Virus record (IMG/VR): IMGVR_UViG_3300030616_000016
Span: 62,001 to 126,000 of that record
Direction: 5' to 3' (one strand)
DNA: 64,000 bases
In this document: in pieces, positions 1 to 64,000 of the stretch
How positions within the stretch are numbered: the stretch's first letter is position 1
How the letters are laid out: each line of letters opens with the position of its first letter
Made by a program: the position numbers and the translations under genes
Notes under the pieces: model-generated
Database searches by the model: none
What the model saw: only the letters and a program-made list of their open reading frames with translations
Told to the model about the DNA's origin: nothing

Positions 1-304
1 TTGTTATAGTCCGAGGATTTAGTTCAAATAATCCAACACTCCCACATCCAAGACATCTTGGACACTGGATAGGTTTTCTGCGAATCGATCCTTTTCCATT
101 ACACAGATTACAAGTTTGCCTATATCTGAGATTTTGATTTAAGATATGAATCGACTCATTACGTGTCCGATTTTGTGGTTTAGGAGTTGCAGAATCCGTT
201 TTAGATTCCTTTTTAGACTCTTCTTTGCATGAGACTATGATGCTCACAAACATAAACATTGCAAATACTATAGCGATAGCTATTAAAAAACAAATACAAA
301 TCAT
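1..304 (-). CDS. Partial ORF running off the window: N-terminal hydrophobic segment plus DnaJ-type zinc-finger repeats
   Basis: Manual translation from ATG at 304: MICICFLIAIAIVFAMFMFVSIIVS...CNLCNGKGSIRRKPIQCPRCLGCGS; not in the ORF track because it is truncated. Confidence 0.6.
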   Translation of the reverse strand, partial: MICICFLIAIAIVFAMFMFVSIIVSCKEESKKESKTDSATPKPQNRTRNESIHILNQNLRYRQTCNLCNGKGSIRRKPIQCPRCLGCGSVGLFELNPRTIT

Positions 305-326
305 TGTCAAATCCTTTCATAATAAG

Positions 327-1502
327 TTATAATTTACCGGTCATAAATTTTATTGCTTTGCCAAATGAATCAACCTTATTAAGTTCAATTACATTGGCTA
401 CTTGGAACTCATTCCTGCCTTGTTTAGTTTTATTAGTACGTATACGTCCTCTAACAAGACATGTCTTGTTTGCTTCGCCAAGTTCTTCAAGTGTTTTCTT
501 CAAAGATTTCTCTGCTTTTTTATATGAAACAACTGGAGCTATGCTATGTCCATCTTCCATATAAAGAATACGCCTCTTTGATTCTTCAACTATGAATAAC
601 TGGCAGGCAACGGTTACGAACATCCAATGTTGCAATCTGCTATCTTCGCCCATAGCTACTCTAGATGCATCAGATAAAGTTTTAATATCACAATCCTTTA
701 TCCTCTCAAGTCTTTCTTTGTTGTCATCTAGAAATGGTGCGCTTTCAGATAGACTGAAACCAAGATGATAAAGCTCTTCTTTATGATACACATTTTTATC
801 CATAGGTTCACAGTCTAACATTTCTATATTAAATACTTCGTTCTTCTTTTCTTCGTCATTCAGAGTCTTGCGTTTCATTATCTTGTTAGACTCTTTTTTT
901 ATGTTCTCAATATTAATGACAATCCAATTTCTATTTGGCTTACCATCTTCTGTAGTTTCAGCTATTGGATCAAAGAATCCAATCTTTGCCAAAGCATATA
1001 AGGCTGATGTATATATGGTTTTATAATTATTAATATAAGCCCATATAAACTCTGTTAGACTGTCGAATGGTCCATACTTTTTAACCAGTTCTTCAATAGC
1101 TGAGGCAGCATTGCTATTCACATAGCGTATACCATCCATGCCTACTCTTATGCCGTACCCATTCTCTAATGGCTGGCATATTTGTGAGCATCCTTCTATA
1201 CTTGGCGGTCTAACTTCAAGCCCAGCAGATGTCGCTTCTTCAATATATTTACTGACAGTAGATTTGTTGTTGGACCTGGCATTAATCATTGCGCTTATGT
1301 ATTCTTCAAGATATAAGCATTTTAGGTATGCAGTCTTATAGGTAAGATAGGCATAGCTTACACTATGTGAGTTTTTTGATATAAGACCACTAGATAAGAT
1401 ATAATTATGGGGCTCGTTTTCCATTCTAATATTATATAGTCTACGCTTACCTAGTTTTCTTATCTTATTTATCTTTACTTTCTTCAATTGCAAGTTTTGC
1501 AC
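327..1502 (-). CDS. dnaE: DNA polymerase III alpha, C-terminal half, preceded by split-intein C-fragment (IntC about 1371-1487; likely TTG start at 1487)
   Basis: KKVKINKIRKLGKRRLYNIRMENEPHNYILSSGLISKN|SHSVSYAYLTYKTAYLK: intein blocks F/G ending in Asn with +1 Ser, followed by DnaE SH..Y..YLK, EY.SAM and HhH motifs. Confidence 0.93.
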   Translation of the reverse strand: MQNLQLKKVKINKIRKLGKRRLYNIRMENEPHNYILSSGLISKNSHSVSYAYLTYKTAYLKCLYLEEYISAMINARSNNKSTVSKYIEEATSAGLEVRPPSIEGCSQICQPLENGYGIRVGMDGIRYVNSNAASAIEELVKKYGPFDSLTEFIWAYINNYKTIYTSALYALAKIGFFDPIAETTEDGKPNRNWIVINIENIKKESNKIMKRKTLNDEEKKNEVFNIEMLDCEPMDKNVYHKEELYHLGFSLSESAPFLDDNKERLERIKDCDIKTLSDASRVAMGEDSRLQHWMFVTVACQLFIVEESKRRILYMEDGHSIAPVVSYKKAEKSLKKTLEELGEANKTCLVRGRIRTNKTKQGRNEFQVANVIELNKVDSFGKAIKFMTGKL

Positions 1503-2334
1503 GATTGAATTTTCTCCTCATACAAAATTCAGCATTATTATACATGAGTCTTAGCACTTTTGTTAAATCCCTTTCTATATACCACTCTATATAATATAAA
1601 ATACCTCTTTGCTGTGAGGGTATTTTATAATCTATATCTAGTATATGGAATAGCATATATGATATTTGTGATACAACAGATTTCGTTCCTAGAAATCTTA
1701 TGCACCATTTTTTATTAACGCTATTTCTATATAGAGTTCCATCACCATCAAAAAATCCTCTTAGCATATGTCCAAATAAATCTATTTTTATAGGAGGTAA
1801 TACTGCATCATTTGTTTTATCACTTGTAAAACCAAATCTGTAAAGATCTTCAACCATTTTTGGAGATGCTACTGTAATTCTGGACATTGGTTTTACATTG
1901 ACTTCTCTGCCTGCTATTATCTTTTTACCTCCAGGTATTTCTATTATCTTGTTATCAGTTTTCCATTGTTTTTTAACATAGTTGATTATATATCTGTCGC
2001 TCTTGCTAAGAGATAGGGATATTGAATTGTCTTTTTCTACTAACCATCCGTCGGCCAATAGCAATCCAATTACATATGCCTTGTGTTGGTTATCTATTTT
2101 GCTAAAGTAGAAATGATCAACACTATTATATTCCCACTTCTCTCTTGCTCTTATGCCAAATCTATGTAAAAGATCGTAGATAGTTTTAGTAGTCTTGAAC
2201 TTAAAGTTCAAGCTTTTAAGTATCTCGCTACCAGATTTCCCTTTGGTATAGAGTTCTATAATCTTTTTCTCATCTTCTAATGTCATTTTCTTATTTGGCG
2301 GATTTTTTGGTTTGTAGACCATATAATACTCCAA
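1465..2334 (-). CDS. Free-standing LAGLIDADG homing endonuclease with N-terminal HTH-like region
   Basis: Two LAGLIDADG-like motifs, YVIGLLLADGW and MLRGFFDGDG; lies between the two dnaE halves. Confidence 0.88.
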   Translation of the reverse strand: MEYYMVYKPKNPPNKKMTLEDEKKIIELYTKGKSGSEILKSLNFKFKTTKTIYDLLHRFGIRAREKWEYNSVDHFYFSKIDNQHKAYVIGLLLADGWLVEKDNSISLSLSKSDRYIINYVKKQWKTDNKIIEIPGGKKIIAGREVNVKPMSRITVASPKMVEDLYRFGFTSDKTNDAVLPPIKIDLFGHMLRGFFDGDGTLYRNSVNKKWCIRFLGTKSVVSQISYMLFHILDIDYKIPSQQRGILYYIEWYIERDLTKVLRLMYNNAEFCMRRKFNRAKLAIEESKDK

Positions 2335-2361
2335 GATAATATGTATATGTAATACTCACAT

Positions 2362-2390
2362 ATTATATCATATTACTTGTAGCATGTCAA
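2362..2390 (-). promoter_or_regulatory. Consensus sigma70 promoter embedded in the last codons of dnaE-N
   Basis: Minus strand TTGACA-tgctacaagtaatatga (17 nt)-TATAAT, upstream of the endonuclease start at 2334. Confidence 0.8.
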
Positions 2391-5049
2391 GACCCATATT
2401 ATATATTTCTTCTACAGTATGCATTTCATTGTCTGTGCACATAAATTTATGTTCTAGTGATACAATTTCTTTTTTGCCATCTGATAATTCAATTTCGAAA
2501 GCGTCCATTTCACCAGAATCTATTACTTCGACTAGATTGTCATTAACTATATTACCATTTTTGAAGCTTTGGCCTACAATATTTTCACGACCAGAAATAC
2601 TCTTAATGGTTTTATTAATGATTTTTTCACTGTCGTATATTCTAAGCTTAGTTGATGGTGACAAACATGCATTAAAACCATAGCGCGAAAATGTTTCTAT
2701 TTGACTCCATATTCGGGAAGATATATCCTCAGACACGCCAGTATTTTTGGCTAAGTCTGCTATAAACTGAGGTTTAATTTCTGCTATGATATCTGCCTTC
2801 TTCTTACCAACACCGTATCTAAGATAGTCAGCCTTGGCTGCAGTCCATCCACATAAGTCTCTTGCAATCTTGATTATCTGTTCTTGATATACAATGACTC
2901 CATAGGTCTTTTTGAGTACACTACCTAGTTCAGGTGTAATCAGTTCTATATCGTCAATGCCATGCTTACGGTCAATGAAGGATTGAACCATGTTCTTTCC
3001 GTCAGCTCCCTTTGCACCAAGTGGACCTGGTCTATACAAAGCAATCATATCAGATATTTCACTAATACTATCTGGTTTGAGTTGCTTAATGTAGTTGCCC
3101 ATACCACTGGATCCAATTTGGAAGACCTCATTCCTCATACTACCTTCTCTGAGAAATCTAAATACCCTGGAGTCTTCTAGGTCAATCTCTCTAATGTTGA
3201 TTTTGTTATCATGTCTTTCATTAATAAACCTAATAGCTTCATCTACTATATCGAGAGTCTTAAGTCCTAGAAAATCAAGCTTTAATAGCCCAGTGTGTTC
3301 TGCATCATCTTTATCTAGCTGTGTTATGATAGAATATTCACCCTGGGATCTTTGGCATGCTAATGGATGATTTTCTATCAAAGAATCTTTTGATACAATG
3401 ACGCCACCAGCATGCTTACTCCATGCCGTTTTGGCTCCTTCCATCTTTACCATTGTATTGTAATAGTCTTCACGATAAACGTCGTCTTTGAGTGCTTCCT
3501 GCAACTCTGGAACGACCTCATGCAGCTCAGTTATGTTTAAGGTAATGTCTTCGTCATATTTGGCACATATATGTGATCTACAATTAGAATATTGTTCTTC
3601 CCATGATTTGGTTCTTGGGTTAAATATATTGAGCGCTGGGAATACTCGTTTTGCAAGAAAACGAGGCTTCATTGTTTGTAGTGTAGCAACTCTACAAACA
3701 TTGTCTTGTCCAAATAGATCTACGAGATGAGCAAACATCTTAGGCTGTGTACTAGAAGGAAAGTCAATATCAAAGTCCGGTGCACTCTTTCTATCTGGAT
3801 TAAGAAATCTTTCAAAGTATAAGTCATACTTTTCTGGATCAATACTTGTGATGTCAAGAGCGCGAGCTACTCTTGAGCTTGCACCACTTCCGCGTCCGTC
3901 TCCAACGAGCACATCATGATTCTTTGCCCAGTTTACTGATTCCCATGTTATAAGGAAATAGTTATCAAATCCTAAGTCATGTATAACTTTAAGCTCATAC
4001 TCAATTTGGTCTACTAATTTTTGCCTATGTTCTTTGTCTGCATCAGGCCAGGCTTTATCTATACCAGCCATGGCTTGATTTCTTAATTCTTGTTGTGGAT
4101 TTGCTACACCTGGCAACCCAGGTACATCAATATCTTTTTTGGATATACAATAATTGCACTTTTCAGCTACTTCAAGTGTGTTTGTAACAGGCACTTCTGT
4201 TCCAATACACTCAACCATTTCTTCATAGCTTTTGATATATCCTTCTCCGGTACGACCTGTGTATTCTTTGCTGTTATAATATAGCCCATTAGTACATAGG
4301 AATATATCGTGAGCCCTCTTATCTTCTTTATTAAGATAGTGAGCATCACAAGATGCTACTGTTTTGACACCAAATGAATCTGCAATTTCCATTAATTCAT
4401 TTGCTACATCAATTTCTTTAACTTCTTTGTCTCCATACATTCCGTCAAAGCCGTTGTTCATGACCTCAACATAAAAATCATCGCCAAACTCTTTCTTCAT
4501 AAGTTGCATATAATCTACTATGCTTTGTTGAGAGTCTGTCTGTCCACCAAGTAGTCTAGATACTGAGCCTGCAAGAAAGCCACCAAGACACCCAGTTAGT
4601 ACAACTAATCCCTCTTTATGTGCAAATAAATCTTTCAACCATATTCTTGGTTTGGAATAAAAACCATATAAATGGCCCATAGAACTCAGGTATGAAAGAT
4701 TTTTGTATCCTTGTCTTGATTTTGCCAAAAGTGTCAGATGGTAACTTTCTATTTTCTTTACTTCTTCTTTAAGATCTGCGGCAGAAGATGGTACAAATAG
4801 CTCGCCATCGTCATTATAAGCTTTTGGATCTTCATGAGTAATGTATGCTTCCATACCCAGCATTGGTTTGATTCCTGCTTCATTACATGCATCAGAGAAC
4901 TTAACAACGCCAGCAATATTTCCATGATCTGTCATGGCTATTGCTTGTTGACCAAGACTTTTAGCTTTGTTAGCAGCATCTTCTGGCTTGATGATAGAAT
5001 CGTTGAGTGAGAACATAGTATGTAGATGCAAGTTAACAAAATTAGACAT
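2368..5049 (-). CDS. dnaE: DNA polymerase III alpha, N-terminal half (PHP + polymerase core), ending in a 99-aa split-intein N-fragment (2371-2667)
   Basis: PHP motifs HLHTMFS, TDHG, DAHY; core motifs GRGSGASS, PDFDIDF, KLDFLGL, VYQEQI; then YGFNA|CLSPSTK...SLEHKF intein blocks A and B. Confidence 0.96.
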   Translation of the reverse strand: MSNFVNLHLHTMFSLNDSIIKPEDAANKAKSLGQQAIAMTDHGNIAGVVKFSDACNEAGIKPMLGMEAYITHEDPKAYNDDGELFVPSSAADLKEEVKKIESYHLTLLAKSRQGYKNLSYLSSMGHLYGFYSKPRIWLKDLFAHKEGLVVLTGCLGGFLAGSVSRLLGGQTDSQQSIVDYMQLMKKEFGDDFYVEVMNNGFDGMYGDKEVKEIDVANELMEIADSFGVKTVASCDAHYLNKEDKRAHDIFLCTNGLYYNSKEYTGRTGEGYIKSYEEMVECIGTEVPVTNTLEVAEKCNYCISKKDIDVPGLPGVANPQQELRNQAMAGIDKAWPDADKEHRQKLVDQIEYELKVIHDLGFDNYFLITWESVNWAKNHDVLVGDGRGSGASSRVARALDITSIDPEKYDLYFERFLNPDRKSAPDFDIDFPSSTQPKMFAHLVDLFGQDNVCRVATLQTMKPRFLAKRVFPALNIFNPRTKSWEEQYSNCRSHICAKYDEDITLNITELHEVVPELQEALKDDVYREDYYNTMVKMEGAKTAWSKHAGGVIVSKDSLIENHPLACQRSQGEYSIITQLDKDDAEHTGLLKLDFLGLKTLDIVDEAIRFINERHDNKINIREIDLEDSRVFRFLREGSMRNEVFQIGSSGMGNYIKQLKPDSISEISDMIALYRPGPLGAKGADGKNMVQSFIDRKHGIDDIELITPELGSVLKKTYGVIVYQEQIIKIARDLCGWTAAKADYLRYGVGKKKADIIAEIKPQFIADLAKNTGVSEDISSRIWSQIETFSRYGFNACLSPSTKLRIYDSEKIINKTIKSISGRENIVGQSFKNGNIVNDNLVEVIDSGEMDAFEIELSDGKKEIVSLEHKFMCTDNEMHTVEEIYNMGLDMLQVI

Positions 5050-5051
5050 AT

Positions 5052-5771
5052 TTACTCCACTGTTTTCTCAATTAAGCTTTGGATTAGTTTAGGATGTTCG
5101 GTATGTGAATTAACTATCTTCTTATTTGAGCTATCGTACTTGTTCATCCACATTTCAACCACGTCATCTGTTTTTAATTGATCTTGAAGCACAATACTCA
5201 AAAAGTTTCTTACTTTTTGTTCTACTTTGTCTCTTTCTCCAATGTGTCTATAATCATATAGCTCTATTCCTGGAGATGGATACATTATCTTCTTATCATG
5301 TTTATATCTAAACACATGGGAGATAGAATTATCTAACATGTATGAGTCAAAGTCTTTGTAGAATCTATGAATATTCAGATTGATTGCTTTACATGTTCCA
5401 CTATCATTGTTAGACATTAGAGAAAATAGCTCGTAGATATCTTCTTCTTTGAATACTTCGGATCCGTAAAGATATATTACCCAATCCTTTGGCTTCAATA
5501 TCTTTTCTTCAAGCAAACTAAGTTTTTCTCTCTCGCTGTTAAACTTATCTGCAAAGTATGTAAGCTTTCTATCCTCAAGTATTATTTGTGAGTCTTTAAG
5601 GATTTCTATGATCTCATTTGCTTTACATCTCGTACTGTCGGTAGAAGGTCCTGTCTGGTTTCCATCTATAACAACAATTTCATCTACATAAAATGCAATT
5701 GAAGCTATAGAACGTGCAATAAATTCTGATTGATTGTATGCATTATATACTAAGATTATTCTGCTTTTCAT
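5052..5771 (-). CDS. Glycosyltransferase family 2-like protein
   Basis: YNAYNQSEFIARSIASI...VDEIVVIDGN, a GT-A fold N-terminus. Confidence 0.6.
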   Translation of the reverse strand: MKSRIILVYNAYNQSEFIARSIASIAFYVDEIVVIDGNQTGPSTDSTRCKANEIIEILKDSQIILEDRKLTYFADKFNSEREKLSLLEEKILKPKDWVIYLYGSEVFKEEDIYELFSLMSNNDSGTCKAINLNIHRFYKDFDSYMLDNSISHVFRYKHDKKIMYPSPGIELYDYRHIGERDKVEQKVRNFLSIVLQDQLKTDDVVEMWMNKYDSSNKKIVNSHTEHPKLIQSLIEKTVE

Positions 5772-5774
5772 TGC

Positions 5775-6305
5775 TTACCTTTCTTGTGTTGCAGCTAAGA
5801 ATACATCATTATTTTTTAATGCCATGTATGCAGCTATGGAATCTGCTACTGCTTCCTTGGTTTTTTTGGTCCACTTATCAAAGTTTGCAGCTAGTAGGTA
5901 TTTATCTGTGACGGCTTTTATGATATCATCTTTAGACGCAGATGAATTACCAGTTACTGCTTTCTTTAATCCTCTTGGTGTTATATTGGCAACAGGTATG
6001 TTTAATGTCCTGTATATGCCAATAATAGCTCCAATTGTTAATGCAGTTTTTGTAGCAGCAGATGCATTTTGAGATCCAGCTGGCAACTCCATGCATATGA
6101 TGTTTGGCTTGTATTCTTCTATAATACTAAGGATAGTATCAGATATATATCTGACATTACTTACATACTGTTCACTCTTTAAACGAAAGTTATTATCAGG
6201 CACAGTGACAATACATCCACATTTTACAATATTATCTTGATCTACGTCTATAACTGAATAACCAGTGGCGCGTATTGATGGATCTAATCCTAATGCAATT
6301 GCCAT
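5775..6305 (-). CDS. ruvC: Holliday junction resolvase RuvC
   Basis: LGLDPSIRATGYSVI, ICMELP, KKAVTGNSSASKDDI, AVADSIA. Confidence 0.9.
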   Translation of the reverse strand: MAIALGLDPSIRATGYSVIDVDQDNIVKCGCIVTVPDNNFRLKSEQYVSNVRYISDTILSIIEEYKPNIICMELPAGSQNASAATKTALTIGAIIGIYRTLNIPVANITPRGLKKAVTGNSSASKDDIIKAVTDKYLLAANFDKWTKKTKEAVADSIAAYMALKNNDVFLAATQER

Positions 6306-6315
6306 TTGTATGCTC

Positions 6316-7659
6316 CTAATATATTTCTGTCACTACTTTGTTGCTACGATATACTCTGTCTAACAGATTGATCCATTGTGATACTGGAGTGTCCCAAGTA
6401 TATTTATCAGATATCCTTAGGGCATTTTCGCATTGCCTTTTGTAAAACTCAGGATCACGTAGCTTATCAATTATATTAAGTATACTATCGTAGTTTGGCA
6501 TTGGGCGTGGAATGGAAGTTCCATCTTCTATTAAGCATTCTTTTGGCTGCCAACACAGTCCTGTTTCTTTCATAAACTCTTGTGAGGCTGCAAATTCTGG
6601 AGTAATAGTTGGTACTCCGCATGCCATTGCTTCAAGAGGAGGTAACCCAAAGCCTTCTGTAGCTAGTGACAAATAAACATCAAAGCTGTTAAACACTCTT
6701 GCAAAATCTGCTTCTGGAATACCTCTAAGTACCTGATGGTTGTTGGTTCTTAATACTTTGCCTTCTACATCCCATAAATCTTCCAGGCTAGAGAATCTCC
6801 AACCACGGTCACCTGGAGGACAATGTAGCCAGAATACTAATTCAAAACGTTCTTCTTTTAGCTTGTTAGAATTACAGTTATGACAACGATCATGCCAAAA
6901 CATTGGTTTTTTGTTGAAATAGTACTCGTAATTAATATTTGGAGCACTAATCATATTACATGCAGAACAGCGGCGAATCATATTCTTATCTACCATGCTT
7001 TTAAGTATATGAAACCCAGGTATATACTTTCTTCTCTGATTCCTTCCTACATATCCAATAAGCATTGGATTCTCGTAAGCATCTCTACTTGTACTAAGTA
7101 CTTTTGCTTGTAGTTTAGCTTTTGCTTCGGCAGAAAATGGACGATATGTCTTTTTGTTAACACCAGCTAGAATTGGTTGGCACAAAATGTCTTTATCTAT
7201 TCCTTCTAATTCATGTAGAATATCATACCCGAATTTAGTTACTGGTACAAGTGCATCAGCATAGTTCCATACATCTGTAAATTGGTGTAGCACACAGCCA
7301 TCTATGTATACTTGGGATATCCATTTGAAGTTATAGTTATTCTTCATGCCAATCATATGACTAAGCATCCATGGATCACCACATGTCCATATTATATCTG
7401 GTTTTGTACTCTCGATAACTCTTGGAGCTGTTATCTCTCCATGTTTATCATCCTTGGTTGGTTTAGGTCCATCGGAAGTATTAACCATTTTTGTGTGGTA
7501 TATTTTCCACGGAACTTCTTCTATTGCCTCAGAATGAAACCATCCAATCTGTTCTATCTCATAGTCACCAGTATTATAAATAGGAATGAATATCTCACGA
7601 ATAACTTTTGCGAAACCAGAGTGCATAGCTGCAGAGTCACCAAGGATAAGTATTTTCAT
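6316..7659 (-). CDS. GT-B (family 4-like) glycosyltransferase with zinc-finger insertion
   Basis: Start MKILILGDSA...SGFAKV; GYVGRNQRRK; EGFGLPPLEAMACGVP; CSAC...CHNC insert. Confidence 0.85.
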   Translation of the reverse strand: MKILILGDSAAMHSGFAKVIREIFIPIYNTGDYEIEQIGWFHSEAIEEVPWKIYHTKMVNTSDGPKPTKDDKHGEITAPRVIESTKPDIIWTCGDPWMLSHMIGMKNNYNFKWISQVYIDGCVLHQFTDVWNYADALVPVTKFGYDILHELEGIDKDILCQPILAGVNKKTYRPFSAEAKAKLQAKVLSTSRDAYENPMLIGYVGRNQRRKYIPGFHILKSMVDKNMIRRCSACNMISAPNINYEYYFNKKPMFWHDRCHNCNSNKLKEERFELVFWLHCPPGDRGWRFSSLEDLWDVEGKVLRTNNHQVLRGIPEADFARVFNSFDVYLSLATEGFGLPPLEAMACGVPTITPEFAASQEFMKETGLCWQPKECLIEDGTSIPRPMPNYDSILNIIDKLRDPEFYKRQCENALRISDKYTWDTPVSQWINLLDRVYRSNKVVTEIY

Positions 7660-7862
7660 ATTTGTCTGTCTCCAATATCTAATCTTTTGTCTTGTGGGTA
7701 TCCCTTTATCCATTCATCTGGATATTGTTCTGGTGCAAGACATATTCTTGTTGCATTTTGTTCAATTAATTGCTTGAGGTTATCCTTGTCTTTATCTGAC
7801 AGAGATAGCACTATAGGATCTTTTTCTGAATCAAATATTCTGTCCCTAAATTTAATAAGCAT
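7656..7862 (-). CDS. Small hypothetical protein
   Basis: ORF track; 4-nt overlap with the downstream GT start. Confidence 0.55.
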   Translation of the reverse strand: MLIKFRDRIFDSEKDPIVLSLSDKDKDNLKQLIEQNATRICLAPEQYPDEWIKGYPQDKRLDIGDRQI

Positions 7863-7920
7863 GTTCTTATATTATCTTCCTATTTTAATATGTCAACTAT
7901 TAAATTAATTATTATTATTC

Positions 7921-7949
7921 TTGACTAACAATACTACAAGTGGTAGAAT
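7921..7949 (+). promoter_or_regulatory. sigma70-like promoter for the plus-strand glycosyltransferase
   Basis: TTGACT-17 nt-TAGAAT, 39 nt upstream of ATG 7988. Confidence 0.65.
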
Positions 7950-7987
7950 TATTAGTAATCATATTACATCATTTTGGAGAAAGAACT

Positions 7988-9136
7988 ATGAGAGGAATTC
8001 GTTTTGTTGGAGATGCATTAGCACCATCTGGATACGGCAACGCACTTAGAGATTTAGCAAAACAGTTTCATGAGCTAGGTATCCCATTCTATTTTGATCA
8101 TATAGAACATGACAAGAATAGAGCTGATTTATGTGAGTTTTGGGATAAGCATATGGATAAGTATAGACAAGAAATTCCATATGATATCATTGTAAATGTT
8201 ACTACACCAGAGTTTTATAAGTTTAAGCCAGATAAAAAGGTCGTAGCATGGACCTTCTGGGAAACAACTAAATTTCCTAGAATAGAGATTGGTGGTGGTA
8301 GAGAAGGCGATTGGGTCAAGCAGATGAATAAGCTTGATGAATTTTGGGCGCCAACAACTTTTGTGAAAGATGTTGCTATTGGTTGTGGTGTAGAAACACC
8401 TATTCAGCTGTTACCTTGGCCATGTGTAAGCAAGTATATTAACATTGAGCGTCCAAGATTAGATTCAGCAAGTATCAATAAAGCAATCAAAGATAAATTT
8501 GTTATTGGATCTATAGGTCAGTTTACTGAGCGTAAGAATTTTAGAGACTTTATTATGGCACTTTGTTCTACCTTTAACAAGGAAGAAGATGTCATTGGGC
8601 TTATCAAAACCTATAGATCAAACGATAGCTCGCGTGAAACTAATGTTGTCAGAACGGTGTTATCTGAATGGAAGAAGAGCCTAAACATTCCAGATGCTTG
8701 TAGTTTCTGTGGAGTTCATTCTATTCTCTCCGAGTCCCAGATGGTAGCGTTGCTAGACACTATTGATTTATATGTGTGTACTTCTCGGGGAGAAGGAATG
8801 TCAGGCCCATTAATTCATGCTATGGCAATGGGAAAGCCTGTTATTTCTTCTGACTTTAGTGCTATGAGTGACTTTATTTATGGCGATACATCTTTAAAGG
8901 TTGTTCGATACTGTCTAGAACCTGTTCATTCTATGTCACACATACCTTGGTATGGTCATAGACAAGACTGGGCTAGACTAAACGTTTCTGATATTAGGGA
9001 AGGAATGCGTGAAGGATATGAATTATGGAGAGATGACAGAGATAGATTTGAAGAGATTGGACAGCGTGGAAGGGATTTTGTCAGAAAGATCTACTCTGAC
9101 GAAGCAGTCCAGAAACGAATTAAGGAACTTATCTGA
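7988..9136 (+). CDS. GT-B (family 4-like) glycosyltransferase
   Basis: PSGYGNALR, GSIGQFTERKN, SRGEGMSGPLIHAMAMGKPVI. Confidence 0.85.
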   Translation: MRGIRFVGDALAPSGYGNALRDLAKQFHELGIPFYFDHIEHDKNRADLCEFWDKHMDKYRQEIPYDIIVNVTTPEFYKFKPDKKVVAWTFWETTKFPRIEIGGGREGDWVKQMNKLDEFWAPTTFVKDVAIGCGVETPIQLLPWPCVSKYINIERPRLDSASINKAIKDKFVIGSIGQFTERKNFRDFIMALCSTFNKEEDVIGLIKTYRSNDSSRETNVVRTVLSEWKKSLNIPDACSFCGVHSILSESQMVALLDTIDLYVCTSRGEGMSGPLIHAMAMGKPVISSDFSAMSDFIYGDTSLKVVRYCLEPVHSMSHIPWYGHRQDWARLNVSDIREGMREGYELWRDDRDRFEEIGQRGRDFVRKIYSDEAVQKRIKELI

Positions 9137-9272
9137 TTGCAATATATTAAAGTCAAGTCTTCCTAATAAACAAATTGCATATCTCTTATTAAATGGCTAT
9201 AAGCCTAAAGAGATATGCAATATGTTACGCATTTCTATAAGATCGTTTTATCGTAGACTTAAACAAAACTAA
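9009..9272 (+). CDS. Possible small HTH DNA-binding protein (true start uncertain)
   Basis: C-terminal KQIAYLLLNGYKPKEICNMLRISIRSFYRRL resembles a LuxR/sigma-region-4 HTH; the 5' part overlaps the GT gene. Confidence 0.4.
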   Translation: MKDMNYGEMTEIDLKRLDSVEGILSERSTLTKQSRNELRNLSDCNILKSSLPNKQIAYLLLNGYKPKEICNMLRISIRSFYRRLKQN

Positions 9273-9424
9273 ATACTTATTTTTACTAAACAGGGTTTAG
9301 TAAAAATGGTTTTAACCCATGCTATTGGGCTTGTCCATATTCCCATCAGGCAATGTGTACACTGCCCTATTCTGTATAAACTATCACCAGAAATTTACTA
9401 TTTAGTTATTTTTAGTTTAGTCTT
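9255..9424 (-). ncRNA. Candidate retron msr-msd-like RNA downstream of the RT
   Basis: Terminal inverted repeats aactaaata (9267-9275)/tatttagtt (9399-9407), extendable imperfectly; G immediately inside the 5' arm on the RT strand (9398); two small hairpins and a 13-bp hairpin enclosed. Confidence 0.35.
9279..9307. terminator. 13-bp perfect hairpin between convergent genes (bidirectional terminator or msd stem)
   Basis: atttttactaaac-agg-gtttagtaaaaat. Confidence 0.55.
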
Positions 9425-9437
9425 ATAGAAATACTCT

Positions 9438-10586
9438 TTAGAACGAGTCAGCGCTTTCCTTTTCTCTAACTGCTCTTTTTATTTGACTACTTAGTCTTGC
9501 GTGTGATTGCTTTTCTTTTGCTATGTCTTCTAATATTTCTATATCTTTACTGCTTAACAACTTTCTTACTCTGATAATATCAAGGTGAGCAGCATATGAT
9601 AGAGTTGCAAACAATGTTTCCAACTCCTTTTTATCACATTCATAATTCATGACTTTATGGATCCACCCTTTATATTGCTTATATTTTTTGGATCCTATTC
9701 CACTAATTCTTCTTGCCATTGTTCTACGACTTATGTCAACTCCAAATACAACACCCAATGCACTTATTCTATTTATACCGCTTAACATAACTTTTGACTT
9801 ATGTTTATTAAATCTCATTCCTTCTACTGCTACGGCCTTATTTGCGCACTTGAAAATATCATTTATCCATTCTTTCCAGAATCTTTTAGATATGTAAGGC
9901 ATAGAGCTACTTAGTTGTATGTCGTCAGCATATCTTGAATATCTGATCCTTCCATATGGCCAACCCATGCTTGACATTGTTATATCAAACTTTCTCATAC
10001 ATAGATTTGATATTACAGGACTTGATGGAGCACCTTGTGGTAATCCATTTGTCATTGAAACAAGAGGTATTAATGGTATCTTATATTTTCTGCAGCATGT
10101 ATCTACAGTATGTAATGATATAAGCATCTTTCTAATATGTTTTGCTTTAATAGATGGAAAGAAGTTCTTAATATCCATACTAATCATTATTCTAGCTCCA
10201 TCATGTATCGACTGTAATTTGTTAATTGCAGTTTGGAAGCGTCTAGAACGTCTTAGTATTCTTCTAAAAGATTCTTGTGTTGTAAACAGCGGTTTTGGAC
10301 TATATGCTAAGCTATGTCCATTTCTGTCATACTTTTGCAATAGCCATGAGACATATCTTTGTGCCGTTTTTAAGTCTTCGTCTGGCTCATGTAAATGCCT
10401 GATGCCACCTGATCTTTTTCTTATCATGTGGTGTGTATATCTTGAGTCTCTATCGTTTGAGTTTTGTTGTAAGTCTTCAAACAATTGCTGAATTGTAATA
10501 CCAGATGGCAAGACTAGACTTAGAAAATTGTCAGGAGTTATATCATGAAGTCTCAGTTTCTTCTTTATCTGATTCTGTTCCATCAT
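9438..10586 (-). CDS. Retron-type reverse transcriptase
   Basis: IRKRSGGIRHLHEPDEDLKTAQR, MDIKNFFPSI, GLPQGAPSSPVISN, YSRYADDI, FNKHKSK; ALG at the position of the retron VTG motif. Confidence 0.88.
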   Translation of the reverse strand: MMEQNQIKKKLRLHDITPDNFLSLVLPSGITIQQLFEDLQQNSNDRDSRYTHHMIRKRSGGIRHLHEPDEDLKTAQRYVSWLLQKYDRNGHSLAYSPKPLFTTQESFRRILRRSRRFQTAINKLQSIHDGARIMISMDIKNFFPSIKAKHIRKMLISLHTVDTCCRKYKIPLIPLVSMTNGLPQGAPSSPVISNLCMRKFDITMSSMGWPYGRIRYSRYADDIQLSSSMPYISKRFWKEWINDIFKCANKAVAVEGMRFNKHKSKVMLSGINRISALGVVFGVDISRRTMARRISGIGSKKYKQYKGWIHKVMNYECDKKELETLFATLSYAAHLDIIRVRKLLSSKDIEILEDIAKEKQSHARLSSQIKRAVREKESADSF

Positions 10587-11667
10587 CTCCGCCTTCCGAT
10601 TCCGTATTGTCAGATATTAATTTGGTTATATCATTGTTTGCTGCAAATTCATATAGTGCTATTATTCCTTGCACGCTTTCTTCGCCTATGTAGTAGTATC
10701 CACCACGCTTGGTGATTTTACCATCTACAATCATTTGATCTACTAAAAATCTTTCTTCACTAAACCCATGATTAAAGATGAATGGATATTTTACTTCGGC
10801 TCCCTCCGGCATAGTACCAGACTGTCTAGTCTTATTGATTTTCATGTAATGCATGAAGCCAATAATTTTCTCTTTCTTCTTTCCATCTTCTTCTACAATG
10901 GCAGCTGGAGCTTCGCTTTTGCTACCTCTACGAGTCATCAGCCTTACGTGTGTAAAATGCTTAACCGCATTTCCTCCCTTAACGAGAGTTAGGTCACCAT
11001 ATCCACCAATATTGGTGTATATTTGACCAATCATTATGATTGTTGTGTTTGTCTTTGCTGCAGGACCACAAGCAAGTCTTAGGAACTGGCTCATTTTTCT
11101 TTGAAGAACACCGATGGTATCATCGTTTAGGCTACGGTTAGTACCGGTTTTACTTTCGAGTTCTGCGCGTGGAAGCAGACCGCCAATTGAATCAATAACT
11201 ACGATGTCTACTAAATTCTCTCTCATAATGTCGAGACATTTATCTAGCATGTTCTCCATCGTATCTTTCTCAATTATAAAGAGCTCATCTGTATTGACTC
11301 CTTGTACTTTTAACCACTCTTTATCCAATGCTTCTTCTGCATCAACCCAGCATGCAATACCATGGTTTTTCTGAACTTCTGCTACACATCTTGCACATGC
11401 AGTGCCTTTAGCTGTCTGTTCTGGTCCGGCGATTGTAACAATTTTACCTCTAGGAAAACCTCCGCCTAAATAGTCATCCCAGCCTTTAATGCCGGTTGAT
11501 ATTCTACCGTAATCCTCTAGTCCAAAATGTACAATTTGATTTTCATCATCGATGTCTTTGTTAATAGAAGTCGCTACTCTTTTTAGACGAGCCATCTTCT
11601 CTGCTTTTATATCTTGTGGAGATACAATCTTTTCTTCACTAGTATCTTTGCTTTTTCTCTTAGCCAT
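10543..11667 (-). CDS. recA: RecA recombinase with non-canonical P-loop
   Basis: ISTG...D..LGGGFPRGKIV, WVDAEEALD, VVIDSIGGLLPRAEL, QRKMSQFLR, GGNAVKH; Walker A reads GPEQTAKGT. Confidence 0.93.
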   Translation of the reverse strand: MAKRKSKDTSEEKIVSPQDIKAEKMARLKRVATSINKDIDDENQIVHFGLEDYGRISTGIKGWDDYLGGGFPRGKIVTIAGPEQTAKGTACARCVAEVQKNHGIACWVDAEEALDKEWLKVQGVNTDELFIIEKDTMENMLDKCLDIMRENLVDIVVIDSIGGLLPRAELESKTGTNRSLNDDTIGVLQRKMSQFLRLACGPAAKTNTTIIMIGQIYTNIGGYGDLTLVKGGNAVKHFTHVRLMTRRGSKSEAPAAIVEEDGKKKEKIIGFMHYMKINKTRQSGTMPEGAEVKYPFIFNHGFSEERFLVDQMIVDGKITKRGGYYYIGEESVQGIIALYEFAANNDITKLISDNTESEGGDDGTESDKEETETS

Positions 11668-11670
11668 GTG

Positions 11671-11847
11671 TTATTCTTCCAAACAAGTTTTACAGATTAA
11701 ATTCCCAACGTCATCATGACTGCTACAATCTAAACAGATTGTTTTGCCACATGAACTACATGATCCTAGATATGTGTCGGCCATAGTTTCCATAAACATT
11801 TGGTCGCATATTTCACAGTAGTTATCATTATCGTTGTTGTCACTCAT
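11671..11847 (-). CDS. 58-aa cysteine-rich zinc-finger protein with four CxxC pairs
   Basis: Manual translation MSDNNDNDNYCEICDQ...CSSCGKTICLDCSS...ICKTCLEE; fills the gap between neighbouring genes. Confidence 0.75.
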   Translation of the reverse strand: MSDNNDNDNYCEICDQMFMETMADTYLGSCSSCGKTICLDCSSHDDVGNLICKTCLEE

Positions 11848-12211
11848 TATCTATGCCCTGCATTAAATATAGTAAATGATCTAGCTTCAAAGTAACAAGA
11901 GTGGTTTCATTACTAGGCTTAGCACTTCCTGAAGTACATAAGATAGGAAATCTACCAGTATTTCTTGCTTCGCCTATCAATTTCTTCCAATCTGATTTTG
12001 ATGGCATAAATATTCCATCTTTATTTGTTCTTTGTTTAGCTTCGATCTGTAATAATCGGTTTTGTATATCGCTATCAGATGCAAATACATTTCCAGAGCC
12101 TGCTGTTTCTCTTAAAGATATACCATATTGCTGTGCTCTTTCAACAATGTATCGTTGCATTAATGCAGCGTTTTTATTCCTTCCGCCAACTCTTGACATA
12201 GGAATCTCCAT
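11840..12211 (-). CDS. PD-(D/E)xK nuclease, Hjc-type resolvase-like
   Basis: GSGN...DSDI...LQIEAKQR; W.K...EA...G..PIL pattern. Confidence 0.6.
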   Translation of the reverse strand: MEIPMSRVGGRNKNAALMQRYIVERAQQYGISLRETAGSGNVFASDSDIQNRLLQIEAKQRTNKDGIFMPSKSDWKKLIGEARNTGRFPILCTSGSAKPSNETTLVTLKLDHLLYLMQGIDNE

Positions 12212-12312
12212 GCTTATTGCCTTTAAGTTTCTTATAGCCTGTCCATACTAATTCCCAACAGGCTATCTTAACTACCGTAGTGTATAATCTCCAGAGAATA
12301 TATCCACAATGC

Positions 12313-12699
12313 CTATTCATGGCCCATATCCTCCTCAGGATTATACAAATAGGTTTTTCTGCCTATCATAAATCCTAATATACACATCTTTGTCATGCAT
12401 AAATAGATATTCTTATCAAATTCTTCATCAGTATCACTATTTTCTAATATCCATTCTAGATGGTCTTCACATACATTATCTATGAAATGCATGAGTGATC
12501 CTTCACATTCTTCTAACCAATCTTGTATCTCATTGCTCGTCTCTCTTTCTTCGAGCAATCTGTGACATTCGGAGATTATTTCTTTGGATACCATGTTGTA
12601 ATCATCAAGTGTTATTTTCTTCATTGGTTTTTGGTCTCCATGTATATTTTGCATGCCAGGTTTTCTTTGCTTCAGTTGCATTGTCGTTTGTATTATCAT
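12313..12699 (-). CDS. Hypothetical acidic protein (start probably downstream of the track start)
   Basis: ORF track, co-directional packing. Confidence 0.55.
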   Translation of the reverse strand: MIIQTTMQLKQRKPGMQNIHGDQKPMKKITLDDYNMVSKEIISECHRLLEERETSNEIQDWLEECEGSLMHFIDNVCEDHLEWILENSDTDEEFDKNIYLCMTKMCILGFMIGRKTYLYNPEEDMGHE

Positions 12700-13144
12700 C
12701 CTGCTTTGTTTCCTGGCTCTCGTTGGCTTCGTTCTCTGGTTTAGGATCTTCTTTCTTTTCTTCTTTGATGCGATTGTGTTGATCTAAAATATCTACATTA
12801 CATGTTTTGATAAATTCATTAAAGTCTGTTTCACTTAAACAGTAATCATTAACATGAATGTGATAATGTAGATGTTCAGAATCCATCTCAGAAGAAGTTA
12901 CCAGTTTACCAACAATATACAATGTAGAATCCAAATCTACAGCCTTATCTATCTCCTCTTCTTCAGGATATTCGAAGTGTAGTTCGTATATATTACTATC
13001 ATTTGGAGATATACTAGTACCTCTTGCTTTATATACTTTTGTAGATAGAGCTCCTTTCTTGTCATTGTCTACGGCATCGCTCATTAAATCAATCTTGATC
13101 GCCTTCAGAACTGTCATTCCTTGATTGAACCTCTGTATTATCAT
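12605..13144 (-). CDS. Hypothetical protein, possible OB-fold
   Basis: ORF track; YIVGKL beta-strand pattern and charged tail. Confidence 0.5.
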   Translation of the reverse strand: MIIQRFNQGMTVLKAIKIDLMSDAVDNDKKGALSTKVYKARGTSISPNDSNIYELHFEYPEEEEIDKAVDLDSTLYIVGKLVTSSEMDSEHLHYHIHVNDYCLSETDFNEFIKTCNVDILDQHNRIKEEKKEDPKPENEANESQETKQDDNTNDNATEAKKTWHAKYTWRPKTNEENNT

Positions 13145-14309
13145 TATTTGCTCCTACAAAAAATCCTTCTCTCGTGTTCGATGAGTCTGATTGCTCACCG
13201 TGTTGTTCTTCTACTTTCCATAGTACTATGTTATTCTCTTCATGCTTAAGTATTTTAAGCTTGATGGTATTTGTTGCACAGCATTTAATCTGTTCTGCAA
13301 ACTGTTTGATCGGCAGTAATATAGAGAAATCTTCTTCTGTTTCAGTTGTACAATTTAAGATAATATTTGTACTGCCTTCCTCGCCATTAATATTTATTCT
13401 TATCCTTTTAACATTGTCATCGCTACCTTCTTCACCTGGAATAACAATAAAGTTAGCTAATATTAGGCTTGGATCTTTTAGTATAAACCCTGTGAGATTA
13501 ATACATTCTTCTCTATTAATAATGAAGGACGCCATTTCTATAGACTGTTCTTCTATTAAAGAAACACTATTCCATTCCGGTACAGCTTGATCAATATTGC
13601 GTTTCATACACTCAATGTTAATATACCATCTAGTGTCTGCATCAAAATGCGTGAGTCTTATAAAGTTTAAATTATCAAATACAATAAAATTAAAGCTTGG
13701 TGAATGATTTATAATACTGCTCACGTTTGATAATACATCTCTTGTAAGTATAGATGGATTGTTTATGTCACTTAGGTCTTGTGATCTAATAATACTACTT
13801 TGAATTCTATCAATACAATACATTTTTGAGTTATCAATTGTAATTATATCGCCTAGCTGGTTAAATTCAAGCTTTGTTTTTGCCATAGCTTTAATATATT
13901 GTGGTGAAAATATTATTTTCGGTAATCCAATAGCATTAGGTGTAGCACTAAATTCATCTATTCCGTTAGTTCCTTCTTCACATAATCTAAAGTCTCTGTT
14001 GATGTTGCCGCCGTTAATACTAATAAATCTATTATCATAGCTTATATGTATGACATCATCACATGCAGAAATAAAATCAAGTAGCTTTTTGCAGTCATAT
14101 TTAGTAATGACATTAGACTCAAGCTGTTCTTCTAGAGCATTAGCTGCCATAAATTTACCTGCTTGAGATCTTAGGCACATCATAAAGATTGAGTGACTTG
14201 TAACAAAATTGTTATCGTCATTCCAGAATCCAAAATATATGTCTGATGATTGAGCTATTTTAGTGGCATTTTGAAGTAGCTCAATCAAACGTGATTTATT
14301 AATTTGCAT
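13089..14309 (-). CDS. Putative DNA polymerase sliding clamp (DnaN-like)
   Basis: About 405 aa; N-terminus MQINKSRLIELLQNA and KKLLDFISACDDVIHISYDNRFISINGG resemble a beta-clamp; a dnaE is present nearby. Confidence 0.45.
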   Translation of the reverse strand: MQINKSRLIELLQNATKIAQSSDIYFGFWNDDNNFVTSHSIFMMCLRSQAGKFMAANALEEQLESNVITKYDCKKLLDFISACDDVIHISYDNRFISINGGNINRDFRLCEEGTNGIDEFSATPNAIGLPKIIFSPQYIKAMAKTKLEFNQLGDIITIDNSKMYCIDRIQSSIIRSQDLSDINNPSILTRDVLSNVSSIINHSPSFNFIVFDNLNFIRLTHFDADTRWYINIECMKRNIDQAVPEWNSVSLIEEQSIEMASFIINREECINLTGFILKDPSLILANFIVIPGEEGSDDNVKRIRININGEEGSTNIILNCTTETEEDFSILLPIKQFAEQIKCCATNTIKLKILKHEENNIVLWKVEEQHGEQSDSSNTREGFFVGANNDNTEVQSRNDSSEGDQD

Positions 14310-14778
14310 CTCTTCTCCCATCAATAGTTGCTCTTTTTAATGCTTCGTCTAGTTTATTAACTAGCTGACCAGCGCTATACGAAATTCTATTAATCTTATT
14401 ATATCCTGCTATTGCTTCGACATGTGCAATATACATATCTTTAGTATTCACACGTGCTTGTCTTAATGCTTCATCTCCTGTATAGTTCTTGTTAGTTGCT
14501 TCATTCTTTGTGCCTCTTAATTCGTTATATTCCTCATCTCTAGCAATTTCTCGCTCATAGTCTGCTTGTTTCTCAGCGCCTATTAATTCTCCAACCATTG
14601 GCGAGATGCTTACTAGCAATGCAGATAGGTGTAGAAGGTCATTTTGCATATCATAGTAGTTATCCCAAGTGTTTGGTTCTCCGCCAAACTCTTCTGGTGC
14701 ATACTTTTGGGAGATTCTCATAATCTCCCTTATTTCCAGCTCGATGCTTCTTCTACCTTCTTCTGTTACTTCAATCAT
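14299..14778 (-). CDS. Helical protein, possible UvsY-like recombination mediator
   Basis: Size, helical pattern and location near recA; weak resemblance only. Confidence 0.3.
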   Translation of the reverse strand: MIEVTEEGRRSIELEIREIMRISQKYAPEEFGGEPNTWDNYYDMQNDLLHLSALLVSISPMVGELIGAEKQADYEREIARDEEYNELRGTKNEATNKNYTGDEALRQARVNTKDMYIAHVEAIAGYNKINRISYSAGQLVNKLDEALKRATIDGRRDAN

Positions 14779-14791
14779 AATTTACACCGCC

Positions 14792-15337
14792 TTAGACTGT
14801 TGTGAAATAGAACCTATGTGACATAAGCTCGCAATCTCCGCCACAATACGGGCAGGCAATAGTTAATGCAACCATATCTTGTTCACTATCTGATTCAACA
14901 TCATCGTGAATCAGATCACAATCTTCACATATATATAATTCATTCTTGTCAGATGCATACATGGTAACGATGTCGCTTAAGAAATCAGATATGAATAGTT
15001 CTAGAGACACTTTATTTTCTAGAAGACCTAAAGCATAGTCTTCTGCATCTATGGGAGATAATGTACTTGCTTTCACAAACTTAGTCATTTTGTCTATGTC
15101 TGACTTCCCATCATTTATAATATATATAAGAGCATTGTCTTTATCAATGTGTAGCATGCTCATTCCATGTTCAGCATTTGTCGACTTTGATTCACTTATT
15201 AAGTCTTCCCACATATAGGCTAGTGCAGCTGGATGTATCATCAATTCTTTAGCTATATTTATCAATGAAGCTTTGAATTGATCTTTCATCACATCCGAAT
15301 TGACTAACGCTTTTGGTAAAATGTCTGTGTCTTTCAT
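14792..15337 (-). CDS. Hypothetical protein with C-terminal zinc ribbon
   Basis: CEDC...CPYCGG. Confidence 0.6.
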   Translation of the reverse strand: MKDTDILPKALVNSDVMKDQFKASLINIAKELMIHPAALAYMWEDLISESKSTNAEHGMSMLHIDKDNALIYIINDGKSDIDKMTKFVKASTLSPIDAEDYALGLLENKVSLELFISDFLSDIVTMYASDKNELYICEDCDLIHDDVESDSEQDMVALTIACPYCGGDCELMSHRFYFTTV

Positions 15338-15629
15338 TTTTATGTATCCATCTGTAGAAGGTTCTATCGTTAGTCCATATAAACATTAGTTTGTGTGTAT
15401 ATGGTATTCTTTCTTTATAAAGATCACGAAGTATCTGTCTTAGCTCTCCTGATTCCTTACCAGTATTATGTATTATAAGAAGTTCTGTTCTTGTATACAA
15501 AGTCTTCGCATAGAATATTTGAAGCCAATCTTTGTTTAAAATAGTATGCCATGTAGACTTAGCATTCTCAATTAGTTGCTCATCATAGTTGAATAGACTA
15601 AGAGATAACAACATTTTCTGGTATAACAT
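15249..15629 (-). CDS. Hypothetical protein
   Basis: ORF track. Confidence 0.45.
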   Translation of the reverse strand: MLYQKMLLSLSLFNYDEQLIENAKSTWHTILNKDWLQIFYAKTLYTRTELLIIHNTGKESGELRQILRDLYKERIPYTHKLMFIWTNDRTFYRWIHKNERHRHFTKSVSQFGCDERSIQSFIDKYS

Positions 15630-16035
15630 GATCAGGTACCAATGTTACTGTTTCATAATCACTCTCTATATACCCATAGATAATAGATTTAGTATTCATA
15701 TCAATTGGCATATCTTGGTTGACTTCACATTTAACATCATGTATTTTGCCTTCTTGTATGACACCACAAGTTGAAAACATATTGATGAAGCAACGCTTGA
15801 TTGTTGTTGAAATACGATCAACAATAATGTTATTCTTAAATACTTTTGCATCACAACAAACAAAAGTATTTTTAGCAACGTTATCAATAGATGACTTTAT
15901 TATAACGGGCACGATTGAAACATGGTCTTTACCATCTTTTACATACTCTTGATATATATTAAGAAACGTATGTTCCTTGTATATACATTTAGTTATAATA
16001 TAGCCACCTATGATAGCGCTGATATTTTCACTCAC
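15598..16035 (-). CDS. Hypothetical protein
   Basis: ORF track, tight packing. Confidence 0.55.
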   Translation of the reverse strand: MSENISAIIGGYIITKCIYKEHTFLNIYQEYVKDGKDHVSIVPVIIKSSIDNVAKNTFVCCDAKVFKNNIIVDRISTTIKRCFINMFSTCGVIQEGKIHDVKCEVNQDMPIDMNTKSIIYGYIESDYETVTLVPDHVIPENVVIS

Positions 16036-16037
16036 AC

Positions 16038-17036
16038 TTATTCTCCTTGATTGTCTTGTGCACTTACACGAAACTCAATGTTCTCTGATGCATCCCTAAT
16101 AGCATTGATCATCTTATTGATGCCTTTGTCCGTGGCTTCCAATACATTATCATCAGCTTCTGGACAAAGCTTCGTGATTTTGTAGTCACAGAAGTGAGGA
16201 GTAAGTACACATGTACGAGAAGGGCTATCGCTATTTAGTATATTTGTTAGAGCTTCGCTATCAACTGATGAAGTGTTAAGACCAGTAAAGAAATCATTGT
16301 TAAATTTAAGGAAGGCAACAACAGTAAAATTATTTCTTCCACTAGTTTTTCTGCTGATTTGCTCGCTCTTATATACTTCTGTCAAGATTCTAAATCCCTT
16401 GTAATAGCGGACATAGCCTTTATAGAAGTCTTCTGCAGTGATATATGCAAGCACAACGGTTCTTGGATCAGGATCATTTTTGGAGAAAGACTCACTGATC
16501 TCAAGCTCTTTAGTATTAGCACGAACCATGTCTATATATTCTTTTAATTTCTGACGCTTAAGCCTAGCAATTCTACGCTGTTCAATAATGTTAGAGATAC
16601 TTCCAATGGCTTCATCAAGTACTCTAACGTTACGAATCGCAGACATAAGATCATATAGAGAGTTCTTATATATAACCGCAAAGCTCTCCAGTCTTTCAAG
16701 AGCAGCTTTAGCAACTGCTTCAGCATAACTTTGGTCGTCTATCATATTATCCATGATAGAATCGACCTCTTTTTTTACTAGCTCCTCAGAACTGTGACAA
16801 TATTCTGGTATAGTCTCTGAAATAGAATAGCCTATTGCATTTGCTAGTTCTGATGGTGTCATATTGATTATTCTGCTGATGTTTCTTAATGTATCTCCAT
16901 TAGCAACTAACCTTGGCAAAGGATTGTTGAAGTTAGGTGTATAGGAGCCTTTAACAATAACATCAGGGATCATGATACTTAAATTTTCTGTAAGAAAATT
17001 GCGTATCTTCTCTCTTTCTGTTTTAGGTGTAGACAT
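16038..17036 (-). CDS. Hypothetical protein with coiled-coil region
   Basis: 332-aa ORF with a GGAG RBS. Confidence 0.7.
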   Translation of the reverse strand: MSTPKTEREKIRNFLTENLSIMIPDVIVKGSYTPNFNNPLPRLVANGDTLRNISRIINMTPSELANAIGYSISETIPEYCHSSEELVKKEVDSIMDNMIDDQSYAEAVAKAALERLESFAVIYKNSLYDLMSAIRNVRVLDEAIGSISNIIEQRRIARLKRQKLKEYIDMVRANTKELEISESFSKNDPDPRTVVLAYITAEDFYKGYVRYYKGFRILTEVYKSEQISRKTSGRNNFTVVAFLKFNNDFFTGLNTSSVDSEALTNILNSDSPSRTCVLTPHFCDYKITKLCPEADDNVLEATDKGINKMINAIRDASENIEFRVSAQDNQGE

Positions 17037-17052
17037 TAATTAACTCCGCTTT

Positions 17053-18045
17053 CTAGACTTTGTTGAAGTCTTTAATTACATGACTATGACATCTAGGACA
17101 TTCCAGATTATTTTCATCATTAATTACAAACACATTATTACATGCAGGACATGTTATTCCTTCCTCTTCATCTGCATCTATAATAAGAGGATCAGTAATA
17201 TGGTTATCAATTGGATCATCGATAGGATCGCCATATCCAGCCCAATTACGAATGTTTTGAGAAGTTCTGTGATGTCTGTTACCAAACCTAGGATTGTAAT
17301 AGCTACCACCTATTGGAAACATAGTTGATTTTCCTTCAACTACTTCATCTTTGTCTTCATCATATGAATGTGTAGTCATAGATTTTACAAGCTCATTTAT
17401 CTCTTCTCTACATTTCTTATATGTTTCTGTGTAATCTGCAGTTACAACATTGAGATCAATATTGTCAATGACAAGCTTGGGGTTTTTCTGAACATATTTG
17501 ACTAAGATGTTACCAGATTTATTTCCTACAAGCATTACTGCCCATCCATGTTGCTGAAGCATCTCATCTGCAGCATCTACATCCTGTCCACTCCAGAATG
17601 TAGGCATGTTTACATGAGAATGCCAATGGAAATTCATGCGGCTGTATATTGATTTGCCAATGTCTTGTTTAATAGTCAGCATATCTTCTTCTGATATATC
17701 ATCAACAGATATATCTTTAAACTCCTCAGAGTCTTCAATATATTTGTTGATGTAGTTATCGATAATATCATGCTCTCCCTTAATGAGAGGAAGCTCAATT
17801 CTCTTACATCTGTCTTTATTACACAAACGAAAGTAGCCTGAGCTTGCTACTTGTTTAACGATGAATACATTATCAATGATAAGATTACCATTCTTGTCTT
17901 GGATGATGGTACCAAGTCCACCACATTCGGTTGAACAAGCATTGATCCATCCTCTGATCTTTTCTCTTAGGATTGCTGGCATGTATATATTGATGCTTTC
18001 TTTAGTTTCTAAAGCATCTTTCTCGGATTCGTTCTTGATTTGCAT
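17053..18045 (-). CDS. JAB/MPN+ metallo-isopeptidase (deubiquitinase-like)
   Basis: TECGGLG (catalytic Glu) and WHSHVNMPTFWSGQD (HxH-x7-S-x2-D JAMM motif). Confidence 0.85.
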   Translation of the reverse strand: MQIKNESEKDALETKESINIYMPAILREKIRGWINACSTECGGLGTIIQDKNGNLIIDNVFIVKQVASSGYFRLCNKDRCKRIELPLIKGEHDIIDNYINKYIEDSEEFKDISVDDISEEDMLTIKQDIGKSIYSRMNFHWHSHVNMPTFWSGQDVDAADEMLQQHGWAVMLVGNKSGNILVKYVQKNPKLVIDNIDLNVVTADYTETYKKCREEINELVKSMTTHSYDEDKDEVVEGKSTMFPIGGSYYNPRFGNRHHRTSQNIRNWAGYGDPIDDPIDNHITDPLIIDADEEEGITCPACNNVFVINDENNLECPRCHSHVIKDFNKV

Positions 18046-18071
18046 ATCTTTCCTTTCTATGCAAGGAGTTA

Positions 18072-19109
18072 TTATGATGCTGATGTATCTACGCGTCCAT
18101 CAGGCAATAGTTTCAAGTCTTCTTTTTTTGCATATGCTTTCCAGTGGTCAATATCTGCATATGTATCGCCAGAATTACAACTTTCAAGATATTCTTTCAG
18201 AATGGCAAATATTACTCCATAACTACCACATTTAAGATACTGAGGAATGGCTCTGCTAATATTCCCCAAGCATGGACCACCATCAACATTAACATGAGGA
18301 TGTGGATTTGAAGTTTCTTTACCTGGAGGTTCAATAACTGATGTAATGCGTATTCCTGTACTATTATATGGAATACTAACAAGATATGTTCCCATATAAT
18401 AGTACATGTCATTTTCTTTTATCCAGATAGGTGGTGTAAGCCCCTTAATTGAGTCTGGAGCGAACTCAATGTTAGCATATGCACCTGATTCATATAATTT
18501 CATTACTCCAGTAACTGCTTTGTCAATCATCATTTCTTTCTCTTCACCTTCAGGTATGTTTTCTATATCTTTTAACCTTTCCTTGGCTATTTCAAGGCGT
18601 TTCATAAGAGTAAGTTGATGTGTTTGACAAGCTTTCATTTGGTTTTCTGTGAGCCTCAAAGATGTGAGAAGACTAGTTTTCTCACTATCTACATTACCAA
18701 GAAGCTGACGATAAATACATTCCCGTACATCGTTTCTCTTGTTTGCAATGTCTCGTTGAGATCTACGACTAGAGCCACTACCTCTTCTAGAAAGAATTAT
18801 TCGCGCGTCTCTAAAACTTTTAAATGCGTTTGAGATTACTGCGTCAAATATATCTTCTCTAGAAGCAAGTATTTGTAAACAGTTTGGTGAATGGGTAATA
18901 GTTTTTCTTGACTCGTCAACAAAAGGTTCCCATACATTAGATATGTTAGGAATATCTTCAATTGGTGTAGGATTTATAATGCAAAGAACCTCTGAAGTAA
19001 AATCCTGGAATCTATCACTAATGATAATGGTTTTTGTCAGAGAGATCTCAAATGTTCTGAAAACAGCAAATAAATCTGAGCTGTTTGCAACTCCCATATT
19101 ATCAATCAT
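18072..19109 (-). CDS. Prokaryotic E2-like (UBC-fold) protein with N-terminal coiled coil
   Basis: HPHVNVDGGPCLGN matches the E2 active-site pattern HPN..dG.iCL; lies between the Ubl and JAB genes. Confidence 0.75.
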   Translation of the reverse strand: MIDNMGVANSSDLFAVFRTFEISLTKTIIISDRFQDFTSEVLCIINPTPIEDIPNISNVWEPFVDESRKTITHSPNCLQILASREDIFDAVISNAFKSFRDARIILSRRGSGSSRRSQRDIANKRNDVRECIYRQLLGNVDSEKTSLLTSLRLTENQMKACQTHQLTLMKRLEIAKERLKDIENIPEGEEKEMMIDKAVTGVMKLYESGAYANIEFAPDSIKGLTPPIWIKENDMYYYMGTYLVSIPYNSTGIRITSVIEPPGKETSNPHPHVNVDGGPCLGNISRAIPQYLKCGSYGVIFAILKEYLESCNSGDTYADIDHWKAYAKKEDLKLLPDGRVDTSAS

Positions 19110-19147
19110 ATTTGAAAGCCTTTCTGTGTTTTATGATTAGGGTAAAG

Positions 19148-19193
19148 AAAAGTCAAGTACTATAGTAAGTGTTTACTATAATACTTGACTTTT
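19148..19193. terminator. Long imperfect hairpin after the Ubl gene, overlapping a possible minus-strand promoter
   Basis: aaaagtcaagta-c-tatagtaa-gtgt-ttactata-a-tacttgactttt; the minus strand reads TTGACT-17 nt-TAAAAC toward the E2 gene. Confidence 0.6.
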
Positions 19194-19244
19194 TTGTGGC
19201 CACATAACTACACAAAAGTGTAGCTACATTTTTAGGGCACTTTA

Positions 19245-19460
19245 CTACTTGCCGCCATCAACCTTCTGCTGCAGAACGACGATGTCGCCGTTATCCAGGA
19301 CTGTGTCGAGGTCAGCAGCGTCGCCGTTTACACGGACTTTACGACTGCCCAGCTCAACTCCAGCTGTTGCAAGAAGGTTCGCGACGGTTGCGTTTGCCGG
19401 AGTGAGGCTGTAAGTCTTAACTTCGCCTTCACCCTGAGCCAGCTGTACACATGTAACCAT
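19245..19460 (-). CDS. Ubiquitin-like (ThiS/MoaD beta-grasp) protein ending GG-K
   Basis: MVTCVQLAQG...ATVANLLATAG...VRVNG...LDNGDIVVLQQKVDGGK*; AAGGAG RBS before ATG 19460. Confidence 0.85.
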   Translation of the reverse strand: MVTCVQLAQGEGEVKTYSLTPANATVANLLATAGVELGSRKVRVNGDAADLDTVLDNGDIVVLQQKVDGGK

Positions 19461-19499
19461 TGCAGAACTCCTTAAATAGGGTTCATGTTTTGTCAACGT

Positions 19500-20174
19500 T
19501 CAACTACAAGGCCACACTAGCCTGTAGTCCGCTGACCCTTTTAGAAACATTAATTCATCCATAGATAAATTATGTTCATTTGCAACTATAAATCCTATGT
19601 TTCCGTAGTCATCGAATCTCATAAGAGATATAAAGTTTTCTATTCCGAACCTATTTTTTGATTCGTTTCCACAATAAACGCAATTTGGAAATCCGTATAG
19701 CATTTTAGAACCACATAGACCACACTCTTCTTTAGACTCCAGTTTGTAAACTCTTAGTTCTTTTAGTATTCTTTCATTAATCATAAACGATTGTTGCCCA
19801 AGTTTTACCTCTGTACGTTCATGCAAATCTACAAGAGCATCAAATGGAATTCGATTGATCCAGTAATTTAATGGTCTTAAGCTAGCTGTTCTATTTCTAT
19901 ATATAAGTAAGTTAACTAGTATTTTGTCTGCACATATGGGAGAGCCTTCTTTAAAAATATATCCCATAATTTTATTAGTTCCAATAACATTTCTAGAGCT
20001 TCCAATTTCTGGCACTGCTAATGTTAAGCGATTTGGGCTTAGGACTATATCCCATTTCTTTGATAAATCTTGAGGCTCGTCTGGGTTGTGAGGAGTTATA
20101 TGCGCCAGCTTTTCTTCTATAGCTCCACGAAATATTGAGCTTTTTCTTCGCTCTAGACATTGCGACATATACAA
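19500..20174 (-). CDS. Hypothetical protein with double zinc ribbon (start may be downstream)
   Basis: CGLCG...CVYCG; the 5' end overlaps the UvrD gene by about 180 nt. Confidence 0.55.
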   Translation of the reverse strand: MYMSQCLERRKSSIFRGAIEEKLAHITPHNPDEPQDLSKKWDIVLSPNRLTLAVPEIGSSRNVIGTNKIMGYIFKEGSPICADKILVNLLIYRNRTASLRPLNYWINRIPFDALVDLHERTEVKLGQQSFMINERILKELRVYKLESKEECGLCGSKMLYGFPNCVYCGNESKNRFGIENFISLMRFDDYGNIGFIVANEHNLSMDELMFLKGSADYRLVWPCS

Positions 20175-21735
20175 CTCTCCTTTCGGACTCTATTTCGTCT
20201 TCTTCTACCATTGTGCATGGATAGTATCCTTCTTCCATCCCGCACATATAAACAATATCAAACTCAAGTCCCTTTACTCCGTGAACAGTAGCTATAGTCA
20301 CATCTCCTGCATCGTTATCTGAGTTGCTTGTAAGTTTGATCTTATTTACTAGGTCAATCATTGAGTCACAAGAGTCAGACATATAATCTATAATTTCATA
20401 TAAGGATATCTGATACTTACTCTCGTCCATTTCATCAAGGAGTTTACAAGCATCTTTGACTCCTTGCATATCATTGTTTAGGATCTTGTCTATTATCTCT
20501 ACTATGTCCTCATTATCAACAAGAATTTTAGATTTTTCTTGGCTATTTTCTCTGTTAATAAATTGGTTAAGAAATCGTTTGCCTAATCCTCTTTTCAAGT
20601 ATGCAAGAAATTGTGAGGTTCTTTCTATATTGATTCCGTCTTCTTTATTAATAGGATGAAGCCCACATATAAGATCAATAAGTCTTTTTGTCTTACCTCT
20701 TTCTGATAGTGACAGTCCACCTATTCTAGTATATGGTATAGCACGTTGATCAAAATATATAGCTACAGTATCTAGTTGTCTATGTGTACGACCTAATATA
20801 GCCACTGAATTGCCAGCTTCCATATATCTTTGTATGTCTCGTGCCAAAAACTGATTCTCATCAGATTCTGAGTTGAATGGATAGAAATCAACATTAGGTA
20901 TACTAGCTTCTTCTGCAGTAATTTCACTGCTATAAGTATCTGCATTGCAGGATATTAGTTTATTACAATATCCAGCAATATGATTGTCAAATCTCCATGT
21001 ATATGATAATGGAAGTACTTTGGCGCCTGATTCTTTTATGAGCATTTCTGTATTTTCGTAACATGCACCACGAAATTGGTACAAGCACTGATTTTGGTCG
21101 CCTACTACTGTGAATCCTCTGTTAAAATCATACGTAAGTTCTTTAACCATATTGTATTGAACAGTGTTGGTATCTTGCCATTCATCCACAATAATTCCAT
21201 CGCAACCTACGTCTCTCATATATTCTATGGAGTCGTAAAGAAGATCACTGAAGTCTTTGACATGGTTCTTTAGCTTGGTAGTTTTGTATATCTTAGCGAG
21301 AGAATCTAAGCTGTCTTGTACTGACAGATTATTTACTTCTACATTATTTTGAAGCTTAATCTTTGCAGCTTCAAGTAAAAGCTTATAGATATCACTGTCA
21401 GGAGAGTATCCCATTTTCTTTATACAGCTTCTTATCAACTCTGTAGATTCGTTCTGGTCAATAATCTCGAATTCTTGTTTGTTATTCTTGAGGAGTTGTA
21501 AGCCCAAGCCATGGAATGTTCCAATGAAAACAGCATTGTTCCCAGTTAGTCTACTTGTAAGTTCTTTTGCTGCCTTATTAGTAAATGTAATAGCAACGAA
21601 CTTGTAATCTATATCAGCAACACCATAAGCTAATGTGGTTGTTTTGCCACTGCCAGGCGCAGCCATAACTACGTTTTTGTTGGCTGGGTCTTTCATATGC
21701 AAGATAATTGCTTGCTGTTCTTCAGTTGGATTCAT
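19993..21735 (-). CDS. uvrD: UvrD/Rep/PcrA-family SF1 helicase
   Basis: AAPGSGKTT, ITFTNKAA, VDEWQDTN, VGDQNQCLYQFRGA, TVHGVKGLEF, ERRVVYVAMSRAK. Confidence 0.92.
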   Translation of the reverse strand: MNPTEEQQAIILHMKDPANKNVVMAAPGSGKTTTLAYGVADIDYKFVAITFTNKAAKELTSRLTGNNAVFIGTFHGLGLQLLKNNKQEFEIIDQNESTELIRSCIKKMGYSPDSDIYKLLLEAAKIKLQNNVEVNNLSVQDSLDSLAKIYKTTKLKNHVKDFSDLLYDSIEYMRDVGCDGIIVDEWQDTNTVQYNMVKELTYDFNRGFTVVGDQNQCLYQFRGACYENTEMLIKESGAKVLPLSYTWRFDNHIAGYCNKLISCNADTYSSEITAEEASIPNVDFYPFNSESDENQFLARDIQRYMEAGNSVAILGRTHRQLDTVAIYFDQRAIPYTRIGGLSLSERGKTKRLIDLICGLHPINKEDGINIERTSQFLAYLKRGLGKRFLNQFINRENSQEKSKILVDNEDIVEIIDKILNNDMQGVKDACKLLDEMDESKYQISLYEIIDYMSDSCDSMIDLVNKIKLTSNSDNDAGDVTIATVHGVKGLEFDIVYMCGMEEGYYPCTMVEEDEIESERRVVYVAMSRAKKKLNISWSYRRKAGAYNSSQPRRASRFIKEMGYSPKPKSLNISSARNWKL

Positions 21736-21739
21736 ATTA

Positions 21740-21994
21740 TTAGTCTGTTGTAGTGTTAAGGTGGTATTCAATCTCATCAGTAATGGATTTGGTGTCTTTA
21801 TGCAGCGTTTGTTCTCCCTTAATACTGAGTTTGTACTTATTTCTTTTCTTTGGATCTGCATATTTTGTTATAGAGATGCTTATGCGTTCATCTTTCTTTT
21901 GTGCTTGTTCTTGCGGCTGTTGTGTTTGTTCTGTTACATCACCTGGCATTTTAATATATCTCCTAATTTGTCTAGGTCTGATAAAAGATCCCAT
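21740..21994 (-). CDS. Small hypothetical protein (likely start MPGDV)
   Basis: ORF track. Confidence 0.5.
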   Translation of the reverse strand: MGSFIRPRQIRRYIKMPGDVTEQTQQPQEQAQKKDERISISITKYADPKKRNKYKLSIKGEQTLHKDTKSITDEIEYHLNTTTD

Positions 21995-22647
21995 TGTTTA
22001 AACATATGAAGGTCATTTATTAGTATTTTTTTACCACAGTAATAACATTCTGTAAAGTATTCTGTGTGTGGACCAATTAATTTGTAGCGCAATATACCAT
22101 CATTAAATAAATTATATGAAGCACATGAAGGACATAGGTATGGAATTAGTGCTAACATTGTTGATAGTATATTACCACGTTTTATACGAGCTGGATTTGA
22201 TTTGTATATTGTTGTAAAACCAACTACTGAATTTAATAATGATCGAGACATAGCCCCAGATGAATTTCTTCTTAATTCTTCTAGTATTGCTGTTTTTGAG
22301 TTTATTACTATGCGTTGACATGCAATACTAATACGTTGAACAGAATCATAATGCATATAATCTGGATATATAGGTGGTATCTTTATCTCTGACATAGTTC
22401 CAATCATTTGTTCAATGATAGGTGTAACTGACCAGTTATACAAATCTCTTCCTACTAAAGAGCATCTTGTTATAGCACATGGAGGAACATATACATGTTT
22501 TTGATAACCGGGCGACAAATTATTAGTCATAGCTTTTGTAATGTCAGCATATGATACAGTAGGCACTGTCCATTTAGGGAGTATAGTGTTTTTAAGTTCT
22601 AGTGTGGAACAGATTGCTTTATTAAGACAGTTTATACATGGATGCAT
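21934..22647 (-). CDS. Hypothetical cysteine-containing protein
   Basis: CINC, CPSC...CYYCG. Confidence 0.6.
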   Translation of the reverse strand: MHPCINCLNKAICSTLELKNTILPKWTVPTVSYADITKAMTNNLSPGYQKHVYVPPCAITRCSLVGRDLYNWSVTPIIEQMIGTMSEIKIPPIYPDYMHYDSVQRISIACQRIVINSKTAILEELRRNSSGAMSRSLLNSVVGFTTIYKSNPARIKRGNILSTMLALIPYLCPSCASYNLFNDGILRYKLIGPHTEYFTECYYCGKKILINDLHMFKQWDLLSDLDKLGDILKCQVM

Positions 22648-22667
22648 TGCTCTTTTCTCACAGAATA

Positions 22668-23135
22668 TTATTTAGATGTCTCGTATATTGCTTTGATGTC
22701 TATGTTTGATGAGTCTTCCAATAGTAATTTTACTAGTCCTATTTTATTCTTGCTGTTAAATGAAGACATGATTGCTTTAAGTATATTATCATTGTATGCG
22801 CCACAAAATTGGCATATAATCGAGCTTCCCAGACACATACAATTTGAACATCTTTCTGTAAGTTTAGATGTAATACTTATATAATCGCGTGATATTGTTA
22901 CTGGCAAGCAACCACAACTATCTATTGCCAAAATATCATAAGTATCGTTGTCTATGTATCCAACTATTATTTTTTTTGCACGCATAAATTCTTTATATAT
23001 AAGGAGATTATAAGCATTATGTTCTACTTCAAATGGTATTAATATACTATCACTGTCTTGTAAGGGTTTTGTAGACCCTTCAGAAAGTGTAAGCCCAGTG
23101 AATAATATACGATCAAAACGACACGATTTACTCAT
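22668..23135 (-). CDS. Hypothetical protein with zinc ribbon
   Basis: CSNC...CQFCG; 4-nt overlap with the E1 gene. Confidence 0.6.
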   Translation of the reverse strand: MSKSCRFDRILFTGLTLSEGSTKPLQDSDSILIPFEVEHNAYNLLIYKEFMRAKKIIVGYIDNDTYDILAIDSCGCLPVTISRDYISITSKLTERCSNCMCLGSSIICQFCGAYNDNILKAIMSSFNSKNKIGLVKLLLEDSSNIDIKAIYETSK

Positions 23136-23896
23136 GGTCTTTTATCCTTAAAGATATCCCATGTCTTGAAATTAATATCTATTCCAAATGGAATTGTTTC
23201 TTCTGTTCCATTTGCAATATGATAAATACATGAGGATATCCAGCTTGCTGTCCACATTACTGGAAATATAATGCTCTTTTCTGTACACTTGATATCAGGC
23301 ATGTCTTCATCATTATCAAGATTGTTTTCCTCGAACAGCTGAACTTCATCTGGCATGTAAGGAAGTACTGCGTATGCTTCGCATTGAGTTGCTCCAATTC
23401 TTGAGTCTATAAACATGGAAATACGAGCCATATTTTGACAACTATATTCAAACAGGAGTTGTCTTGCCTTCATGTTATCGACGGCAGAAATAATAATGTC
23501 AGCTTTTCTAGCGTATTTGTCAACATCGTCTACGCTTTCAAGTCTGTCTTTATGAAATTCCCACTCCCAGTTGGGCTTTGAATATCCGCTTATAATCTTT
23601 TCAAGTTCAGCTACTTTTAGGGCTCCAGTTTGCCGCCAATTATAAATTTGGTTTGCCTGATTATGGACTTCAATTGAATCAAAGTCTACAATAGTACATT
23701 TGGTGATACCCATTTTTGCCATAGCAACTGCAGCAAATGAACCTATGCTTCCAGCTCCAAGCATAAATACATTAAGCTTCATCAGCTTATCAATGTCAAC
23801 TAGATCAAAGTGACCTTTATAAATTTCTTCATTCTCATTGAATACAAATTCTTCTTCCTGGTTAGACATTGAGTAATTCCTTTCTGGTCTACTCAC
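23132..23896 (-). CDS. ThiF/MoeB/E1-family adenylating enzyme
   Basis: LGAGSIGS, VDFDSIEVHNQANQ, ISAVDNMKAR, DSRIG; C-terminal Cys in IKCTEKS. Confidence 0.9.
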   Translation of the reverse strand: MSRPERNYSMSNQEEEFVFNENEEIYKGHFDLVDIDKLMKLNVFMLGAGSIGSFAAVAMAKMGITKCTIVDFDSIEVHNQANQIYNWRQTGALKVAELEKIISGYSKPNWEWEFHKDRLESVDDVDKYARKADIIISAVDNMKARQLLFEYSCQNMARISMFIDSRIGATQCEAYAVLPYMPDEVQLFEENNLDNDEDMPDIKCTEKSIIFPVMWTASWISSCIYHIANGTEETIPFGIDINFKTWDIFKDKRP

Positions 23897-24602
23897 CGAA
23901 TATTGATTGCATCGAAAAGTATGTATAACATACTAGCTCATATTCCTGAATCCATTCTTCTCTTTTTGTTCCGCTTTTATCTCTTATGATGTAGCTCGGA
24001 TGATAAAGACAGATTATTGGAATATCATTATTGTTATTGTTATAGTAAAATGTTTCTCCAACTAAATCTCCCATTTTAGTTGTAGTATTTACATCTTTTA
24101 TTAATGCTATAGCTGATTGTTTGCCAAGGCAAACAATCAACCATGGATCCAGTATTTCTAATTCTTTGTGAAGAAATGGAATACATTCTTCAACACAGTC
24201 TGTGGGTGGAGGACAAGTTTTCTCACCTTGCCTGAATGGTTTGCATCTGGCTATGTTTGTTAAGTAGCATTCTGATGCTGGCAATTCGGCGGCTTCTGTC
24301 ATCTCATTGAGTTCTTGTCCAGCTGGACCACAAAATGGGATGCCTTGGCTATCTTCCTGGGCCCCAGGAGATTCGCCGATAAAAACTATGTTGTATCGGT
24401 AGCTTCCTCTGCTAAAAACAGGACTAGATGCTATATTTCTTAGTCTGCATTTTGTGCAGTCTAGTACGTCCTGTTCTAAGTCTTGGAGCTGACTTTCTTT
24501 ACTTATATTTTGAGTATCTCCAGACATTTTGCGTAAATCCACTAGGGGTTTTGAGTCTAATGCGCTCTTTGTCAATACTGACAATCTCTGAGCCTGGTAC
24601 AA
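23889..24602 (-). CDS. Uracil-DNA glycosylase family 4 (Fe-S)
   Basis: CTKCRL, IGESPGAQED, PFCGPAG, TNIARCKP, YHPSY. Confidence 0.92.
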   Translation of the reverse strand: MYQAQRLSVLTKSALDSKPLVDLRKMSGDTQNISKESQLQDLEQDVLDCTKCRLRNIASSPVFSRGSYRYNIVFIGESPGAQEDSQGIPFCGPAGQELNEMTEAAELPASECYLTNIARCKPFRQGEKTCPPPTDCVEECIPFLHKELEILDPWLIVCLGKQSAIALIKDVNTTTKMGDLVGETFYYNNNNNDIPIICLYHPSYIIRDKSGTKREEWIQEYELVCYTYFSMQSIFGE

Positions 24603-24945
24603 AGAGCTGGGCTAGGCTCATTTCAGTATACTTTGTTGAAGTTTTGGTAAGCTCTTCTTCTGACCAACCAAACTCCTTAGCCTTTGATACAGCTTCAACA
24701 AACTCACTGTCATTATATACATCAGGATTGTATTCTATATCACCGACATCAACTACCTGACATATGATATTCTTAATCCTTGACTTGATGAATTTTGCAT
24801 CGTCGTTCATATGAATATCTTCTAGTTTACTACACATGACAAGCAAGTCACCGCATAGATTCCATGCGGGACTTGCTTGCAGTGTTTCTAGATTTGATTC
24901 TGACAGTGGAAGTATTTGCGTGATCTTTTCAGCTATAGCTTCCAT
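24499..24945 (-). CDS. Hypothetical protein
   Basis: ORF track; AGGA RBS; overlaps the 5' extension of the UDG ORF. Confidence 0.55.
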   Translation of the reverse strand: MEAIAEKITQILPLSESNLETLQASPAWNLCGDLLVMCSKLEDIHMNDDAKFIKSRIKNIICQVVDVGDIEYNPDVYNDSEFVEAVSKAKEFGWSEEELTKTSTKYTEMSLAQLFVPGSEIVSIDKERIRLKTPSGFTQNVWRYSKYK

Positions 24946-24956
24946 GTTGTCCTTTC

Positions 24957-25439
24957 CTAGTCGATAACGATATAATCAGAATCGACTACTTCATCTGTTT
25001 CGGGGTCAAGAATGTCAACCTTCTGCAATTTGTCCTTGTCAGAAGTATAGCCGTTTATGGCTTTGTAAATCTTGCGTGTACCCCTCTGAATGGGATTGGC
25101 CATATCTGTGCTTGTATCAAGACGCCGGCTTCCAATTGCTTTTAGCAGACCGCTAATCGAAATACAGCCAGAGTTGTCAATCAGCTCATGATTACCAATA
25201 CCAAGCACTTTTCTAAGTGCATCTTCTTCAATGATAAACTCACTATCATTGATCCTGACAGTTGCAACTACCTCCTTATAAGGAAAGAGGAAGAACAAAC
25301 CGTCACCTGTTTCTGCATCCTGGATAAGTACAAAGGCATTCTTGCCTATGGGTACAATTGTTACATCTTCCCAACCATACTCATCAAGGACTGTTTGGAT
25401 GTCAATATTCTCATCCATTACTAACTCCCTTCTGGACAT
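24957..25439 (-). CDS. Possible Bro-N-like DNA-binding protein
   Basis: EDALRKVLGIGN and ISISGLLKAIGSR loosely match Bro-N patterns. Confidence 0.4.
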   Translation of the reverse strand: MSRRELVMDENIDIQTVLDEYGWEDVTIVPIGKNAFVLIQDAETGDGLFFLFPYKEVVATVRINDSEFIIEEDALRKVLGIGNHELIDNSGCISISGLLKAIGSRRLDTSTDMANPIQRGTRKIYKAINGYTSDKDKLQKVDILDPETDEVVDSDYIVID

Positions 25440-25463
25440 GTTAATTAATCACAGCGCGCATTC

Positions 25464-27221
25464 TCATGAATGCTTCCAAGCGCTGTATGAGATATCAATT
25501 ATCTCTGTATCTAATATTTCGTTGGCCACTTGTTGTAAAACAAGTCTTGCAGGTAAGAAAGGTTTTAGCCTATTAAATGGCAGGCCTAAATTAACCTCAA
25601 TAATTCCGTTGGAATATTTATATTCAGCTGACTGAATCACATGATAAACCTTAGGAGTTACAAGGTTTTTAACTGAATATACTATTTTGTTTATTGTTTC
25701 CTTTTTGTTTGACGACATTATAGTATTGATTCTTTTAATTTCATCCAGTATAACACTTGAACTTTCAGTGTTTCTTCTTACTGGTGGCAATTCTCTAAAT
25801 GGTATTATTTCTGCAGGATATTGTCTATCGAATCCTAAGATGGTACTATTTAGAGATTTAGATACCTTCTTCCAGTTAGATAGGCTAAAGCCTGCAGGTG
25901 AACCATAGACTGTATAGAATAGATATACATCTCCGTTCTTAATCTTTCTAGACAGGCTCATGATATGATCTTGCCATAACAGTATTGCTTCCATTTTTTG
26001 CTGGCTAAGAGGCATGACATAGTTTTCTTCAAAGCTTCTGAATTTGATTACACCTACTACCTGAGTGCTAGATATATCAAACTTGGATAGTAGCTTTTTG
26101 TAGTCTATATCATTCTCTTCTGCGAATTTGTGTGCTCTTTCGTCACTCTTGCGTACAACTTCTACATCAATATTATGACCAAGTTCTTCCATAGACCATC
26201 GTTCTGACATAACGCCATAGTGTTTGTCAGAATCGACTACGTCGATAATATTGAACGACTTCTTGGTTTCTGTGATTCTAGCACCCCTGCCAATACACTG
26301 CATATACAGAACTTTAGAGGCTGTAGGCCTACCAAGAACTATTGTATCTATATCTGGTACATCTACACCCTCTGTATATATCTCACAGTTTATAAGGGTC
26401 TGAATTTTACCTTTGTAAAATGCCTCATTAATTTCTCTTCGTTCTTTTTTGGTATTCTCTTGAGATATCATTACAGGATTAAACTCTTCGAGTTCTTCAA
26501 GTAATGATTTGGCGTGAGTATTATCTACTGCGAATATAAGGGTCTTTCCTAAATATTCTGCGTCTCTCATGCCTTGTAGAATAGCCTTATTTCTTGCTTC
26601 GCTATTGACTTGCTTTAATGATTCTCTGGTAAATCTACCATTGACTTTCTTTAAGTCTAGTTTAATGCCAGTTCTTACTATATTGTATGAAGGTTTTGCG
26701 AGCCAGCCTTTTTCAACCATGTCATAGAATGTGCGTTGATAAGAAATAGAATCGAATCCTAGGTCTTTACCGTCTAATCTGGTTGGAGTTGCTGTAAGTC
26801 CTAGGATACGATTCCATTTAATTCTTTGAATTATGCCATCATCTCCTGATATGCTTGGCATAGGGAAATGATGTGCTTCGTCACATACTATAGTATCGAC
26901 TTCAGGAAGTTCATTATGTAATTCTGATGTAGATAGTATACTGGCGATTATGATATCTCCGCCAGCATCTTTCTCATCGGCATTCCATATTGTCACTTTA
27001 GAACCAAGAGACTCGAATGCACCATAGGCTTGAGATATTAGCTCATTTCTGTGTGCAAGCCAAAGAGTTTTTCTCTTCTTTGCATGAATCCAAGATGCCG
27101 CTGTAAATGTCTTACCTGTTCCAGTTGGAAGACATAACAGTGATTTCTTTCCAGGCTTGAGCTTCTTACTCATAGCTTTATGTGCTTCTTTTTGATAATC
27201 TCTTAGTTGTTTCTTAGCCAA
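25464..27221 (-). CDS. Superfamily II (DEAH) helicase
   Basis: LRDYQ, LPTGTGKT, DEAHH, GLTATP, TEGVDVP, QCIGRGAR. Confidence 0.93.
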   Translation of the reverse strand: MAKKQLRDYQKEAHKAMSKKLKPGKKSLLCLPTGTGKTFTAASWIHAKKRKTLWLAHRNELISQAYGAFESLGSKVTIWNADEKDAGGDIIIASILSTSELHNELPEVDTIVCDEAHHFPMPSISGDDGIIQRIKWNRILGLTATPTRLDGKDLGFDSISYQRTFYDMVEKGWLAKPSYNIVRTGIKLDLKKVNGRFTRESLKQVNSEARNKAILQGMRDAEYLGKTLIFAVDNTHAKSLLEELEEFNPVMISQENTKKERREINEAFYKGKIQTLINCEIYTEGVDVPDIDTIVLGRPTASKVLYMQCIGRGARITETKKSFNIIDVVDSDKHYGVMSERWSMEELGHNIDVEVVRKSDERAHKFAEENDIDYKKLLSKFDISSTQVVGVIKFRSFEENYVMPLSQQKMEAILLWQDHIMSLSRKIKNGDVYLFYTVYGSPAGFSLSNWKKVSKSLNSTILGFDRQYPAEIIPFRELPPVRRNTESSSVILDEIKRINTIMSSNKKETINKIVYSVKNLVTPKVYHVIQSAEYKYSNGIIEVNLGLPFNRLKPFLPARLVLQQVANEILDTEIIDISYSAWKHS

Positions 27222-27222
27222 G

Positions 27223-27567
27223 CTATGCTCCCTGTATTATCTGTCGTACAGTGAGACAACATGCCTTTCTGAAAGATATTTTACCATGTTTATTGACAAC
27301 TTCACTAAACGCAGGCCTAAAAATCTTGTCTCGAAAGTGGACTGCTGCCTCAATACTATCAAATGGAACCGGTATCATAGTAACTACAGGCTCATTGATA
27401 ATAATGTAGTTTTGACCTTCTTCCTCAATAATACAACTGGATATACTAGTGTTACCAGTGATTATTATATTATCCTGATCGTTCTTTGGCATAAGGATCC
27501 TCCGGGTCGACTGCCAGGCTGAATCTTGGTCTGTTGCCGCTCTGGTCTCTGTTTTCAAACAAGGCAA
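27223..27567 (-). CDS. Hypothetical protein
   Basis: ORF track. Confidence 0.45.
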   Translation of the reverse strand: MPCLKTETRAATDQDSAWQSTRRILMPKNDQDNIIITGNTSISSCIIEEEGQNYIIINEPVVTMIPVPFDSIEAAVHFRDKIFRPAFSEVVNKHGKISFRKACCLTVRQIIQGA

Positions 27568-27808
27568 TCTTAATTTGTTTGTTGTCTCTCAAAGCACCGT
27601 CAACGATGTCTTTGATTTTGTCATCGGACTCAGGGTCTTTACCAAAAAGTTCAAGTACACCACTGTGAACTGTATCACTTCTTGTTGTCCATAATGCTCC
27701 TACAAAGAGCTTATCGCTACCCTTCTGATATCCTCTGCCACGACCTCGGTCGTCATTTCTTCCTCTGTCGTCTCTTCTCGAACTACTATTGTTTCCGCGC
27801 CAGCTCAT
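27470..27808 (-). CDS. Small RG-rich protein, possibly ssDNA/RNA-binding (DUF736-like)
   Basis: RDDRGR repeats at the N-terminus, VGALW, ALFEN...NRPRF; GGAG RBS. Confidence 0.55.
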   Translation of the reverse strand: MSWRGNNSSSRRDDRGRNDDRGRGRGYQKGSDKLFVGALWTTRSDTVHSGVLELFGKDPESDDKIKDIVDGALRDNKQIKIALFENRDQSGNRPRFSLAVDPEDPYAKERSG

Positions 27809-27810
27809 AT

Positions 27811-28128
27811 TTATCCTCCTATGGTATAAAGTATAGCTGTGTCCCAGTTTGCTCCGCATACTTTACATTTGTATCCGGATGTATATAAAGGTTTTAATAT
27901 AGTTGTAGAACATGTTGCACATTTATATATTCTATTGTGACTCATATTGCCAACAGCATCTTCTTTATTTCTTCTATCCAGCTCTTCCATTACATAATTA
28001 TCAAGAGGAGCACGAAGGGGAGTATTATCTAGCCATACTAAATATGCTGTTGGTATTTGAGCTAAAAACGTGCCTTTATGCTTTCCAAAGGGTATTCTAA
28101 AGTTCTGAGCAGACATATTTGTCACCAT
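27811..28128 (-). CDS. DUF3820-like protein with C-terminal zinc ribbon
   Basis: IPFGKHKG...IPTAYLVWL; CATC...CKVCG. Confidence 0.6.
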   Translation of the reverse strand: MVTNMSAQNFRIPFGKHKGTFLAQIPTAYLVWLDNTPLRAPLDNYVMEELDRRNKEDAVGNMSHNRIYKCATCSTTILKPLYTSGYKCKVCGANWDTAILYTIGG

Positions 28129-28756
28129 TCAAGTAATCGTCTATTTTGTTTGCTTCTAGCTCAATGCCTGGTAGAAATGATGCTTGTTTTCTACTGGCAA
28201 TAAAGTCCGCTAGCTGCACAATTTTTACTTCAATATCATCACATTTTACTGCGAGATCGGCTTCAATTTTTGGTTTAGAAAATCTATACATATGGAATCT
28301 GACACACCGTGCTAGCATCATTTCAGTTACTTGAAATGAATACGTGTCTCTAAAGCTCATAATATATTCAAAACCTAGGATGCCATGCCGATAATCTGTT
28401 TTATCTTTCCACCTATGTCCATTCTTTCTTATGTCATGTACAATAGCTGCACCGACTACTGCATCTTTCATATCTCCTGGTATGTCAAAGTATGTGGCGA
28501 GCTGTCCTGCTATATACATAACTTTGATAGTATGTCTAAGCAAGCCATGCTCTCCATTATCTTCTGGTGGATGATATTTACCACTAGATGATGCAGCGGC
28601 ATAGAAGAATTGTTCATCTGCTTCTTTCAGTGCACTTGATACTAGATTTCTTATATTTTTGTCTTTTATATTGAGTACAATACGGTTAATGAAATTGTCA
28701 ATGTTCATATATTCTTCTTTCTTATTTTGATGCCCACCTATCTCTATATTTAGCAA
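28097..28756 (-). CDS. HD-domain phosphohydrolase (YhaM-like)
   Basis: AASSSGKYHP...GLLRHT, AIVHDIRK, VRFHM, LADFIASR. Confidence 0.85.
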   Translation of the reverse strand: MLNIEIGGHQNKKEEYMNIDNFINRIVLNIKDKNIRNLVSSALKEADEQFFYAAASSSGKYHPPEDNGEHGLLRHTIKVMYIAGQLATYFDIPGDMKDAVVGAAIVHDIRKNGHRWKDKTDYRHGILGFEYIMSFRDTYSFQVTEMMLARCVRFHMYRFSKPKIEADLAVKCDDIEVKIVQLADFIASRKQASFLPGIELEANKIDDYLNGDKYVCSEL

Positions 28757-29096
28757 AAGTGTTGTGCATTGCTTTATTCATTTCCTCTATTTTATGAGGC
28801 ATGTCACACAATTCATGAACAATCTTATTGTTAAAAGATTTGCCACGGAATAGCTGTAGAGTTGCTCTGATAAATATGGTTATTATTACCCATATAATAT
28901 ATAGGTATAAGAACAATTTGTCAAGCAATAATAATTTATTTGTCATCTAGTTTATTCTCAAAAGAGAAAGAAAAGCTATTATCTTTGGCGCTTGCCATAT
29001 AGAGTTCCCACTAAATATGAGACAAGCTGTAAATGATATACTCCTTAGTAGGTGTAGTTATTTACTTAGATAATAGCTTTTCATAGTAATGACAGA

Positions 29097-29411
29097 CTAT
29101 GTAGCACCAAGATCCCATGGTTCTTTTGGTGGTTCAGTCGCGTCTCCGTTAGTTACAGCTTGTAATGTTTGCTCCACATTGTGTTTAAATCTCATTGCAA
29201 ACTGACTAGGCTTAAGGCTTGTAATACCGCAAACCTTAGTTAACGCCTCCTTATAAACATTATAAATATTATCTCTTTCCTCAGAGCTAAGTATTTTGCC
29301 TTGTAATAGCGTCAGGCAGCTTACTATTTCAACCATACGTTTTAAATCTTCTTTGTCTACATAGTAATTACCTTCTAAGCTCTGCTTGTTCATAATACAG
29401 TTCCATAGCAA
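29097..29411 (-). CDS. Hypothetical protein
   Basis: ORF track. Confidence 0.55.
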   Translation of the reverse strand: MLWNCIMNKQSLEGNYYVDKEDLKRMVEIVSCLTLLQGKILSSEERDNIYNVYKEALTKVCGITSLKPSQFAMRFKHNVEQTLQAVTNGDATEPPKEPWDLGAT

Positions 29412-29464
29412 CTGGTTTTGATTTATATCCCATACTCCTTTAAAGAGTGTAAGATAAAACTTTT

Positions 29465-29492
29465 ATTATATCATAAATGTGTGTAATATCAA
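29465..29492 (-). promoter_or_regulatory. Extended -10 sigma70-like promoter
   Basis: Minus strand TTGATA-16 nt ending in TGa-TATAAT. Confidence 0.5.
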
Positions 29493-29507
29493 CCTTTATG
29501 TTTCAAA

Positions 29508-29561
29508 AAACGGGTACTTACTCTACTTCGATTAAAAAAAGAAACGGGTACTTACTCTACT
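29508..29561. repeat. Two exact 20-nt direct repeats with starts 34 nt apart
   Basis: aaacgggtacttactctact at 29508-29527 and 29542-29561. Confidence 0.9.
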
Positions 29562-29596
29562 GATAAAAAAGAACTTATGCACACAAAAAACAAGAT

Positions 29597-29755
29597 TCAC
29601 TTCTTTTCGTCACCACAAATAGTACATCTGTGACCTGAGGATGTTTTGTTGTGGACGCGCTGAAACTTTCCGTATCTCTTGTCCTGAAAGATAGCGCCGG
29701 CTTTATTCATCTTGCCGTTTGCAATATGACCTTCACAAGTACAAGTTTTTATCAT
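29597..29755 (-). CDS. 52-aa zinc-binding phage protein
   Basis: Manual translation MIKTCTCEGH...QDKRYGKFQRVHN...RCTICGDEKK; GGAG RBS. Confidence 0.75.
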   Translation of the reverse strand: MIKTCTCEGHIANGKMNKAGAIFQDKRYGKFQRVHNKTSSGHRCTICGDEKK

Positions 29756-29781
29756 GATGTGCTCCAAATTGGTAAAAGATA

Positions 29782-29833
29782 GAGACCATCTAAAGTAATA
29801 TTCTATTCAAAGAGTATTAAAGTAGATGGTCTC
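29782..29833. other. Long stem-loop
   Basis: gagaccatcta/tagatggtctc (11 bp) with an inner taatattct/agagtatta stem. Confidence 0.7.
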
Positions 29834-30018
29834 ATGATTTGATGCGATGGAAATTAATTCCAATCTCATCAATGAATGAAAGATAGCCCAGAGCGATTAA
29901 CGCTATTTTCGTGCTATCAATTCATATATAATATTATCTGAAATTAATATTAGTGCATAGTCGCTTCTCCGTCAGAATTTAGATTTCTGGAATTGTTATT
30001 CTTGAATGTTATTTGAAA

Positions 30019-30405
30019 TTATCTGGTGTCAATTTTGCTACTCTCTCCTGTTTCTATGCAATAATGGACTGTTGTTTCATGACCTGTCATTACTATCATA
30101 TGATTTCCGCACATATTTATTACATTAGTACTTTCTAAATCATATACATTAAATACCTTTTGCAGTTCTTTGTCTTTGAATATGAAGACAAGATCCATAT
30201 CGAACGCACTAAACTGTGTGTTAGTATCTGATACATTTATTATGTAGTCGAAATCTATCTTTTTATTGATGGATTCTTCAAGATATTCTTGATAATTTTC
30301 ATCAATATCCTGAGGGTCTTCTACTCCATATACTTCTGATATTTCTTCTTCTGTCAAGACTTCCTTGATTGTTTTGCCTTCGATTTCATCAATGTTTCTA
30401 TACAT
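30019..30405 (-). CDS. Hypothetical acidic protein
   Basis: AAAGGA RBS then ATG 30405; the track start lies inside the IS end. Confidence 0.6.
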   Translation of the reverse strand: MYRNIDEIEGKTIKEVLTEEEISEVYGVEDPQDIDENYQEYLEESINKKIDFDYIINVSDTNTQFSAFDMDLVFIFKDKELQKVFNVYDLESTNVINMCGNHMIVMTGHETTVHYCIETGESSKIDTR

Positions 30406-30459
30406 TGAATTTCCTTTCTGAGAGAGTGACATTACCCCACGCCTAAAGGCGGGGGCTTC

Positions 30460-31626
30460 CTAATTCATCGAAAATTGCGTTCCATACTGGCTACGTCTTA
30501 CATCTTCTCCAAAGGCTTTAGGTTCCCCTTGCCCAGGGGTACAAAATGCAAAATTCAAAATATTACTAGATGCAAGGGCATCTCTATCGTGTTTGGCACC
30601 ACAAGTGCAAGTCCAATATCTGTCACTTAGCTTAAGATTATTATTTATAGCGCCGCACTGGTTACACATCTTGCTGGATGGTTCAAATCTTCCTATAGTC
30701 AAAACATGCTTTCCATACCAACCTGCCTTATACTCAAGAAAGGTACGAAAAGTATACCATCCAACATCAGAGATAGCCTTGGCCAAACAATGATTCTTCA
30801 CCATTCCAGAAACGTTTAAATCCTCAAGACACACTGCTTGGTTCTCGTCAATGAGCCTTTTGGACAATTTATGCAAAAAATCTTTACGTTGATTAGAAAT
30901 CTTCTCATGTATCAACGCTACCTTCCTACGAGCCTTGTTTCTATTTGAAGAACCTTTCTTCTTCTTTGATAATTGTTTTTGCTTTCTTGCCAATCTTCTT
31001 TCAAGTTTCTTTAGGTATCTTGGATTATCTATTTTCTCGCCTGTTGATAGTGTTGCAAAATGTTTTAATCCAACGTCAACACCTACACTATTATCTCGTT
31101 CAGGATTACATTTGATAGGTAATTCTTCTCCATTGTCAACCAAAATAGAAGCAAAGTATTTCCCAGAAGGAGCCATGAATATAGTTACAGTTTTAATATT
31201 GCCTTCAAATTGTCTATGGAATTTGCATTTGATGCCATCACGGAATTTCATTACATATAGCCTATTATTATCAAAATCCACATTACTTCCTTGTGGAAAT
31301 TGACAAGATTGCTTTTTGAATTTCTTCTTAAATTGAGGATATCTTGCCTGTTTCTTAAAAAACCGCCGGAAAGCATTGTCAAGGTTTCTAAAGGCCATTT
31401 GCAAAGATTGACTATTAACTTCCTTCAGCCAACCATGCTCAGATTTCATATGTTTCAATTGCTTTATCAAATCAAAACAGGAAGGAGATTTCCCCGTTTT
31501 TTGATAAGACTCTGTTTTCTTTTGGAGTCCCAAATTGTATATGAACCGTACACAACCAAAATGCTTCACAAGAAGCTCCTGTTGTTTTTTGTTGGGGTAT
31601 ATTTTGTATTTATATGCTCGTATCAT
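30460..31626 (-). CDS. tnpB: TnpB RNA-guided endonuclease, apparently intact
   Basis: MIRAYKYKIYP HTH; RuvC motifs GVDVGLK, LEDL, DRDALAS; CNQCG/CTCG zinc ribbon. Confidence 0.95.
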   Translation of the reverse strand: MIRAYKYKIYPNKKQQELLVKHFGCVRFIYNLGLQKKTESYQKTGKSPSCFDLIKQLKHMKSEHGWLKEVNSQSLQMAFRNLDNAFRRFFKKQARYPQFKKKFKKQSCQFPQGSNVDFDNNRLYVMKFRDGIKCKFHRQFEGNIKTVTIFMAPSGKYFASILVDNGEELPIKCNPERDNSVGVDVGLKHFATLSTGEKIDNPRYLKKLERRLARKQKQLSKKKKGSSNRNKARRKVALIHEKISNQRKDFLHKLSKRLIDENQAVCLEDLNVSGMVKNHCLAKAISDVGWYTFRTFLEYKAGWYGKHVLTIGRFEPSSKMCNQCGAINNNLKLSDRYWTCTCGAKHDRDALASSNILNFAFCTPGQGEPKAFGEDVRRSQYGTQFSMN

Positions 31627-31635
31627 TATATTTAT

Positions 31636-31664
31636 AGTATAGCACAGGTTTCTGTAAATGTCAA
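31636..31664 (-). promoter_or_regulatory. sigma70 promoter in the IS left end driving tnpB
   Basis: TTGACA-17 nt-TATACT. Confidence 0.75.
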
Positions 31665-31732
31665 GAGAAAAACGCATTCTTATATCCCCATGGCTAAAGC
31701 CAGGGGTCTTACGAATGCACCTTGATAAAAGA

Positions 31733-31761
31733 GCAGGAGGAAGGTATCCTCTTCCCCCTGC
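31733..31761 (-). terminator. Rho-independent terminator closing the non-coding tract
   Basis: Minus strand GCAGGGGGAAG-7 nt-CTTCCTCCTGC followed by TCTTTT. Confidence 0.7.
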
Positions 31762-31875
31762 CAGGTTTCATTATCAAAAGCTCCAGCTGCTTTCAATTAT
31801 CAGTTGAACGCTGGAATTCAATGAAATGTTGCATTTATGTTGTCTACGGCGCTATAGCCAATTTTTAGATCTAAG

Positions 31876-31958
31876 TACCTGCGACCTGCCATTAGTCCAA
31901 GGACACATAAGGAATAAAATGGAGTGTCCTGAGGGACTTGAACCCTCAACTCAGGCAT
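31876..31958 (-). ncRNA. Circularly permuted tRNA-like module 2 (3' half with CCA, linker, then 5' half)
   Basis: CCTG-AGTT-GAGGG TTCAAGT CCCTC-AGGACAC-T-CCA-linker-GTGTCCT-TG-GAC TAATGGCAG GTC-G-CAGG; acceptor, T, D and anticodon stems all pair. Confidence 0.8.
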
Positions 31959-32050
31959 AGTTAATATTGGCGTTCGAGAAGACAACGCAACAAATGCTGA
32001 GCTTTCAGGGAATAGTCTGAATTTAGCGTGCTTTCATATTATCACCAGCT

Positions 32051-32120
32051 TTCGCCGCGTATGCCAGTTCCGCCATCTTCCCATATAGTGGGAAGAGCAG
32101 GGTTCGAACCTGCACGGTGA
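32051..32120 (-). ncRNA. Circularly permuted tRNA-like module 1
   Basis: GCAGG TTCGAAC CCTGC-TCTTCCC-actatat-GGGAAGA-TG-GCG GAACTGGCATA CGC; 7-bp acceptor stem closed by a loop. Confidence 0.8.
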
Positions 32121-32168
32121 AGGAAAGTACTTATTTCAGCTTAACCTTAAGCTTCAGCTTGCCCTGTA

Positions 32169-32906
32169 TTATCCGAAAATGAAGTTACAGATGTCCTTGC
32201 CGATTTCTTTGCGTTCAACAGACGTGTTGTTTGCTTCTTCTCGTGCAAACTTGACTGCTCTCATAAGAACAGCAATTTTGTCAAGCATTTCTTTCTTACG
32301 AGTTGCAGAAATACATGTACTGAGCTTTGTAGTAGTCCAGTAACCGATAATCTCATCGCTGACTACAAGCTGAGTCTGTGCAGGATGCTTTTCAGTAGCA
32401 GCATAAAGAACGATAGGTTTCTCAACCTTACGTGTTTTATGTGTCTGACGCGCGCCTGATTTGAACATTCCGGAATCTTCATCACGAGCCCATGTTTCTG
32501 CTGGATCCAGTTCAGGAAGTTTCTCGACATATGTTTTAATATCGTTCAGCTGTTTTTCGAGGTACAGCAAGAATGTGGGAGGGGCGTCTTTTACAATTAC
32601 TGTGTCGCCAACCTTAATATCTGCTTTTGCAATGGTATTGCCAAAGTCTTTAGTTGCAGTAACATCAAACAGATCTGCGAGAGATTCCGCTACTTCGTTA
32701 ATTACATTGTTCAGATTTTCTTGTACCTTTACTGATTCTTCTGGAAAGTTCTCACCTTCTTCGTCTTTAGGCTCATATACTTTATGAAGGCCATTGAATA
32801 TTTGTGGTGCATCTGACAAACGATGAGCCTGAGTAATGATAGAATTATGGCGGGATTTTTCGCCCTTCTCAACTGCAATAATCTGATTAAGTTTAACTTC
32901 AGACAT
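32169..32906 (-). CDS. Conserved helical/coiled-coil protein immediately upstream of the tRNA-like RNA
   Basis: KLNQIIAVEKG N-terminus, P.TFLLYLEKQL, V..AREEAN; GGAGG RBS; function unknown. Confidence 0.8.
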   Translation of the reverse strand: MSEVKLNQIIAVEKGEKSRHNSIITQAHRLSDAPQIFNGLHKVYEPKDEEGENFPEESVKVQENLNNVINEVAESLADLFDVTATKDFGNTIAKADIKVGDTVIVKDAPPTFLLYLEKQLNDIKTYVEKLPELDPAETWARDEDSGMFKSGARQTHKTRKVEKPIVLYAATEKHPAQTQLVVSDEIIGYWTTTKLSTCISATRKKEMLDKIAVLMRAVKFAREEANNTSVERKEIGKDICNFIFG

Positions 32907-32931
32907 TTGTTACCTCCTTCTGTAAGATTTA

Positions 32932-33681
32932 TTATTCAATTATTTCTTTTATTTCTTTTATGATACTTTCTTTTGATTTAATTTTTGGTTTTGACTCATG
33001 CAATATATTATTAGTACTTTCTTGTATCATATAATCTTCAACTTGGATAGATTTTAATGTGTCTTTATACAAGTCATCGATTGTTATATCTGAAATATCA
33101 TTTACACTATCAGAATATGTTGATATCATGTTATTAAATTTTGATTTAAGCTCTACTTGTTTAGACTTTGCCCTCAGAGAAATGAGCTTAGAATCATATT
33201 CATTACATTTCTTTTCATATTCTTTTATCTTATTTTCCCAGCTAATCAGAATTTTTCTTAAAGAGCTTAGTGTTTCTTTTTTAAGCTTAACTTCTTCTTT
33301 CATTTTCTTTAGAACAAGTGACCTAGAATGAATCGTTTCTAGTTCTTTTAGGTTTCGCTCTACATTTGATTCTTTTAGATTTTTCTTTATGTTACTTGTA
33401 ACTTCTTGTATATTTTGTTCAAGTCCATAAACTTCTTCTTCCAGAAACTTTATATCTATTTTTAACTCTATTGCCTGTGATTTACTTACTTTCAAATTAC
33501 TTTTCAGGTCATCTATAACGACCTCGATTCTATCAATTTTTACATCTGTAGGAATTGATTTTTCTATCTTCTTAACAGTAGTTTTCTGTGCTGTTTTGAC
33601 ATAGCTTTTAACTCTGCTGTATCCAATAAATACGATTGCTAATATTGTTATTATGGCTACGACAACAAGTTTTTTAATCAT
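32932..33681 (-). CDS. Membrane-anchored coiled-coil protein (PspA-like)
   Basis: N-terminal hydrophobic helix and long heptad pattern. Confidence 0.6.
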   Translation of the reverse strand: MIKKLVVVAIITILAIVFIGYSRVKSYVKTAQKTTVKKIEKSIPTDVKIDRIEVVIDDLKSNLKVSKSQAIELKIDIKFLEEEVYGLEQNIQEVTSNIKKNLKESNVERNLKELETIHSRSLVLKKMKEEVKLKKETLSSLRKILISWENKIKEYEKKCNEYDSKLISLRAKSKQVELKSKFNNMISTYSDSVNDISDITIDDLYKDTLKSIQVEDYMIQESTNNILHESKPKIKSKESIIKEIKEIIE

Positions 33682-34858
33682 TCAATTTCTCCTCTGATTT
33701 TGTTGATTTTTGTAGATTATATTGCATTATGTTTTTATCAAATTCTCTAATCTGTGTCTTCATTTCTTCTGATTCTTTTATAAGTTTGCTATATTTATGT
33801 TTGATAATAGCTTTAGAATGTAATAAGCCAATATGTTCAATAAGTTTATTAAATTTGTAAGCGAATCTAGTAGCTTTTGCTGGAATTTCTGTCAATGCTT
33901 CTACTTCTTGATCAGTTAGAGTTGAAGTTTTTAATTTATCAACTCTTGATTTTAATTCATTAAGTTTACTTTGTGGTAATTTCAACTTATTTAATTGGTA
34001 TTTGAAATCATCTTTGAGGAGATCTGCGAACTTTCCTTCTTTTGCTTCAAGTATATTATCAAAGAATCCTGTACCTTTCTTAGGTTCTTCTTCTATATAT
34101 TTATCAAATCTAGTTACGGGTTCTTCCGGAGCACTCGCAAGTTCTTTCAGATACTCTGAAGGCTTAGGTAATGTTTTAGGTTCTTCTGTTGTTATTTTCT
34201 GTTGTAATGATCTTATCCACTCAGCACGTCCATCAAACTTGATGCTGTTTAAAGAAATATGGTTATAATAATATTCAATAAGACAATCTGTTACATTTTT
34301 TAATATTTGTTCTTTTGGCATTTGATATATACAAGTCTTAAGACATTTTTTACTAATACTTTCCAAAACATTTTCTTTAATGTTTGGATATTCTGCTTTA
34401 ATGTATTCTTTTATTAATGGAAGTCTTCTTTCAATAAGTTCATTATTTCTAAGATTATTCATCATTAATAATATTACGATTGTTAAGCAAGTTCCAAAAA
34501 TATATGGATTTATTTTGGTCTCAACTTTTGCAGCATCTCCATATAAGCTATGCCATATTACAATAAGTTTTCCTGCTTGGATTATTGAATATACAATTAA
34601 TGGGATAAATAATATGTATCCTAATGCCTCATATGCACTCATATATGGAAGTGTATTTATATTCATTATTGGCATTGGCTCCTTGGTTTGTGGAACATGG
34701 ACATTGCTAAGTATTGATATAAGAATAAGTACAAACGAGATTATTAGTGCACAAAATAATGACTTACTGGTTTGTATGATTTCAGATAAAAGTATTATCA
34801 ATGCAAGTAATGGTAATCCAATACAAATGATTATTATAATGTATATAAGCACTACCAT
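33674..34858 (-). CDS. Multi-pass membrane protein with soluble C-terminal domain
   Basis: Several hydrophobic segments in the first 135 aa. Confidence 0.65.
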   Translation of the reverse strand: MVVLIYIIIIICIGLPLLALIILLSEIIQTSKSLFCALIISFVLILISILSNVHVPQTKEPMPIMNINTLPYMSAYEALGYILFIPLIVYSIIQAGKLIVIWHSLYGDAAKVETKINPYIFGTCLTIVILLMMNNLRNNELIERRLPLIKEYIKAEYPNIKENVLESISKKCLKTCIYQMPKEQILKNVTDCLIEYYYNHISLNSIKFDGRAEWIRSLQQKITTEEPKTLPKPSEYLKELASAPEEPVTRFDKYIEEEPKKGTGFFDNILEAKEGKFADLLKDDFKYQLNKLKLPQSKLNELKSRVDKLKTSTLTDQEVEALTEIPAKATRFAYKFNKLIEHIGLLHSKAIIKHKYSKLIKESEEMKTQIREFDKNIMQYNLQKSTKSEEKLND

Positions 34859-34860
34859 AA

Positions 34861-35865
34861 TTATCTCATTAAATATAGATTGCGTAGTTCATCTCTATCA
34901 TAAAACACATTACGGATTTCTTGTCTAATATTATAGTCTTGAAATATTCTATCATAAAAACTAGTAGTATCTCCACCAAGAAATTCTATTGCATCATTTA
35001 TTGGTTGAGTTGTATTATGGTCTGGAGTAATTCCAATTCCTTCTTTCTCGACTCCATATATATCATATATAATTCCTGCTGTGTAATTGAATCCATCGCC
35101 TCTATAAAACTTATATGCTTGTACGGCTCTAAAAGCACCAAATGTTTTAGAGCCAAATATTGTAGCTTCTGAATAGTATTTCATTGCTGAAACAAATATT
35201 TCTGCGAATTGAAATGTACAAGCACTCGTAAGTATACACATATTATTTTTATGAAGCCATGTATTTTCTGTTTGCACAGACATATCTGCAAAATCACTAA
35301 ACGCAAATGCTGTATTATTAATTGCTGCAACTAATTCATTAGAATAAGTTTTGTGAGTAAATCCAGCAAGCAGTTTTATGTATTCGCCTAATCCGCCATT
35401 ATTACAATATCTAAGATCGAGAATTAAAGAATTGCATTCGAATTCATACATGTAATGGTTGACATTAAGCATAACAGTTTCTGCCATTCCAGCAGACATT
35501 TTATCTACAGATATATATAATATATCTGGTTCAATTTTATATATTTTTAATGTTCCTGATGCTTCATTATCTGATATGGCTGCTTCCATTTCTTCGCTGT
35601 TTATATACCTTGTATATAAATCTGTTTCAGAACGGAGTCTATTTATATATGATTCTAAAGTATCTGAAGTTAAAGGTGGTTGAACGTTTCCATAAATATA
35701 GCCTTGTGATAATACCGAATATGCTTCTTGTAGATATTCTTCATCTACGTTTGTAATTTGATTTTCTGTATTTGGATTGCTACTATTTCCTCCTCCTCCA
35801 CAGCCATTACAAAATATAATTATGATACATAATATGAACAAATTAATTTTGATATTTTTTATCAA
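34861..35865 (-). CDS. Lipoprotein with an S41 (tail-specific protease)-like domain, catalytic residues apparently lost
   Basis: Lipobox-like IIFCNGC; DLRYCNNGG; TFQFAEI and TFGAF where S41 enzymes have TASASEI and TFGKG. Confidence 0.65.
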   Translation of the reverse strand: MIKNIKINLFILCIIIIFCNGCGGGGNSSNPNTENQITNVDEEYLQEAYSVLSQGYIYGNVQPPLTSDTLESYINRLRSETDLYTRYINSEEMEAAISDNEASGTLKIYKIEPDILYISVDKMSAGMAETVMLNVNHYMYEFECNSLILDLRYCNNGGLGEYIKLLAGFTHKTYSNELVAAINNTAFAFSDFADMSVQTENTWLHKNNMCILTSACTFQFAEIFVSAMKYYSEATIFGSKTFGAFRAVQAYKFYRGDGFNYTAGIIYDIYGVEKEGIGITPDHNTTQPINDAIEFLGGDTTSFYDRIFQDYNIRQEIRNVFYDRDELRNLYLMR

Positions 35866-35908
35866 GACTACCTCTTTCTGTTTAATAATGGTTGTAATGA
35901 ATAGGAAA

Positions 35909-35979
35909 GTCTCTGGTAAGGCAAAAGGATGAAGAGCACGAGGGCTCTTTGGGGGAAGTCGAAAATTCTCACCAGAGAC
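35909..35979. other. Intergenic structured element
   Basis: Outer stem gtctctggt/accagagac with an inner aagagc/gctctt hairpin. Confidence 0.55.
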
Positions 35980-35988
35980 GGGATATAT

Positions 35989-36780
35989 TTAGAAATCAGT
36001 TGATTTTGCGGTTCTCATACCGCGAGCCATCATTTCTTTCACAAAGTCTTCTCCAAGACTTTCGAAGGTCGCTACATTTGAAGTTGTATCTTCAATTAAT
36101 ACAAACTTCTTAATATTCTCATCGCCGAAGTTATCAGCAATGTCTCTTACTGTATTTGCAACACAGTGTGACAGAGCTTCTCCAGTTATGAGAATATCGT
36201 CTGCTTCCAGTAGGCTATCAAGAAGATTGCCATTAAGTCTTGTAGTAGGGTCAGACGGGTCTTCTACATCGGCTTTTACTGCTGAGTAGTGTTCTGTAAA
36301 AGGATTAGACCCTTTAGTAACATAGTCAATCATAGCAAACTGATTTTCCCACTCAGTTATTGCTTCGAACACATTAGCATCGATTGAATGTCCTTGCGAA
36401 CCAATAAGACAATGTGGCCGCCAGATGCAGAGAACATATCTGCCATTGTCTTCAAGTGTTTTTGTATAATCTGAAGCTTTCTGTTGAAGAGCTGGGTTAT
36501 AGGAATGCCAGACACCATTTTTTACATCATCATGGGATATTACTGTAAATGGGTTTGGATGTTTACCATCTTTATCAACCCAGAATATAGGATGTGCAAT
36601 ATGAATGGTTCTGTGAGAATCCATTGTAATATGGATATCATCTAATCCGTCTTTCATTCTGTTGACCATTTCTGCAAGACGTTTCATATCCTCATCTGCT
36701 CTAGGAACAACTAGGGCTCCTTTTGGATTACAGAAGTCATATTGAGGATCAATAGCAAGAAGATGAGTTTTCTTGTTCAT
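35989..36780 (-). CDS. pncA: Nicotinamidase/isochorismatase-family hydrolase
   Basis: IDPQYDFC, DSHRTIH, WRPHC, TKGSN, GEALSHCV. Confidence 0.8.
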   Translation of the reverse strand: MNKKTHLLAIDPQYDFCNPKGALVVPRADEDMKRLAEMVNRMKDGLDDIHITMDSHRTIHIAHPIFWVDKDGKHPNPFTVISHDDVKNGVWHSYNPALQQKASDYTKTLEDNGRYVLCIWRPHCLIGSQGHSIDANVFEAITEWENQFAMIDYVTKGSNPFTEHYSAVKADVEDPSDPTTRLNGNLLDSLLEADDILITGEALSHCVANTVRDIADNFGDENIKKFVLIEDTTSNVATFESLGEDFVKEMMARGMRTAKSTDF

Positions 36781-36799
36781 AATTGCTGACCTTTCTTAG

Positions 36800-38455
36800 T
36801 TATTTTTTAATACTGATAGAGAACATTTCTTTATCCTCTGTAAAGTATACACTGGTACCATCAGTGTATAGTGGCATTGATGAGTCTATCGGCGGATTAG
36901 TAATAATGCGTTTTTGATTATCTTTAGAGATCTCAATCTTTTGATCGCTAAATACATCAATGCAAACTCCATTATTAAGAACAATGAAATTGATATTATC
37001 AACATCGCGCTCTTCTTTGTCTAGCAGAATACCTTTATTTTCTTTGCTGCATAGTTTGAATCGGAATCTATAATATTTACCAGATTCTTCTGCTATGCAT
37101 ACTAGAATTCCTCTGCTATGTTTTGCATTGATTATTCTAAGTCCATGGAGTTCCTCAATAGGACCTAGAAAACTACCAGAATCTTCTAATGGCGCATATG
37201 CCCAACATTTGTCTAGGAAGTTGCTAATTACTACTCCACTAAACATTTGATTCATAGTACCAAGATTTTGGGATGGATTCGAGCATGCCGCGCTCTTATT
37301 CCCCATATTTTTTGCATATACCTCATATACTGAGGCGCCGTTTCTGCAAAATATACTACCATTGTATATCATGGCTTTGTCTGCGGCAAATTTACCTGGT
37401 ATATCCGTTTCTATTTCTACACAGCCATTATCAATTATGCCTAACACAGGGTCAGGAGATAGATTGCATAGAAATGCCTTTTTATTGGATATATCCTTAA
37501 ATATGGATTTACCACAGTATATTGCCTTATCCGTAAATGTATAGAAAATACCATTTAGGAATTGTATTGATTTAATCGGCTCATTGTACTTATACATTGA
37601 TTTAATGTCAAAATTTGCTGTGCTTCTTATAGTCTTTTGAACCATAGCTATATTAATTGTAGCGTCAGGTTTAGGTGGAGCGCTGCGTTTATTCTCAATG
37701 AATATTGACTTAAACCACTCCATATGAGCTTTAGGAATAACTGAGAAGTCTTGACATACGGATGGAATGGTAACCTTACTATCAAATACGGATATACCAT
37801 CATCCATTCGCTTAGTAAATTCTCTTGGTTTATAGTCTGGGTGTTTACCCTTATAAGGATGGATACCAACATAAAGCTGAAATGCTATTACTGCAAACGA
37901 GAACCAATCGCTTAGTTCTGTGAACTTTTTGGCTAAGCGGTCTCTTATTGAATCCATAATAGCATTAGCTGGAAATGACTTTGTCTGATAACTGTCAACG
38001 TCAATAAAGTAAGGTACTTTATGACCTTTGTCTATCAGAAAGTTCATTTCATTCATATCTACTATCAGGCATTGTTTAGAATGAATGTGCTCGACCGTGT
38101 CTTGTATATTGCGCACAATTTCTAATACTTGATTAGGAGATATATTATTATCTTTTCTGTACTGCTTAGTAAAGAGCTTGCATAGAGCACTTGTCTCTTT
38201 AATATACTTCATTGTATATCCGATGACATTGCTTGTCTTTTTATCGCAAACAATATCTTCCGGTTTGATAACATTGCCGGCTGTTATATAGCCAAGCTCT
38301 TCAATCTTTCTTAATGGTATCATATGCTTGATATCATTATAAATCTTGAAGGCAATATTGTCTTTTTTATATACAGAACCTTGACCACCAGATGCAATAA
38401 AATCATTGTCTTTCAGGTCAAATGAAGCCTTTGTTCTATTTACAATGACTCTCAT
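36800..38455 (-). CDS. Ser/Thr protein kinase-like protein
   Basis: ASGGQGSVY, AFKIY, VDMNEMNFL, IDVDS, DWFSFAVIAFQL...HPY. Confidence 0.85.
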   Translation of the reverse strand: MRVIVNRTKASFDLKDNDFIASGGQGSVYKKDNIAFKIYNDIKHMIPLRKIEELGYITAGNVIKPEDIVCDKKTSNVIGYTMKYIKETSALCKLFTKQYRKDNNISPNQVLEIVRNIQDTVEHIHSKQCLIVDMNEMNFLIDKGHKVPYFIDVDSYQTKSFPANAIMDSIRDRLAKKFTELSDWFSFAVIAFQLYVGIHPYKGKHPDYKPREFTKRMDDGISVFDSKVTIPSVCQDFSVIPKAHMEWFKSIFIENKRSAPPKPDATINIAMVQKTIRSTANFDIKSMYKYNEPIKSIQFLNGIFYTFTDKAIYCGKSIFKDISNKKAFLCNLSPDPVLGIIDNGCVEIETDIPGKFAADKAMIYNGSIFCRNGASVYEVYAKNMGNKSAACSNPSQNLGTMNQMFSGVVISNFLDKCWAYAPLEDSGSFLGPIEELHGLRIINAKHSRGILVCIAEESGKYYRFRFKLCSKENKGILLDKEERDVDNINFIVLNNGVCIDVFSDQKIEISKDNQKRIITNPPIDSSMPLYTDGTSVYFTEDKEMFSISIKK

Positions 38456-39291
38456 GGCTTATCCTTAAGCAGTGTAGCACATGCTATATCATCAAAGTGC
38501 TTATTGTTTATTTTGGAATCCATGATGCGTATTTTCTTCATTCTTCTTTTTACAAACTCTCCTTTGAAGGTTTTATATACAGTCATTCGTATAGCGTTAT
38601 CAAGCACACTTGTATTTTCAAAAGAGCTTATACCATCAGTGAACAGGCTTATGCTCATTCCTTCTGCCATTGGCGCACTAGACATTATGTATGGCTCGAA
38701 CATGGGGATTGTAGAGCTCTTAAAGTCTTCGTCTGGGTTATATGACAATACTGTTTTTTCTGGATTGCCCAATATATCCATAGTATTCATATAGTCTTTA
38801 ATCTTTTCATCTTCCATGCGATATGCAAGATAGTATGGCATGTTAGATGTATATGATATTTCTTCAATACGAATCCATGGATTTGGGTCATTCGCTCTAT
38901 CAAAACCATCATTAAAGACAACTACTCCATCTCCCCATACTGCTATGCCAAATCCCTCATTATTGGCTATTACTACCATAAGCGTGGCATAGAATGTCTG
39001 GATGTCAAGACAAAGAGCTATTGCTACTTTTGATAGCGCTCCCAACACTTTATTTTCAAATGAACAAAGAGCAGTTGATAATGTCTTGTGTCCAAACATA
39101 ACTATTGAGCTTCTTAATGCTTGTTCTGCAGCAATTCCAAGTATTTTTGCACCAAGGTCTGTGTTTTGTGCAGAAGAACAGCCGTCACAGACGATACCAT
39201 AGGAATAACCATAGATATCGCCTGTGATAGCATAATCTTCACACATATCATGACTGGCACCAATTTCTACAAAACTATCTTTCTGTATCAT
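38452..39291 (-). CDS. PP2C-family phosphatase
   Basis: HDMCEDY, VCDGCSSA, GDG, LFTDG, HFDDIA. Confidence 0.85.
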   Translation of the reverse strand: MIQKDSFVEIGASHDMCEDYAITGDIYGYSYGIVCDGCSSAQNTDLGAKILGIAAEQALRSSIVMFGHKTLSTALCSFENKVLGALSKVAIALCLDIQTFYATLMVVIANNEGFGIAVWGDGVVVFNDGFDRANDPNPWIRIEEISYTSNMPYYLAYRMEDEKIKDYMNTMDILGNPEKTVLSYNPDEDFKSSTIPMFEPYIMSSAPMAEGMSISLFTDGISSFENTSVLDNAIRMTVYKTFKGEFVKRRMKKIRIMDSKINNKHFDDIACATLLKDKP

Positions 39292-39307
39292 TGGTACTCC
39301 CAGTCAT

Positions 39308-40057
39308 TTAGAAGTTAAGAATTGAAGATGCCGAGCCGGATCCAAGAGACTGTGATTGTGAGGATATGCTTTGACTCACAAATTCAGCCAGCTTTGCAAG
39401 CTTGGATGGAGTAGCTTCTCCGACAGATACGTATTTATCAAGGTTTGCATTATCCTTGAATGTAGTCAAGAAATTCTTGACTGCAGGATCTTTATCAATC
39501 CCGATAAGAACCGTAATAATTGATTCGAGGCTTTCTTCTCTTGTGATATCATCTACTAACGTAGCAACTTGTACTGGCGCATTATTTGATTGATTATCAG
39601 CGCCATCTGTAATGATAAATACAATTGCATTTGTTAGGAGATCTACTTTATCATACATCTGCTTGCTATACTGATGTGTTGCTTCGATGCCTTCATATGT
39701 TGCATCAAATAATGCAGTTGTACCGCCTGTACGGATGATATTAGAGTATTCATCATCACTAATATCACTTAGGAGGCGGAAACCATGCATTTCGTTCAGA
39801 TTAGCATTGAATGTAGTGAAGCGAACCATTAAGTTTTCTGCACGTGGAGACTTTTTGCATGATTCGATTACAGTTTTCAGCATATCCTCAATATCATCTT
39901 TGTATGGAGACACTGAAGAAGATACGTCGATAATAATTGAAACGAGTGTATATTCAGAAGCACCTAGTTCATCAAGCTTTACAGCACTGAATCTGAAGTT
40001 TGATGCAGTCTGCATACTGGTTATGTTTGCAAGATCTTTATCCATTAATCTTGGCAT
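39308..40057 (-). CDS. vWA-domain (TerY-like) protein
   Basis: IIDVSSSV MIDAS motif, GTTALFDA, IITDGADN. Confidence 0.85.
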   Translation of the reverse strand: MPRLMDKDLANITSMQTASNFRFSAVKLDELGASEYTLVSIIIDVSSSVSPYKDDIEDMLKTVIESCKKSPRAENLMVRFTTFNANLNEMHGFRLLSDISDDEYSNIIRTGGTTALFDATYEGIEATHQYSKQMYDKVDLLTNAIVFIITDGADNQSNNAPVQVATLVDDITREESLESIITVLIGIDKDPAVKNFLTTFKDNANLDKYVSVGEATPSKLAKLAEFVSQSISSQSQSLGSGSASSILNF

Positions 40058-40059
40058 GG

Positions 40060-41046
40060 TTATTTCCTTTCTTTGTTAAGCCTGTTTCCTTCTCCTAAAT
40101 GCATAAGGGGAAGCGGTTTAGGGCTATCACCATTTAGGAAGTATACCTTGGTAGCCGGGTCTTTTGTAATTGTACCTAGTGCTTTAAGTGCTTCAAGCTG
40201 GATATATGCAGGATTATTTGCAATAGCATCGTTAACTTTCTGAATTTCATATGCTTTTGCGTCTGCAAGGATCTTCTGTTTTTCTGCTGAAAGCATTGCG
40301 GCGTCTTTATCTGCCTGAGCAGTTTTAACTTTCTTCTGCTGTTCAGTCTCAAACCTGCGCAACTCTGCTTTCTCACGTTCAGCTTCCTGCTCGCGTTTCT
40401 TCTTACTCTCAACACCTTGCTGGATTGTGTTGGGAAGTTGAATATTTCTAATGAGAACAGCTTCAACATCAAGGCCCTTTGGTGCAACGTATTCTTTAAT
40501 TGAAGTAAGAAGATTTGCCTGCATCTTTTGCTGAATTTCTTCCCTAAAGAATGACTCTGCAGTTTTCACACTTTTACCTTGTTCTCGCAATAAGCTTCGG
40601 AACTTGGGTAACATGTGTACTTCCATAAGGTCTTTAGGATTACCGGTTTCTTGCAGAATGTCTGGAGCCATAGACTTGATAATTCGATACTGACAGCTTA
40701 CATCGAATGTCGTAACAAGCTGGTCCATACTTGGGATGGGAACCTGGCTCATTGTAATACTTTTCTGACGACAATCGAATTCTTCCCAATCATACAAAGG
40801 ATTGGTAAGGTGAATGCCTGCTTCATAGGGCTGATCAACGACTTTACCAAAGAATGTAGCTACTCCAATATGTCCTGGAGGTATTGAGATAACACATGAA
40901 GCGATGAGAGTAATAGCGCCGACGGCTCCTACCAGTAGACCGCCAAGAATATAAGGACGCCTTTTTTCTTCTGATTTAGCCATAAGACCATATACAAACA
41001 CCAACAAACCGATTAATGCAATTATAATACCAAGAGCAAGTATCAT
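40060..41046 (-). CDS. SPFH/Band-7 (prohibitin-like) membrane protein
   Basis: Two N-terminal TM helices, IPPGHIGV...FGKV, VEAVLIRNIQLP, coiled-coil tail. Confidence 0.88.
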   Translation of the reverse strand: MILALGIIIALIGLLVFVYGLMAKSEEKRRPYILGGLLVGAVGAITLIASCVISIPPGHIGVATFFGKVVDQPYEAGIHLTNPLYDWEEFDCRQKSITMSQVPIPSMDQLVTTFDVSCQYRIIKSMAPDILQETGNPKDLMEVHMLPKFRSLLREQGKSVKTAESFFREEIQQKMQANLLTSIKEYVAPKGLDVEAVLIRNIQLPNTIQQGVESKKKREQEAEREKAELRRFETEQQKKVKTAQADKDAAMLSAEKQKILADAKAYEIQKVNDAIANNPAYIQLEALKALGTITKDPATKVYFLNGDSPKPLPLMHLGEGNRLNKERK

Positions 41047-41068
41047 ATTACTACCTTTCTAAATCAAA

Positions 41069-41206
41069 TTACTTTTTAGTATATATACCAATGAAACCAT
41101 TCCACTGGTAATTTTTGTACTTAATACCACAAATGAATCCAAACAATAGTGTAGATAGAACAACAAAGCCTATCATTATTAAAGTAGCTTTTGCTAATTG
41201 TTTCAT
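41069..41206 (-). CDS. 45-aa membrane peptide
   Basis: Manual translation MKQLAKATLIMIGFVVLSTLLFGFICGIKYK...; AGAGG RBS. Confidence 0.5.
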   Translation of the reverse strand: MKQLAKATLIMIGFVVLSTLLFGFICGIKYKNYQWNGFIGIYTKK

Positions 41207-41214
41207 TCTACACC

Positions 41215-41480
41215 TCTATAATAAGTAAGTTTCCGTATAGCAGCCAACTCCTGGGGAAATCGACATTAGGAAAGCATGTCGACTAACTATATGTCTCCAT
41301 ATAGAACAGGTGAAACGTTGGTTTCTCGATTAACTTTCACCTTTCAGCTGTCAACTTTCAAATCCTGAACTTTGAATTTTAAAGTTTGAGCTTTGAAGGG
41401 CTAAGTTTAGTTCGTATTATGAGTACGATACGTAATTCCTATTTTCTTTTCTCCCTCTTCGCTATGGAAAACTTATTGTA
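41215..41480 (-). ncRNA. Candidate structured ncRNA
   Basis: Hairpins aggtgaaa/tttcacct (41308-41342), ctatatg-GAGA-catatag (41287-41304; GNRA loop on the minus strand) and tcgacat/atgtcga (41260-41282); repeated AAAG(C/T)T motifs. Confidence 0.5.
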
Positions 41481-41481
41481 T

Positions 41482-42000
41482 TTATTCTATTGTAATAGTA
41501 GTCGTTGCATTGATCATTGACAGCTTACCGTCAATTTCATCTTCAATTTCGCCAAGCTCTTCCAGTTTCTTATGAACACTTGGTGCATCGACACTGATGA
41601 CAAGTCCCGCACTGTCTTTGTCGAAGCTGTTGTTCATCGATTCTTCTTGCTTTACATGGCTATAAACTTGCATATATGAAGTTTTAATTGAAGGGAGAGT
41701 TTCTCTTCTCCAAATTAGCCATTCTGCAATTGTCATTTCATAATTGCCAATTTTAACAACAGTTGCTTCATTTGCAAGCTGAATTGCCATTCTGATGTTC
41801 TTTTTGCGTTCGGCAAGATCAGTGATTGTTTGCATTGTATCTTGCACGAATTTTGCTGATCCGCCTTCATTTTCGTATGGATCCTTAAATTTCTCATTCC
41901 TTATAGAAACATCAATAACTGCTTTAGTTTTCTTGTTAATCTTATTATTGATGAGTTTAATTTCTGCGAGCCCTTCCGTAATAGTCATGTTTGATTCCAT
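41482..42000 (-). CDS. Conserved coiled-coil protein (resembles the DIP1984/DUF6847-like class)
   Basis: MTITEGLAEIK...AIQLANEATVVKIG...MTIAEWL...IDGKLSMINATTTITIE. Confidence 0.6.
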   Translation of the reverse strand: MESNMTITEGLAEIKLINNKINKKTKAVIDVSIRNEKFKDPYENEGGSAKFVQDTMQTITDLAERKKNIRMAIQLANEATVVKIGNYEMTIAEWLIWRRETLPSIKTSYMQVYSHVKQEESMNNSFDKDSAGLVISVDAPSVHKKLEELGEIEDEIDGKLSMINATTTITIE

Positions 42001-42196
42001 GCTGAACCTTTCCTCTCTATTAATTTGTTTTAACCAAAAATTCACCAAACAACACAACTTGCTTATTAAATGATAATTAGATAGTTACTTAGATAATCAA
42101 ATTATTTGATAGATCGGTAACATATCTCAATTATGCAATTTTTTGGTAATATATGTATATCACTGTGCCTTAAAATGAGTACCTATTATCGTTTAT

Positions 42197-42443
42197 CAAG
42201 GTGCATTCGTAAGACCCCTGGCTTTAGCCATGGGGATATAAGAATGCGTTTTTCTCTTGACATTTACAGAAATCTGTGCTATACTTTTGCTAATGATCGA
42301 AAACCAAGATCATTGGCAAAGAATTTAGATACCGCAGGGCATGCGGAAATTTACGCCTTTGGAGAAGATGTAAGACTTGTCTGCTTGAAAGCAGTCTTCA
42401 GTGAATTAGGAAGCCCCCGCCTTTAGGCGTGGGGTAATGTCAC
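42197..42443 (+). mobile_element. 247-bp non-autonomous derivative of the IS200/IS605 element retaining both ends, the promoter and an omegaRNA-like scaffold
   Basis: The left end (caaggtgcattcg...ttgaca-17 nt-tatact) is nearly identical and the right end (gaattaggaagcccccgcc...taatgtcac) identical to 30426-31724; preceded by TTTAT. Confidence 0.92.
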
Positions 42444-42447
42444 CTGA

Positions 42448-44118
42448 TTAGTTTATAAGGCAAAACAGATACTTCTGAATTCTGTCACTGCCTGTTGCAT
42501 ATTCGTCTATCAGGCGATATAAGAGCTTGTCCCAGCCTTTAGATAGCATCAACTGCATTACAGTGATGTATATCCTTGTTCCAGACCTCTTACCACTATT
42601 TGCATATATTCCATCATCAGATAGCTTACGACTGCATGCATGAGTATTTGTCTGGTGGCTGAACTTATCTAATACTATCCAGAACACTTTCCCAGACCAT
42701 GCCTCAACTGTCTGTCCGTTATAAGTATGCTTTTGTGGCTTGCATTCTTTTATAAGAGCAGATGGTATATTCCCATCTTCTCCTTCTAGAAAGTGAGGAA
42801 CGGGCGCCGGCCCTGATTCCTCTGCAATATTATTAAGCATAGCTTCTACTATCTGACCTGGATTCCTACGCTTTAGAGTTGCAAGAGCGTTGGTTACCAC
42901 TTCTGCTGGTTTGCCATCTATCTTAGGCATTTGCTCGTCTGGTATAATATTTACTATACCTTTATTACCGTGACGATTTGTAATTTTGTCGCCACTTCTG
43001 AGAATATGAAATCTCTCGTATTCGACAATAAGTTTTGTACAAACTGTGTTTGCTACTTTTGTTCTTATCTCACTGATATTAGACAGTTTAGCTTCACGCT
43101 TGACATGACATTTAAGCGTGATTGTTTCTTCTCCATCAGAATAAGAACCAATTATCTGATTTGGTCTTACAATGTCTCCGGCTTTGGCTTCCATCTTTAG
43201 GCTTTGTTTGCACCATCCTGGTACTACGAATGTCTGTTTCTCAGGAATGACACATGTCATTTTTCTAGCTGCTGACTTACTCATAACAATCTGTTCTTTG
43301 TATACACCAGGCATGATTGCATGAACTGTAAGTAAGTGCTTGCCATTAAGATTGTTATCATAATCTTCTGGAAACACCATAGGTTTATCTGGACTAACTA
43401 GCTTGCTGGAAGCCTTGAAATTAGATGCAGTGGTTCTGCGGCGATTATATTCTGGTACAATAAGATTCTTATTGAGTATATCGCAATAAACCCGACCTCT
43501 TTTGGTGAAGCATCCAATATCGTTTATTTTGCATTCTTCAGCCATGTACATTGTGCGACCACAATTCCCCGATGACTGACTTATACTTGTCCAATCAAGA
43601 ATGCCTTCTGTATTGAATGGCATAAATTCATCCGTTCGTTCTTGAAATAGCTCTAATGATATTTTGGGTCCATAGTGAGTAGCTATTCCCTTTACGACAT
43701 GAGATAATCTTGAAGTTTTAAGTAAATTATCGAGCTTCATTTGAGCTGTGGTAGAATCTTCTTGATGTCCGAACATAAAGAAGTCTGACAGTTGTGTAGC
43801 ATATGCTTGCTTAATGAATTTAAGAAGAAGCTCGTATGGTGTTGATAAATATGTGTGATTAATATTCATACATCTGTTATTAAAGATTGGCATTGGATTA
43901 AGTGTATAGCATAATTGCCGGCTTATTCCATTTACAGAAAACATACCCTTGTTATCAATCTTAGGTATATTTAGTTTTACGACTGTTTGCATGCTCTGGG
44001 ATGCCTCTTTAACAAGCATTTTTGTATGAAATAGGTCATCATATTCTTCTATATGACAGTCAACAGGCAAACAATTACATATAGGAAACAATCTTGCAAG
44101 ATGAGACTTATTCATCAT
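42448..44118 (-). CDS. Compact RNA polymerase beta-like subunit
   Basis: GMFSVNG; GDKITNRHGNKGIV...MP...G.PAEVV.N...RRNPGQIVE matches the RpoB GDK..RHGNKG block. Confidence 0.88.
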   Translation of the reverse strand: MMNKSHLARLFPICNCLPVDCHIEEYDDLFHTKMLVKEASQSMQTVVKLNIPKIDNKGMFSVNGISRQLCYTLNPMPIFNNRCMNINHTYLSTPYELLLKFIKQAYATQLSDFFMFGHQEDSTTAQMKLDNLLKTSRLSHVVKGIATHYGPKISLELFQERTDEFMPFNTEGILDWTSISQSSGNCGRTMYMAEECKINDIGCFTKRGRVYCDILNKNLIVPEYNRRRTTASNFKASSKLVSPDKPMVFPEDYDNNLNGKHLLTVHAIMPGVYKEQIVMSKSAARKMTCVIPEKQTFVVPGWCKQSLKMEAKAGDIVRPNQIIGSYSDGEETITLKCHVKREAKLSNISEIRTKVANTVCTKLIVEYERFHILRSGDKITNRHGNKGIVNIIPDEQMPKIDGKPAEVVTNALATLKRRNPGQIVEAMLNNIAEESGPAPVPHFLEGEDGNIPSALIKECKPQKHTYNGQTVEAWSGKVFWIVLDKFSHQTNTHACSRKLSDDGIYANSGKRSGTRIYITVMQLMLSKGWDKLLYRLIDEYATGSDRIQKYLFCLIN

Positions 44119-45634
44119 TATCTTTCTCCAATACTAGGACTCTGTCCCTGAGATACTTGATGAGTTGATTTTTGTCTTCGTTATTCAGTACATTCATGAT
44201 GTGTTCTATGGCTAGAGTATAGAAAGCGTCGCCTTCTACCATGCTTAGTCTAGGATCAAACACTGCATAGAATATAGAATTCTCTGCGTCTACTATATCA
44301 TTAATTAACTTAGGGTTATCCCTATTATATAGTAGATTAAGATATGGCTCGACTTGTTCTACGTCTATCTCACAATCTTTAAGTATTTCGCGAGCTACGT
44401 TTATGTCGCTAATACCATCATTTTTAAGTACTTTAATGAGACTGACATATGATTCATCAAGTTTATGTTTAGAATCAAATAGGCGCTGGTTTGCTTGTTC
44501 TGATAGCTTATCTGCAGCTTTGGCTATTTCTATATTGCCATCTGCCAATACTCTTGCACGACATGCTGCGGCTCCAGCCTTGCCAATCTCTGATTTCTGG
44601 AGAATGAGGCCTTTTGCAACCTTGATGTCGTCTTCTCGTATTTCAGATAAGGACTTGCCTTTAAAGAATCCTGTAAGGTCCTTAACGTCAATGTCTTCTG
44701 CATTACACATGGCTTTTATTGTCTCAGAATTTTCTGTGTCAATAAGGTCATGTGGTCCAATTACTCTGAATTTTGAGATTCTTTTTACACCATCATCTAT
44801 TATGTTTTCCAAGTCAGGGGTTTCTTCTTGATTATCGATAAGAAACTCTTTGTCCCACTTTGTTGTGGACCAGTCTTCTTCTATATCAATATCAGGATAC
44901 CCAAGTACTGTTTCAATTAGATCTCCATCGGAATCAGCACCCATGCCATCAGTAATAATGGGATGAATAATGATCCTGTTGGATTTAGTAGGAAGTATGT
45001 ATAACTTGCGCATAGAATCGTTGTGTAGCAAGGGATTTCTGAATGCAATTACATAAGGCTTCCCTTCTGTATTGGACTCTTCTTTCCTTTCTTTCCACTT
45101 TTCTATGAACTTGACATATATATGCTGAGGTAATTTTATGTGGTCATAAGGCATTCTGAAGTCGGTAGCAATATGGCCTTTACCAGAATATAATGCTCTG
45201 AAACCAAGGATATATGTATTAAACAATCCTGATTTACCGACCAGCTCTTTAGCCATTATTTTCCATACTCTTTCAGCACTATCTTCCACTACTTCTGTGT
45301 CAATATTGCCAATACCAAGTTGGCTAATTGACACAAGTAGTTTTTCTGTAGCGATTTGTATATCATTTAATACTATGTGCCCGGCTACTGGTCCTGGCAT
45401 ATTCATATTAGGGATTATTACTTTTTGAACCTTCTTGCCGAAGTAATTATTTATTTCAATCGGCAAGTGTACATACCCGCCATACTGAAGTACATCTTCA
45501 TCAAGTATGGTGTTTTTGAGGTTCTTATTAAGTAAATCCGGTTTTGAAATGATCGCTTTTGTTGTATTCGAAAATAGATTTCTTCGTATCTGTATATTAC
45601 CACACTGTTTCGATAAACTCGTCAGATTCATCAT
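44108..45634 (-). CDS. Compact RNA polymerase beta-prime-like catalytic subunit
   Basis: GKSGLF..YILGFRALYSGK, FRNPLLH, IHP...GADSDGD (equivalent of NADFDGD with all three Asp). Confidence 0.88.
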   Translation of the reverse strand: MMNLTSLSKQCGNIQIRRNLFSNTTKAIISKPDLLNKNLKNTILDEDVLQYGGYVHLPIEINNYFGKKVQKVIIPNMNMPGPVAGHIVLNDIQIATEKLLVSISQLGIGNIDTEVVEDSAERVWKIMAKELVGKSGLFNTYILGFRALYSGKGHIATDFRMPYDHIKLPQHIYVKFIEKWKERKEESNTEGKPYVIAFRNPLLHNDSMRKLYILPTKSNRIIIHPIITDGMGADSDGDLIETVLGYPDIDIEEDWSTTKWDKEFLIDNQEETPDLENIIDDGVKRISKFRVIGPHDLIDTENSETIKAMCNAEDIDVKDLTGFFKGKSLSEIREDDIKVAKGLILQKSEIGKAGAAACRARVLADGNIEIAKAADKLSEQANQRLFDSKHKLDESYVSLIKVLKNDGISDINVAREILKDCEIDVEQVEPYLNLLYNRDNPKLINDIVDAENSIFYAVFDPRLSMVEGDAFYTLAIEHIMNVLNNEDKNQLIKYLRDRVLVLEKDNDE

Positions 45635-45977
45635 CTATGTCTCCGTCTTCAATTTTTGTTTTATACCAGAAAGATATTGTATCATTTCCATAGTTCTTTC
45701 CAGGGATTCTGGAACCATGGAGTTCTCCGAATGCTGCGTTGCTTTCGCAACTCCAGGGAAGATTTATATGCATCTTATTCTTTAATCTTCCGTCTTCGGC
45801 TCTTTCTAACTTTCTGACTTTAACAAAAACTGGAACAGGCACGTATACAGAACCATCTTCTTCCTTTTTAACTGGCAATCCGCATATTTTGCCCTCTTGA
45901 TCCTTTGAACTTGTGAATCTTACTGCTTGATCGATAATCTCAGTGAAGCGCTGATTAGGCTTGAGAAACGTTAGCAA
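45597..45977 (-). CDS. Hypothetical protein with acidic tail
   Basis: ORF track, AGGAG RBS. Confidence 0.6.
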   Translation of the reverse strand: MLTFLKPNQRFTEIIDQAVRFTSSKDQEGKICGLPVKKEEDGSVYVPVPVFVKVRKLERAEDGRLKNKMHINLPWSCESNAAFGELHGSRIPGKNYGNDTISFWYKTKIEDGDIDDESDEFIETVW

Positions 45978-46085
45978 TTGGCAACTCCTTACGTCTTTTT
46001 TGAGGTAGGAAGGGAATAAAAAGAGCTGGAATACTTACCAATAAAGGTAAATATTCCAGCTCAATCCATGTTTGGAGACATTGGA

Positions 46086-46904
46086 TTAGATTTCGTCGAC
46101 GCTGAACTCTCCGACAACACCACTGTTACTTGCACTGAGTACATCAGACGGATCTCCAATGAGAATATCGTCTGTAGCAACGTTATTGTCGCTGTTTGAC
46201 CTTGCATTATTGTTACCATACATGATCCTATCGATCACTATACGGTGGAACAGAGGTTGTACAATTGCTCTTTCATTATTGTCTCCGACCCATCCTTCGA
46301 GGGTCTCAGCAGGACCTGGATCTGATTCCAGATGACCAATAATATAGGAGCGAGGAGAATCTTCGATATTGAGTCGATGCTCACGACGCATGATATGAAT
46401 CCATGCAGGAACGTCATCAAGTGACTTTCCCATGATGACACGAGACTTACTATTATGGTAAGGCTTGGCCTCACCTTTGGCAATAATTGATCCGGCACAC
46501 TGAGTAGAATGACGTGTCTGCGGGATTTCTTCATCCGCAACAGTTACGATTCCGTCTACATAATTAAGCCTGAATCCTTCCTTGGTAACTACGTTTCCTT
46601 CCTCATCAGTAGCCTTTATAACTTTACCATCTTCAGTATTGTATGTAAAGGGCATATCGATGATTTTGGAGCGCATATTGCCAATTACAATGACGTATTC
46701 GCCATGTTTGATCTCGCGTTTTGATACTACCTGAATGATGTTTTCAAAGAAAGAACCACCATTGCGAGCCCTCCGTTTTGCAGATACAGTCGACAGAAAA
46801 CCGAGTCCGTCAATGTGAATCCCACCAAAGCTCTGACCGATAACGGTTACACCCACACTGGGTCTATCCGCATTGTTTGCACTATTGTTCCTTGTAATGA
46901 ACAT
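46086..46904 (-). CDS. Hypothetical protein, possible single-stranded DNA-binding protein
   Basis: Beta-rich pattern, YVIVIGNMRS, flexible acidic C-terminus. Confidence 0.4.
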   Translation of the reverse strand: MFITRNNSANNADRPSVGVTVIGQSFGGIHIDGLGFLSTVSAKRRARNGGSFFENIIQVVSKREIKHGEYVIVIGNMRSKIIDMPFTYNTEDGKVIKATDEEGNVVTKEGFRLNYVDGIVTVADEEIPQTRHSTQCAGSIIAKGEAKPYHNSKSRVIMGKSLDDVPAWIHIMRREHRLNIEDSPRSYIIGHLESDPGPAETLEGWVGDNNERAIVQPLFHRIVIDRIMYGNNNARSNSDNNVATDDILIGDPSDVLSASNSGVVGEFSVDEI

Positions 46905-47006
46905 GTGCTAACTCCTTCCTACAAATAAGATTAGAACGATTACCAACACAAAATATTCACAACTATACACACCAATACAAGCTGAACAAAAGTCAAATTG
47001 GGACAA

Positions 47007-47330
47007 TTATTCCATGATTTTAATGTGTGGTTTGGTTATTTTCTCGAACCTTACGTTGTCTTGATATAAAGTTGTATCAGTTAAATCAGGCTTTTCTTTT
47101 GGCTTTTCATCCTTGTTTTCTTTGCCATTTATGGTGACTTCGAAGCGTTTTAACATGCTTTTAGGAAGCACTTCTCTTGCTACTTTTCTGTATAATTCTG
47201 CCTCCTGAGGCTTGGTTTTCATTAGTTTAACAAGAGATGACATGGCTTTATCATGGCCATTTTCTTTGAGTTCTTTTACCAAGTTTTCGTACTTTTCTCT
47301 TGCTTTCTGCTTCTTTTCTGCGCGTGTCAT
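47007..47330 (-). CDS. Basic hypothetical protein
   Basis: ORF track, AGGAG RBS. Confidence 0.65.
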   Translation of the reverse strand: MTRAEKKQKAREKYENLVKELKENGHDKAMSSLVKLMKTKPQEAELYRKVAREVLPKSMLKRFEVTINGKENKDEKPKEKPDLTDTTLYQDNVRFEKITKPHIKIME

Positions 47331-47496
47331 TGACTGCTCCTAAAAAATAGATACTGTTTTTGGTGTCACAAATTTCCAACTAGTTCGACACCAATATTGC
47401 TACTAGGATTGAAATTGCCAGAAATCCCCTTATTATAATAGGATTTCTTACACCTCTAGTGCCAGTTGCCCCAAACGGTTAGTTTTTGAGCAAAAA

Positions 47497-47745
47497 TTAT
47501 TTTTTGTTCATTTTTATAGACTTCATATTGAACACAAGAACTTCGTCTTTATCAGAGATTCTTGTGTCAAGATCGTCTACTATTACACCATTCAGAATAA
47601 CAATTCCATCTTTAGCAATTTGATTTACTTCTGACTTCTTCATTCCCTTAGATAGTAAATCAAGAATAGTTGCTTGCTTTTTGACACGTATATCCTCAGA
47701 TCTACTGACAAGAATACGTGCGCCAACTCTTAGACGTACCTTCAT
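47497..47745 (-). CDS. Second ubiquitin-like (beta-grasp) protein without a C-terminal GG
   Basis: ATILDLL...IVILNG...DTRISDKDEVLVF matches the ThiS/MoaD pattern. Confidence 0.6.
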   Translation of the reverse strand: MKVRLRVGARILVSRSEDIRVKKQATILDLLSKGMKKSEVNQIAKDGIVILNGVIVDDLDTRISDKDEVLVFNMKSIKMNKK

Positions 47746-47814
47746 GTTGCACCCTCAGTGTATTTTATGATTATCTTGTAGATTAGCATAATCATATTAT
47801 AGCACATCCAGATG

Positions 47815-48297
47815 CTAAGTCCAACGAAATAATTTTGAATCTAGAAACAGATGCACTAACCATCCGATGGACATAGAGATACAAATTAAAAGAATATTTA
47901 CAAGTTCTTCGTCTGTATCTTTCCTTAAACAGTATACCATGACAAACGCTATTGTAGGGCAAAGTATAGCAAAGACTTGTGAATGCATGTATCCACGGTG
48001 TTTTGAAGTTTGTGGAAGCAGTGCACATATTGCTACTATATTGGCAATAGCATGTTGTTTAACAATGAACATGATTAGAAGCGCCAGACAAACAAAACGA
48101 TTGAACCATCTTTGTGGAATGGATCCAATGTCGAGGTCTGGGATTAGTGAACCACTGAATGTGAACAAGCCGCACGCTATTGCTATATCTGGTTTATGAC
48201 ATAAATAGTATGCGCCTGTAGATGTAGCAATGGAAGTTAGTACTCCCATACTACAATGTGCTTTGAAATTCATTGTCATTCTCCAATTAGAACACAT
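47815..48297 (-). CDS. Membrane-bound metal-dependent hydrolase (YdjM/DUF457-like)
   Basis: H near the N-terminus, GSLIPDLD, HRGYMHS, HLFLD. Confidence 0.8.
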   Translation of the reverse strand: MCSNWRMTMNFKAHCSMGVLTSIATSTGAYYLCHKPDIAIACGLFTFSGSLIPDLDIGSIPQRWFNRFVCLALLIMFIVKQHAIANIVAICALLPQTSKHRGYMHSQVFAILCPTIAFVMVYCLRKDTDEELVNILLICISMSIGWLVHLFLDSKLFRWT

Positions 48298-48643
48298 TGC
48301 CTTCCATATCGCTTGCCCATCGACTTACTATATCTTCTGATTCTTCAAGACTCATCTGAGTAATACGGGCAATTAGTATGACTGTAGCGTTAGATACTTC
48401 TTTGTCATTACTAACATTTTTGCCTATATTGTCCTTAAATGAATTTTCAATGAACTTAAGTGCCTGTTCTTTATCAGCTTCATAGGCGCTTTTTATTATC
48501 ATGAACGCCGCGTCTATGTTTCTCATCATAGCAAGAAGTATTTTCTGATTATCCAGGTTATAGATCATATCATAGCCGATGCTTCTTGCAATTTCTTCCA
48601 TAAGTTTATTTTTGCATTCTGACATTTTGCTACTCCTTCTCAT
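48287..48643 (-). CDS. Hypothetical protein
   Basis: ORF track. Confidence 0.55.
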   Translation of the reverse strand: MRRSSKMSECKNKLMEEIARSIGYDMIYNLDNQKILLAMMRNIDAAFMIIKSAYEADKEQALKFIENSFKDNIGKNVSNDKEVSNATVILIARITQMSLEESEDIVSRWASDMEGNVF

Positions 48644-48974
48644 CTTCGTTTACTAAGTGTGGGAATTTATTCACAATTATCTTGCATTGTAGTACTGACT
48701 CAAGTTTTCTGATTGTGTCCTTTGTTGTACATACTTCTAAACCGATTGATCTGTCGCCGCATAAGTAGAACTGATCGTTTGCTTTTAGTAAGGTACCAGC
48801 AGCAAATGCAACGCTCTTATCTTCTTTCTCATCAAGAAGCTCGTCGCTTCTGGTTAAGTGATTAAGATTATATTCAATGAATCGCATATCGCCACCTGTT
48901 GTTTCAAGAAACTTTATAACGATATTGTTCTTTCTATGAATATCTTCCACCGATAGTATCTTTTTATTGTGCAT
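48630..48974 (-). CDS. Hypothetical protein
   Basis: ORF track. Confidence 0.55.
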   Translation of the reverse strand: MHNKKILSVEDIHRKNNIVIKFLETTGGDMRFIEYNLNHLTRSDELLDEKEDKSVAFAAGTLLKANDQFYLCGDRSIGLEVCTTKDTIRKLESVLQCKIIVNKFPHLVNEDEKE

Positions 48975-49158
48975 TACCTTGCTCCTTGAAATCTTTATTG
49001 GTTATCATGTTACCATTTGCTCTATCTTTTGGAGGTACATAATTATGGTTTAGGGCCTCATTTTTTGTAATGCCATGCTCCAATTCTACTCTATTCCAAT
49101 CTATAAGATCTGATATGCTACTTAGAAAACGTACTGAATCATTTTTATCTTGCGACAT
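48964..49158 (-). CDS. Small hypothetical protein
   Basis: ORF track, GGAG RBS. Confidence 0.5.
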   Translation of the reverse strand: MSQDKNDSVRFLSSISDLIDWNRVELEHGITKNEALNHNYVPPKDRANGNMITNKDFKEQGNAQ

Positions 49159-49174
49159 CTTTATCTCCGATAAT

Positions 49175-49534
49175 AATTCATTCTATACATATGGTATATT
49201 TATTCTTCGTGATTCATTCGTTTGGCATGGTATTTCAATTTGCTTGATTCGCTAATGAGTAGTGGTGTTTCAATATTTTTGGCTCATTTTAATACTTTGT
49301 TCTATTCTTTCATATGATTCATTCCTTGGTCCTGGTATTTTAGGGCTGATGGCTCATTCAGTACAATTGGTATTTTCGTGTTCATAATTCATTCTTGTTG
49401 TTTGGTATTTCCACCAAGATGACTCATTCTAATAAAGTGGTTGTTCAAATAAAGTGATTCATTCTTCCACGTTGATGTATTCAATTGCATAGTTCATTCT
49501 TTTCTTGTGATATTTCGTGTAGATTGATTCATTC
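49175..49534 (-). repeat. TIGR-like dual-repeat array 1: 10 units, 35-nt period (one of 36 nt)
   Basis: Plus-strand motif GATTCATTC-like at 49175, 49211, 49246, 49281, 49316, 49351, 49386, 49421, 49456, 49491 and 49526, with a GGTATTTY-like motif 18 nt after each; the intervening segments (9 nt, one of 10) are all different. Confidence 0.92.
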
Positions 49535-50170
49535 ATGAAAACTATGATATTCACTCCAGAATAACTTTTCTCTGTAATCCTTACATGCTTTCATGTATTC
49601 TTCTAAAGTCTGTAGAAATGATTTCTGTTCTTTTCTATTGTATGTTATAGGCATAGGAGGAAATCTTTTTATATATTCCTCTTGCTTTTTCTTTTGTATC
49701 TTCTTACGCCTATTTTTTCTTGCAAGTTTTCTTCTTGCTTTCATGCGTTGTGTTTTATTAAGTTGTACAATTTCACTTGTAATTGTTCTTCTATGAATAA
49801 TCCACGATTTCCTAAGTTCTTGTTTAAATTCCTTAAAGAAATCCCATTCTTCTATAGCTCTGATTTTTCTTTTGAGACGCCTTCTTATTTTAATCCTTGA
49901 TTTTCTAATGTGATTAAGTGTGAATATTTTACTACTTATATCTTTGGGCTCATGTTTATCGAATCCTGGTATCCAGTTATATTCACACCATAGGGTAAGA
50001 TCTTTTGTAATTTGTTGAACATGCTCGTAATCTGGTTTTACATAATATGTTCTATATTCTGGAAGATAATGATTGTTTCTTTGTTCTTCAACGAGTTTGT
50101 TTGCTACAATAATTACGCAGCCTTTTAGTGATTTTATTAGATGTTCTCTAACAGATTTTGTTCGATTCAT
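49529..50170 (-). CDS. Highly basic hypothetical protein whose stop codon lies in the first repeat of array 1
   Basis: 213 aa, K/R-rich; TTT CAT GAA TGA overlaps GAATGAATC. Confidence 0.6.
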   Translation of the reverse strand: MNRTKSVREHLIKSLKGCVIIVANKLVEEQRNNHYLPEYRTYYVKPDYEHVQQITKDLTLWCEYNWIPGFDKHEPKDISSKIFTLNHIRKSRIKIRRRLKRKIRAIEEWDFFKEFKQELRKSWIIHRRTITSEIVQLNKTQRMKARRKLARKNRRKKIQKKKQEEYIKRFPPMPITYNRKEQKSFLQTLEEYMKACKDYREKLFWSEYHSFHE

Positions 50171-50197
50171 TTAGTTTATCCTTATATACAATATGCT

Positions 50198-50590
50198 TTA
50201 GAACAAAAACCTTACGTTTGGATACTCCTTGAGACATTCAAGACCGGGTTTGATTACTTCCTGGAAGATATTATATCTGTTAGCTAGCCCGCCACCTAAT
50301 CTGCTAATTAAGAAGATATAATCATCATATTCTTCTATTCTTCTCTCTAGCTTGGCTAGTTCTGTTTGGAATTTAGGCTTATATTCTTCTGGCTTATAAA
50401 AGCTACCGTCATTGTTATTAGGCGCCTTCTTTGTTACGAATCCATATGTATTTGGCATATCACGCAGCTTAGCAGCTCCGCCATATCCCTTATGTAATAG
50501 ATTGTCGCCAAATACAAATATTTCATATCTATGTCTCTTTAAATAGGCCCTTGTTATTTTTGTCTCACCGCCGCTTCTATTAGATTCCAT
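50198..50590 (-). CDS. Phage protein with FVFGDN...GGAA motif (A1S_2505-like, possible macrodomain-related fold)
   Basis: IFVFGDNLLHKGYGGAAKLR...YGFVTK. Confidence 0.5.
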   Translation of the reverse strand: MESNRSGGETKITRAYLKRHRYEIFVFGDNLLHKGYGGAAKLRDMPNTYGFVTKKAPNNNDGSFYKPEEYKPKFQTELAKLERRIEEYDDYIFLISRLGGGLANRYNIFQEVIKPGLECLKEYPNVRFLF

Positions 50591-50609
50591 TTATATCTCC
50601 CTTAATAAA

Positions 50610-50858
50610 TTTGAGCCGCAATTATTACGCAGGATTCAATTGAGAGCAGAGGTAGTTGGTGTCCAATGTCTGTTGGTCAATCCTGCTTACACATCCCAGA
50701 CTTGTTCAAAGTGTGGTTATGTCCACAAGCTCAATCGGAATGGTGAGATATTTAATTGCAGGAATTGTGGCTGCAAAGGGGATGCTGATTTAAATGCATC
50801 TCGAAATATCTTGAATCTTGGATTGGCTCAGGAGTCTATAGTCCCTGAAAAAACATAA
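50610..50858 (+). pseudogene. C-terminal remnant of a TnpB gene
   Basis: VNPAYTSQTCSKCG...FNCRNCG...DADLNASRNIL; no N-terminal part. Confidence 0.85.
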
Positions 50859-50890
50859 AAGAATATTCCTCTATAAATATTCTAACTATT

Positions 50891-51476
50891 GGTGTTTTCC
50901 TTTTTGTGATTCATTCATTATAACTGATGTTTCTATAAGTGTGATTCATTCTTTAATAATGGTAATTTAATGGCTTTGATTCATTTTTCCCCAATGGTAT
51001 TTCTTATGTAATTATTCATTCTTTATACTTGATATTGTGACTACATTGATTCATTTGTATGGACTGGTATTTCATATTTAGTGATTCACTCACTTATTTT
51101 GGTATTTCCATGGGTGTGGTTCATTCCGGCATGATGGTACTTCTAGGCAATTAATTCATTCTTATAGTCTGGTACATTGTCCTATCTGATTCATTCCTTC
51201 TTTATGGTATTTCGTGACTGATAATTCATTCTGTTCAGCTGGTATTTTGGAGCTTATGATTCGTTCGCAATTAATGGTACTTTCTGATTTATAACTCATT
51301 TTCTCCGAATGGTATTTCAGATTGAGTGATTCATTTGTTCATGTTGAATTATTGTGCAAAGTGATTCATTCTCGCGACATGGTATTTTGGGGCTAATGAT
51401 TCATTCATAATATATGATATTTTTTGGATAATGATTCGTTCATGTTGCATGGTAATTCTAGGACGCTGACTCGCTC
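50891..51476 (-). repeat. TIGR-like dual-repeat array 2: about 17 units with an exact 35-nt period
   Basis: GATTCATTC-like motif at 50908 and every 35 nt up to 51468 (17 copies); GGTATTTY-like motif at 50891 and every 35 nt up to 51451; unique 9-nt segments between. Confidence 0.95.
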
Positions 51477-51525
51477 CAAGGGCTTGTAATCTTAACGGAT
51501 TTGGCTTATGCTATTTATTAGTAAA

Positions 51526-51554
51526 ACAGGGCAAGCCATTGTAGCTTGCCCTGT
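51526..51554 (-). terminator. 11-bp perfect hairpin between the Nop-domain gene and array 2
   Basis: Minus strand ACAGGGCAAGC-TACAATG-GCTTGCCCTGT followed by TTT. Confidence 0.7.
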
Positions 51555-51569
51555 AATATATTCTTCATA

Positions 51570-52580
51570 TTACCAAGGCCAGTTAGGGACCTCGATCTTA
51601 TGAACATGTTTCAAGTGATCGAATGCATAAGGCTGGAAAGGCGCTTCGACGCCATAATGAGCACGATAAGCAACTTCCCACCAGTGAGACAGGAATATCT
51701 TAGTAGCCCATCTCTTACTTCTCATATGAATCTGACTATTGGGGAGCTTGCCTTCGCGATATATTGCCCTCTGTTTATGACCAGGCACTCTTCGAAGAAC
51801 TTCTCGTGCAATATGCGCATATTCCTTGGCTTCATTCTTACGCGACTCGATAATCTTCCTTTCAACAACAAGATGTCCATAGAGATCTTTTGGATTGTTG
51901 CATGTCATATTGAAAGACTCACCGATTTTCCAGCAGAGTGTTTTCAGTTCTGAATTCCAGGGACGCATTGACAGACCTCTGTAAAGCGTCTTGCCTGTAT
52001 GAACTCCGCCTCCTTTCTGTAATGAGAGACGAAGTGCGGTAGCTGCTTTGATTCCTCCGGCTTCTTGTATCGCATTTGCTACCTTAATAGCATCTTCTTC
52101 AGATACTCTTCTTGTACTATCAGGATTAATACCGGCTTCGTCAACCATGATTTCTCTTGTAACTTTCTTGCCAAGCCAGCGCTTTCCGTCTACAAGACCA
52201 GCATAGCTATAGATATGTCCTGGAGTCTTAGCTTTGTCCATATCTATATGGGCAATAAGACCGGCGCTGATAACAGGGCCAATACCTACAACTGATTGAG
52301 CCCATGTACCAATTTTTGTTGATAATGAGAAATGATTGAGCGCGAGCTTCACCTGATTCTCAAGACGCTCCGCATTCTTAAGAAACCAATCAAGCACTTC
52401 CATTGGAGGGTCGTCTACGCCCTGCTCTGCTGCTCTAAGCTGACCAGCAAGCCTGATTCTCTGGTTCTGCATGGTATAATAACTATCTACCAGATAGCGG
52501 GCTTCCTGACGCGTAATCTTTCTTGACGCGTTTCTTATGTCTTTACCTACTCTTTCAATAATTTCTTCAATAGCCATCAC
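51570..52580 (-). CDS. IS110/Nop-domain protein lacking a RuvC domain (TasA-like RNA-guided DNA binder)
   Basis: Coiled coil YYTMQNQRIRLAGQLR; HhH-like SVVGIGPVISAGLIAHI; IYSYAGL; RPWNSELKTLCWKIGESF; QIHMRSKRWATKIFL; no DEDD N-terminus and no SG serine after YAGL. Confidence 0.8.
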   Translation of the reverse strand: MMAIEEIIERVGKDIRNASRKITRQEARYLVDSYYTMQNQRIRLAGQLRAAEQGVDDPPMEVLDWFLKNAERLENQVKLALNHFSLSTKIGTWAQSVVGIGPVISAGLIAHIDMDKAKTPGHIYSYAGLVDGKRWLGKKVTREIMVDEAGINPDSTRRVSEEDAIKVANAIQEAGGIKAATALRLSLQKGGGVHTGKTLYRGLSMRPWNSELKTLCWKIGESFNMTCNNPKDLYGHLVVERKIIESRKNEAKEYAHIAREVLRRVPGHKQRAIYREGKLPNSQIHMRSKRWATKIFLSHWWEVAYRAHYGVEAPFQPYAFDHLKHVHKIEVPNWPW

Positions 52581-52598
52581 AATGTCTCCAAAAATTAA

Positions 52599-53756
52599 TT
52601 AAAGCATGTTTACCATGCTATTATATAGACCCGCATACTCTTGCGGGCCTGAACGTTTGCCTGGGTTATCGGACAATTTAACAGTAGGAACAAAGCCCTC
52701 TCTATTATATGAACAGGCAGTCATTTTAATAACGATATTAAGAGGATCTACTCCAACATCATTAGTGAAATTAGTGCCTATACCATATACTGTTTTGATT
52801 CTTTTGTTTACATATTCTTCTATCTCAAGAACCTTGTCAACATCAAGAGAGTCTGAGAATACAATGGTTTTTGTACTTGGATCTATACCAAGGCTCTCAT
52901 AGTGTTTTATTATTTTGTCAGCAAATTCCATAGGATCGCCTGAATCTTGCCTTACACCATCCCAAAGACTCGCTCTGACATAATCAAATGATCTTAGAAA
53001 CCAATCAGTTGTATAAGTATCAGTAAGCGCTATGCCTAGTTTGCCCTTATATGTCTCTGCCCATTTATCAAGGGCAATAGAAGTAGCCATTTGAGGACCA
53101 AATATGGCGCCGTGGAACATAAACCACTCATGAGCTTGTGTGCCAATTGGTCGCATGTTATGAGTGGTTGCTAATAATACATTACTTGTACCAAGACAGT
53201 ATTGTGAAATTTGTTTTCTTGTAGACATGTCATCCAGAAGTTCATTCTGTACACCAAATGAAAATCTGCGTCTGGTTCCGAATTCTATGAAGTTGACTTT
53301 GTGCTTGATGAGTTTGTCAACCTTGTCTACATTTGTTTTATATCTTTCTTTCCTGAACTTAGGCGCTATACCAAGCTTAAGATAGTATAGCTCGCTAATA
53401 GCCGCTAATAGCGGTACTTCCCATAGTATAGCAGAATACCATGGCCCGCATATTTCTACTTTGAGATCTTCGTCTGTTTGTGTAACACATACTTCATTAG
53501 GATTGAATCGATGATGTCGTAGGTATTCTAGATATGTTGAATCAAAGACTCCAATCTTTCGCATAGCTGTAATACTATCGTCTATAAAGTATGTATGTTG
53601 CATATGATCAATAAACTCATTTAATTCCTTTTGCATACTTTCAGGGAACTCAGTCTTTGTTCTTGACTTGAATTCATATTTTACTAATGCAGATGGATAG
53701 TGTTTAAGTACTGCATTTTGCATGGCGAACTTATAGAAATCATTGTCTGCTGCCAT
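52599..53756 (-). CDS. pncB: Nicotinate phosphoribosyltransferase
   Basis: D.YKFAM, LWEVPLLA, EFGTRRRFS, GTSNV, GTQAHEW, LTDTY, GVRQDSGDP, VFSDSL, GIGT, VKLSDNPGK. Confidence 0.93.
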   Translation of the reverse strand: MAADNDFYKFAMQNAVLKHYPSALVKYEFKSRTKTEFPESMQKELNEFIDHMQHTYFIDDSITAMRKIGVFDSTYLEYLRHHRFNPNEVCVTQTDEDLKVEICGPWYSAILWEVPLLAAISELYYLKLGIAPKFRKERYKTNVDKVDKLIKHKVNFIEFGTRRRFSFGVQNELLDDMSTRKQISQYCLGTSNVLLATTHNMRPIGTQAHEWFMFHGAIFGPQMATSIALDKWAETYKGKLGIALTDTYTTDWFLRSFDYVRASLWDGVRQDSGDPMEFADKIIKHYESLGIDPSTKTIVFSDSLDVDKVLEIEEYVNKRIKTVYGIGTNFTNDVGVDPLNIVIKMTACSYNREGFVPTVKLSDNPGKRSGPQEYAGLYNSMVNML

Positions 53757-53779
53757 TGTTATCTCCGATAATGAATATG

Positions 53780-54262
53780 TTAATATATAGCATCTAATCC
53801 TTCACCTGCACGAAATATTTCTGCCTTTTCTATGGCTTCTAATAAACCCTTACATTCACAACCGCAATGTATACATATTGCTAATTCTTTTGGATCTACT
53901 CGATCTTTCTTATTCAAAAGCTCATTGTTAAATTCTCTGGATCCACAGTAATTACATTGTGCTCTAAATACTTCTTCAAGTAACCAAGTAGAAATACCCT
54001 CTTTCCCTGTTGTGCATGTATGTTCTGGCTCCATACTTGTCAGATGGATATAATCATTTGGATAAGTTATAGTTTCTGTTCTTATAACTCTATGAAAATA
54101 TCCAATACATTTCCTTAGTTGTTCTCGATAATCGCTATCTGGGCCAAGATCATCTGCTATTTCATATGGTAATAGAATTTCTCCAACATTATATGTTTCC
54201 ATGACTACTCCATCCCGATGGTATCTATGAAGTATTGTCCATCTCTTAATAATGTCACACAA
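53780..54262 (-). CDS. Hypothetical protein with C-terminal double zinc ribbon
   Basis: CNYCGS...CIHCGC. Confidence 0.6.
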   Translation of the reverse strand: MCDIIKRWTILHRYHRDGVVMETYNVGEILLPYEIADDLGPDSDYREQLRKCIGYFHRVIRTETITYPNDYIHLTSMEPEHTCTTGKEGISTWLLEEVFRAQCNYCGSREFNNELLNKKDRVDPKELAICIHCGCECKGLLEAIEKAEIFRAGEGLDAIY

Positions 54263-54765
54263 GAATGTTTGGATAATAGTTCGCGTGTATCAAATGGCTC
54301 TGTAATTATATGACAGCCATTTAAGGTATCAATTTTGGCTACTTGATTATCAGAAGGAAGTAGATTCATGATATCGATTATTGTATCTTGATCTGTAGTA
54401 TCTACATCAAGCATAAACATCTTATCACTATGTGCATGCTCTTTTTGCATTAGAGCAGTGCGCCACCATGAATCAATAGAAGCTGATATTTCTGGATGGT
54501 CAATCATCTTCTTCATAAGCCATTTCATTGCTGCTTCACAATTACGGCTATTGACAGTCTTGTAAATACGCCACATTCCTCCCCTAATAGTGAGTTCTTC
54601 TTTAAGAATTTCTAGATCTATATCATGATCTTTAATAACGCGACGAATACATTTAGGCTTATTATCGTTTATCTCCTGGTCTTTATTTCTTCGAACTGCA
54701 ATGAACAAATCCACAAACTTTGAATAAAATGTTGGCTCTTTGTTTGACATTTCTATTCCTTTCAC
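54205..54765 (-). CDS. Hypothetical protein with AEP-like motifs
   Basis: MLDVD and TLNGCH resemble archaeo-eukaryotic primase motifs I and II. Confidence 0.35.
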   Translation of the reverse strand: MKGIEMSNKEPTFYSKFVDLFIAVRRNKDQEINDNKPKCIRRVIKDHDIDLEILKEELTIRGGMWRIYKTVNSRNCEAAMKWLMKKMIDHPEISASIDSWWRTALMQKEHAHSDKMFMLDVDTTDQDTIIDIMNLLPSDNQVAKIDTLNGCHIITEPFDTRELLSKHSCVTLLRDGQYFIDTIGME

Positions 54766-54887
54766 AATAAATTGCCACAGAAGCTACCTAGCAATACAGA
54801 AATTGTGCCAAGAAGTAATCCTATGAGCAGTGGCCATACTGCTTCAAGCATCTTTTTAAAATCTTCCATAATAATAACTCCTTGCAT

Positions 54888-55229
54888 TCAATTGACTGAT
54901 TTGGATCCACAGTTTGGACATTCAAATAAGAGTTTAATATCATAGCCACAATAAAAGCATTGATTATACGGCTCAAGATATTTTATAGTATTGACTGTAT
55001 TAATAGTTGTGCCAAGTGCGACATTGCTATTAGGGTTTAGAGTGGCATTAGAAAGCTGAAACATATTCCATTTTAATCTTTTAGTTATATATACATTGTG
55101 CTTATGAGTCCAATTGTATATATAATTCCTATGTACATCGGAAATATCTTCGTTACAAGTAAGTATGTTCTTGTGATATCTGACGCGTATGTGTCGCTTC
55201 ATTACTTTTGCGGCTTCTCTATATTTCAT
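54888..55229 (-). CDS. Hypothetical protein with C-terminal double zinc ribbon
   Basis: CFYCG...CPNCGS. Confidence 0.6.
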   Translation of the reverse strand: MKYREAAKVMKRHIRVRYHKNILTCNEDISDVHRNYIYNWTHKHNVYITKRLKWNMFQLSNATLNPNSNVALGTTINTVNTIKYLEPYNQCFYCGYDIKLLFECPNCGSKSVN

Positions 55230-55414
55230 TGTGATGGTCCATTTCCGAATACGACTCCGTCTCTGTACCCTTCTGTATGTCCAGCATTATATCCTGCCGC
55301 ATAGGCTTTCTTTGCTAGTTCTTTTTGCTTTTTATCTTTTATACTAGCAGCTCTACACCATTTCTTGAATTCCTTCTCACTGTATTCCATCATCCTCCTC
55401 CTCATAGCGGTCAT
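55226..55414 (-). CDS. Small hypothetical protein
   Basis: AYAAGYNAGHTEGYRDG low-complexity motif; GGAGG RBS. Confidence 0.55.
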   Translation of the reverse strand: MTAMRRRMMEYSEKEFKKWCRAASIKDKKQKELAKKAYAAGYNAGHTEGYRDGVVFGNGPSQ

Positions 55415-55470
55415 CTTCAGTCATCTTATGGCGACTTAAGAATGCCCATATTATTATGATTATCAATAAT

Positions 55471-55713
55471 TCAACCCCCATTGTTGTCTCCATCTACATG
55501 ATGATTTTTGCAAATTCTTACCTTGTGTCCTTGATAGTCAATTTCTTTTGTATCCGCCATGGCATTCAATCTGCCACAAATAATACATCTTCCAACTGAC
55601 TTTCTCTTTTCAGCTATTTTATTGCCCAGCAATGCTTTACTATCATTATTTTTGCTCATAAAAATTCTCCTATTGGTTATGTTGTTGTCTGATAACATTA
55701 AGGAATGCATCAA
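55471..55713 (-). CDS. Small zinc-binding protein (likely start MSKNN)
   Basis: CIICG...CKNHH. Confidence 0.55.
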   Translation of the reverse strand: MMHSLMLSDNNITNRRIFMSKNNDSKALLGNKIAEKRKSVGRCIICGRLNAMADTKEIDYQGHKVRICKNHHVDGDNNGG

Positions 55714-55999
55714 TTCTATCAGAAGGTCTTTTGCGCAATTCTTGAATATAAATCGCGCGTCTTTTGGTAAGATTATCTATCCTCTCTTTTAGTTTCACTT
55801 CTTTCCTTGAAATATAAAACTTTCTTACTATTGGTGATAGAACAAACCATCTACTCTTTAGTTTTTCGTACTTTACTTTCAATAGCCATATTTCATCATT
55901 TAAATTGTTTATGGCAATAGATAAATCAGCACCTGACATTTTTGGAATAAGGTTAGTTTTCATGCTCTCTCCATATTTCATAATAATGTAGAGCCGCAT
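55670..55999 (-). CDS. Hypothetical coiled-coil protein
   Basis: ORF track. Confidence 0.5.
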   Translation of the reverse strand: MRLYIIMKYGESMKTNLIPKMSGADLSIAINNLNDEIWLLKVKYEKLKSRWFVLSPIVRKFYISRKEVKLKERIDNLTKRRAIYIQELRKRPSDRIDAFLNVIRQQHNQ

Positions 56000-56337
56000 A
56001 AATCACAAATCTTCTGCTCTATATTAATATCTTTATTCCCACAAAATGGACATAATGCTAAATGAATGTTCTGAATGTCTGTTGATGTTAATGCTGCTGT
56101 ATGCCAATAAGAGTCTATGACTATTGATTTATACTCCATGTGTATTCTAGATATTTTGATACTCTTGTTTGCTATAGTATTTGGAAGCCTGCATTGATAC
56201 ATTGTTGTACCATCTCCTTTATCATATATAGCACCATTAATAAGAGGAGAGTTTTCATCTTGTACATAAATTACAGACCATTGGTTTTCGTATGCAATAA
56301 CACATTCTTCATAGGTCATTATGATACTCTCCTTCAA
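55978..56337 (-). CDS. Hypothetical protein with C-terminal double zinc ribbon
   Basis: CPFCGNKDINIEQKICDLCGS. Confidence 0.6.
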   Translation of the reverse strand: MKESIIMTYEECVIAYENQWSVIYVQDENSPLINGAIYDKGDGTTMYQCRLPNTIANKSIKISRIHMEYKSIVIDSYWHTAALTSTDIQNIHLALCPFCGNKDINIEQKICDLCGSTLL

Positions 56338-56344
56338 TAATCAA

Positions 56345-56668
56345 TTAGTATTCTATAATGACTTCTGGCTGTTTATACTCATTTGTATCTTTGTTAGTTT
56401 TAACCGGCGGCAAGACATTAATGATCCTACCATATGTGTCTTTTACTGTGCGGCTCGCTTCAAATTCTTCTTGTGTTAGTTCATTGGGATTGCCATACTG
56501 TTTGACCCATCCATTATATAGCTGCTTAGCATTTCTTTCTCTTTTTTGTATGATGCTTTTGCTGCTTCTAAATGTACATATAATCATTGATGAAAGTATG
56601 CAGATTATCGCTAATAGTACTACTAATTCAATAAAGGCAAACCCTTTATTACACTTTAATATTTTCAT
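56345..56668 (-). CDS. Prepilin-type N-terminal cleavage/methylation protein
   Basis: NKG|FAFIELVVLLAIICILSS class III signal with E at +5. Confidence 0.75.
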   Translation of the reverse strand: MKILKCNKGFAFIELVVLLAIICILSSMIICTFRSSKSIIQKRERNAKQLYNGWVKQYGNPNELTQEEFEASRTVKDTYGRIINVLPPVKTNKDTNEYKQPEVIIEY

Positions 56669-56679
56669 GATATCTCCTG

Positions 56680-57048
56680 TTAGTCAATGTACCCATTTTT
56701 CTTAAAGCTAACTAATACTATCTTATTTTTCTCGCGATCATGTTGAAGCTTGATGTATACTTTGGTATTACCTATTACTGTTTTGTATACATCCATATAT
56801 TTTCTTACGTATAGATTTGCTTTTGTTGCATAAGCAAAATCTGGCTCTTTTAAGTTGAGCAGAGTTTCTACAACTTGGCTTTTTGAAAAGCTAAAGTCTT
56901 TTTGCGCATGATATCTCGCATCTCTTAATATCATATATCTATCATTCTTAATGAGAGTTTTTGCGCCTTCTAACTCAATAGAAGGCATGGCTCTCCTTTT
57001 TATGACAGGGAGATCTATGTCATTATTATTTGCTAAAGATACTTTCAC
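56680..57048 (-). CDS. MqsR-like mRNA interferase toxin
   Basis: LKEPDF...MDVYK...VYIKL...IVLVSFKK parallels the MqsR LSESDF...QDVY...VYLK...LIVSFKE pattern. Confidence 0.7.
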   Translation of the reverse strand: MKVSLANNNDIDLPVIKRRAMPSIELEGAKTLIKNDRYMILRDARYHAQKDFSFSKSQVVETLLNLKEPDFAYATKANLYVRKYMDVYKTVIGNTKVYIKLQHDREKNKIVLVSFKKNGYID

Positions 57049-57076
57049 TGGTCATTACTCCTCTGACAAAAAATGT

Positions 57077-57472
57077 TCATGGTAGTTCTGAATCGCAGCC
57101 GCAATTATTGCAAGCCTTATGCTTAATGTCTATATCTTGATTACCGCAATATTTGCATCTTATTACTTCAAGATCCTCAATTGATACATTTAGGTATAGA
57201 ATTGTTTCTCCATCTGATACTGCAAATCCGCCTACATTCTCTGAATTTATCACATTAAGTTCATCTTTTACTATATCGACTCCTACAATATTTAGTGTCT
57301 TACCACGAAATATATCCACATAACAAGGCCCACAAATTGATGATTGTGAGACACAACCATTTTCATCTATGTCAGCATGTCTTGCAGTTAAATTATATTC
57401 TTCATGTTCACCTATATTTAAGAATACAGGTGTTTTGTTAATATATGCCCGAACTGCCTCTTTGAACGTCAT
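57077..57472 (-). CDS. Hypothetical protein with C-terminal double zinc ribbon
   Basis: CKYCGNQDIDIKHKACNNCGC. Confidence 0.6.
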   Translation of the reverse strand: MTFKEAVRAYINKTPVFLNIGEHEEYNLTARHADIDENGCVSQSSICGPCYVDIFRGKTLNIVGVDIVKDELNVINSENVGGFAVSDGETILYLNVSIEDLEVIRCKYCGNQDIDIKHKACNNCGCDSELP

Positions 57473-57596
57473 GATTTATCCTCACGGTCTTTAAAGATTA
57501 TCAATAGTATTTTTAGCGAAATAACATACAGTATGAGAATACCTAGAAATAGCTTTAACCATAGAAATAGCATCGAATATTCTTCTCGATAGTATA

Positions 57597-57941
57597 TTAT
57601 TTCGCTTCACGGACATCAATCCCAAGTTTGTCTTTAATCCACTTTGCAACAAGATGTCTGTGACAAAACTTCGTTGATCCTTCCCAGCATAATAGTATGG
57701 GTTCGCCGTCTACTAGCTCATGAATTTCATCATAAACTTCAGCGGCATTTAATTTACTTAGAATCTTGTCGTATTCTCGTACATAGGCTATTTTATCCAA
57801 GTTTCTTCTATAGGACTGTAATAATTCTTGTGATGGAGCTAATGTACGATATGTTGAGCCTATATAGAATTTTGGAGGAAATAGCGCTATAGACACTGCA
57901 TCTGGATGAGTACCATAATTTCTGAAGTATGAAGTTTTCAA
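57597..57941 (-). CDS. DUF488-family protein
   Basis: MKTSYF, VSIA..PP, LAPS, LLCWE...FCHRHLVAKW. Confidence 0.8.
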   Translation of the reverse strand: MKTSYFRNYGTHPDAVSIALFPPKFYIGSTYRTLAPSQELLQSYRRNLDKIAYVREYDKILSKLNAAEVYDEIHELVDGEPILLCWEGSTKFCHRHLVAKWIKDKLGIDVREAK

Positions 57942-58174
57942 TTATCTTCTCCTTTGCTTTTATTATAATAGTATCTGTAAGCTTCTGTGGCTAATGCGCT
58001 CATCATAATTAGTGTGGAAGAACGATTGATATCATTTATTCTTATGAACTCATCAGTGAGCATACGTAATTTGCAATCGCCAATTTCTCCCTTATCTCTT
58101 AGAGTTTCATAATTAGATAGCAGTTCTTTTCTATCTTCGTCTGTCATTTCACCAATATATTCTTCCATACTCAT
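57938..58174 (-). CDS. Small hypothetical protein
   Basis: ORF track, 4-nt overlap with neighbour. Confidence 0.55.
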   Translation of the reverse strand: MSMEEYIGEMTDEDRKELLSNYETLRDKGEIGDCKLRMLTDEFIRINDINRSSTLIMMSALATEAYRYYYNKSKGEDN

Positions 58175-58177
58175 TAT

Positions 58178-58612
58178 TTAATCTCCATTGAGAGTTTCTA
58201 TTGCACGCTCTTTAATGATTTCTTTTACTTTGTCTTCTATCTCATCCATTTTATCTTCATCAAGATTATTTGATTCTGGTTTACGAGGACAGCTTGATTC
58301 CCAGTCACATTCGAAATCTACTGCAGATTTATCTGGTTCAATTGTGTATGTAGCACGACCATGATAATCTTGATATCTCCAATCAGTACTTACTGTCTGT
58401 ACTGATTTATAATTGGAGAGTTTTACTGTATTATGCTCTCTTGCTTCTTGTATATCATCCTGGATTTGTTCTTGTGTAACAATCTTATAGATTTGAGTAA
58501 TATACTTTTTATTACAAGAAGTTTTCATAGCTGCATCATGTATGGTTTCTGCTTCTATGATCTCGCTTTGTCCATTACAGCATAATACCTCAAAATGTGC
58601 TTTATTACTCAT
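58178..58612 (-). CDS. Hypothetical protein
   Basis: ORF track. Confidence 0.6.
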   Translation of the reverse strand: MSNKAHFEVLCCNGQSEIIEAETIHDAAMKTSCNKKYITQIYKIVTQEQIQDDIQEAREHNTVKLSNYKSVQTVSTDWRYQDYHGRATYTIEPDKSAVDFECDWESSCPRKPESNNLDEDKMDEIEDKVKEIIKERAIETLNGD

Positions 58613-58854
58613 TGCTTGTCCTCCTTCTCCATGAATTCAAGTGTATTGTAATCAATAGCTTTGAAGCCCTTCTCTTCGAATGTTTCCATATATTTAAGCT
58701 GGCGCTCAAGATCTTTCAACAAAGCTTGAGCATTTGCTCTAGGAGAGCCTTCTGCAGGTATGTTCTTCTTAACAAGATCAATTTTATCTCTGAGCTTCTG
58801 CTTAAATACATTCCTGTGTTTCATTGTCTCAGGGATATTTACTTTATGTGGCAT
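58609..58854 (-). CDS. Small hypothetical protein
   Basis: ORF track. Confidence 0.55.
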   Translation of the reverse strand: MPHKVNIPETMKHRNVFKQKLRDKIDLVKKNIPAEGSPRANAQALLKDLERQLKYMETFEEKGFKAIDYNTLEFMEKEDKQ

Positions 58855-58855
58855 A

Positions 58856-59629
58856 TTACTCCCTTTCTAGACAGAATGTCTCCATCATGTGATTTTGAAC
58901 TCCTCTGTATTGCCATTGAAAAGTACAATTGACTCCCTTAATCTTAGGAAACTCTCCAACATTTCTATCTTGTATTTTGCTATTTCTTGAGTCACTCTGA
59001 ATAGTTATGAAAATTAACTTACAATCGCTTTTGTTCACGAGATGTTTGACTGAAGATATTCTTTGATGCGTTAGTGGACCATTATAATCTAAGTGTGCTA
59101 CATCAATGTCTATACGACTACATTTCTTGAGAAATGAATCGACATTCTGGTTTATCAGTTTTACATCCTTACTTAGCTTGCTCTTTATCGAGTTTTCGCA
59201 GATTGTATATATACTGTTTTTCGCCTCAAAGGCTAGAATGTTGTATGTATCTACTCCAACCATGTTATTAATTATTACTAATTCAGTTCCTAGGTATGGT
59301 AGACATAGAAATTTGATGCTTCTTAGTCCTTTTGAGTGAATAATATTGCCTATGCTAGTAATGCTATACCGCTTACCTATTGTGGCATATTTATCATTAT
59401 TAGCGTCAATATTATTCTTTTTCTTAATGATTGGAAGGTTGGTTCTAACTTTTGTTTTGATGTTATGCAAATGTGTCTCAACAGTTCTTGGCTTTATATC
59501 AAGCTTAGCTGATATTTGAGGAATAGAAAGACCACGCATGAATAGATCAACATGTTCTTTTTCTCTCTTTGTAAACAAATGCTTTTTATTAGAGACATCT
59601 GACGGCAAATGAACTTTTGTCCTATTCAT
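58856..59629 (-). CDS. LuxR-type HTH fused to a Rossmann methyltransferase-like domain
   Basis: FTKREKE...GLSIPQISAKLDIKPRTVETHLHNIKTK; then FLCLPY, AFE, IDVAHLDYNG. Confidence 0.55.
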   Translation of the reverse strand: MNRTKVHLPSDVSNKKHLFTKREKEHVDLFMRGLSIPQISAKLDIKPRTVETHLHNIKTKVRTNLPIIKKKNNIDANNDKYATIGKRYSITSIGNIIHSKGLRSIKFLCLPYLGTELVIINNMVGVDTYNILAFEAKNSIYTICENSIKSKLSKDVKLINQNVDSFLKKCSRIDIDVAHLDYNGPLTHQRISSVKHLVNKSDCKLIFITIQSDSRNSKIQDRNVGEFPKIKGVNCTFQWQYRGVQNHMMETFCLERE

Positions 59630-59870
59630 CTGGATTCCTTTCTGCTGAAGTATCTCTATCTGGTCCTCTTACTATTGATCTTAAACTCCATGATTTAGAC
59701 TGTGGACAGGTTACGAAATGGCTTGTAAAGCATTCTGTTAAATGCCACTTCCCATTTTTATCTTTTGTCCAAGCTTTTATTGGATCGACATCTAATGGCA
59801 TACGTTTGCCATTGGCTGTTGTGATCCATTTAATATTTGCTTCACATGTTCTGCATTTCTCATATCCCAT
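59622..59870 (-). CDS. Small zinc-binding phage protein
   Basis: CRTC.A.I.W..T.NGK.MPLD...SHFVTCP. Confidence 0.65.
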   Translation of the reverse strand: MGYEKCRTCEANIKWITTANGKRMPLDVDPIKAWTKDKNGKWHLTECFTSHFVTCPQSKSWSLRSIVRGPDRDTSAERNPDE

Positions 59871-59890
59871 ATCTTTCTCCTATCTTTGTT

Positions 59891-60181
59891 CTAAAGTCCA
59901 AACAGTTTTCTGTCTGATCCTAGGTGATCAACTATTTCACGAGCTAATCTTCTAGTAACGAGAATACGTATCATATCATCATCTGCATATGGCTCCTTTC
60001 TTTCAAAGTTCAATTGAAGATGTTCTTCTTGTGTGCGCAGTGCAATGACTATTTCAGCAAACCACGATTCCATTTTACTGACTTCCATTTTTGCTTTATG
60101 TAGCTCGGAACTCATCTCCCAACATTTTTTATTTAGCTTCTTTTCGAGCTCTGTTTTTGGTTTTTGATTATGACAGTTCAT
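59891..60181 (-). CDS. Hypothetical protein
   Basis: ORF track. Confidence 0.55.
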   Translation of the reverse strand: MNCHNQKPKTELEKKLNKKCWEMSSELHKAKMEVSKMESWFAEIVIALRTQEEHLQLNFERKEPYADDDMIRILVTRRLAREIVDHLGSDRKLFGL

Positions 60182-60253
60182 TTTTTTCCTTCCTGTTGGA
60201 CAGAAATATATGGGGTCGGGCTCTATTCCCTTATGCTAAAATTATATGTTAGT

Positions 60254-60532
60254 TTACCACCCTTCCAAAAAACCTAAATTTTCCCAATGGATGTTTTCTT
60301 CCTTGTCTTTTTTCCATCCTCGTACTACAGTAACTTTCCTAAACCACTTTGTTTTAAAGTTTATTGTTACCGGTAGTATGGCAAACCAAGTTTTTATTTC
60401 TATCTCTGTTTCATCTCTTTCAGGATCTAAAAATCTCGCCAGTTCCCATCTTTTATCAATCATACATTCCATTATTGCGACTACTTGTTCCAACCATCGA
60501 GTTTCATTATTAGTTTTGCTCGTCGCTGGCAA
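60254..60532 (-). CDS. Hypothetical Trp-rich protein
   Basis: ORF track. Confidence 0.45.
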   Translation of the reverse strand: MPATSKTNNETRWLEQVVAIMECMIDKRWELARFLDPERDETEIEIKTWFAILPVTINFKTKWFRKVTVVRGWKKDKEENIHWENLGFLEGW

Positions 60533-60688
60533 TAATGCAAACCAAGACTTAATTTCTACATCACCACAAACAGGGGGGGTTTACGTTTACGCTTTATTCT
60601 CATTTCTCTTATATCCTTAACAAAAAAGTCAGTGGACCGGTTACTACTCAGACTACATCTTTACCTATTAATTCTATTGCTATGAACT

Positions 60689-61120
60689 TCATGTCTTGTC
60701 CTCTCGCCTAACTAAAAATGGCCCGCTTTGGTTATCCTTCACAAGCCTTTGTATTGTACCCTCGTCCAACTCAAAGCATTCCAAATTAGCCGATGTATGA
60801 GCAGACGGGACATGCGGAGCATAATCAGGATGTGATGACAAGCCCGCAGATGTTCTTAAAATTCCCTTATCAAAAGGAAGCTCAAATACAGTAAAGTAAC
60901 CATTATCGTTAGTAGCTTGTATTGCTTTTGATTGAGCTTGCTTCGAATTAAATCCGGTTGTTCTAACTTCATAATTAAAAATACAAAGCACATCACCAGA
61001 TTTCAAGTCAGAAGCGTTATGTACTACAACCAAATTAAACTTATCTTGGATTTCTTTGCTAAAGTTAAAGCATCCTCCAGCTTCTACTATTTCATCAGAC
61101 ATTTTTGACTCCTTATCCAT
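60689..61120 (-). CDS. Hypothetical protein
   Basis: ORF track; likely start MSDEIV after an AAGGAG RBS. Confidence 0.6.
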   Translation of the reverse strand: MDKESKMSDEIVEAGGCFNFSKEIQDKFNLVVVHNASDLKSGDVLCIFNYEVRTTGFNSKQAQSKAIQATNDNGYFTVFELPFDKGILRTSAGLSSHPDYAPHVPSAHTSANLECFELDEGTIQRLVKDNQSGPFLVRREDKT

Positions 61121-61256
61121 TAAGGTCTTTGTGCCGGTGGTGCTATATCGGGCTTTGGTGTTTTAGGAGGCTCGTTTACACCACCTTTTTGATATGCCCT
61201 TCTTTAATTGGATGTACTTGTCCCAGCACCTCCTAGCCCCGCCCTGAGAATATAAA

Positions 61257-61314
61257 CCTTGACTGGGCAAAACAAACCTGCTTCCCCTCAGGAAATCGAA
61301 AATCCCAGTCAAGG
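61257..61314. other. Stem-loop with an 11-bp outer stem directly after the ligase stop codon
   Basis: ccttgactggg (61257-61267)/cccagtcaagg (61304-61314). Confidence 0.65.
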
Positions 61315-61321
61315 AGGTTAA

Positions 61322-62962
61322 TTACTTATCGAGATGCCATGAATCGAATTGCGCGGCTCTTCCTTCATGCCCACCAAAATGATTAACTTTTGCGACTCTA
61401 CCAATATAATCATTTGGATTGTTCATAATTTGGATTACCTCTTCGCGGCTTCCCATACTTGAAGCTCCAATCTTAAATGGCTTGCCTGATTCTAGGCTTT
61501 CGAAATTGACAACGCCGGCTATTCCGCCTTTGTCACCTGGTTTAAGATTGACACTTGTTACTTCCCAATCTGCCTCATCGTCCTTAAACTTGAACTTTCT
61601 TCCGTCATTAATAGAGGCGTTGGCAGGAACACCAACAAACCCTTCAATATCTCTATGTCTATCGATATTGTTTATGTCTGCCTTTTCGGGTAATTTGATT
61701 AATCCGCCGCTTTTTGATACAAGAGACTTAAGTATGCTGTGATTATCAGACTGGCTGACTTCTCCAATAGACTTATTGTCTATTTTATCTGCCCGATATG
61801 CTCTTATCTCAGGTTTGATTGTTGGATCAAGGTTAGATCCATTGAGAATACCACCAATCTCATGCGCTTTGAGATATTTGCCATCTCTCTTAAAAGTAAG
61901 CTCGCCCATTGATAGCATCTTCTTGGAAGTCTTTATTTTCTCAATACCAGGAACTTTTGCGGTATATTCAATACGCTGACCAGTCTTCTTGCTAATTCTT
62001 GGAGACCAAAGCCTTGTGCCTTTGGGTCCGCTTTCAATATAAGCACTAGCACCGTCGTATTTTATTCTTACATCACCATCTTTACCAACAATTCTTTTGA
62101 ACTTATCAATATCCTGGTCATATGTTAGATGGAGCCTGTCTTTAACAGCCGGCGCGTTTGGTTTCTTAACTCCAAGACTAATAATAGGCACACTTCTATT
62201 ATCATTCTTATCCATGATTTTATATAGATAGAGTTTTCTATTATTGATAATATGAGGCGCGCTTATCTCTAGTGAGTTCTCACTACCATGCATATATATT
62301 GTCTTAGATGAAACTACCTGTCTGGATTCGCCTGCTCCATAGCCTGTAGGCCCATTCTCTTCTCCTATCCAGGATGTTTCTGCATCCTTAGGAGAATGAT
62401 CAAGATTTTGTGCCAGCCAGGCATTACCTTCAAATTCAGACCTGACAAGCTGCATGATTCTATCTTTAGTTGCTTCAGTAATAGAACCATCAGTATTTTT
62501 GCTTATCTTAAAATCTTGTGGAAGACGCTTCACAATACTAATGTTACCAATGTGTATATCTACATGGTTACCTGCCTTATTTGCTTCATGTAATATAATG
62601 ACCATTTTGGTAAATTGCGCCTTAGCCTTAGTAAATTCATTTGTTCTTCCTGCAGATAGATTGTTAGCAGAAGTAGGACGGCTTGTGTTTACAATTGATG
62701 TTAGCATTCTTGCACAAGACTTTGCACATGGTTTTCTTACTGCTTTATTGAACAACATATTACCAATATGCTCAGGAAGCCTGTCTTTCTTGTATGCATC
62801 ATACAACTTGTAAGCACTTCTGAATCTTCTGGCTCTACTAATTACTTTTGCAAGTCTTCTGCTCTTGAAAATGAGCGGACCTACAATTAGCTCTTCTGCT
62901 ACTTCTCTATATAGAAATTCAGCGTCATGAGTTTTCTTCTCAACTCTCGCTAGAATGTTCAT
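61322..62962 (-). CDS. ATP-dependent DNA ligase with a LigD-type 3'-phosphoesterase-like domain
   Basis: PE-like LHEANKAGNHVDIHIG, DHS and GYGAG; ligase motifs KYDG, GEL, EGFV, KFKFK; C-terminal OB domain. Confidence 0.75.
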   Translation of the reverse strand: MNILARVEKKTHDAEFLYREVAEELIVGPLIFKSRRLAKVISRARRFRSAYKLYDAYKKDRLPEHIGNMLFNKAVRKPCAKSCARMLTSIVNTSRPTSANNLSAGRTNEFTKAKAQFTKMVIILHEANKAGNHVDIHIGNISIVKRLPQDFKISKNTDGSITEATKDRIMQLVRSEFEGNAWLAQNLDHSPKDAETSWIGEENGPTGYGAGESRQVVSSKTIYMHGSENSLEISAPHIINNRKLYLYKIMDKNDNRSVPIISLGVKKPNAPAVKDRLHLTYDQDIDKFKRIVGKDGDVRIKYDGASAYIESGPKGTRLWSPRISKKTGQRIEYTAKVPGIEKIKTSKKMLSMGELTFKRDGKYLKAHEIGGILNGSNLDPTIKPEIRAYRADKIDNKSIGEVSQSDNHSILKSLVSKSGGLIKLPEKADINNIDRHRDIEGFVGVPANASINDGRKFKFKDDEADWEVTSVNLKPGDKGGIAGVVNFESLESGKPFKIGASSMGSREEVIQIMNNPNDYIGRVAKVNHFGGHEGRAAQFDSWHLDK

Positions 62963-62974
62963 GGTCTTTCTCCG

Positions 62975-63307
62975 TTAGTGTTGTGAGCCACAGCTTGAAC
63001 ACACGCGTGTATCTACTGAAACATCTCCCCCACAAAATTTGCATATAAAGTTCTTTGTATCTTTTATGTTTTTGACACTGCACGACTCACATACGTTACT
63101 ATATTTCGCTATTGTTTCTATATCTATGTTCTGTGGAACAAGGAATGCGACTATTTGTTCGTATTTCCCAGCAGTGTAGTAATCTTGACAGGTTATGCAA
63201 ACGCATTCCTCGATGAACTGATATACATCATACTTATATGTATCAGGGTCTACCCATTTTTTGATTTTAATTAAGTCTCCTTGTATGAACTTTAGGTATG
63301 TCCTCAT
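62975..63307 (-). CDS. Hypothetical protein with C-terminal double zinc ribbon
   Basis: CKFCGG...CSSCGS. Confidence 0.6.
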   Translation of the reverse strand: MRTYLKFIQGDLIKIKKWVDPDTYKYDVYQFIEECVCITCQDYYTAGKYEQIVAFLVPQNIDIETIAKYSNVCESCSVKNIKDTKNFICKFCGGDVSVDTRVCSSCGSQH

Positions 63308-63316
63308 CTGAATCTC

Positions 63317-63790
63317 CTAAATACTTGTCTCACATCCGCAGTTCTTACAAACACCTTTTTGTATTTCATCGCTGCCACAGAATTCACAAATTGCTAATTT
63401 CGCATATCTAATCGATTCGGATATTAAAAAATATTTTGAACCATTTGATACTATAAAGCAATCGGTAGGAAATAGTGCATCAACAGACTGTATGGTACAA
63501 ATTTTATCTCTTATTAAGTCTTCCACAAGTACATCAAATAGTTCTGTGCTTCTAATTCCTTTTGCATCAGTAAGTGTTGTTTTCATAGGATATGAACGAG
63601 GTATATCGAATACGATTTTTAGCTTATGTTTTATGGCATGCATTGCTTCTTCTATGGTCATAATATTATCCTTTGGAAATGATATTAGGCAGCAAGCTTC
63701 CATACTCCAGCTGAGGCGCCTGCTAATGCCCATGTAGAAGAAATGCCCATATATGTCAATATACTTGCTCCTCCAAGAGTGGAGAGGCAT
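63317..63790 (-). CDS. Hypothetical protein with C-terminal double zinc ribbon (likely start MTIEEA)
   Basis: CEFCGS...CKNCGC. Confidence 0.6.
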   Translation of the reverse strand: MPLHSWRSKYIDIYGHFFYMGISRRLSWSMEACCLISFPKDNIMTIEEAMHAIKHKLKIVFDIPRSYPMKTTLTDAKGIRSTELFDVLVEDLIRDKICTIQSVDALFPTDCFIVSNGSKYFLISESIRYAKLAICEFCGSDEIQKGVCKNCGCETSI

Positions 63791-64000
63791 AGCAATGAGA
63801 ATCCTTTCCAGTGATTAGCTATTCCTAAAAAGAAATTTTTTGCTGATGACACGAATGAGTTTGTAGTTCTTGTAATAAAGTCTTTCATCAATATACCTCT
63901 GATAAAATGTTAGTTTTAGTAATTTGCTATCTGACATAGTGTCACTGCAATAAGAGTTGTTACGACTATGGCGAAGCTTATTGACGCAAGTGAGCCGCAT

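Follow-up and report, generated by a model that had tools for sequence, protein, structure and literature searches.

Multisubunit RNA polymerases (RNAPs) of cells are machines of about 400 kDa, and how much of that mass is needed for templated, processive transcription is a long-standing question. In bacterial RNAP, the two large subunits, beta' (about 1400 residues) and beta (about 1340 residues), each contribute a double-psi beta-barrel to a single active site. Several viral and plasmid enzymes have departed from this plan. In the jumbo phages phiKZ and AR9 (PBS2), beta and beta' are each split into halves, which gives enzymes of four to five subunits that lack sigma and alpha and usually come as virion and non-virion sets (PMC7598289; PMC7824862). 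The phiKZ and AR9 non-virion enzymes also require gp68 and gp226, respectively, subunits that are unrecognisable by sequence. YonO and gp99 of Bacillus phage 0305phi8-36 are single-chain, RdRP-like two-barrel enzymes, which lack the flap insert and the trigger loop (PMC7824862; PMC5467207). The crAss-like phi14:2 gp66 and the virion and non-virion RNAPs of Thermus phage P23-45 are highly diverged single-chain enzymes revealed by structure or remote homology, often embedded in giant virion or tape-measure proteins and without detectable sequence similarity to cellular subunits.

Outside phages, the RNAP of the yeast linear plasmid pGKL2 (a VLE) totals about 1100 aa. It keeps the conserved beta and beta' regions with shortened spacers, including the bridge helix and trigger helices in its model, but beta is fused to the N part of beta' (K2ORF6p, 974 aa) and the C part of beta' is a separate small protein (K2ORF7p, 132 aa) (PMC6211774). 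This enzyme is eukaryotic, cytoplasmic and poxvirus-like, and associates with a capping enzyme. In baculoviruses and nudiviruses, which are insect viruses, LEF-9 (about 490–520 aa) is a beta'-like subunit that works with LEF-8 (about 875 aa) in a four-subunit enzyme. Finally, the deep-branching phage RNAPs called mReC (Weinheimer and Aylward, 2020) were defined by beta and beta' of at least 800 aa matching COG0085/COG0086 (PMC7481178).

Here, we describe two adjacent genes of an uncultivated marine-sediment phage (genome of 231,647 bp, 95% complete) that encode shrunken but apparently complete versions of beta' and beta. They lie in a 64,000-nucleotide stretch of this genome, hereafter the window, and are probably the genes of a very small transcription enzyme of a kind not yet described in any cultured phage. 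The features of the locus are the following:

44108..45634 (-), beta'-like subunit gene, 508 aa
44921..44941 (-), catalytic Mg loop GADSDGD, residues 232-238 of the beta'-like protein
44543..44650 (-), 36-residue helix 329-364 with invariant K347 and near-invariant G351 and G354, probable bridge helix (inferred)
44423..44533 (-), helix-loop-helix 368-404 with AADKLSEQANQRLFDSKH, probable trigger loop (inferred)
42448..44118 (-), beta-like subunit gene, 556 aa (540 aa if started at residue 17)
42958..42993 (-), GDKITNRHGNKG, residues 376-387 of the beta-like protein, with the two active-site lysines K378 and K386
43291..43302 (-), YKEQ, residues 273-276, counterpart of the beta FED/YED segment
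45597..45977 (-), 126-aa ORF directly upstream, overlapping the beta' start by 38 nt, candidate accessory subunit (speculative)
46023..46062 (-), hairpin with a 17-bp stem followed by TTTTTATT, between the 272-aa and the 126-aa ORFs
46086..46904 (-), 272-aa ORF upstream of the hairpin, a neighbour not shown to belong to the enzyme

A sequence-only reading of the window had described a beta'-like gene preceding a beta-like gene, with GADSDGD, the two beta lysines and YKEQ in place of the beta ED motif, a total of about 1060 aa, and no visible sigma or alpha gene. Each of these observations is confirmed. The total is 1064 aa, and the two genes overlap by 11 nt, with a GGAG 8–9 nt before the downstream ATG. 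The start of the beta-like gene is somewhat uncertain, since the JGI annotation calls it from residue 17. The resemblance to RNAP is far beyond chance: Pfam Rpb2_6 (PF00562) matches the beta-like protein at 2.4e-13, the beta'-family profile matches PDB beta' at 1e-27, and the beta-family profile matches PDB beta at 4e-12. In contrast, the beta'-like protein has no Pfam or PHROG hit, and genome annotation pipelines therefore miss this subunit entirely. The interpretation offered in that reading, a highly reduced two-subunit double-psi-barrel RNAP that may use three small neighbours as specificity factors, is only partly supported: its main inference is borne out, whereas the role given to the neighbours is only partly plausible. 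The word "minimal" also needs qualifying, because YonO and the yeast linear-plasmid RNAP are as small or smaller.

The beta'-like protein covers the full extent of its cellular counterpart. An AF2 model based on a 4-sequence alignment reached a pLDDT of only 37, but the 74-sequence family alignment gave a confident model (pLDDT 91.6). Structural alignment of this model (VIA-align) places about 450 of its 508 residues over E. coli beta' 28..1353 and Rpb1 3..1427, with Z scores of 15–16.5. In the ESM Atlas, the model aligns with a TM score of 0.76 over residues 10-498 to proteins carrying Rpb1_2, Rpb1_3 and Rpb1_5, while N-terminal-half beta' proteins align only up to about residue 334. LEF-9 and LEF-8 clusters also appear among structural and feature look-alikes, but these Foldseek matches are weaker than those to bacterial beta'.

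These results bear directly on the possibility that the locus is a phiKZ/AR9-style split polymerase, of which only the beta' N-half and the beta C-half lie here. The subunit sizes near 500 aa resemble the jumbo-phage pieces, BFVD hits include phage proteins of 430–530 aa that align over about 240 columns, and the genome is jumbo-sized. However, the beta'-like model aligns to both halves of beta', with residues 335-498 on the Rpb1_5 region. Additional large-subunit fragments, which had been named beforehand as evidence that would count against a two-subunit enzyme, were looked for in the 95%-complete genome, and no second double-psi-barrel gene, no Rpb1_5 hit and no paralogue of either family was detected. 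Moreover, phiKZ and AR9 chains are weak or absent among the PDB profile hits (7ogp_C at E 0.002 and 7s00_C at 6.5e-11 for beta, none in the top 60 for beta'), and sequence similarity to these enzymes is confined to the barrels. The half-subunit reading is thus very unlikely and is already largely refuted. The locus has one set of two unsplit, much smaller chains. What it shares with the phiKZ and AR9 enzymes is that it encodes a phage enzyme derived from bacterial-type RNAP, without detected sigma or alpha, in a jumbo genome.

Conservation in the family supports the two-barrel assignment of the beta'-like chain. D234, D236, G237 and D238 of the catalytic loop are invariant in 74 of 74 members, as are R199 and P201 in FRNPLLH, which align to NRAPTLH of beta' and correspond to the invariant Arg-x-Pro (Rpb1 R446/P448; PMC2919709). 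Switch-2 Lys (Rpb1 K332), a marker of DNA-dependent enzymes, is present as K134 in GKSG (K in 62 and R in 5 of 74). For the funnel Gly/Lys (Rpb1 G750/K752), bridge helix and trigger loop of two-barrel enzymes, the fold covers the Rpb1_5 region, and helix 329-364 and hairpin 368-404 fit the bridge helix and trigger loop in order and length. In the hairpin, E379 is kept in 69/74, Q383 in 72/74, K389 in 72/74 and H390 in 51/74. The best local hhalign hit of residues 364-393 anywhere in bacterial beta' is the AAQSIGEPGTQLTMRTFH segment, with the same E-x3-Q-x6-H register. However, this hit, the only sequence support for the assignment, is not significant on its own (E 0.5), and a forced global alignment of the beta' C-terminal part to bacterial beta' was unreliable, so both assignments remain inferences made without a residue-level structural superposition.

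In the beta-like protein, residues 258-536 are collinear with bacterial beta from GYNFED, the "ED" segment, to GGQRFGEME near its C-terminal end (hhalign probability 99.1, E 6.5e-19), whereas the N-terminal 230 residues have only weak sequence links to beta. G376, D377, K378, R382, K386 and G387 are invariant in 15 of 15 members, and K378 and K386 align to the two lysines of GDKxxGRHGNKG (Rpb2 K979/K987; E. coli K1065/K1073). The second DNA-dependent marker (Rpb2 R1020) is R417, kept in 15 of 15 in the RRNxGQ segment, which aligns to SRMNxGQ. About 95 residues separate the ED-like segment from GDK. The alignment runs collinear through the flap region, but Biotin_lipoyl and NqrA barrel-sandwich hits there are weak (E 0.005–0.07) and occur in some members only.

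The most unusual feature of the beta-like chain is its acidic segment, in which GVYKEQIVMS pairs with GYNFEDAIVIS, placing K274-E275 under the E-D of beta. Across 15 members, position 274 is E in 8, K in 6 and Q in 1, and position 275 is D in 9 and E in 6. The fifth carboxylate (Rpb2 E836), present in nearly all two-barrel enzymes except YonO and RdRPs, is thus absent from the window protein, and the otherwise universal Asp (Rpb2 D837; E. coli D814), one of eight residues reported invariant in all two-barrel RNAPs (PMC2919709), is Glu. This could suggest that the pair is catalytically impaired or repurposed, for example as a primase-like or RNA-templated enzyme or as a regulator, and RNAP-based priming has been proposed for some jumbo phages (PMC7824862). 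However, an acidic residue is kept at the second position in 15 of 15 members, and the K-E form is shared by 6 intact relatives at 27–66% identity to the window protein, which implies selection. All other catalytic residues are invariant, K134 and R417 are present, and the genome has its own DnaG-DnaB primase-helicase. We consider this reading unlikely.

The two chains are predicted to bind each other with the barrels face to face. The complex model scores an ipSAE of 0.88 against a best control of 0.00, a mark reached by 58 of 80 solved complexes and 2 of 110 mismatched pairs. Run agreement is at least 89% and partner pLDDT at least 81 (81–84 for the beta-like chain), although the score may partly reflect the model's memory of solved RNAPs. 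Both catalytic loops lie in the predicted interface (beta' 233-237; beta 374-378 and 386-388), and the beta'-like helix contacts the beta-like chain along residues 329-351.

In the whole genome, no Sigma70_r2 and no alpha NTD were found, and only one sub-threshold r4-like HTH was detected (E 0.014). Some specificity factor is therefore expected, and the sequence-only reading had proposed the ORFs at 45597, 46086 and 47007. Only the 126-aa ORF (45597) is a plausible accessory. Its homologues sit at the same position in the related loci L013 and L070 (E 1e-25 to 1e-40), linked through L070 to the related loci L014 and L066, so it is conserved in the subclade of the window. It has no Pfam or PHROG family and no informative Atlas hit. 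The 272-aa ORF (46086) is separated from the unit by the strong terminator-like hairpin. It has clear homologues only in the two nearest relatives, L013 (2.5e-65) and L070 (5.9e-17), is 15% identical in alignment to its L014 counterpart, and has no family match and no usable Atlas look-alike. The 107-aa ORF (47007) has no homologue in any related locus. Only about 45 nt remain between the hairpin and the 126-aa ORF, with AAGGAG ahead of its TTG start, which suggests that read-through or attenuation is more likely than a separate sigma70-type promoter. K-mer searches for a shared upstream promoter motif found nothing above shuffles, and the window has no tRNA or Rfam family.

It is possible that the pair is only the catalytic core of a larger phage enzyme, in which the 126-aa product, other unannotated proteins or pieces too diverged to recognise are obligatory for assembly, DNA binding or initiation, as gp68 and gp226 are in phiKZ and AR9. 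It would then not be a true two-subunit enzyme. A small ORF (83–168 aa) overlapping or abutting the beta' start is present in most related operons, and many ORFs of the genome have no annotation. Highly diverged extra subunits cannot be excluded. On the other hand, the small ORFs of the two subclades show no similarity in profile comparison, which argues against an ancient obligatory subunit. In addition, the heterodimer is predicted confidently without partners, and both chains span the full beta' and beta topology. We regard this alternative as tentative, but it is the strongest of those considered.

The beta'-then-beta tandem recurs in at least 12 distinct metagenomic phage contigs, with only 20–30% identity between subclades, and about 75 beta'-like clusters of 450–600 aa exist. 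In contrast, tblastn of four family beta' proteins against 50,697 GenBank phage records found no family member; the best hit, Vibrio phage D69, carries a 1527-aa beta-to-beta' fusion, which is a different architecture. A scan of IMG/VR mostly returned other viral RNAP kinds, namely beta-to-beta' fusions of about 1000 and 2060 aa and split forms, and only one locus, L018, shared this architecture. A scan of GTDB genomes found only barrel-region matches to other RNAP-like genes (some in long beta-like ORFs) and no family member, and so gave no clue to the host. Literature searches found no description of this architecture, although such absence from the papers searched is not proof of novelty.

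Compared with bacterial RNAP, which provides the best sequence and fold matches, the pair has the same two-barrel active site (DxDGD, R-x-P, GDK..KG, an R1106-like Arg and switch 2), but at about 40% of the length, in the reverse of the rpoB-rpoC order, without detected alpha or sigma, with lobes, clamp head, jaw and lineage insertions mostly missing and with E-D replaced by K-E. It also falls short of the size criterion of mReC enzymes. In contrast to the yeast plasmid RNAP, beta' is one chain that precedes a separate beta. Kinship with YonO is rejected: here there are two polypeptides, and gp99 of 0305phi8-36, although this phage is among the nearest cultured TerL relatives, matches the beta' family profile only around the catalytic loop (i-E 1.6e-5 in a one-sequence search) and does not match the beta profile. 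Unlike gp66 and the P23-45 enzymes, this pair is readily matched to beta and beta'.

Taken together, we consider it likely that the two genes encode a heterodimeric, multisubunit-type DNA-dependent RNAP in which each large subunit has shrunk to about 40% of its cellular length while keeping the catalytic framework. In this view, the 508-aa chain is a whole beta', with clamp-helix and switch-2 segments, the R199-x-P201 element, the Mg-binding loop, a long helix that is most likely the bridge helix and a short helical hairpin that is most likely an insertion-free trigger loop carrying K389-H390. The 556-aa chain would be a whole beta that has lost most of the lobe/protrusion mass but keeps the NMQRQ-like segment, the acidic Mg-B/NTP segment, a reduced barrel-sandwich "flap" insert, K378, K386, R417 and the C-terminal segment that grips beta'. 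The two barrels would meet to form one active site. The gene overlap would imply coupled translation and 1:1 stoichiometry. The pair is single-copy and lies on the minus strand in the replication/early-middle gene block, next to Pol III alpha, RecA, UvrD and DEAD helicases, and not in the structural block. In this model it most likely acts as a non-virion polymerase, made after infection, that transcribes phage middle/late genes independently of host sigma, and a phage factor, possibly the 126-aa protein, may give promoter specificity. Three giant ORFs gave no RNAP signal in Pfam, PHROG or PDB sequence searches, so that a virion RNAP is neither shown nor excluded. Homology, fold coverage, residue conservation, synteny and predicted pairing are shown by the analysis, whereas activity, timing, self-sufficiency and the bridge-helix and trigger-loop assignments are inferred. 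No RNA run was found to hold the sequence of this metagenomic locus.

A bolder hypothesis, which we regard as possible but less likely than not, is that the heterodimer of about 120 kDa is self-sufficient. It would then be the smallest known enzyme of the cellular (multisubunit) lineage to keep a bridge helix, a trigger loop and a flap-type insert in separate beta' and beta chains. It would recognise its own promoters by itself or with a single non-sigma factor of about 14 kDa, and would define a widespread, so far uncultivated phage RNAP family with beta'-to-beta gene order.

YonO, gp66, the P23-45 enzymes and the yeast plasmid RNAP each gave a partial answer to the question of how much of RNAP is needed, but they are either single-chain and very diverged or fused in other ways. 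The present family keeps two separate chains that are plainly beta' and beta, and apparently retains the bridge helix, trigger loop and flap base while lacking alpha, sigma and most peripheral domains. It would be a tractable 120-kDa model for the minimal multisubunit catalytic core, and could show how RNAP assembles without alpha and how promoters are recognised without sigma. It also marks a clade of large uncultivated phages that carry Pol III alpha, of which this genome alone was seen to carry CRISPR-Cas genes, and these phages probably run their own transcription.

The window forms positions 62001-126000 of a linear IMG/VR virus record of 231,647 bp (contig Ga0272442_10000021), which has an estimated completeness of 95% and originates from a marine sediment metagenome. 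The following ORFs are central to the analysis:
44108..45634, minus strand: beta'-like gene, 508 aa, with GADSDGD at residues 232-238
42448..44118, minus strand: beta-like gene, 556 aa, with YKEQ at residues 273-276 and GDKITNRHGNKG at residues 376-387
45597..45977: ORF of 126 aa, overlapping the start of the beta'-like gene by 38 nt, with GGAG in front

The beta'-like and beta-like genes overlap by 11 nt, with a GGAG shortly before the downstream ATG. The JGI annotation calls the beta-like gene 16 codons shorter. However, residues 10-16 are conserved in two relatives, so the long form was kept, although its start is treated as uncertain. What the sequence-only reading had stated about the sequence of this pair is correct in every point. 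Downstream of the beta-like gene, a 390-nt stretch of the window (42058-42447) has no convincing ORF (only a 97-aa plus-strand ORF) and no tRNA or Rfam match.

Pfam identified Rpb2 domain 6 in the 556-aa protein (2.4e-13) but found nothing in the 508-aa protein, and a comparison with PHROGs gave the same outcome. Among 5.8 billion clustered proteins, only three close relatives of each protein exist, and these lie on the same three contigs. An exhaustive profile search with the beta'-like alignment found 404 proteins, of which about 75 cluster representatives score below 1e-10; most of these are 450-600 aa long, match over most of the query, and carry xxDxDGD near residue 200-250. A profile of 74 of them matches bacterial beta' in the PDB at 1e-27 across the region from switch 2 to the catalytic loop. 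Similarly, the beta-like profile matches PDB beta at 4e-12.

In the ordinary jumbo-phage situation, beta and beta' are each cut into halves encoded at different loci, and the question of whether the 508-aa protein is a whole beta' or a half therefore separates that situation from the minimal enzyme proposed in the sequence-only reading. With the 74-sequence alignment, AF2 gave a confident model (pLDDT 91.6, pTM 0.83). VIA-align places about 450 of its 508 residues along the whole of E. coli beta' (28..1353) and yeast Rpb1 (3..1427), with Z 15-16.5 and an rmsd of about 4 A. In the ESM Atlas, the best match aligns residues 10-498 (TM 0.76 by the query) to an 888-aa protein carrying Rpb1 domains 2, 3 and 5, whereas proteins that are N-terminal halves (Rpb1 domains 1-3 only) align only to residues 1-334 or fewer. 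Residues 335-498 therefore correspond to the C-terminal, Rpb1_5 part of beta', which holds the bridge helix and trigger loop. The model has a 36-residue helix (329-364) with invariant K347 and near-invariant G351 and G354, followed by a helix-loop-helix at 368-404. The segment AADKLSEQANQRLFDSKH (373-390) has the same register as the trigger-loop segment AAQSIGEPGTQLTMRTFH, and the best local hhalign hit of residues 364-393 anywhere in bacterial beta' is exactly that segment, but the score alone is not significant (E 0.5). The assignments of bridge helix to 329-364 and of trigger loop to 368-404 are thus considered probable.

For the beta-like chain, hhalign aligns residues 258-536 collinearly with bacterial beta, from LGKNLLVAFMPWxGYNFED through the flap region, GDKxxGRHGNKG and NPLGVPSRMNxGQ to GGQRFGEME (probability 99.1, E 6.5e-19). 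A weaker hit places residues 229-246 on the NMQRQAVP segment (E 0.005), and HMMER saw a faint match of IPKID..G.F..NG..R to the IPLM..G.F..NG..R segment near the N-terminus of beta. In addition, weak biotinyl/lipoyl and NqrA barrel-sandwich hits in some members fit a reduced flap insert. In the complex model described below, the pLDDT of this chain is 81-84.

Catalytic residues were examined against the eight that Ruprich-Robert and Thuriaux list as invariant in all two-barrel RNAPs, together with their markers of DNA-dependent enzymes (PMC2919709). The family keeps R199-x-P201 and D234/D236/D238 in 74 of 74 members, and K378, K386 and R417 in 15 of 15. The switch-2 position K134 is K in 62 and R in 5 of 74. 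The exception is the acidic pair of beta: the position of Rpb2 D837 is E275 here (D in 9, E in 6 of 15), and that of E836 is K274 (E in 8, K in 6, Q in 1). The K-E form is shared by six intact relatives, so it is tolerated, whatever its effect on the second metal.

A complex model of beta' residues 10-500 with beta residues 48-556 supports binding. Its ipSAE is 0.88, against 0.00 for the best of three controls; that mark was reached by 58 of 80 solved complexes and 2 of 110 mismatched pairs. The runs agree in at least 89% of contacts, and the partner pLDDT is at least 81. However, solved RNAPs may inform this score, which shows likeness to the known assembly rather than affinity. The approximately 470 predicted contacts include the DxDGD loop (233-237) facing beta 374-378 and 386-388, and the beta C-terminus (512-556) wrapping beta' 137-160.

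Six-frame searches of the whole genome with both family profiles found only these two genes. Pfam Rpb2_6 was found once, and Rpb1_2 only as a weak hit to the same beta' gene. Rpb1_5, Sigma70_r2 and the alpha NTD were not found in the genome, and Sigma70_r4 gave one sub-threshold HTH in a 176-aa ORF. Pfam scans of 46 further large ORFs revealed replication, recombination, CRISPR-Cas, structural and mobile-element proteins but no RNAP part, although diverged accessory proteins cannot be excluded by these searches. Three consecutive giant ORFs of 1812, 1834 and 2283 aa lie outside the window (genome positions 177403-195196, plus strand; section L010 of the genome, 403-18196), and the last has SNase and endolysin-like parts. 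Pfam, PHROG and PDB sequence searches gave no RNAP signal in these ORFs, a result that neither shows nor excludes a hidden virion RNAP.

The same scans provided a view of the remaining gene content. Outside the window, on the minus strand at genome positions 14942-21250 (sections L003, 14942-18731, and L004, 1728-4250), the phage carries type I-E-like CRISPR-Cas genes: Cas7e/Cse4 (379 aa), Cse1 (504 aa) and a Cas3 HD-helicase (840 aa). At genome positions 43593-45647 on the plus strand (section L005, 7593-9647), a Volactin-like actin homologue is interrupted by an intein with a LAGLIDADG domain, and at 155776-158877 on the plus strand (section L008, 12776-15877) the 1033-aa large terminase matches relatives in two pieces, which suggests an insert. 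Other ORFs also carry LAGLIDADG domains. The window itself contains the following further genes:
327-5049, minus strand: DNA polymerase III alpha, apparently split into two ORFs of 893 aa (PHP, NTPase and finger domains) and 391 aa (HHH_6)
9438-11667, minus strand: a reverse transcriptase (RVT_1, 382 aa; DGR, retron-like or other) directly next to RecA (374 aa), with no group II intron or other Rfam family in the window
30460-31677 and 51570-52580, minus strand: mobile-element genes inside the phage, a TnpB/OrfB_IS605 protein with a Cas12f-like TNB domain (405 aa) and an IS110-family transposase-like ORF (336 aa)
36800-41046, minus strand: four genes in a row, a Ser/Thr-kinase-like protein (551 aa), a PP2C phosphatase (279 aa), a 249-aa ORF without a family, and an SPFH/Band 7 protein (328 aa), possibly a signalling or host-takeover module a few genes downstream of the RNAP genes

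The gene order is shared beyond this genome. In at least 12 distinct metagenomic phage contigs (designated L013, L014, L015, L018, L066, L067, L068, L072, L077, L079, L089 and the P0016 contig), a beta'-like gene of about 500-580 aa is followed by a beta-like gene of 517-613 aa. In most of them the two overlap or abut, and in a few there is a gap of up to about 560 nt; their identity to the window proteins is down to 20%. One further relative, L075 (27-5122), has the same order with about 2 kb inserted between the genes, possibly a mobile gene. These contigs share Pol III alpha, UDG, ThiF, glycosyltransferases and helicases with the window.

The sequence-only reading had also suggested that three small neighbouring ORFs may serve as specificity factors. 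A small ORF sits just upstream of beta' in most of the related contigs. The 126-aa protein of the window has homologues in L013, L070 (another related locus), L014 and L066, but the counterparts in L015, L068 and L072 form a second family with no profile similarity to the first. The 272-aa ORF has clear homologues only in L013 and L070, and the 107-aa ORF has none in any related locus. A hairpin with a 17-bp stem and a T-run lies between the 272-aa and 126-aa ORFs, leaving about 45 nt before the latter. The RNAP unit is therefore 126 aa-beta'-beta, probably reached by read-through.

No phage among 50,697 GenBank records carries a detectable family member, and a pattern scan of 185,579 GTDB species genomes found none either. 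The nearest cultured TerL relatives are Moorella phage MTATph1, Bacillus phage 0305phi8-36 and Acinetobacter phage ME3. Phage 0305phi8-36 has the YonO-like single-chain gp99, which matches the beta' profile only around the catalytic loop and does not match the beta profile. In ME3 (vB_AbaM_ME3, KU935715.1, around 115262-115405; locus L154), there is a 5422-aa ORF, and a BFVD model piece from this phage, presumed to belong to that ORF, gave the highest query TM (0.41) among viral structure hits to the beta'-like model, which suggests an RNAP module embedded in a giant protein. The phiKZ/AR9 enzymes are split differently and are only weakly similar, and mReC polymerases have subunits of at least 800 aa. 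The closest in design is the yeast linear-plasmid RNAP (974 + 132 aa), which also keeps the conserved regions with shortened spacers but fuses beta to part of beta'. IMG/VR phage contigs also encode single-chain beta-to-beta' fusions, of about 1000 aa (contigs L027, L032, L035 and L053) and about 2060 aa (L022, L029, L034, L048 and others), in which both barrels are detected by the family profiles; the 1000-aa class is similar in size and order to the large subunit of the yeast plasmid RNAP. LEF-9 and LEF-8 of baculoviruses are another size analogue. In the literature examined, we found no description of a beta'-then-beta pair of about 500 aa each.

The proposal of a reduced two-subunit phage RNAP is thus partly supported: its core is supported, whereas the role suggested for the neighbours is unproven. 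While the sequence features, the homology and the shared gene order were established directly, and the pairing of the chains rests on a predicted complex, RNA synthesis by the pair, its mechanism and its timing are inferred. In this view, the pair most likely forms a 120-kDa RNAP whose active site is built as in cellular enzymes. Crude k-mer counts found no shared promoter motif. The genes are single-copy and lie in the minus-strand replication/early-middle block, flanked by kinase, phosphatase and SPFH genes on one side and small unknown ORFs on the other, far from the plus-strand structural block. This favours a non-virion enzyme that would take over middle/late transcription. Within the multisubunit-type two-barrel RNAPs, which are already known, what is new is the miniaturised two-chain form with reversed gene order, known so far only from uncultivated phages.

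Follow-up and report, generated by a model that had tools for sequence, protein, structure and literature searches.

Dual-repeat TIGR-TasA systems are the closest described counterparts of the locus analyzed here. Their arrays can be found upstream, downstream or on both flanks of tas (PMC12045711; bioRxiv 10.64898/2026.09.09.750476), and an ending formed by a truncated edge repeat plus a terminator is typical, although not defining, of TIGR arrays (PMC12045711). Guide precursors of dual-repeat systems are cleaved inside the edge repeat by Tas, which relies on a C-terminal Tyr/His pair, Y289/H296 in SpTasH (PMC13421893; bioRxiv 10.64898/2026.09.09.750476), and TasA proteins act as RNA-guided transcriptional repressors (bioRxiv 10.64898/2026.09.09.750476). 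The kinship of Tas proteins with IS110-type recombinases was described by Faure et al. (PMC12045711). Genes between arrays, as well as arrays around or between genes, have been described for tasParB loci (PMC12045711).

The array considered here, which we refer to as array 1, is a further member of the known TIGR-Tas family, which was described in 2025 and for which thousands of loci were catalogued in 2026. The locus shares with dual-repeat TIGR-TasA systems (PMC12045711; bioRxiv 10.64898/2026.09.09.750476) a nuclease-less Nop-domain effector, a phage host, two alternating 8-10-nt repeats ending in CA or CCA (box C-like), two spacers of about 9 nt, arrays on the tas strand and a conserved C-terminal Tyr/His pair. 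It differs from them in having a unit of 35 rather than 36 nt, AT-rich repeats (GAAUGAAUCA / GAAAUACCA) and a second array that stands at a distance of 1.35 kb, beyond a TnpB remnant and two intact genes, begins within a stop codon and lacks a terminator. As in tasParB-tasA operons (PMC12045711; locus L002 below), a gene of about 220 aa stands between sub-arrays with the same repeats and an array begins within a few bases of a stop codon; however, the intervening gene, ORF213, has no similarity to the L002 ORF and does not recur, whereas the L002-type ORF does (locus L143, 33% identity). Other parallels can also be drawn. Multi-array CRISPR loci likewise combine one effector gene with several arrays that have a common repeat, different spacers and mobile-element debris between them, but here the spacers are split, no PAM is involved, the protein family is different and there are no adaptation genes. 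Clustered or mRNA-embedded box C/D snoRNAs are comparable in their binding by a Nop-domain protein, their two-spacer layout and their release from a coding transcript, a step that is predicted here; they differ in that the present guides would have DNA targets and come with no fibrillarin or L7Ae partner and no K-turn flanks. Both multiple arrays at a single tas gene and genes lying between sub-arrays have been recorded before, and what is unusual at this locus is only that array 1 is inserted into an operon and overlaps a stop codon.

The window, by which we mean the whole 64-kb stretch of DNA that was analyzed, comprises positions 62,001-126,000 of IMGVR_UViG_3300030616_000016, a viral contig of 231,647 bp recovered from a marine sediment metagenome. 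Three other assemblies, namely an ENA contig (231,593 bp), a contig from Logan and a sister sample at JGI, carry the region with 100% identity, and the two-array region is therefore not an assembly artefact. A near-identical strain of the phage was present in a run from a different study, DNA sequencing runs bore out the structure of the region, and no GenBank phage resembled the 64-kb window. Every gene around both arrays is on the minus strand. Following that strand, a nicotinate phosphoribosyltransferase gene (NAD salvage; 52599..53756, -) lies directly upstream of tas (51570..52580, -), which encodes a TasA-type protein of 336 aa from a GTG codon, or probably 335 aa from the ATG at 52577. 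Directly 3′ of the tas stop codon there is a strong terminator-like hairpin followed by UUUU (51526..51554, -; -22.7 kcal/mol, z = -5.96 versus shuffles), and then array 2 (50881..51476, -), with 17 TIGR units of 35 nt, which ends in a truncated edge repeat, a weak AT-rich hairpin and a U-run (50846..50884, -; fold -10.9 kcal/mol, z = -2.1). Convergent with array 2 is a 72-codon remnant of a TnpB C-terminus (50640..50858, +) that retains only the TNB zinc ribbon (Pfam PF07282, 1.7e-18). The minus-strand run continues with a DUF7831 gene (130 aa; 50198..50590, -; Pfam PF25176, 5.7e-19), the basic orphan ORF213 (49529..50170, -), array 1 (49174..49534, -), with 10 TIGR units and a closing full edge repeat, and ORF64 (64 aa; 48964..49158, -), which heads a run of small overlapping ORFs; the same genes are called in the ENA record. 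The window further contains an intact TnpB gene (405 aa; 30460..31677, -; HTH_OrfB_IS605, OrfB_IS605 and TNB domains) 20 kb from the remnant, and a gene for a 556-aa RNA polymerase beta-like protein (42448..44118, -; Rpb2 domain 6 match, 2.4e-13). Subunits of multisubunit RNA polymerases are encoded by jumbo phages.

The 336-aa protein matched NCBIfam NF052498 (TIGR-Tas system RNA-guided endonuclease, TIGR_Tas_endo) with 158.8 bits, the cut-off being 100. A Tas family profile that we built from this protein and 26 relatives matched the solved TasR (PDB 9mty, 1e-22), TasH (3.7e-10) and IS621/IS110 recombinases. The NCBIfam match begins at about residue 27, and residues ~31 and ~34 align to TasR 123 and TasH 83, respectively; this start so close to the N-terminus indicates that there is no N-terminal nuclease domain and hence that the protein is of the TasA type. 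No nuclease domain (HNH, RuvC) was detected N-terminal to the Nop domain, and no Pfam nuclease family was matched. Near the other end of the protein, position 318 is Tyr in 22 of 27 relatives and position 325, seven residues away, is His in all 27. From position and spacing, rather than from direct alignment, we infer that Y318/H325 is the counterpart of SpTasH Y289/H296. Eight of the nine tas SNPs in a second sample are synonymous, which indicates that the gene is under purifying selection. There is one tas copy in the window, and one tas locus was returned for the whole contig.

On the minus strand, the unit of both arrays reads AAUGAAUCA-N9-AAAUACCA-N9, and the repeat consensus common to both is (G)AATGAATCA for the edge repeat and (G)AAATACCA for the loop repeat. 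Because G is frequent as the last base of a spacer, an alternative reading of the repeats is GAAUGAAUCA and GAAAUACCA, with spacers of 8 nt. Array 1 has edge repeats of 9-10 nt, loop repeats of 8-9 nt and spacers of 8-9 nt, and holds a strict 35-nt register over its ten units, apart from one extra base in unit 10; its closing edge repeat is GAATGAATTA at 49183..49174. When scored with a weight matrix derived from array 2 only, the array-1 units reached 14.4-24.9 bits, the best score elsewhere in the window being 11.6 bits, with no background position above 12 bits (both strands, 128 kb). Autocorrelation revealed no third array within the 64-kb window, only arrays 1 and 2, which are separated by 1,346 nt (50880..49535). 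All 54 spacers of the two arrays differ, and their likeness is no greater than that of shuffled spacers. The arrays are equally well kept in repeat sequence (2.1 versus 1.65 repeat mismatches per unit, p = 0.37). Both repeats open with (G)AA, and their last two bases are nearly always CA, as UCA in the edge and CCA in the loop, in agreement with the CCA ends of the repeats in relatives; the final A, reminiscent of box C, is present in both repeats of every unit, and the C before it is absent only from two edge repeats. The edge repeat contains the published UG box D, which is not clear in the loop repeat, the loop repeats of array 1 units 2 and 7 are poor, and no known RNA family was matched in Rfam. 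These results bear out what the sequence-only reading had described, namely ten more units with the motifs and period of array 2 at a distance of about 1.4 kb, new variable segments throughout (54 of 54 spacers), a tnpB remnant between the arrays (PF07282), a first repeat overlapping the TGA of a Lys/Arg-rich 213-aa ORF (49531..49529), a Tas-like gene, now supported by NF052498 and by the TasR and TasH profile matches, and a total of about 27 guides (17 + 10).

Two individual units deserve mention. In array 1 unit 3 (49463-49429, -), spacer A (CTTTATTTG) and spacer B (CTTTATTAG) differ at one base, so that this guide would be directed at a DNA site that is almost a palindrome. In array 2, the first edge repeat (51476-51467, -) is degenerate, and its sequence, GAGCGAGTCA, resembles the GC-rich consensus seen in related phages (GAGCGAGCCA) more than the local AT-rich one.

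Of the 370 nt that separate ORF213 from ORF64, 361 belong to array 1. At its start, the UGA of ORF213 coincides with positions 4-6 of the first edge repeat (49534..49525), and at its end 15 nt, which include a GGAG, separate the last edge repeat from the ATG of ORF64. The gap between the DUF7831 gene and ORF213 is 27 nt, and the ORFs downstream of ORF64 overlap. A fold test gave no hairpin terminator after array 1, which ends in a full edge repeat; the truncated-edge-plus-terminator ending is seen, weakly, in array 2 and has no equivalent in array 1. Because array 1 fills the intergenic space, is followed by no hairpin and has neighbors that overlap or are spaced by 27 nt or less, it most likely shares a transcript with its flanking genes.

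We consider it probable that array 1 is a genuine dual-repeat TIGR array of the phage's single TasA system, co-transcribed with its neighbors and loaded in trans, and that ORF213 and the DUF7831 gene are passengers. The repeats, period and strand of array 1 are the same as those of the tas-adjacent array 2, and service in trans follows from there being only one tas gene in the window and one returned for the contig. Array 1 would be transcribed on the minus strand within a DUF7831-ORF213-array-ORF64 unit, and the transcript would be cut within the edge repeats by TasA's own Y318/H325. The resulting 35-nt tigRNAs would load dimers of the TasA made from the upstream tas gene, and the two spacers of about 9 nt in each tigRNA would pair with opposite strands of a DNA target. 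The expected output is binding and transcriptional blocking rather than cutting, since this TasA is nuclease-less and RNA-guided repression of transcription is known for TasA proteins. The ten guides of array 1 would add to the 17 of array 2 to give 27, most of them with targets outside the 64-kb window. As the expected TasA cut lies near the middle of the edge repeat and the UGA is at positions 4-6, it is conceivable that processing of array 1 removes the stop codon of ORF213, yielding a non-stop ORF213 mRNA, and detaches ORF64 and the genes after it, although we think it rather improbable that this happens. If it does, TasA abundance would set the fate of the neighboring genes, and the mRNA-embedded array would be a guide source and a cis-regulatory switch at the same time.

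Some features of the locus count against a co-transcribed array 1 loaded in trans. One is the strong terminator between tas and array 2, together with the weak one after array 2; array 2 may need either read-through past the strong hairpin or a promoter of its own in the next 50 nt. A scan for sigma-70 promoters was uninformative, as the phage encodes an RNA-polymerase beta-like protein, and its promoters may not be of the sigma-70 type. The other features are the atypical ending of array 1, the poor loops of its units 2 and 7, and the failure to find a target for any guide. To our knowledge, the targets of TIGR-Tas guides are usually not identified. We compared all 27 guides with both strands of the window, allowing two tandem geometries, spacer lengths of 8 or 9 nt and gap lengths of 0-7 nt, and found no self-targets within these 64 kb beyond the rate of mismatched spacer-pair controls. 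The best match in the window was that of array 1 unit 8, with 16 of 18 bases at 52564..52547 (-), in codons 6-11 of tas. A match of this level was reached by 1% of control pairs, about 0.3 such matches being expected; it is not significant, and its location at the 5′ end of tas is suggestive of autoregulation. If all guides were self-directed, about seven matches would be expected in the window, which represents 28% of the genome. Since no guide matched better than chance in 64 kb, a general self-regulation of the phage genome by the guides is unlikely.

Alternatively, array 1 may be a stranded relic that was cut off by TnpB insertion and decay and by the arrival of the DUF7831 gene and ORF213, and that is now silent or unloaded. 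The TnpB remnant between the arrays indicates that the spot was rearranged by an IS605-type element; it lacks the HTH and OrfB_IS605/RuvC parts, no further TnpB frame lies upstream of it and it gave no Rfam match, while the intact TnpB elsewhere in the window means that this phage genome also contains IS605-type elements in intact form. Array 2 closes canonically and does not break off mid-array, which argues mildly against the simple splitting of one array, and array 1 itself starts and ends with complete edge repeats, which also bears against a simple split. The absence of a terminator of its own and the degenerate units 2 and 7 would fit such a relic; against this, the repeats of array 1 are kept as well as those of array 2 (p = 0.37), all ten units follow one another in 35-nt register without a break, and the terminal A is found everywhere, with CA in all but two edge repeats. 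The G+C content of ORF213 (0.30), which is below that of tas (0.44), speaks for rearrangement and for the relic reading. However, the packed run of same-strand genes makes transcription of array 1 hard to avoid, and we regard a silent or unloaded relic as unlikely.

We next consider the genes that accompany arrays at other Tas loci. No phage Tas with more than 50% identity was found in IMG/VR or the JGI metagenomes, the best other Tas being 50% identical, and arrays with the AT-rich repeat variant occurred in no other IMG/VR contig. About 68 of 80 IMG/VR loci with Tas relatives have arrays, with a period of 33-38 nt (nearly all 34-36 nt); in almost every case these adjoin tas on the same strand, and where a consensus resolves, each locus has repeats of its own, closing in CCA or CA. 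Genes between sub-arrays, or between tas and the array, were seen in four loci, L002, L072, L043 and L038, and such cases count in favor of rearrangement at the present locus. The first of these (6949-8981) holds the closest Tas relative, from the same sample and 50% identical, and is arranged as three units, a 234-aa ORF, five units and tasA. This ORF carries a ParB-like DGFHR (DGxHR) motif, and an ORF 33% identical to it follows tas in L143; it is probably the published tasParB, a Pfam and PDB sequence search having given no confirmation. On a 188-kb viral contig (L038, 5472-12870), about 100 TIGR units in six sub-arrays flank a tas of 30% identity on both sides, and the gaps, which measure 500-750 nt, contain open reading frames. 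Between tas and the array, L072 has a GIY-YIG/T5orf172-like ORF (7321-8067) and L043 a staphylococcal-nuclease-like one (8871-9257), both named from motifs alone. Such motif-named neighbors suggest that the tas-array junction has repeatedly taken in mobile or nuclease genes.

The sequence-only reading had proposed ORF213 as a candidate accessory factor (processing, acquisition or co-effector), and a dedicated protein coupled to array 1 in the manner of TasParB is the second rival explanation. ORF213 is a genuine gene: an open frame of its length would arise by chance with p ~4e-9 in DNA of such composition, it is preceded by an AAGGA ribosome-binding site, and of its two SNPs in the second strain one is synonymous and the other changes Val to Ile. 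We also considered ORF213 as a decayed array, and rejected this candidate, as no residual units and no 35-nt periodicity were found inside it. In favor of an accessory role, the stop codon of ORF213 lies within the first edge repeat of array 1, the L002 arrangement with its DGxHR ORF between sub-arrays offers a precedent (PMC12045711), and the 213-aa product is very basic (pI 10.1, Lys + Arg 25%) and, in an AlphaFold2 model made without an alignment, all-helical, which would be compatible with nucleic-acid binding; the model is, however, of low confidence (pLDDT 60.6, pTM 0.26). The wider comparisons weigh against such a role. A word-indexed search of 5.8 billion clustered proteins recovered ORF213 itself only, and a full HMMER search of 1.84 billion representatives added one low-complexity match. 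There was no family in Pfam, PHROGs or NCBIfam, in agreement with its earlier description as an ORF of unknown family, and the protein atlas gave no useful lead. Comparison by hhalign with the Tas profile and with the L002-type ORF gave a probability of 0.2% each. Co-occurrence of the 213-aa ORF with Tas genes, which had been suggested as a check, was not observed: neither ORF213 nor the DUF7831 protein had a homologue in about 155 other Tas loci, and ORF213 had none in the 164 loci that were fetched. TasA, moreover, has processing residues of its own. The earlier interpretation therefore stands in part. Array 1 has the repeats and strand of the tas-adjacent array, as expected for a guide array of the Tas system, whereas the accessory-factor idea found no support in an orphan that is unrelated to Tas and linked to the array by adjacency, and we hold a dedicated accessory role to be very unlikely.

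That the repeats act at the DNA level, for instance as iterons or as sequences bound by a partition or replication protein, and are not guides is barely credible. The repeats are short and regularly spaced in a phage, and a gene with a ParB-like motif accompanies the arrays in L002. Against this reading, about 68 of 80 related loci combine a Tas gene with units built in this way, each locus with repeats of its own; the order of edge, spacer A, loop and spacer B is the published one, for which transcription and processing have been shown (PMC12045711); and the variable segments are as long as the repeats, which is untypical of iterons.

The locus reveals no new component of the system, and its tempting accessory gene is an unlinked orphan. 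What it offers is a clear case from nature in which one nuclease-less TasA goes with two separated arrays and 27 guides in a phage of jumbo size (231 kb). It bears on how TIGR arrays are transcribed, whether from a promoter of their own or by processing from longer mRNAs, and on how these arrays grow, split and move.

What the first reader, a model, noticed from the sequence alone, without database searches (positions are those of the whole stretch)
50891..52580. TIGR-Tas-like RNA-guided locus: 35-nt dual-repeat, dual-spacer array downstream of a Nop/IS110-like gene
Seen: about 17 units at an exact 35-nt period. On the gene (minus) strand each unit reads GAATGAATC-[9 nt]-RAAATACC-[9 nt]. Every 9-nt segment starts with A, the other 8 nt vary, and no segment is repeated. 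A period of 35 is not a multiple of 3, so this is not a coding repeat, and the motifs are too short for CRISPR. The upstream gene carries the IS110-Tnp/Nop RNA-binding fold motifs. Established: TIGR-Tas systems (described 2025) pair Nop-domain proteins with arrays of about 36-nt units holding two 9-nt spacers that read opposite strands of a DNA target. Inference: this phage processes the array into about 35-nt two-spacer guide RNAs. The system class is known, but this 35-nt variant and its targets may not be described.
Basis: partly seen in the sequence, partly recalled or inferred. Interest (0 to 1): 0.95.

Follow-up and report, generated by a model that had tools for sequence, protein, structure and literature searches.

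The report
Phage TIGR-TasA guide RNA locus
This jumbo-phage locus is a genuine but ordinary member of the TIGR-Tas family (described in 2025): a nuclease-free TasA protein with two arrays encoding 28 short two-spacer guide RNAs whose natural targets remain unknown.

Summary

**Array.** On the minus strand, 18 units at an exact 35-nt period follow a 335-aa gene.

**Protein.** It passes NCBI's curated TIGR-Tas model (158.8 bits, cut-off 100) and fails the IS110 model. Its best sequence and fold matches are the solved TasR and TasH structures. It has no nuclease domain, so it is TasA. It keeps the Tyr/His pair that processes guide RNA in SpTasH.

**RNA-level evidence.** Neighbouring edge repeats covary so that the two half-repeats flanking each unit can pair. 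Of 54 pairs, 52 are compatible and 7 are compensatory G-C (permutation p ≤ 1e-4).

**Relatives.** Adjacent arrays occur in 70 of 80 related viral loci, and 10 of those have a 35-nt period. The 35-nt unit is therefore not a new variant.

**Targets.** No guide matches 87% of the phage's own genome above chance.

**Most likely function.** TasA processes the arrays itself into 35-nt guides that direct DNA binding without cleavage, that is, repression or blocking.

The parts
51570..52577 (-). tasA gene (335 aa from the ATG; a GTG lies one codon upstream at 52580). It consists of a coiled coil plus a Nop domain, with no nuclease domain. A 65-70-aa four-helix insertion sits at residues ~132-204. The Tyr317/His324 processing dyad is present.
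   Evidence: NCBIfam NF052498 TIGR_Tas_endo 158.8 bits (cut-off 100), E = 1.8e-46; IS110 model 25.1 bits (cut-off 140). Family profile against PDB: TasR 9mty 2.5e-22, TasH 2.4e-10, IS621 3.5e-6. AlphaFold2 model pLDDT 94.6. Foldseek top hits are TasR and TasH, probability 1.0. Dyad alignment: and PMC13421893.
51522..51554 (-). Strong hairpin (13 pairs in the predicted fold; the consensus scan counted an 11-pair stem with 7 G-C) followed by UUUU, between the tasA stop codon and the first array unit. It looks like a terminator or attenuator, or a 3'-end stabiliser of the tasA mRNA.
   Evidence: Free energy -22.7 kcal/mol, z = -5.8. None of 29 relatives with downstream arrays has a comparable hairpin.
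50882..51511 (-). TIGR array 1: 18 units of exactly 35 nt. The first unit has a degenerate edge repeat. Each unit reads edge repeat GAATGAATCA, 8 variable nt, loop repeat RAAATACCA, 8 variable nt.
50848..50881 (-). 3' end of array 1: a truncated edge repeat (AAT), a weak A+T-rich hairpin and a U-run.
   Evidence: Read directly from the sequence. The fold is not better than shuffles (z = -0.9), so terminator function is inferred only from the U-run and from the published pattern.
49174..49534 (-). TIGR array 2: 10 units with the same repeats (the last unit is 36 nt) plus a full terminal edge repeat. It begins at the stop codon of ORF 50170-49529 and ends 15 nt before the next ORF's start codon (49158). 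It is somewhat more degenerate than array 1.

Best explanation
This is a dual-repeat TIGR-TasA system of an uncultivated 231.6-kb jumbo phage.

**Proposed mechanism.** The two arrays are transcribed on the minus strand. Array 1 is most likely read through from tasA past a hairpin. Array 2 lies inside a downstream operon. TasA binds each unit through the box D (AA) and box C (YCA) ends of the edge and loop repeats. It cuts the precursor inside each edge repeat (AAUG^AAUCA) with its Tyr317/His324 dyad. The products are 28 guides of 35 nt (one of 36 nt) of the form 5'-AAUCA-N8R-AAAUACCA-N8R-AAUG-3'. The two half-edges at the ends of a guide form two base pairs. A TasA dimer carrying one guide recognises a 16-18-bp DNA site that reads spacer A followed by the reverse complement of spacer B. 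The protein has no nuclease domain, so the outcome is binding without cleavage: transcription or replication block.

**Shown here:** the anatomy, family membership, conserved processing residues and RNA-level covariation.

**Inferred from characterised relatives:** transcription, the exact cut site, dimer binding, the DNA-binding outcome and repression.

**Unknown:** the targets.
For: **Protein**
- It passes the curated NCBIfam TIGR-Tas equivalog and fails the IS110 equivalog.
- The family profile hits TasR 9mty at 2.5e-22 and TasH at 2.4e-10. Alignment starts only after their N-terminal RuvC or HNH domains.
- The model has pLDDT 94.6, and its top Foldseek hits are TasR and TasH.
- Tyr317 and His324 align with SpTasH Y289 and H296, the published processing residues (PMC13421893). 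His is invariant in 67/67 relatives and Tyr is present in 63/67.

**Array**
- The two-motif pattern hits 21 times against 0.18 expected.
- All 56 spacers are unique.

**Covariation**
- Positions 3-4 of the downstream edge repeat pair with positions 8-7 of the upstream one: 50 Watson-Crick, 2 G-U and 2 mismatches of 54, with 7 compensatory G-C pairs.
- The same-repeat phase and the reversed phase each give 8 mismatches.
- Shuffling repeat order gives p <= 1e-4.
- These two pairs correspond by position to the two pairs described for the TasR structure (PMC12045711). The correspondence comes from lining up the 9-nt edge repeats by hand.
- The same covariation is seen in 8 of 16 related arrays tested at permutation p < 0.05; a ninth low value, L117, is discounted.

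**Relatives**
- 70 of 80 related viral loci carry an adjacent array with a 33-39-nt period and GA...CCA repeats with 8-nt spacers.

**Published support**
- The cut-site analogy rests on the synthetic SpTasH and TaTasR guides in Faure Table S3.
- The target geometry A + rc(B) was verified in the same table.
- TasA acts as a repressor in the Xu 2026 preprint.
Against: - No expression or processing data exist for this phage.
- A strong terminator-like hairpin sits between tasA and array 1, and no promoter could be identified.
- In the loop repeat the box D/box C pair would be A.C in most units, not a Watson-Crick pair.
- No target was found. In 200.8 kb (87%) of the phage's own genome there is no exact hit. 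There is 1 hit at one mismatch (null 0.83) and 23 at two mismatches (null 20.9). Nothing above chance was found in 820 kb of other loci.
- Array 2 is more degenerate than array 1 and holds both of the covariation mismatches.
- The role of the 65-70-aa insertion is unknown.
Confidence: 0.88

Rival explanations
1. The system works as above, but TasA does not act alone as a passive binder. It recruits a nuclease or other effector in trans, for example one of the phage's several HNH proteins or an activity carried by the 65-70-aa insertion. Targets would then be destroyed or modified rather than repressed.
For: The four-helix insertion at residues ~132-204 is present in 35 of 67 relatives and absent in the rest. 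By the profile alignment it enters between SpTasH residue 190 and the next conserved helix, a few residues after K180 and H182, which that paper places near the guide's ends (PMC13421893). Several HNH genes lie elsewhere on the contig. Faure et al. report occasional TasA-ParB operons, so accessory partners do occur.
Against: No neighbouring gene is conserved with tasA in 96 related loci. The insertion matches no Pfam family. Published TasA proteins repress without cleavage.
Confidence: 0.1
2. The locus is a decaying relic. The arrays are no longer expressed or used, and the sequence pattern is inherited.
For: There is a terminator-like hairpin between the gene and array 1. A TnpB remnant abuts the array. 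Array 2 has degenerate loop repeats and one 36-nt unit. No targets were found.
Against: The ORF is intact and keeps all invariant family residues, including the processing dyad. Compensatory changes between adjacent edge repeats indicate continued selection on RNA pairing. All 56 spacers are distinct.
Confidence: 0.06
3. The repeats act at the DNA level, as iterons or a partition or binding-site array for some protein, and the adjacent gene is an IS110-type transposase remnant.
For: PHROGs and Pfam label the protein 'transposase'. Regularly spaced short motifs are typical of iterons.
Against: The protein fails the IS110 model (25 bits against a cut-off of 140) and lacks the DEDD domain. All units are on one strand, co-oriented with the gene. 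Covariation is between positions in different repeats, in the phase expected for a processed RNA, which a DNA-binding-site model does not predict. The gene-array association is conserved in 70 of 80 loci.
Confidence: 0.02

Closest known systems
Dual-repeat TIGR-TasA systems (Faure et al. 2025, Science, PMC12045711, e.g. Flavonifractor plautii FpTasA; Xu et al. 2026 preprint 10.64898/2026.09.09.750476)
   Same: A solo coiled-coil plus Nop protein without a nuclease. The adjacent array alternates edge and loop repeats with two short spacers per unit. It is phage-encoded. The Tyr/His processing loop is present, and the guide structure is unstructured (no stem-loop).
   Different: The unit is 35 nt rather than the typical 36 nt, because the loop repeat is one base shorter. 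The repeats are A+T-rich derivatives (AAUGAAUCA instead of NGCGAGCCA), with A-U replacing the G-C pairs. The Nop core carries a 65-70-aa helical insertion, whereas dual-repeat Tas proteins are described as compact. There are two arrays separated by unrelated genes, and a hairpin lies between the gene and the array.
Salicola phage CGphi29 TIGR-TasH (SpTasH; PDB 9w03, 9w04, 21kl)
   Same: The variable spacers are 8 nt followed by a conserved purine. The edge repeat has the same layout (AGCG^AGCCA against AAUG^AAUCA). The Y289/H296 processing dyad aligns with Tyr317/His324. It is phage-borne.
   Different: SpTasH has an N-terminal HNH nuclease and cuts DNA, whereas this protein has none. Sequence similarity is low (phmmer E = 6.9e-5).
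Thermoproteota TIGR-TasR (TaTasR; PDB 9mty)
   Same: This is the best sequence and fold match. The two base pairs between half-edge repeats seen in its structure are the ones that covary here. The target geometry is A + rc(B).
   Different: TaTasR has an N-terminal RuvC nuclease with no counterpart here, 9-nt fully variable spacers and UG/CCA boxes.
IS110-family bridge-RNA recombinases (IS621, PDB 8wt6)
   Same: A shared Nop-like RNA-binding domain, which is why Pfam, PHROGs and some database names call this protein a transposase.
   Different: There is no DEDD catalytic domain, no single bridge RNA and no transposon ends. It scores far below the IS110 curated cut-off.

Membership tests
TIGR-Tas (dual-repeat) | Tas protein: coiled-coil dimerisation hairpin plus Nop RNA-binding domain | tested here: met
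   NCBIfam NF052498 158.8 bits against a cut-off of 100. Profile against TasR 9mty 2.5e-22. Model pLDDT 94.6 with long helices 23-51 and 59-85. Foldseek top hits are TasR and TasH, probability 1.0, TM 0.45-0.70.
TIGR-Tas (dual-repeat) | Adjacent array of two distinct alternating 8-12-nt repeats separated by two short (8-9-nt, rarely longer) unique spacers, with a unit of about 36 nt and many units | tested here: met
   18 + 10 units of 35 nt with repeats of 10 and 9 nt (or 9 and 8 by the published convention). The variable parts are 8 nt and all 56 are unique.
TIGR-Tas (dual-repeat) | Box D at the start and box C (CCA-like) at the end of both repeats, similar in edge and loop | tested here: met
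   Both repeats start R-AA and end YCA (edge UCA, loop mostly CCA). The same GA...CCA layout is seen in relatives. The loop box D/C pair is A.C in most units, a deviation.
TIGR-Tas (dual-repeat) | The two half-edge repeats flanking one unit form base pairs supported by covariation | tested here: met
   52 of 54 pairs are compatible and 7 are compensatory G-C, with p <= 1e-4. The same-repeat and reversed phases are worse. Replicated in 8 of 16 relatives tested.
TIGR-Tas (dual-repeat) | Tyr/His metal-independent processing dyad on the C-terminal loop | tested here: met
   Tyr317 and His324 align with SpTasH Y289 and H296 (PMC13421893). Conserved 63/67 and 67/67. Catalysis itself was not tested.
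TIGR-Tas (dual-repeat) | The array starts with a truncated edge repeat and ends with a truncated edge repeat plus a terminator | tested here: inconclusive
   The first edge repeat is degenerate and the last is truncated to AAT, followed by a U-run. The hairpin there is weak (z = -0.9). Array 2 has no terminator.
TIGR-Tas (dual-repeat) | The array is transcribed and processed to unit-length RNAs bound by Tas, and guides direct binding to DNA reading A + rc(B) | not testable with these tools
   This needs small-RNA sequencing and binding assays. No natural target was found by computation.
TasA subtype | No HNH or RuvC domain | tested here: met
   There is no nuclease family in Pfam. Only about 25 residues precede the coiled coil. 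Alignments to TasR and TasH begin after their nuclease domains.
IS110-family RNA-guided transposase | N-terminal DEDD (RuvC-like) catalytic domain plus C-terminal domain, scoring above the curated family cut-off | tested here: not met
   NF033542 scores 25.1 bits against a cut-off of 140. Only the PF02371 segment matches, with no DEDD domain.
CRISPR array | One repeat of about 23-47 nt alternating with one spacer of similar length | tested here: not met
   There are two different 9-10-nt repeats and 8-nt spacers. The phage's true CRISPR arrays (61-nt period) lie elsewhere.

The most novel reading that the evidence does not exclude
The phage carries two independent RNA-guided systems aimed at different DNA. 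One is a type I-E CRISPR-Cas module with 22 spacers of 48% G+C. The other is TIGR-TasA with 56 half-spacers of 34.5% G+C, the same as the phage itself (35.8%). TIGR-TasA would then be a non-destructive silencer of A+T-rich relatives or competitor phages (or of A+T-rich host loci), while CRISPR-Cas destroys G+C-richer DNA. A clade-specific 65-70-aa insertion in TasA would add a function not present in the characterised compact proteins.
Probability: 0.15. Interest if true: 0.55.

Novelty: new member of a known kind. Interest (0 to 1): 0.3.

Why it matters
The biological role and natural targets of TIGR-Tas systems are still open questions. This instance is well preserved and guide-rich: 28 guides in a nearly complete jumbo-phage genome that also carries CRISPR-Cas. 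It could serve as a test case once the host and the co-occurring phages of the same sample are available. The within-array covariation gives a cheap, sequence-only way to show that a candidate TIGR array is under RNA-level selection and to fix the phase of its units. Otherwise the locus adds no new principle. A curated NCBI model already recognises the protein, and published surveys list thousands of such arrays.

Tried and rejected
- **Tandem Repeats Finder:** misses the arrays.
- **Single-sequence AlphaFold2:** useless (pLDDT 42). The alignment-based run was used instead.
- **GenBank phages:** blastn and tblastn of the locus and the protein found nothing.
- **Faure supplementary tables:** no mention of sample 3300030616, but Table S1 is truncated in the held copy. 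Whether this exact locus is already catalogued cannot be told.
- **Self-targeting:** I walked along the contig to 200.8 of 231.6 kb. Both spacer orders, gaps of 0-2 and the alternative unit phase gave only chance-level hits. The published geometry A + rc(B) was confirmed from Faure Table S3.
- **One guide scanned as a 16-mer through IMG/VR:** three scattered hits in unrelated contigs, not interpretable.
- **Two of the phage's CRISPR spacers scanned through IMG/VR, to find competitors:** only the arrays themselves.
- **Link between the protein's long or short form and the unit length:** rejected. Periods of 35 and 36 nt occur in both forms.
- **Conservation of the neighbouring genes as accessory genes:** none in 96 loci.
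- **Conservation of the gene-array hairpin:** none of 29 relatives has one.
- **Rfam:** no match.
- **Covariation within the loop repeat:** none seen.
- **Full TnpB gene on the plus strand:** only the 72-aa C-terminal piece is recognisable.

Full report

Yes. Read on the minus strand, the region downstream of ORF 52577-51570 consists of units of exactly 35 nt. A pattern made of the two conserved motifs with eight free bases between them, allowing three mismatches, occurs 21 times in the 64-kb window. All hits are on the minus strand, against 0.18 expected from shuffles. Tandem Repeats Finder does not report the array, because more than half of each unit is variable.

**2. Corrected anatomy**

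- Array 1 runs from 51511 to 50882: 17 clear units preceded by one unit with a degenerate edge repeat.
- Each unit reads GAATGAATCA, 8 variable nt, RAAATACCA, 8 variable nt.
It belongs to the YCA motif that ends both repeats.
- Using the published convention for the Salicola phage system (Faure supplementary legend), the unit is edge AAUGAAUCA, spacer N8R, loop AAAUACCA, spacer N8R.
- All 56 variable octamers are different.
It has ten units with the same repeats, the last of 36 nt, plus a complete terminal edge repeat.
- Array 2 begins at the stop codon of an unrelated ORF and ends 15 nt before the start codon of the next one.
- Between the arrays lie a DUF7831 gene, a 213-aa ORF and a plus-strand TnpB remnant.
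- No further units occur in 200.8 kb of the phage genome.

**3. The protein**

- It passes NCBI's curated equivalog model for TIGR-Tas proteins: NF052498, 158.8 bits against a cut-off of 100.
- It fails the IS110 transposase model: 25.1 bits against a cut-off of 140.
- A profile of 67 relatives hits TaTasR (PDB 9mty) at 2.5e-22, SpTasH at 2.4e-10 and the IS110-family IS621 at only 3.5e-6.
- The alignments start after residue ~114 of TasR and ~65-88 of TasH, that is, after their nuclease domains. Only about 25 residues precede the coiled coil here.
- Pfam finds no nuclease domain. The protein is therefore TasA.
- An alignment-based AlphaFold2 model is confident (pLDDT 94.6, pTM 0.90). Its best structural matches are TasR and TasH chains (probability 1.0, TM 0.45-0.70), followed at much weaker scores by IS621 and ISCro4.
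- SpTasH processes its own precursor with Y289 and H296 (PMC13421893). In the profile alignment these fall on Tyr317 and His324. These are Tyr in 63 of 67 relatives and His in 67 of 67.
- Relative to the family core, the protein carries a 65-70-aa insertion of four helices at residues ~132-204. Thirty-five of 67 relatives have it and 32 have only 8-9 residues there.
- Xu et al. describe dual-repeat Tas proteins as compact, so this clade-level insertion is a modest peculiarity of unknown function.

**4. Relatives**

- The protein family is large: 1122 proteins at E <= 0.001 in one search, and at least 549 loci in IMG/VR.
- Of 80 viral loci fetched, 70 have an adjacent periodic array. The period is 36 nt in 54, 35 in 10, 34 in 2, 37 in 2, and 33 or 39 in one each.
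- Their consensus units have the same layout: edge GAGCGAGCCA, GAACGAGTCA or GAATGAATCA; eight variable bases; loop GA...CCA of 8-10 nt; eight variable bases.
- The 35-nt period is thus a minority length inside known variation. It does not track the long or short protein form.
- The closest relatives (50% and 47% identity), one from the same sample, also have 35-nt units.
- No neighbouring gene is conserved with tasA in 96 loci.

**5. Evidence that the unit is an RNA with the published fold**

In the TasR structure, the 5' and 3' half-edge repeats of one guide form the box C/D pair and one further pair. I lined up the 9-nt edge repeats by hand (TaTasR UGCGAGCCA against AAUGAAUCA here). These two pairs then fall on two position pairs in the array:

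- position 3 of the downstream edge repeat with position 8 of the upstream one;
- position 4 of the downstream edge repeat with position 7 of the upstream one.

Across both arrays, 50 of 54 such pairs are Watson-Crick, 2 are G-U and 2 are mismatches. Seven are G-C pairs where the consensus is A-U: every G at position 3 and every C at position 4 follows an upstream repeat with the matching C or G. Pairing within the same repeat, or in the opposite phase, gives 8 mismatches each. Shuffling the order of the repeats reaches the observed value in 1e-4 of trials or fewer. The same phase-specific pairing reaches permutation p < 0.05 in 8 of 16 related arrays tested. A ninth low value (L117) is discounted, because its trans, cis and wrong phases give 22, 24 and 25 mismatches and its chains mix in loop repeats. 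This argues against a DNA-level or relic explanation, and it fixes the unit phase.

**6. Mechanism**

Synthetic mature guides in Faure Table S3 read AGCCA-N8A-AGACAACCA-N8A-AGCG for SpTasH, and analogously for TaTasR. By analogy, the precursor here should be cut at AAUG^AAUCA. That gives 5'-AAUCA-N8R-AAAUACCA-N8R-AAUG-3', which is 35 nt. The units themselves have no stable fold, as expected for dual-repeat rather than stem-loop arrays.

The target geometry was checked in the same table. The optimised TasR target is spacer A followed by the reverse complement of spacer B, and the opposite order does not occur.

Without a nuclease, the expected outcome is binding. Two TasA proteins and two inactive TasR proteins have been shown to repress transcription.

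A strong hairpin followed by UUUU lies between the tasA stop codon and array 1 (-22.7 kcal/mol, z = -5.8). None of 29 relatives has one. It leaves no room for a separate promoter. The array is therefore probably made by read-through, with the hairpin setting the ratio of protein to guide or capping the tasA mRNA. This is inference.

**7. Targets**

I extended the sequence along the contig: JGI 3300030616 Ga0272442_10000021, 231,647 bp. Window coordinates equal contig coordinates minus 62,000. This reached 200.8 kb, or 87%.

- For 28 guides with gaps of 0-2 there is no exact site.
- There is one site with one mismatch (null 0.83 +/- 0.69) and 23 with two mismatches (null 20.9 +/- 3.0).
- One guide scanned through IMG/VR gave three unrelated hits.
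- Self-regulation of the phage's own genes is therefore unlikely. External targets cannot be identified with 16-18-bp sites and an unknown host.
- One hint remains: the spacers have 34.5% G+C, like the phage (35.8%), while the phage's CRISPR spacers have 48%.

**8. Context**

The window is part of a jumbo phage. It encodes a split RNA polymerase beta subunit, DNA polymerase III alpha, RecA, a reverse transcriptase, NAD-salvage NAPRTase and many homing endonucleases. The same contig carries a type I-E CRISPR-Cas interference module with three arrays.

**9. Comparison and novelty**

The system works like, and is a member of, the dual-repeat TIGR-TasA class described in 2025 (PMC12045711) and surveyed in 2026. 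That survey covered 20,096 tas loci and 4,126 dual-repeat arrays. What is particular to this instance:

- the A+T-rich repeat variant, with A-U instead of G-C pairs;
- the one-base-shorter loop repeat;
- the helical insertion shared with half of its clade;
- the split into two arrays;
- the hairpin;
- co-residence with CRISPR-Cas.

None of these is a new principle. I rate it a new member of a known kind, with interest 0.3.

Noticed in passing
window 50640-50858 (+): A 72-aa ORF is the C-terminal zinc-ribbon (TNB) domain of a TnpB/Cas12f-like protein (PF07282, E = 1.7e-18). It converges on the end of array 1. No other TnpB pieces are recognisable upstream, so it is a remnant of an IS200/605-type element lying between the two TIGR arrays.
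   Followed up: partly
L032:4313-13446 (same contig, about 100 kb from the window): The phage carries a type I-E-like CRISPR-Cas interference module: Cas3, Cse1, Cse2, a Cas6e-like protein, Cas7 and Cas5. No Cas1 or Cas2 was seen within 10 kb. It has three arrays (5, 12 and 8 repeats; 61-nt period; 32-nt spacers). Two spacers are duplicated. Two spacers scanned against IMG/VR found only the arrays themselves.
   Followed up: partly
L032 CRISPR repeats versus window 50882-51511: The CRISPR repeat ends in ...GGGGATGAATC. It shares the 7-mer ATGAATC with the TIGR edge repeat GAATGAATCA. My rough post hoc estimate of the chance probability is about 1% (not computed in a call). The same CRISPR repeat occurs in a cellular genome, so this is probably coincidence, but it is unexplained.
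   Followed up: no
L037 (JANQHV010000669.1, SAR324 cluster MAG): The phage's CRISPR repeat core (a 23-nt pattern) matches exactly 25 times, at the same 61-nt period, in an array on a SAR324 metagenome-assembled genome contig (46% G+C). The first bases of the repeat differ. This is a weak clue to the host or to the donor of the CRISPR system. No cross-targeting was found between that array and the phage.
   Followed up: partly
window 9438-10586 (-) and 10543-11667 (-): A reverse transcriptase gene (RVT_1, E = 7.6e-20) lies directly next to a RecA-like gene in the replication module. Its type (group II intron, retron, DGR or other) was not determined.
   Followed up: no
window 52599-53756 (-): A nicotinate phosphoribosyltransferase gene (NAPRTase, E = 9e-57) lies immediately upstream of tasA. 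Such a gene would fit an NAD+-salvage (counter-defence) role; this reading is from my own knowledge and was not tested.
   Followed up: no
L028:16700-17491 (same contig): A metallo-beta-lactamase-fold gene matches the anti-Pycsar Apyc1 family (precomputed Pfam PF23023). It is a candidate anti-defence gene.
   Followed up: no
window 56680-56988 (-), 57597-57941 (-), 58856-59629 (-): Small genes with precomputed Pfam hits to MqsR toxin, DUF488 and a GerE/LuxR-type HTH regulator. They may be toxin-antitoxin-like or regulatory genes in the same minus-strand gene block.
   Followed up: no
window 327-5049 (-) and L026:10434-12488: DNA polymerase III alpha appears split by a LAGLIDADG endonuclease gene. 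A Volactin-family gene carries an intein. Several free-standing HNH genes are present. The genome is rich in selfish elements.
   Followed up: no
L019:6120-6135: This is an exact 16-nt match to the target predicted for the third guide of array 1. It sits at a stop/start gene junction of an unrelated, G+C-rich 112-kb viral contig. It is a single hit and not distinguishable from chance.
   Followed up: partly
L013:4859-5086 and L094: Two distantly related phage loci use the identical edge repeat GAATGAATCA but with longer loop repeats (units of 36-38 nt). L013's protein is 42% identical, and its contig is 211 kb.
   Followed up: no

Follow-up and report, generated by a model that had tools for sequence, protein, structure and literature searches.

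The gene at positions 51570-52580 (minus strand) almost certainly encodes a TasA protein, i.e., a nuclease-less member of the TIGR-Tas family, whose wedge loop is expanded to an inserted four-helix domain. Here, positions refer to the window, the whole stretch of 64,000 nucleotides that was analyzed. Taken as a whole, we regard as probable an account in which this protein is a TasA of the dual-repeat type that binds DNA without cleaving it and carries a wedge domain capping the junction at which the target is unwound.

The window comprises bases 62001-126000 of a 231,647-bp IMG/VR virus record that is estimated to be 95% complete. The phage genome of about 232 kb originates from a marine-sediment metagenome, and its genes include a family-B-type DNA polymerase, helicases, and an RNAP-beta-like protein. 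A run search revealed the locus in two marine-sediment DNA metagenome runs only. Neither megablast with the locus nor tblastn with the TasA protein (E ≤ 1e-5) gave a match among the GenBank phages, and the TasA clade of this phage is represented by metagenomic and MAG data only. Relatives of TasA were observed on contigs binned to Acidobacteriota, Gemmatimonadota, Bacillota, Pseudomonadota (e.g., Halomonas sp. NO4), and some archaea. These contigs are probably prophages or co-binned phage contigs; they spread over many phyla and provide no clue to the host of this phage.

The coding sequence of tasA starts either with GTG at 52580 (336 aa) or with ATG at 52577 (335 aa), and a GGAG motif is located 5-8 nt upstream of the start. 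All residue numbers given below count from ATG 52577. The open frame is delimited to 342 codons, i.e., at most six extra codons upstream, and the upstream gene (52599-53756, minus strand), which encodes a protein of the NAPRTase (nicotinate/nicotinamide phosphoribosyltransferase) family (Pfam, 9e-57), ends 19 nt before tasA. Therefore, no N-terminal domain is hidden upstream. The NAPRTase-family gene and tasA may be co-transcribed. In phages, NAD-salvage genes of the NAPRTase family are known to serve in counter-defence or as auxiliary metabolic genes.

Assignment to the Tas proteins is based on sequence profiles and on structure. A word-indexed search yielded 1158 homologues of TasA at E ≤ 1e-3, the best non-self match being 50% identical (E 4.6e-108). 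The sole Pfam match is Transposase_20 (residues 95-141, E 7.7e-05), and PHROG 4285, which is labeled 'transposase' and whose profile has 277 positions, matches TasA end to end (5e-32). When a profile of 94 TasA homologues was searched against the PDB, four matches were obtained: TaTasR (9mty, 4.6e-24), SpTasH (1.3e-09), IS621 (2.9e-06), and ISCro4 (1.4e-05). The profile alignment spans residues 123-322 of TaTasR, 98-304 of SpTasH and 134-241 of IS621, i.e., the coiled-coil and Nop parts only. In good agreement with this, Foldseek ranked 9mty (E 6e-05, probability 1.00) and the 9w0x TasH entries at the top for the AF2 model of TasA, followed by IS621.

The AF2 model (mean pLDDT 94.6, pTM 0.90) is built from helices throughout, without any strand of three or more residues, and because it is entirely helical, the RuvC/RNase H, HNH, and PD-(D/E)xK folds are excluded. 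In the model, the coiled-coil dimerization helices comprise residues 23-51 and 59-85 with the tip at 52-58 (52323-52511, minus strand). They align to TaTasR K109-H168, where the coiled-coil and wedge boundaries of TaTasR follow the methods of 10.64898/2026.09.09.750476. Only 22 residues precede the coiled coil, among them a short helix at 3-18, so that the preliminary description is correct almost to the letter in stating that the protein starts directly with the coiled coil. Its further statement that RuvC/DEDD and HNH motifs are missing holds for DNA nucleases: no RuvC or HNH domain was found by Pfam, in the PDB profile alignment, in the AF2 fold, or in the open frame of 342 codons. A hidden nuclease fold, which had been named there as an observation that would contradict the description, does not occur in the model, which contains helices only. 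The protein thus combines a coiled coil and a Nop-type C-terminal domain with an adjoining array and lacks an N-terminal nuclease, and its description as nuclease-less and TasA-type is confirmed by this solo coiled-coil and Nop architecture beside a dual-repeat TIGR array.

It had also been described that the protein lacks the serine of the IS110 GL.P...SG loop. This is correct, as L135 aligns to that position. By HMM alignment, the IS621/ISCro4 stretch 'FAGLTPRRYESG' corresponds to 'FAGLDPtskW.G' of the family, with PRRYESG facing 'P..kW.G', and L, K, E, G, or I occupies the serine position across the family members. Judging from this alignment, the whole family, and not this gene alone, is devoid of the serine. 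The N-terminal DEDD RuvC-like domain of the IS110 recombinases was not found in TasA by Pfam, profile alignment, or AF2.

Downstream of tasA, two TIGR arrays are located on the tas strand, 1.35 kb apart and co-oriented with the gene. Array 1 (50882-51476, minus strand) consists of 17 units of 35 nt, each composed of an edge repeat GAATGAATCA (10 nt), spacer A (8 nt), a loop repeat RAAATACCA (9 nt), and spacer B (8 nt). A PWM derived from these units scores them at 22-36, while the 99.9th percentile of the window is 2.2. Scanning the whole genome with the PWM revealed array 2 (49174-49534, minus strand), which has the same edge and loop repeats and comprises ten units of 35 nt (from 49534 down to 49184) plus a terminal edge repeat at 49174-49183. 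The next gene after array 2 starts 16 nt beyond it, with ATG at 49158.

Comparable arrangements are frequent among the relatives: of 80 related viral loci, about 55 have arrays of 34-38 nt next to the tas gene and in its orientation. The repeats of these arrays, e.g., GAGCGAGCCA and GAGAGAACCA, read GA......CA or GA......CCA in the tas sense. Both repeats of the present arrays likewise have Box C/D-like ends, starting with RA and ending with CA in the tas sense. When the edge repeats of different loci are compared (GAGCGAGCCA, GAACGAGTCA, GAATGAATCA), position 3 is seen to co-vary with position 8, and position 4 with position 7. Such covariation would follow from pairing between the two halves at the ends of the tigRNA, for which terminal base pairs have been described (PMC12045711).

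Three other readings of this region were considered and dropped. If the array is read on the plus strand, the repeats begin with UG and G-U pairing is conceivable; this was rejected, as the arrays of related loci all read GA...CCA in the tas sense. A T4-type late promoter TATAAATA at 50872, which would drive the plus strand, was discarded, since the strand of the array is settled and the phage has an RNAP-beta-like gene and no T4-like hallmarks. Guides embedded in tasA, as reported for BlTasA, are not apparent either: the best PWM score within the gene is -1.0, compared to at least 22 in the array.

Between tasA and array 1, there is a GC-rich hairpin that folds with 13 bp and precedes UUUU (51526-51554, minus strand; -26.2 kcal/mol, z -4.5). 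This strong hairpin reads terminator-like on both strands, and transcription of the arrays may either proceed through it or start from promoters of their own. Directly after array 1, there is an AT-rich hairpin with a U run (50861-50884, minus strand), which is weak and not significant alone (-7.9 kcal/mol, z -1.6).

The DNA between the arrays contains three open frames. A 72-aa ORF within an open frame of 103 aa (50640-50858, plus strand) is a C-terminal fragment of TnpB (Pfam Cas12f1-like_TNB, 1.7e-18) and converges on array 1. A DUF7831 gene (50198-50590, minus strand) and a 213-aa ORFan (49529-50170, minus strand), which has its stop codon within the first edge repeat of array 2, complete the segment. 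The TnpB fragment is probably the remnant of an insertion that split the array, and it looks as if a single array was divided by an IS605-type insertion that decayed later (49529-50881). Further TnpB sequences occur at approximately 30559-30759 (minus strand) and, just outside the window, at genome positions 126702-126830; one of them is probably full-length (435-aa open frame), and the other is a third TnpB fragment. With TnpB besides TIGR-Tas, the phage holds two unrelated RNA-guided systems.

The term 'no nuclease' needs a qualifier in the case of RNA. SpTasH matures its own pre-tigRNA by means of Y289 and H296, located on a C-terminal loop (PMC13421893), and according to a survey of 2026, the Tyr/His dyad is a mark of dual-repeat systems (10.64898/2026.09.09.750476). 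Aligned to these two residues (chain 21kl) are Y317 and H324 of TasA, on a C-terminal loop at 51606-51629 (minus strand). H324 is conserved in all 94 homologues, and the position of Y317 is Tyr in 84 and Phe in nine of the 94. Based on this alignment and conservation, TasA is probably an RNase for its own guides. The claim that the protein has no nuclease is therefore valid for DNA nucleases, but it overlooked the conserved Y317/H324, a predicted dyad for pre-tigRNA processing that appears to be retained.

The central insertion is the feature that sets this protein apart from the shorter members of its family. Between AGL of the YAGL motif (125-128) and RPWN (205-208) there are 76 residues, compared to about 11 in short-form relatives. 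Thus, approximately 65 residues (135-203) are extra, which agrees well with the roughly 70 that had been announced between YAGL and RPWN. They form a four-helix domain (51969-52175, minus strand) with helices at 136-148, 160-172, 178-188, and 195-202. AF2 predicts it confidently both within the full model (pLDDT 96-98) and alone (pLDDT 88.3, pTM 0.76).

The position of the domain within the Tas fold can be specified by HMM alignment. AGL of the family aligns to A209-G210-Y211 of TaTasR and RPWN to S227-N228-W229-K230, so that the segment from G127 (G210) to N208 (K230), located at 51954-52199 on the minus strand, is equivalent to TaTasR G210-K230, which has been defined as the wedge (10.64898/2026.09.09.750476). 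This region is 82 residues long in TasA and 21 in TaTasR. The extra residues fall between N215 and S227 of TaTasR, within the wedge, and hence the insertion enlarges the wedge loop. The wedge of TaTasR parts the guide-paired strand from the displaced strand (PMC12045711), while in SpTasH the wedge loop helps to close the substrate groove and to dock the HNH domain (PMC13421893). Directly after the insertion follows helix alpha4 (209-224). Its C215-W216 are nearly invariant and align to C237-Y238 of TaTasR, where the aromatic Y238 stacks on the first guide-target pair (10.64898/2026.08.11.744272). The basic residues K212 and K217 accompany W216, and both the aromatic and the basic residues of alpha4 are conserved. 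TasA thus appears to keep the residues (W216, K212/K217) which Tas proteins use at the DNA-unwinding junction.

Pfam assigned no consistent family to the 57 insertion segments found among the relatives, and no significant structural match to the inserted domain was found in the PDB. Resemblances to four-helix bundles of carrier-protein-like or EF-hand-like type were obtained (Foldseek E ≥ 0.47, VIA Z 4-5.5, Atlas TM 0.57-0.67). An acyl or peptidyl carrier protein fold was rejected, since the resemblance is topological only: the residue before helix 2 varies between S, T, and D, and there is no conserved phosphopantetheine serine.

The insertion is not peculiar to this protein. Its presence, as noted in the preliminary description, is verified, but 57 of the 120 best homologues (of 1158) share it, the remaining 63 being devoid of it. 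Short forms read 'AGLDPt..W.kGeKRPWN', while long forms add 40-90 residues after the invariant W134. The insertion segments of the 57 sequences can be aligned with each other and retain length and helix pattern at a mean column identity of 18-23%. A profile of the insertion alone matched 175 cluster representatives among 1.8 billion proteins. Most of these resemble TasA in size and match the profile at the equivalent position, while the minority comprises longer proteins in which several short partial matches occur.

On a tree constructed without the insertion columns, the long and short states require 24 changes by parsimony, at least 12 of which are forced by well-supported branches. One short form (P0043) is 79-81% identical outside the insertion to the long forms P0024 and P0032. 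As the short loop has a conserved motif of its own, exchange between alleles seems more plausible than repeated fresh deletions. The dN/dS of the insertion amounts to 0-0.5 in unsaturated pairs, i.e., 0 over 52 codons in pairs with an insertion dS of 0.03-0.17 and 0.17-0.5 in more distant pairs, and reaches 2-3.5 times the value for the remaining protein. The insertion is thus constrained but evolves fast; the wedge domain is a real, constrained, and facultative module. Both forms adjoin arrays of 34-36 nt period, no link between insertion and array period was found, and no 35-nt periodicity was detected in the insertion DNA. Since short-form relatives use arrays of the same kind, the wedge domain is not needed for the basic mechanism. 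Some long-form relatives (P0262, P0146, P0240) carry a Hint and LAGLIDADG intein. The one of P0262 (about 416 aa) is located exactly at the nearly invariant Cys of LCWKIGESF, which corresponds to C215 of the present protein.

With regard to function, homology makes a programmable DNA binder or repressor the best reading of TasA, and RNA-guided DNA binding without cleavage is likely. Other TasA proteins bind or repress under RNA guidance or serve as activator scaffolds, in each case without cleavage (10.64898/2026.09.09.750476, 10.64898/2026.08.11.744272). MbTasA represses transcription under RNA guidance (10.64898/2026.09.09.750476), while PlTasA binds its targets under RNA guidance, as determined by cryo-EM, and a fusion of FpTasA to VPR serves as an activator (10.64898/2026.08.11.744272). 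MbTasA and PlTasA, however, belong to the stem-loop class and not to the dual-repeat class, for which the evidence from FpTasA so far comprises binding of 36-nt tigRNAs and the VPR activator fusion only.

In the mechanism that we infer, TasA would dimerize via its coiled coil, by homology with TaTasR, SpTasH, and PlTasA. At its own metal-independent Tyr/His site (Y317/H324), it would cut array transcripts to tigRNAs of approximately 35 nt, one of which would be held per dimer. The two 8-nt spacers are expected to pair with opposite strands of a 16-bp target and thereby to unwind it. As there is no DNA-nuclease fold, the expected outcome is stable sequence-specific binding rather than cleavage, and bound TasA might block transcription or replication of host or rival-element DNA. 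The part played by the wedge region is read from the alignment to other structures, and its location at the strand-separation point of the wedge loop points to a role in handling DNA or the R-loop. Here, W216 of alpha4 together with K212/K217 would stack on the first guide-target base pair and pry the duplex open, and the four-helix domain preceding alpha4 would enlarge the cap over the displaced strand and the flanking duplex at each junction. The domain could thus tune R-loop stability or residence time in a protein in which a DNA-gripping nuclease domain is absent. An enlarged cap at the unwinding junction is a tentative assignment, for which the position and the conserved junction residues speak.

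Concerning the targets, the phage genome (231,647 bp) was searched with the 27 spacer pairs in both tandem arrangements with gaps of 0-2, allowing at most two mismatches for array 1 and at most one for array 2. The hits did not exceed those of mispaired-spacer controls, and consequently, self-regulation of phage genes is without support.

The proposal of the preliminary description that the insertion recruits a separate effector found no backing in the gene neighborhood. Among 75 loci with known insertion state, no gene family is enriched beside long-form tasA; the recurrent 'families' consist solely of ORFs that overlap tas or the arrays. The local neighbors of tasA are the NAPRTase-family gene, DUF7831, and ORFans, i.e., ORFans or metabolic genes, with no effector candidate among them. 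These observations bear on the idea that the wedge domain is a docking platform which recruits a nuclease, a host factor or a phage protein, in which case TasA would contribute the targeting to a system of two parts. The HNH domain of the partner protomer in SpTasH docks onto the wedge loop and a neighboring beta-hairpin (PMC13421893), so that the insertion sits where the effector domain docks in a nuclease-bearing relative. Moreover, the wedge domain evolves faster than the core, and its presence switches often on the tree. Interaction surfaces often evolve fast. Given the neighborhoods and an inserted fold that matches no known adaptor, we nevertheless consider a docking platform unlikely, even though a partner might be encoded elsewhere or by the host. 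Similarly doubtful is the extension of this idea to a swappable adaptor, which would enable an otherwise bare RNA-guided binder to recruit a host or phage factor or would turn it into a much longer-lived roadblock. If it were true, the repeated gain and loss among phages would reflect an arms race over the outcome at the bound target, and long-form and short-form TasA would be functionally distinct effectors.

The scattered occurrence on the tree, with its 24 changes and at least 12 forced ones, also fits the view that a permissive surface loop merely tolerates the insertion as a largely neutral decoration without a specific role, spread and lost via recombination among phage tasA alleles. The high identity of P0043 to its long-form relatives outside the insertion, the same kinds of arrays for both forms, and the low column identity within the insertion (18-23%) point in the same direction. 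On the other hand, a confidently predicted fold is retained, the 57 sequences agree in length and helix pattern, dN/dS is below 1, and the strand-separation point is not an inert surface, which together render a neutral decoration improbable. Finally, tasA might be regarded as a decayed IS110-family transposase next to unrelated repeats, given the Transposase_20 match, the label of PHROG 4285, and relatives which some sources name 'transposase'. This is extremely improbable: the DEDD/RuvC domain is missing and L135 occupies the serine position, hundreds of loci, most of them with co-oriented arrays, encode the short or the long form as a conserved protein of full length, and the best relatives in structure and sequence are Tas proteins and not IS621. 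We therefore retain the reading of a non-cleaving, dual-repeat TasA with a wedge domain at the unwinding junction.

TasA is the commonest and least understood Tas effector, and it already serves as a compact programmable DNA binder in the activator and repressor preprints of 2026. The wedge domain occurs in about half of one large clade and is cleanly absent in relatives of approximately 80% identity, and this provides natural matched pairs. Such long and short pairs are suited to study how the junction controls affinity, dwell time, and mismatch tolerance, and the wedge loop represents a permissive site for engineered fusions.

Within the TIGR-Tas family, described in 2025 (Faure et al. 2025, PMC12045711), the closest counterparts are the dual-repeat TasA proteins, e.g., FpTasA of Flavonifractor plautii (PMC12045711), which likewise is a phage-borne, solo coiled-coil and Nop protein without an N-terminal nuclease. 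Alternating edge and loop repeats, two short spacers per unit, and the C-terminal Tyr/His loop are shared with these systems. In contrast to FpTasA-type systems, the unit found here has 35 nt (10+8+9+8) instead of 36 nt, and there are two arrays 1.35 kb apart. TaTasR (9mty) and SpTasH (9w03, 9w04, 21kl) share the coiled coil, the GIGP helix-hairpin, the AGL...RPWN frame, and the C-terminal Y/H loop, and the aromatic residue of alpha4 is common to all three (W216 in TasA, Y238 in TaTasR, W203 in SpTasH). They differ in their N-terminal RuvC or HNH domains, in DNA cleavage, and in wedge loops of only about 20 residues. PlTasA and MbTasA are nuclease-less like the present TasA, and PlTasA has accessory elements around the unwinding junction, one of which is a hairpin located where the wedge lies. 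The accessory elements of these two proteins, however, are hairpins, whereas a four-helix domain is found here.

More distantly, IS110/IS621 (8wt6) comprises a coiled coil and a Transposase_20 (Nop-like) RNA-binding region homologous to TasA (E 2.9e-06), and the wedge site corresponds to the catalytic-serine loop of IS621. Unlike IS621, TasA has no DEDD RuvC domain, no serine (L135), and no bridge RNA, and is accompanied by arrays of short guides instead. An inserted wedge domain in dual-repeat systems is not described in the accessible literature, which calls their Nop core compact. This TasA is thus a modest variant within the known TIGR-Tas systems, whose general picture is unchanged, while its wedge domain qualifies the published view of an invariant compact Nop core in dual-repeat Tas proteins.
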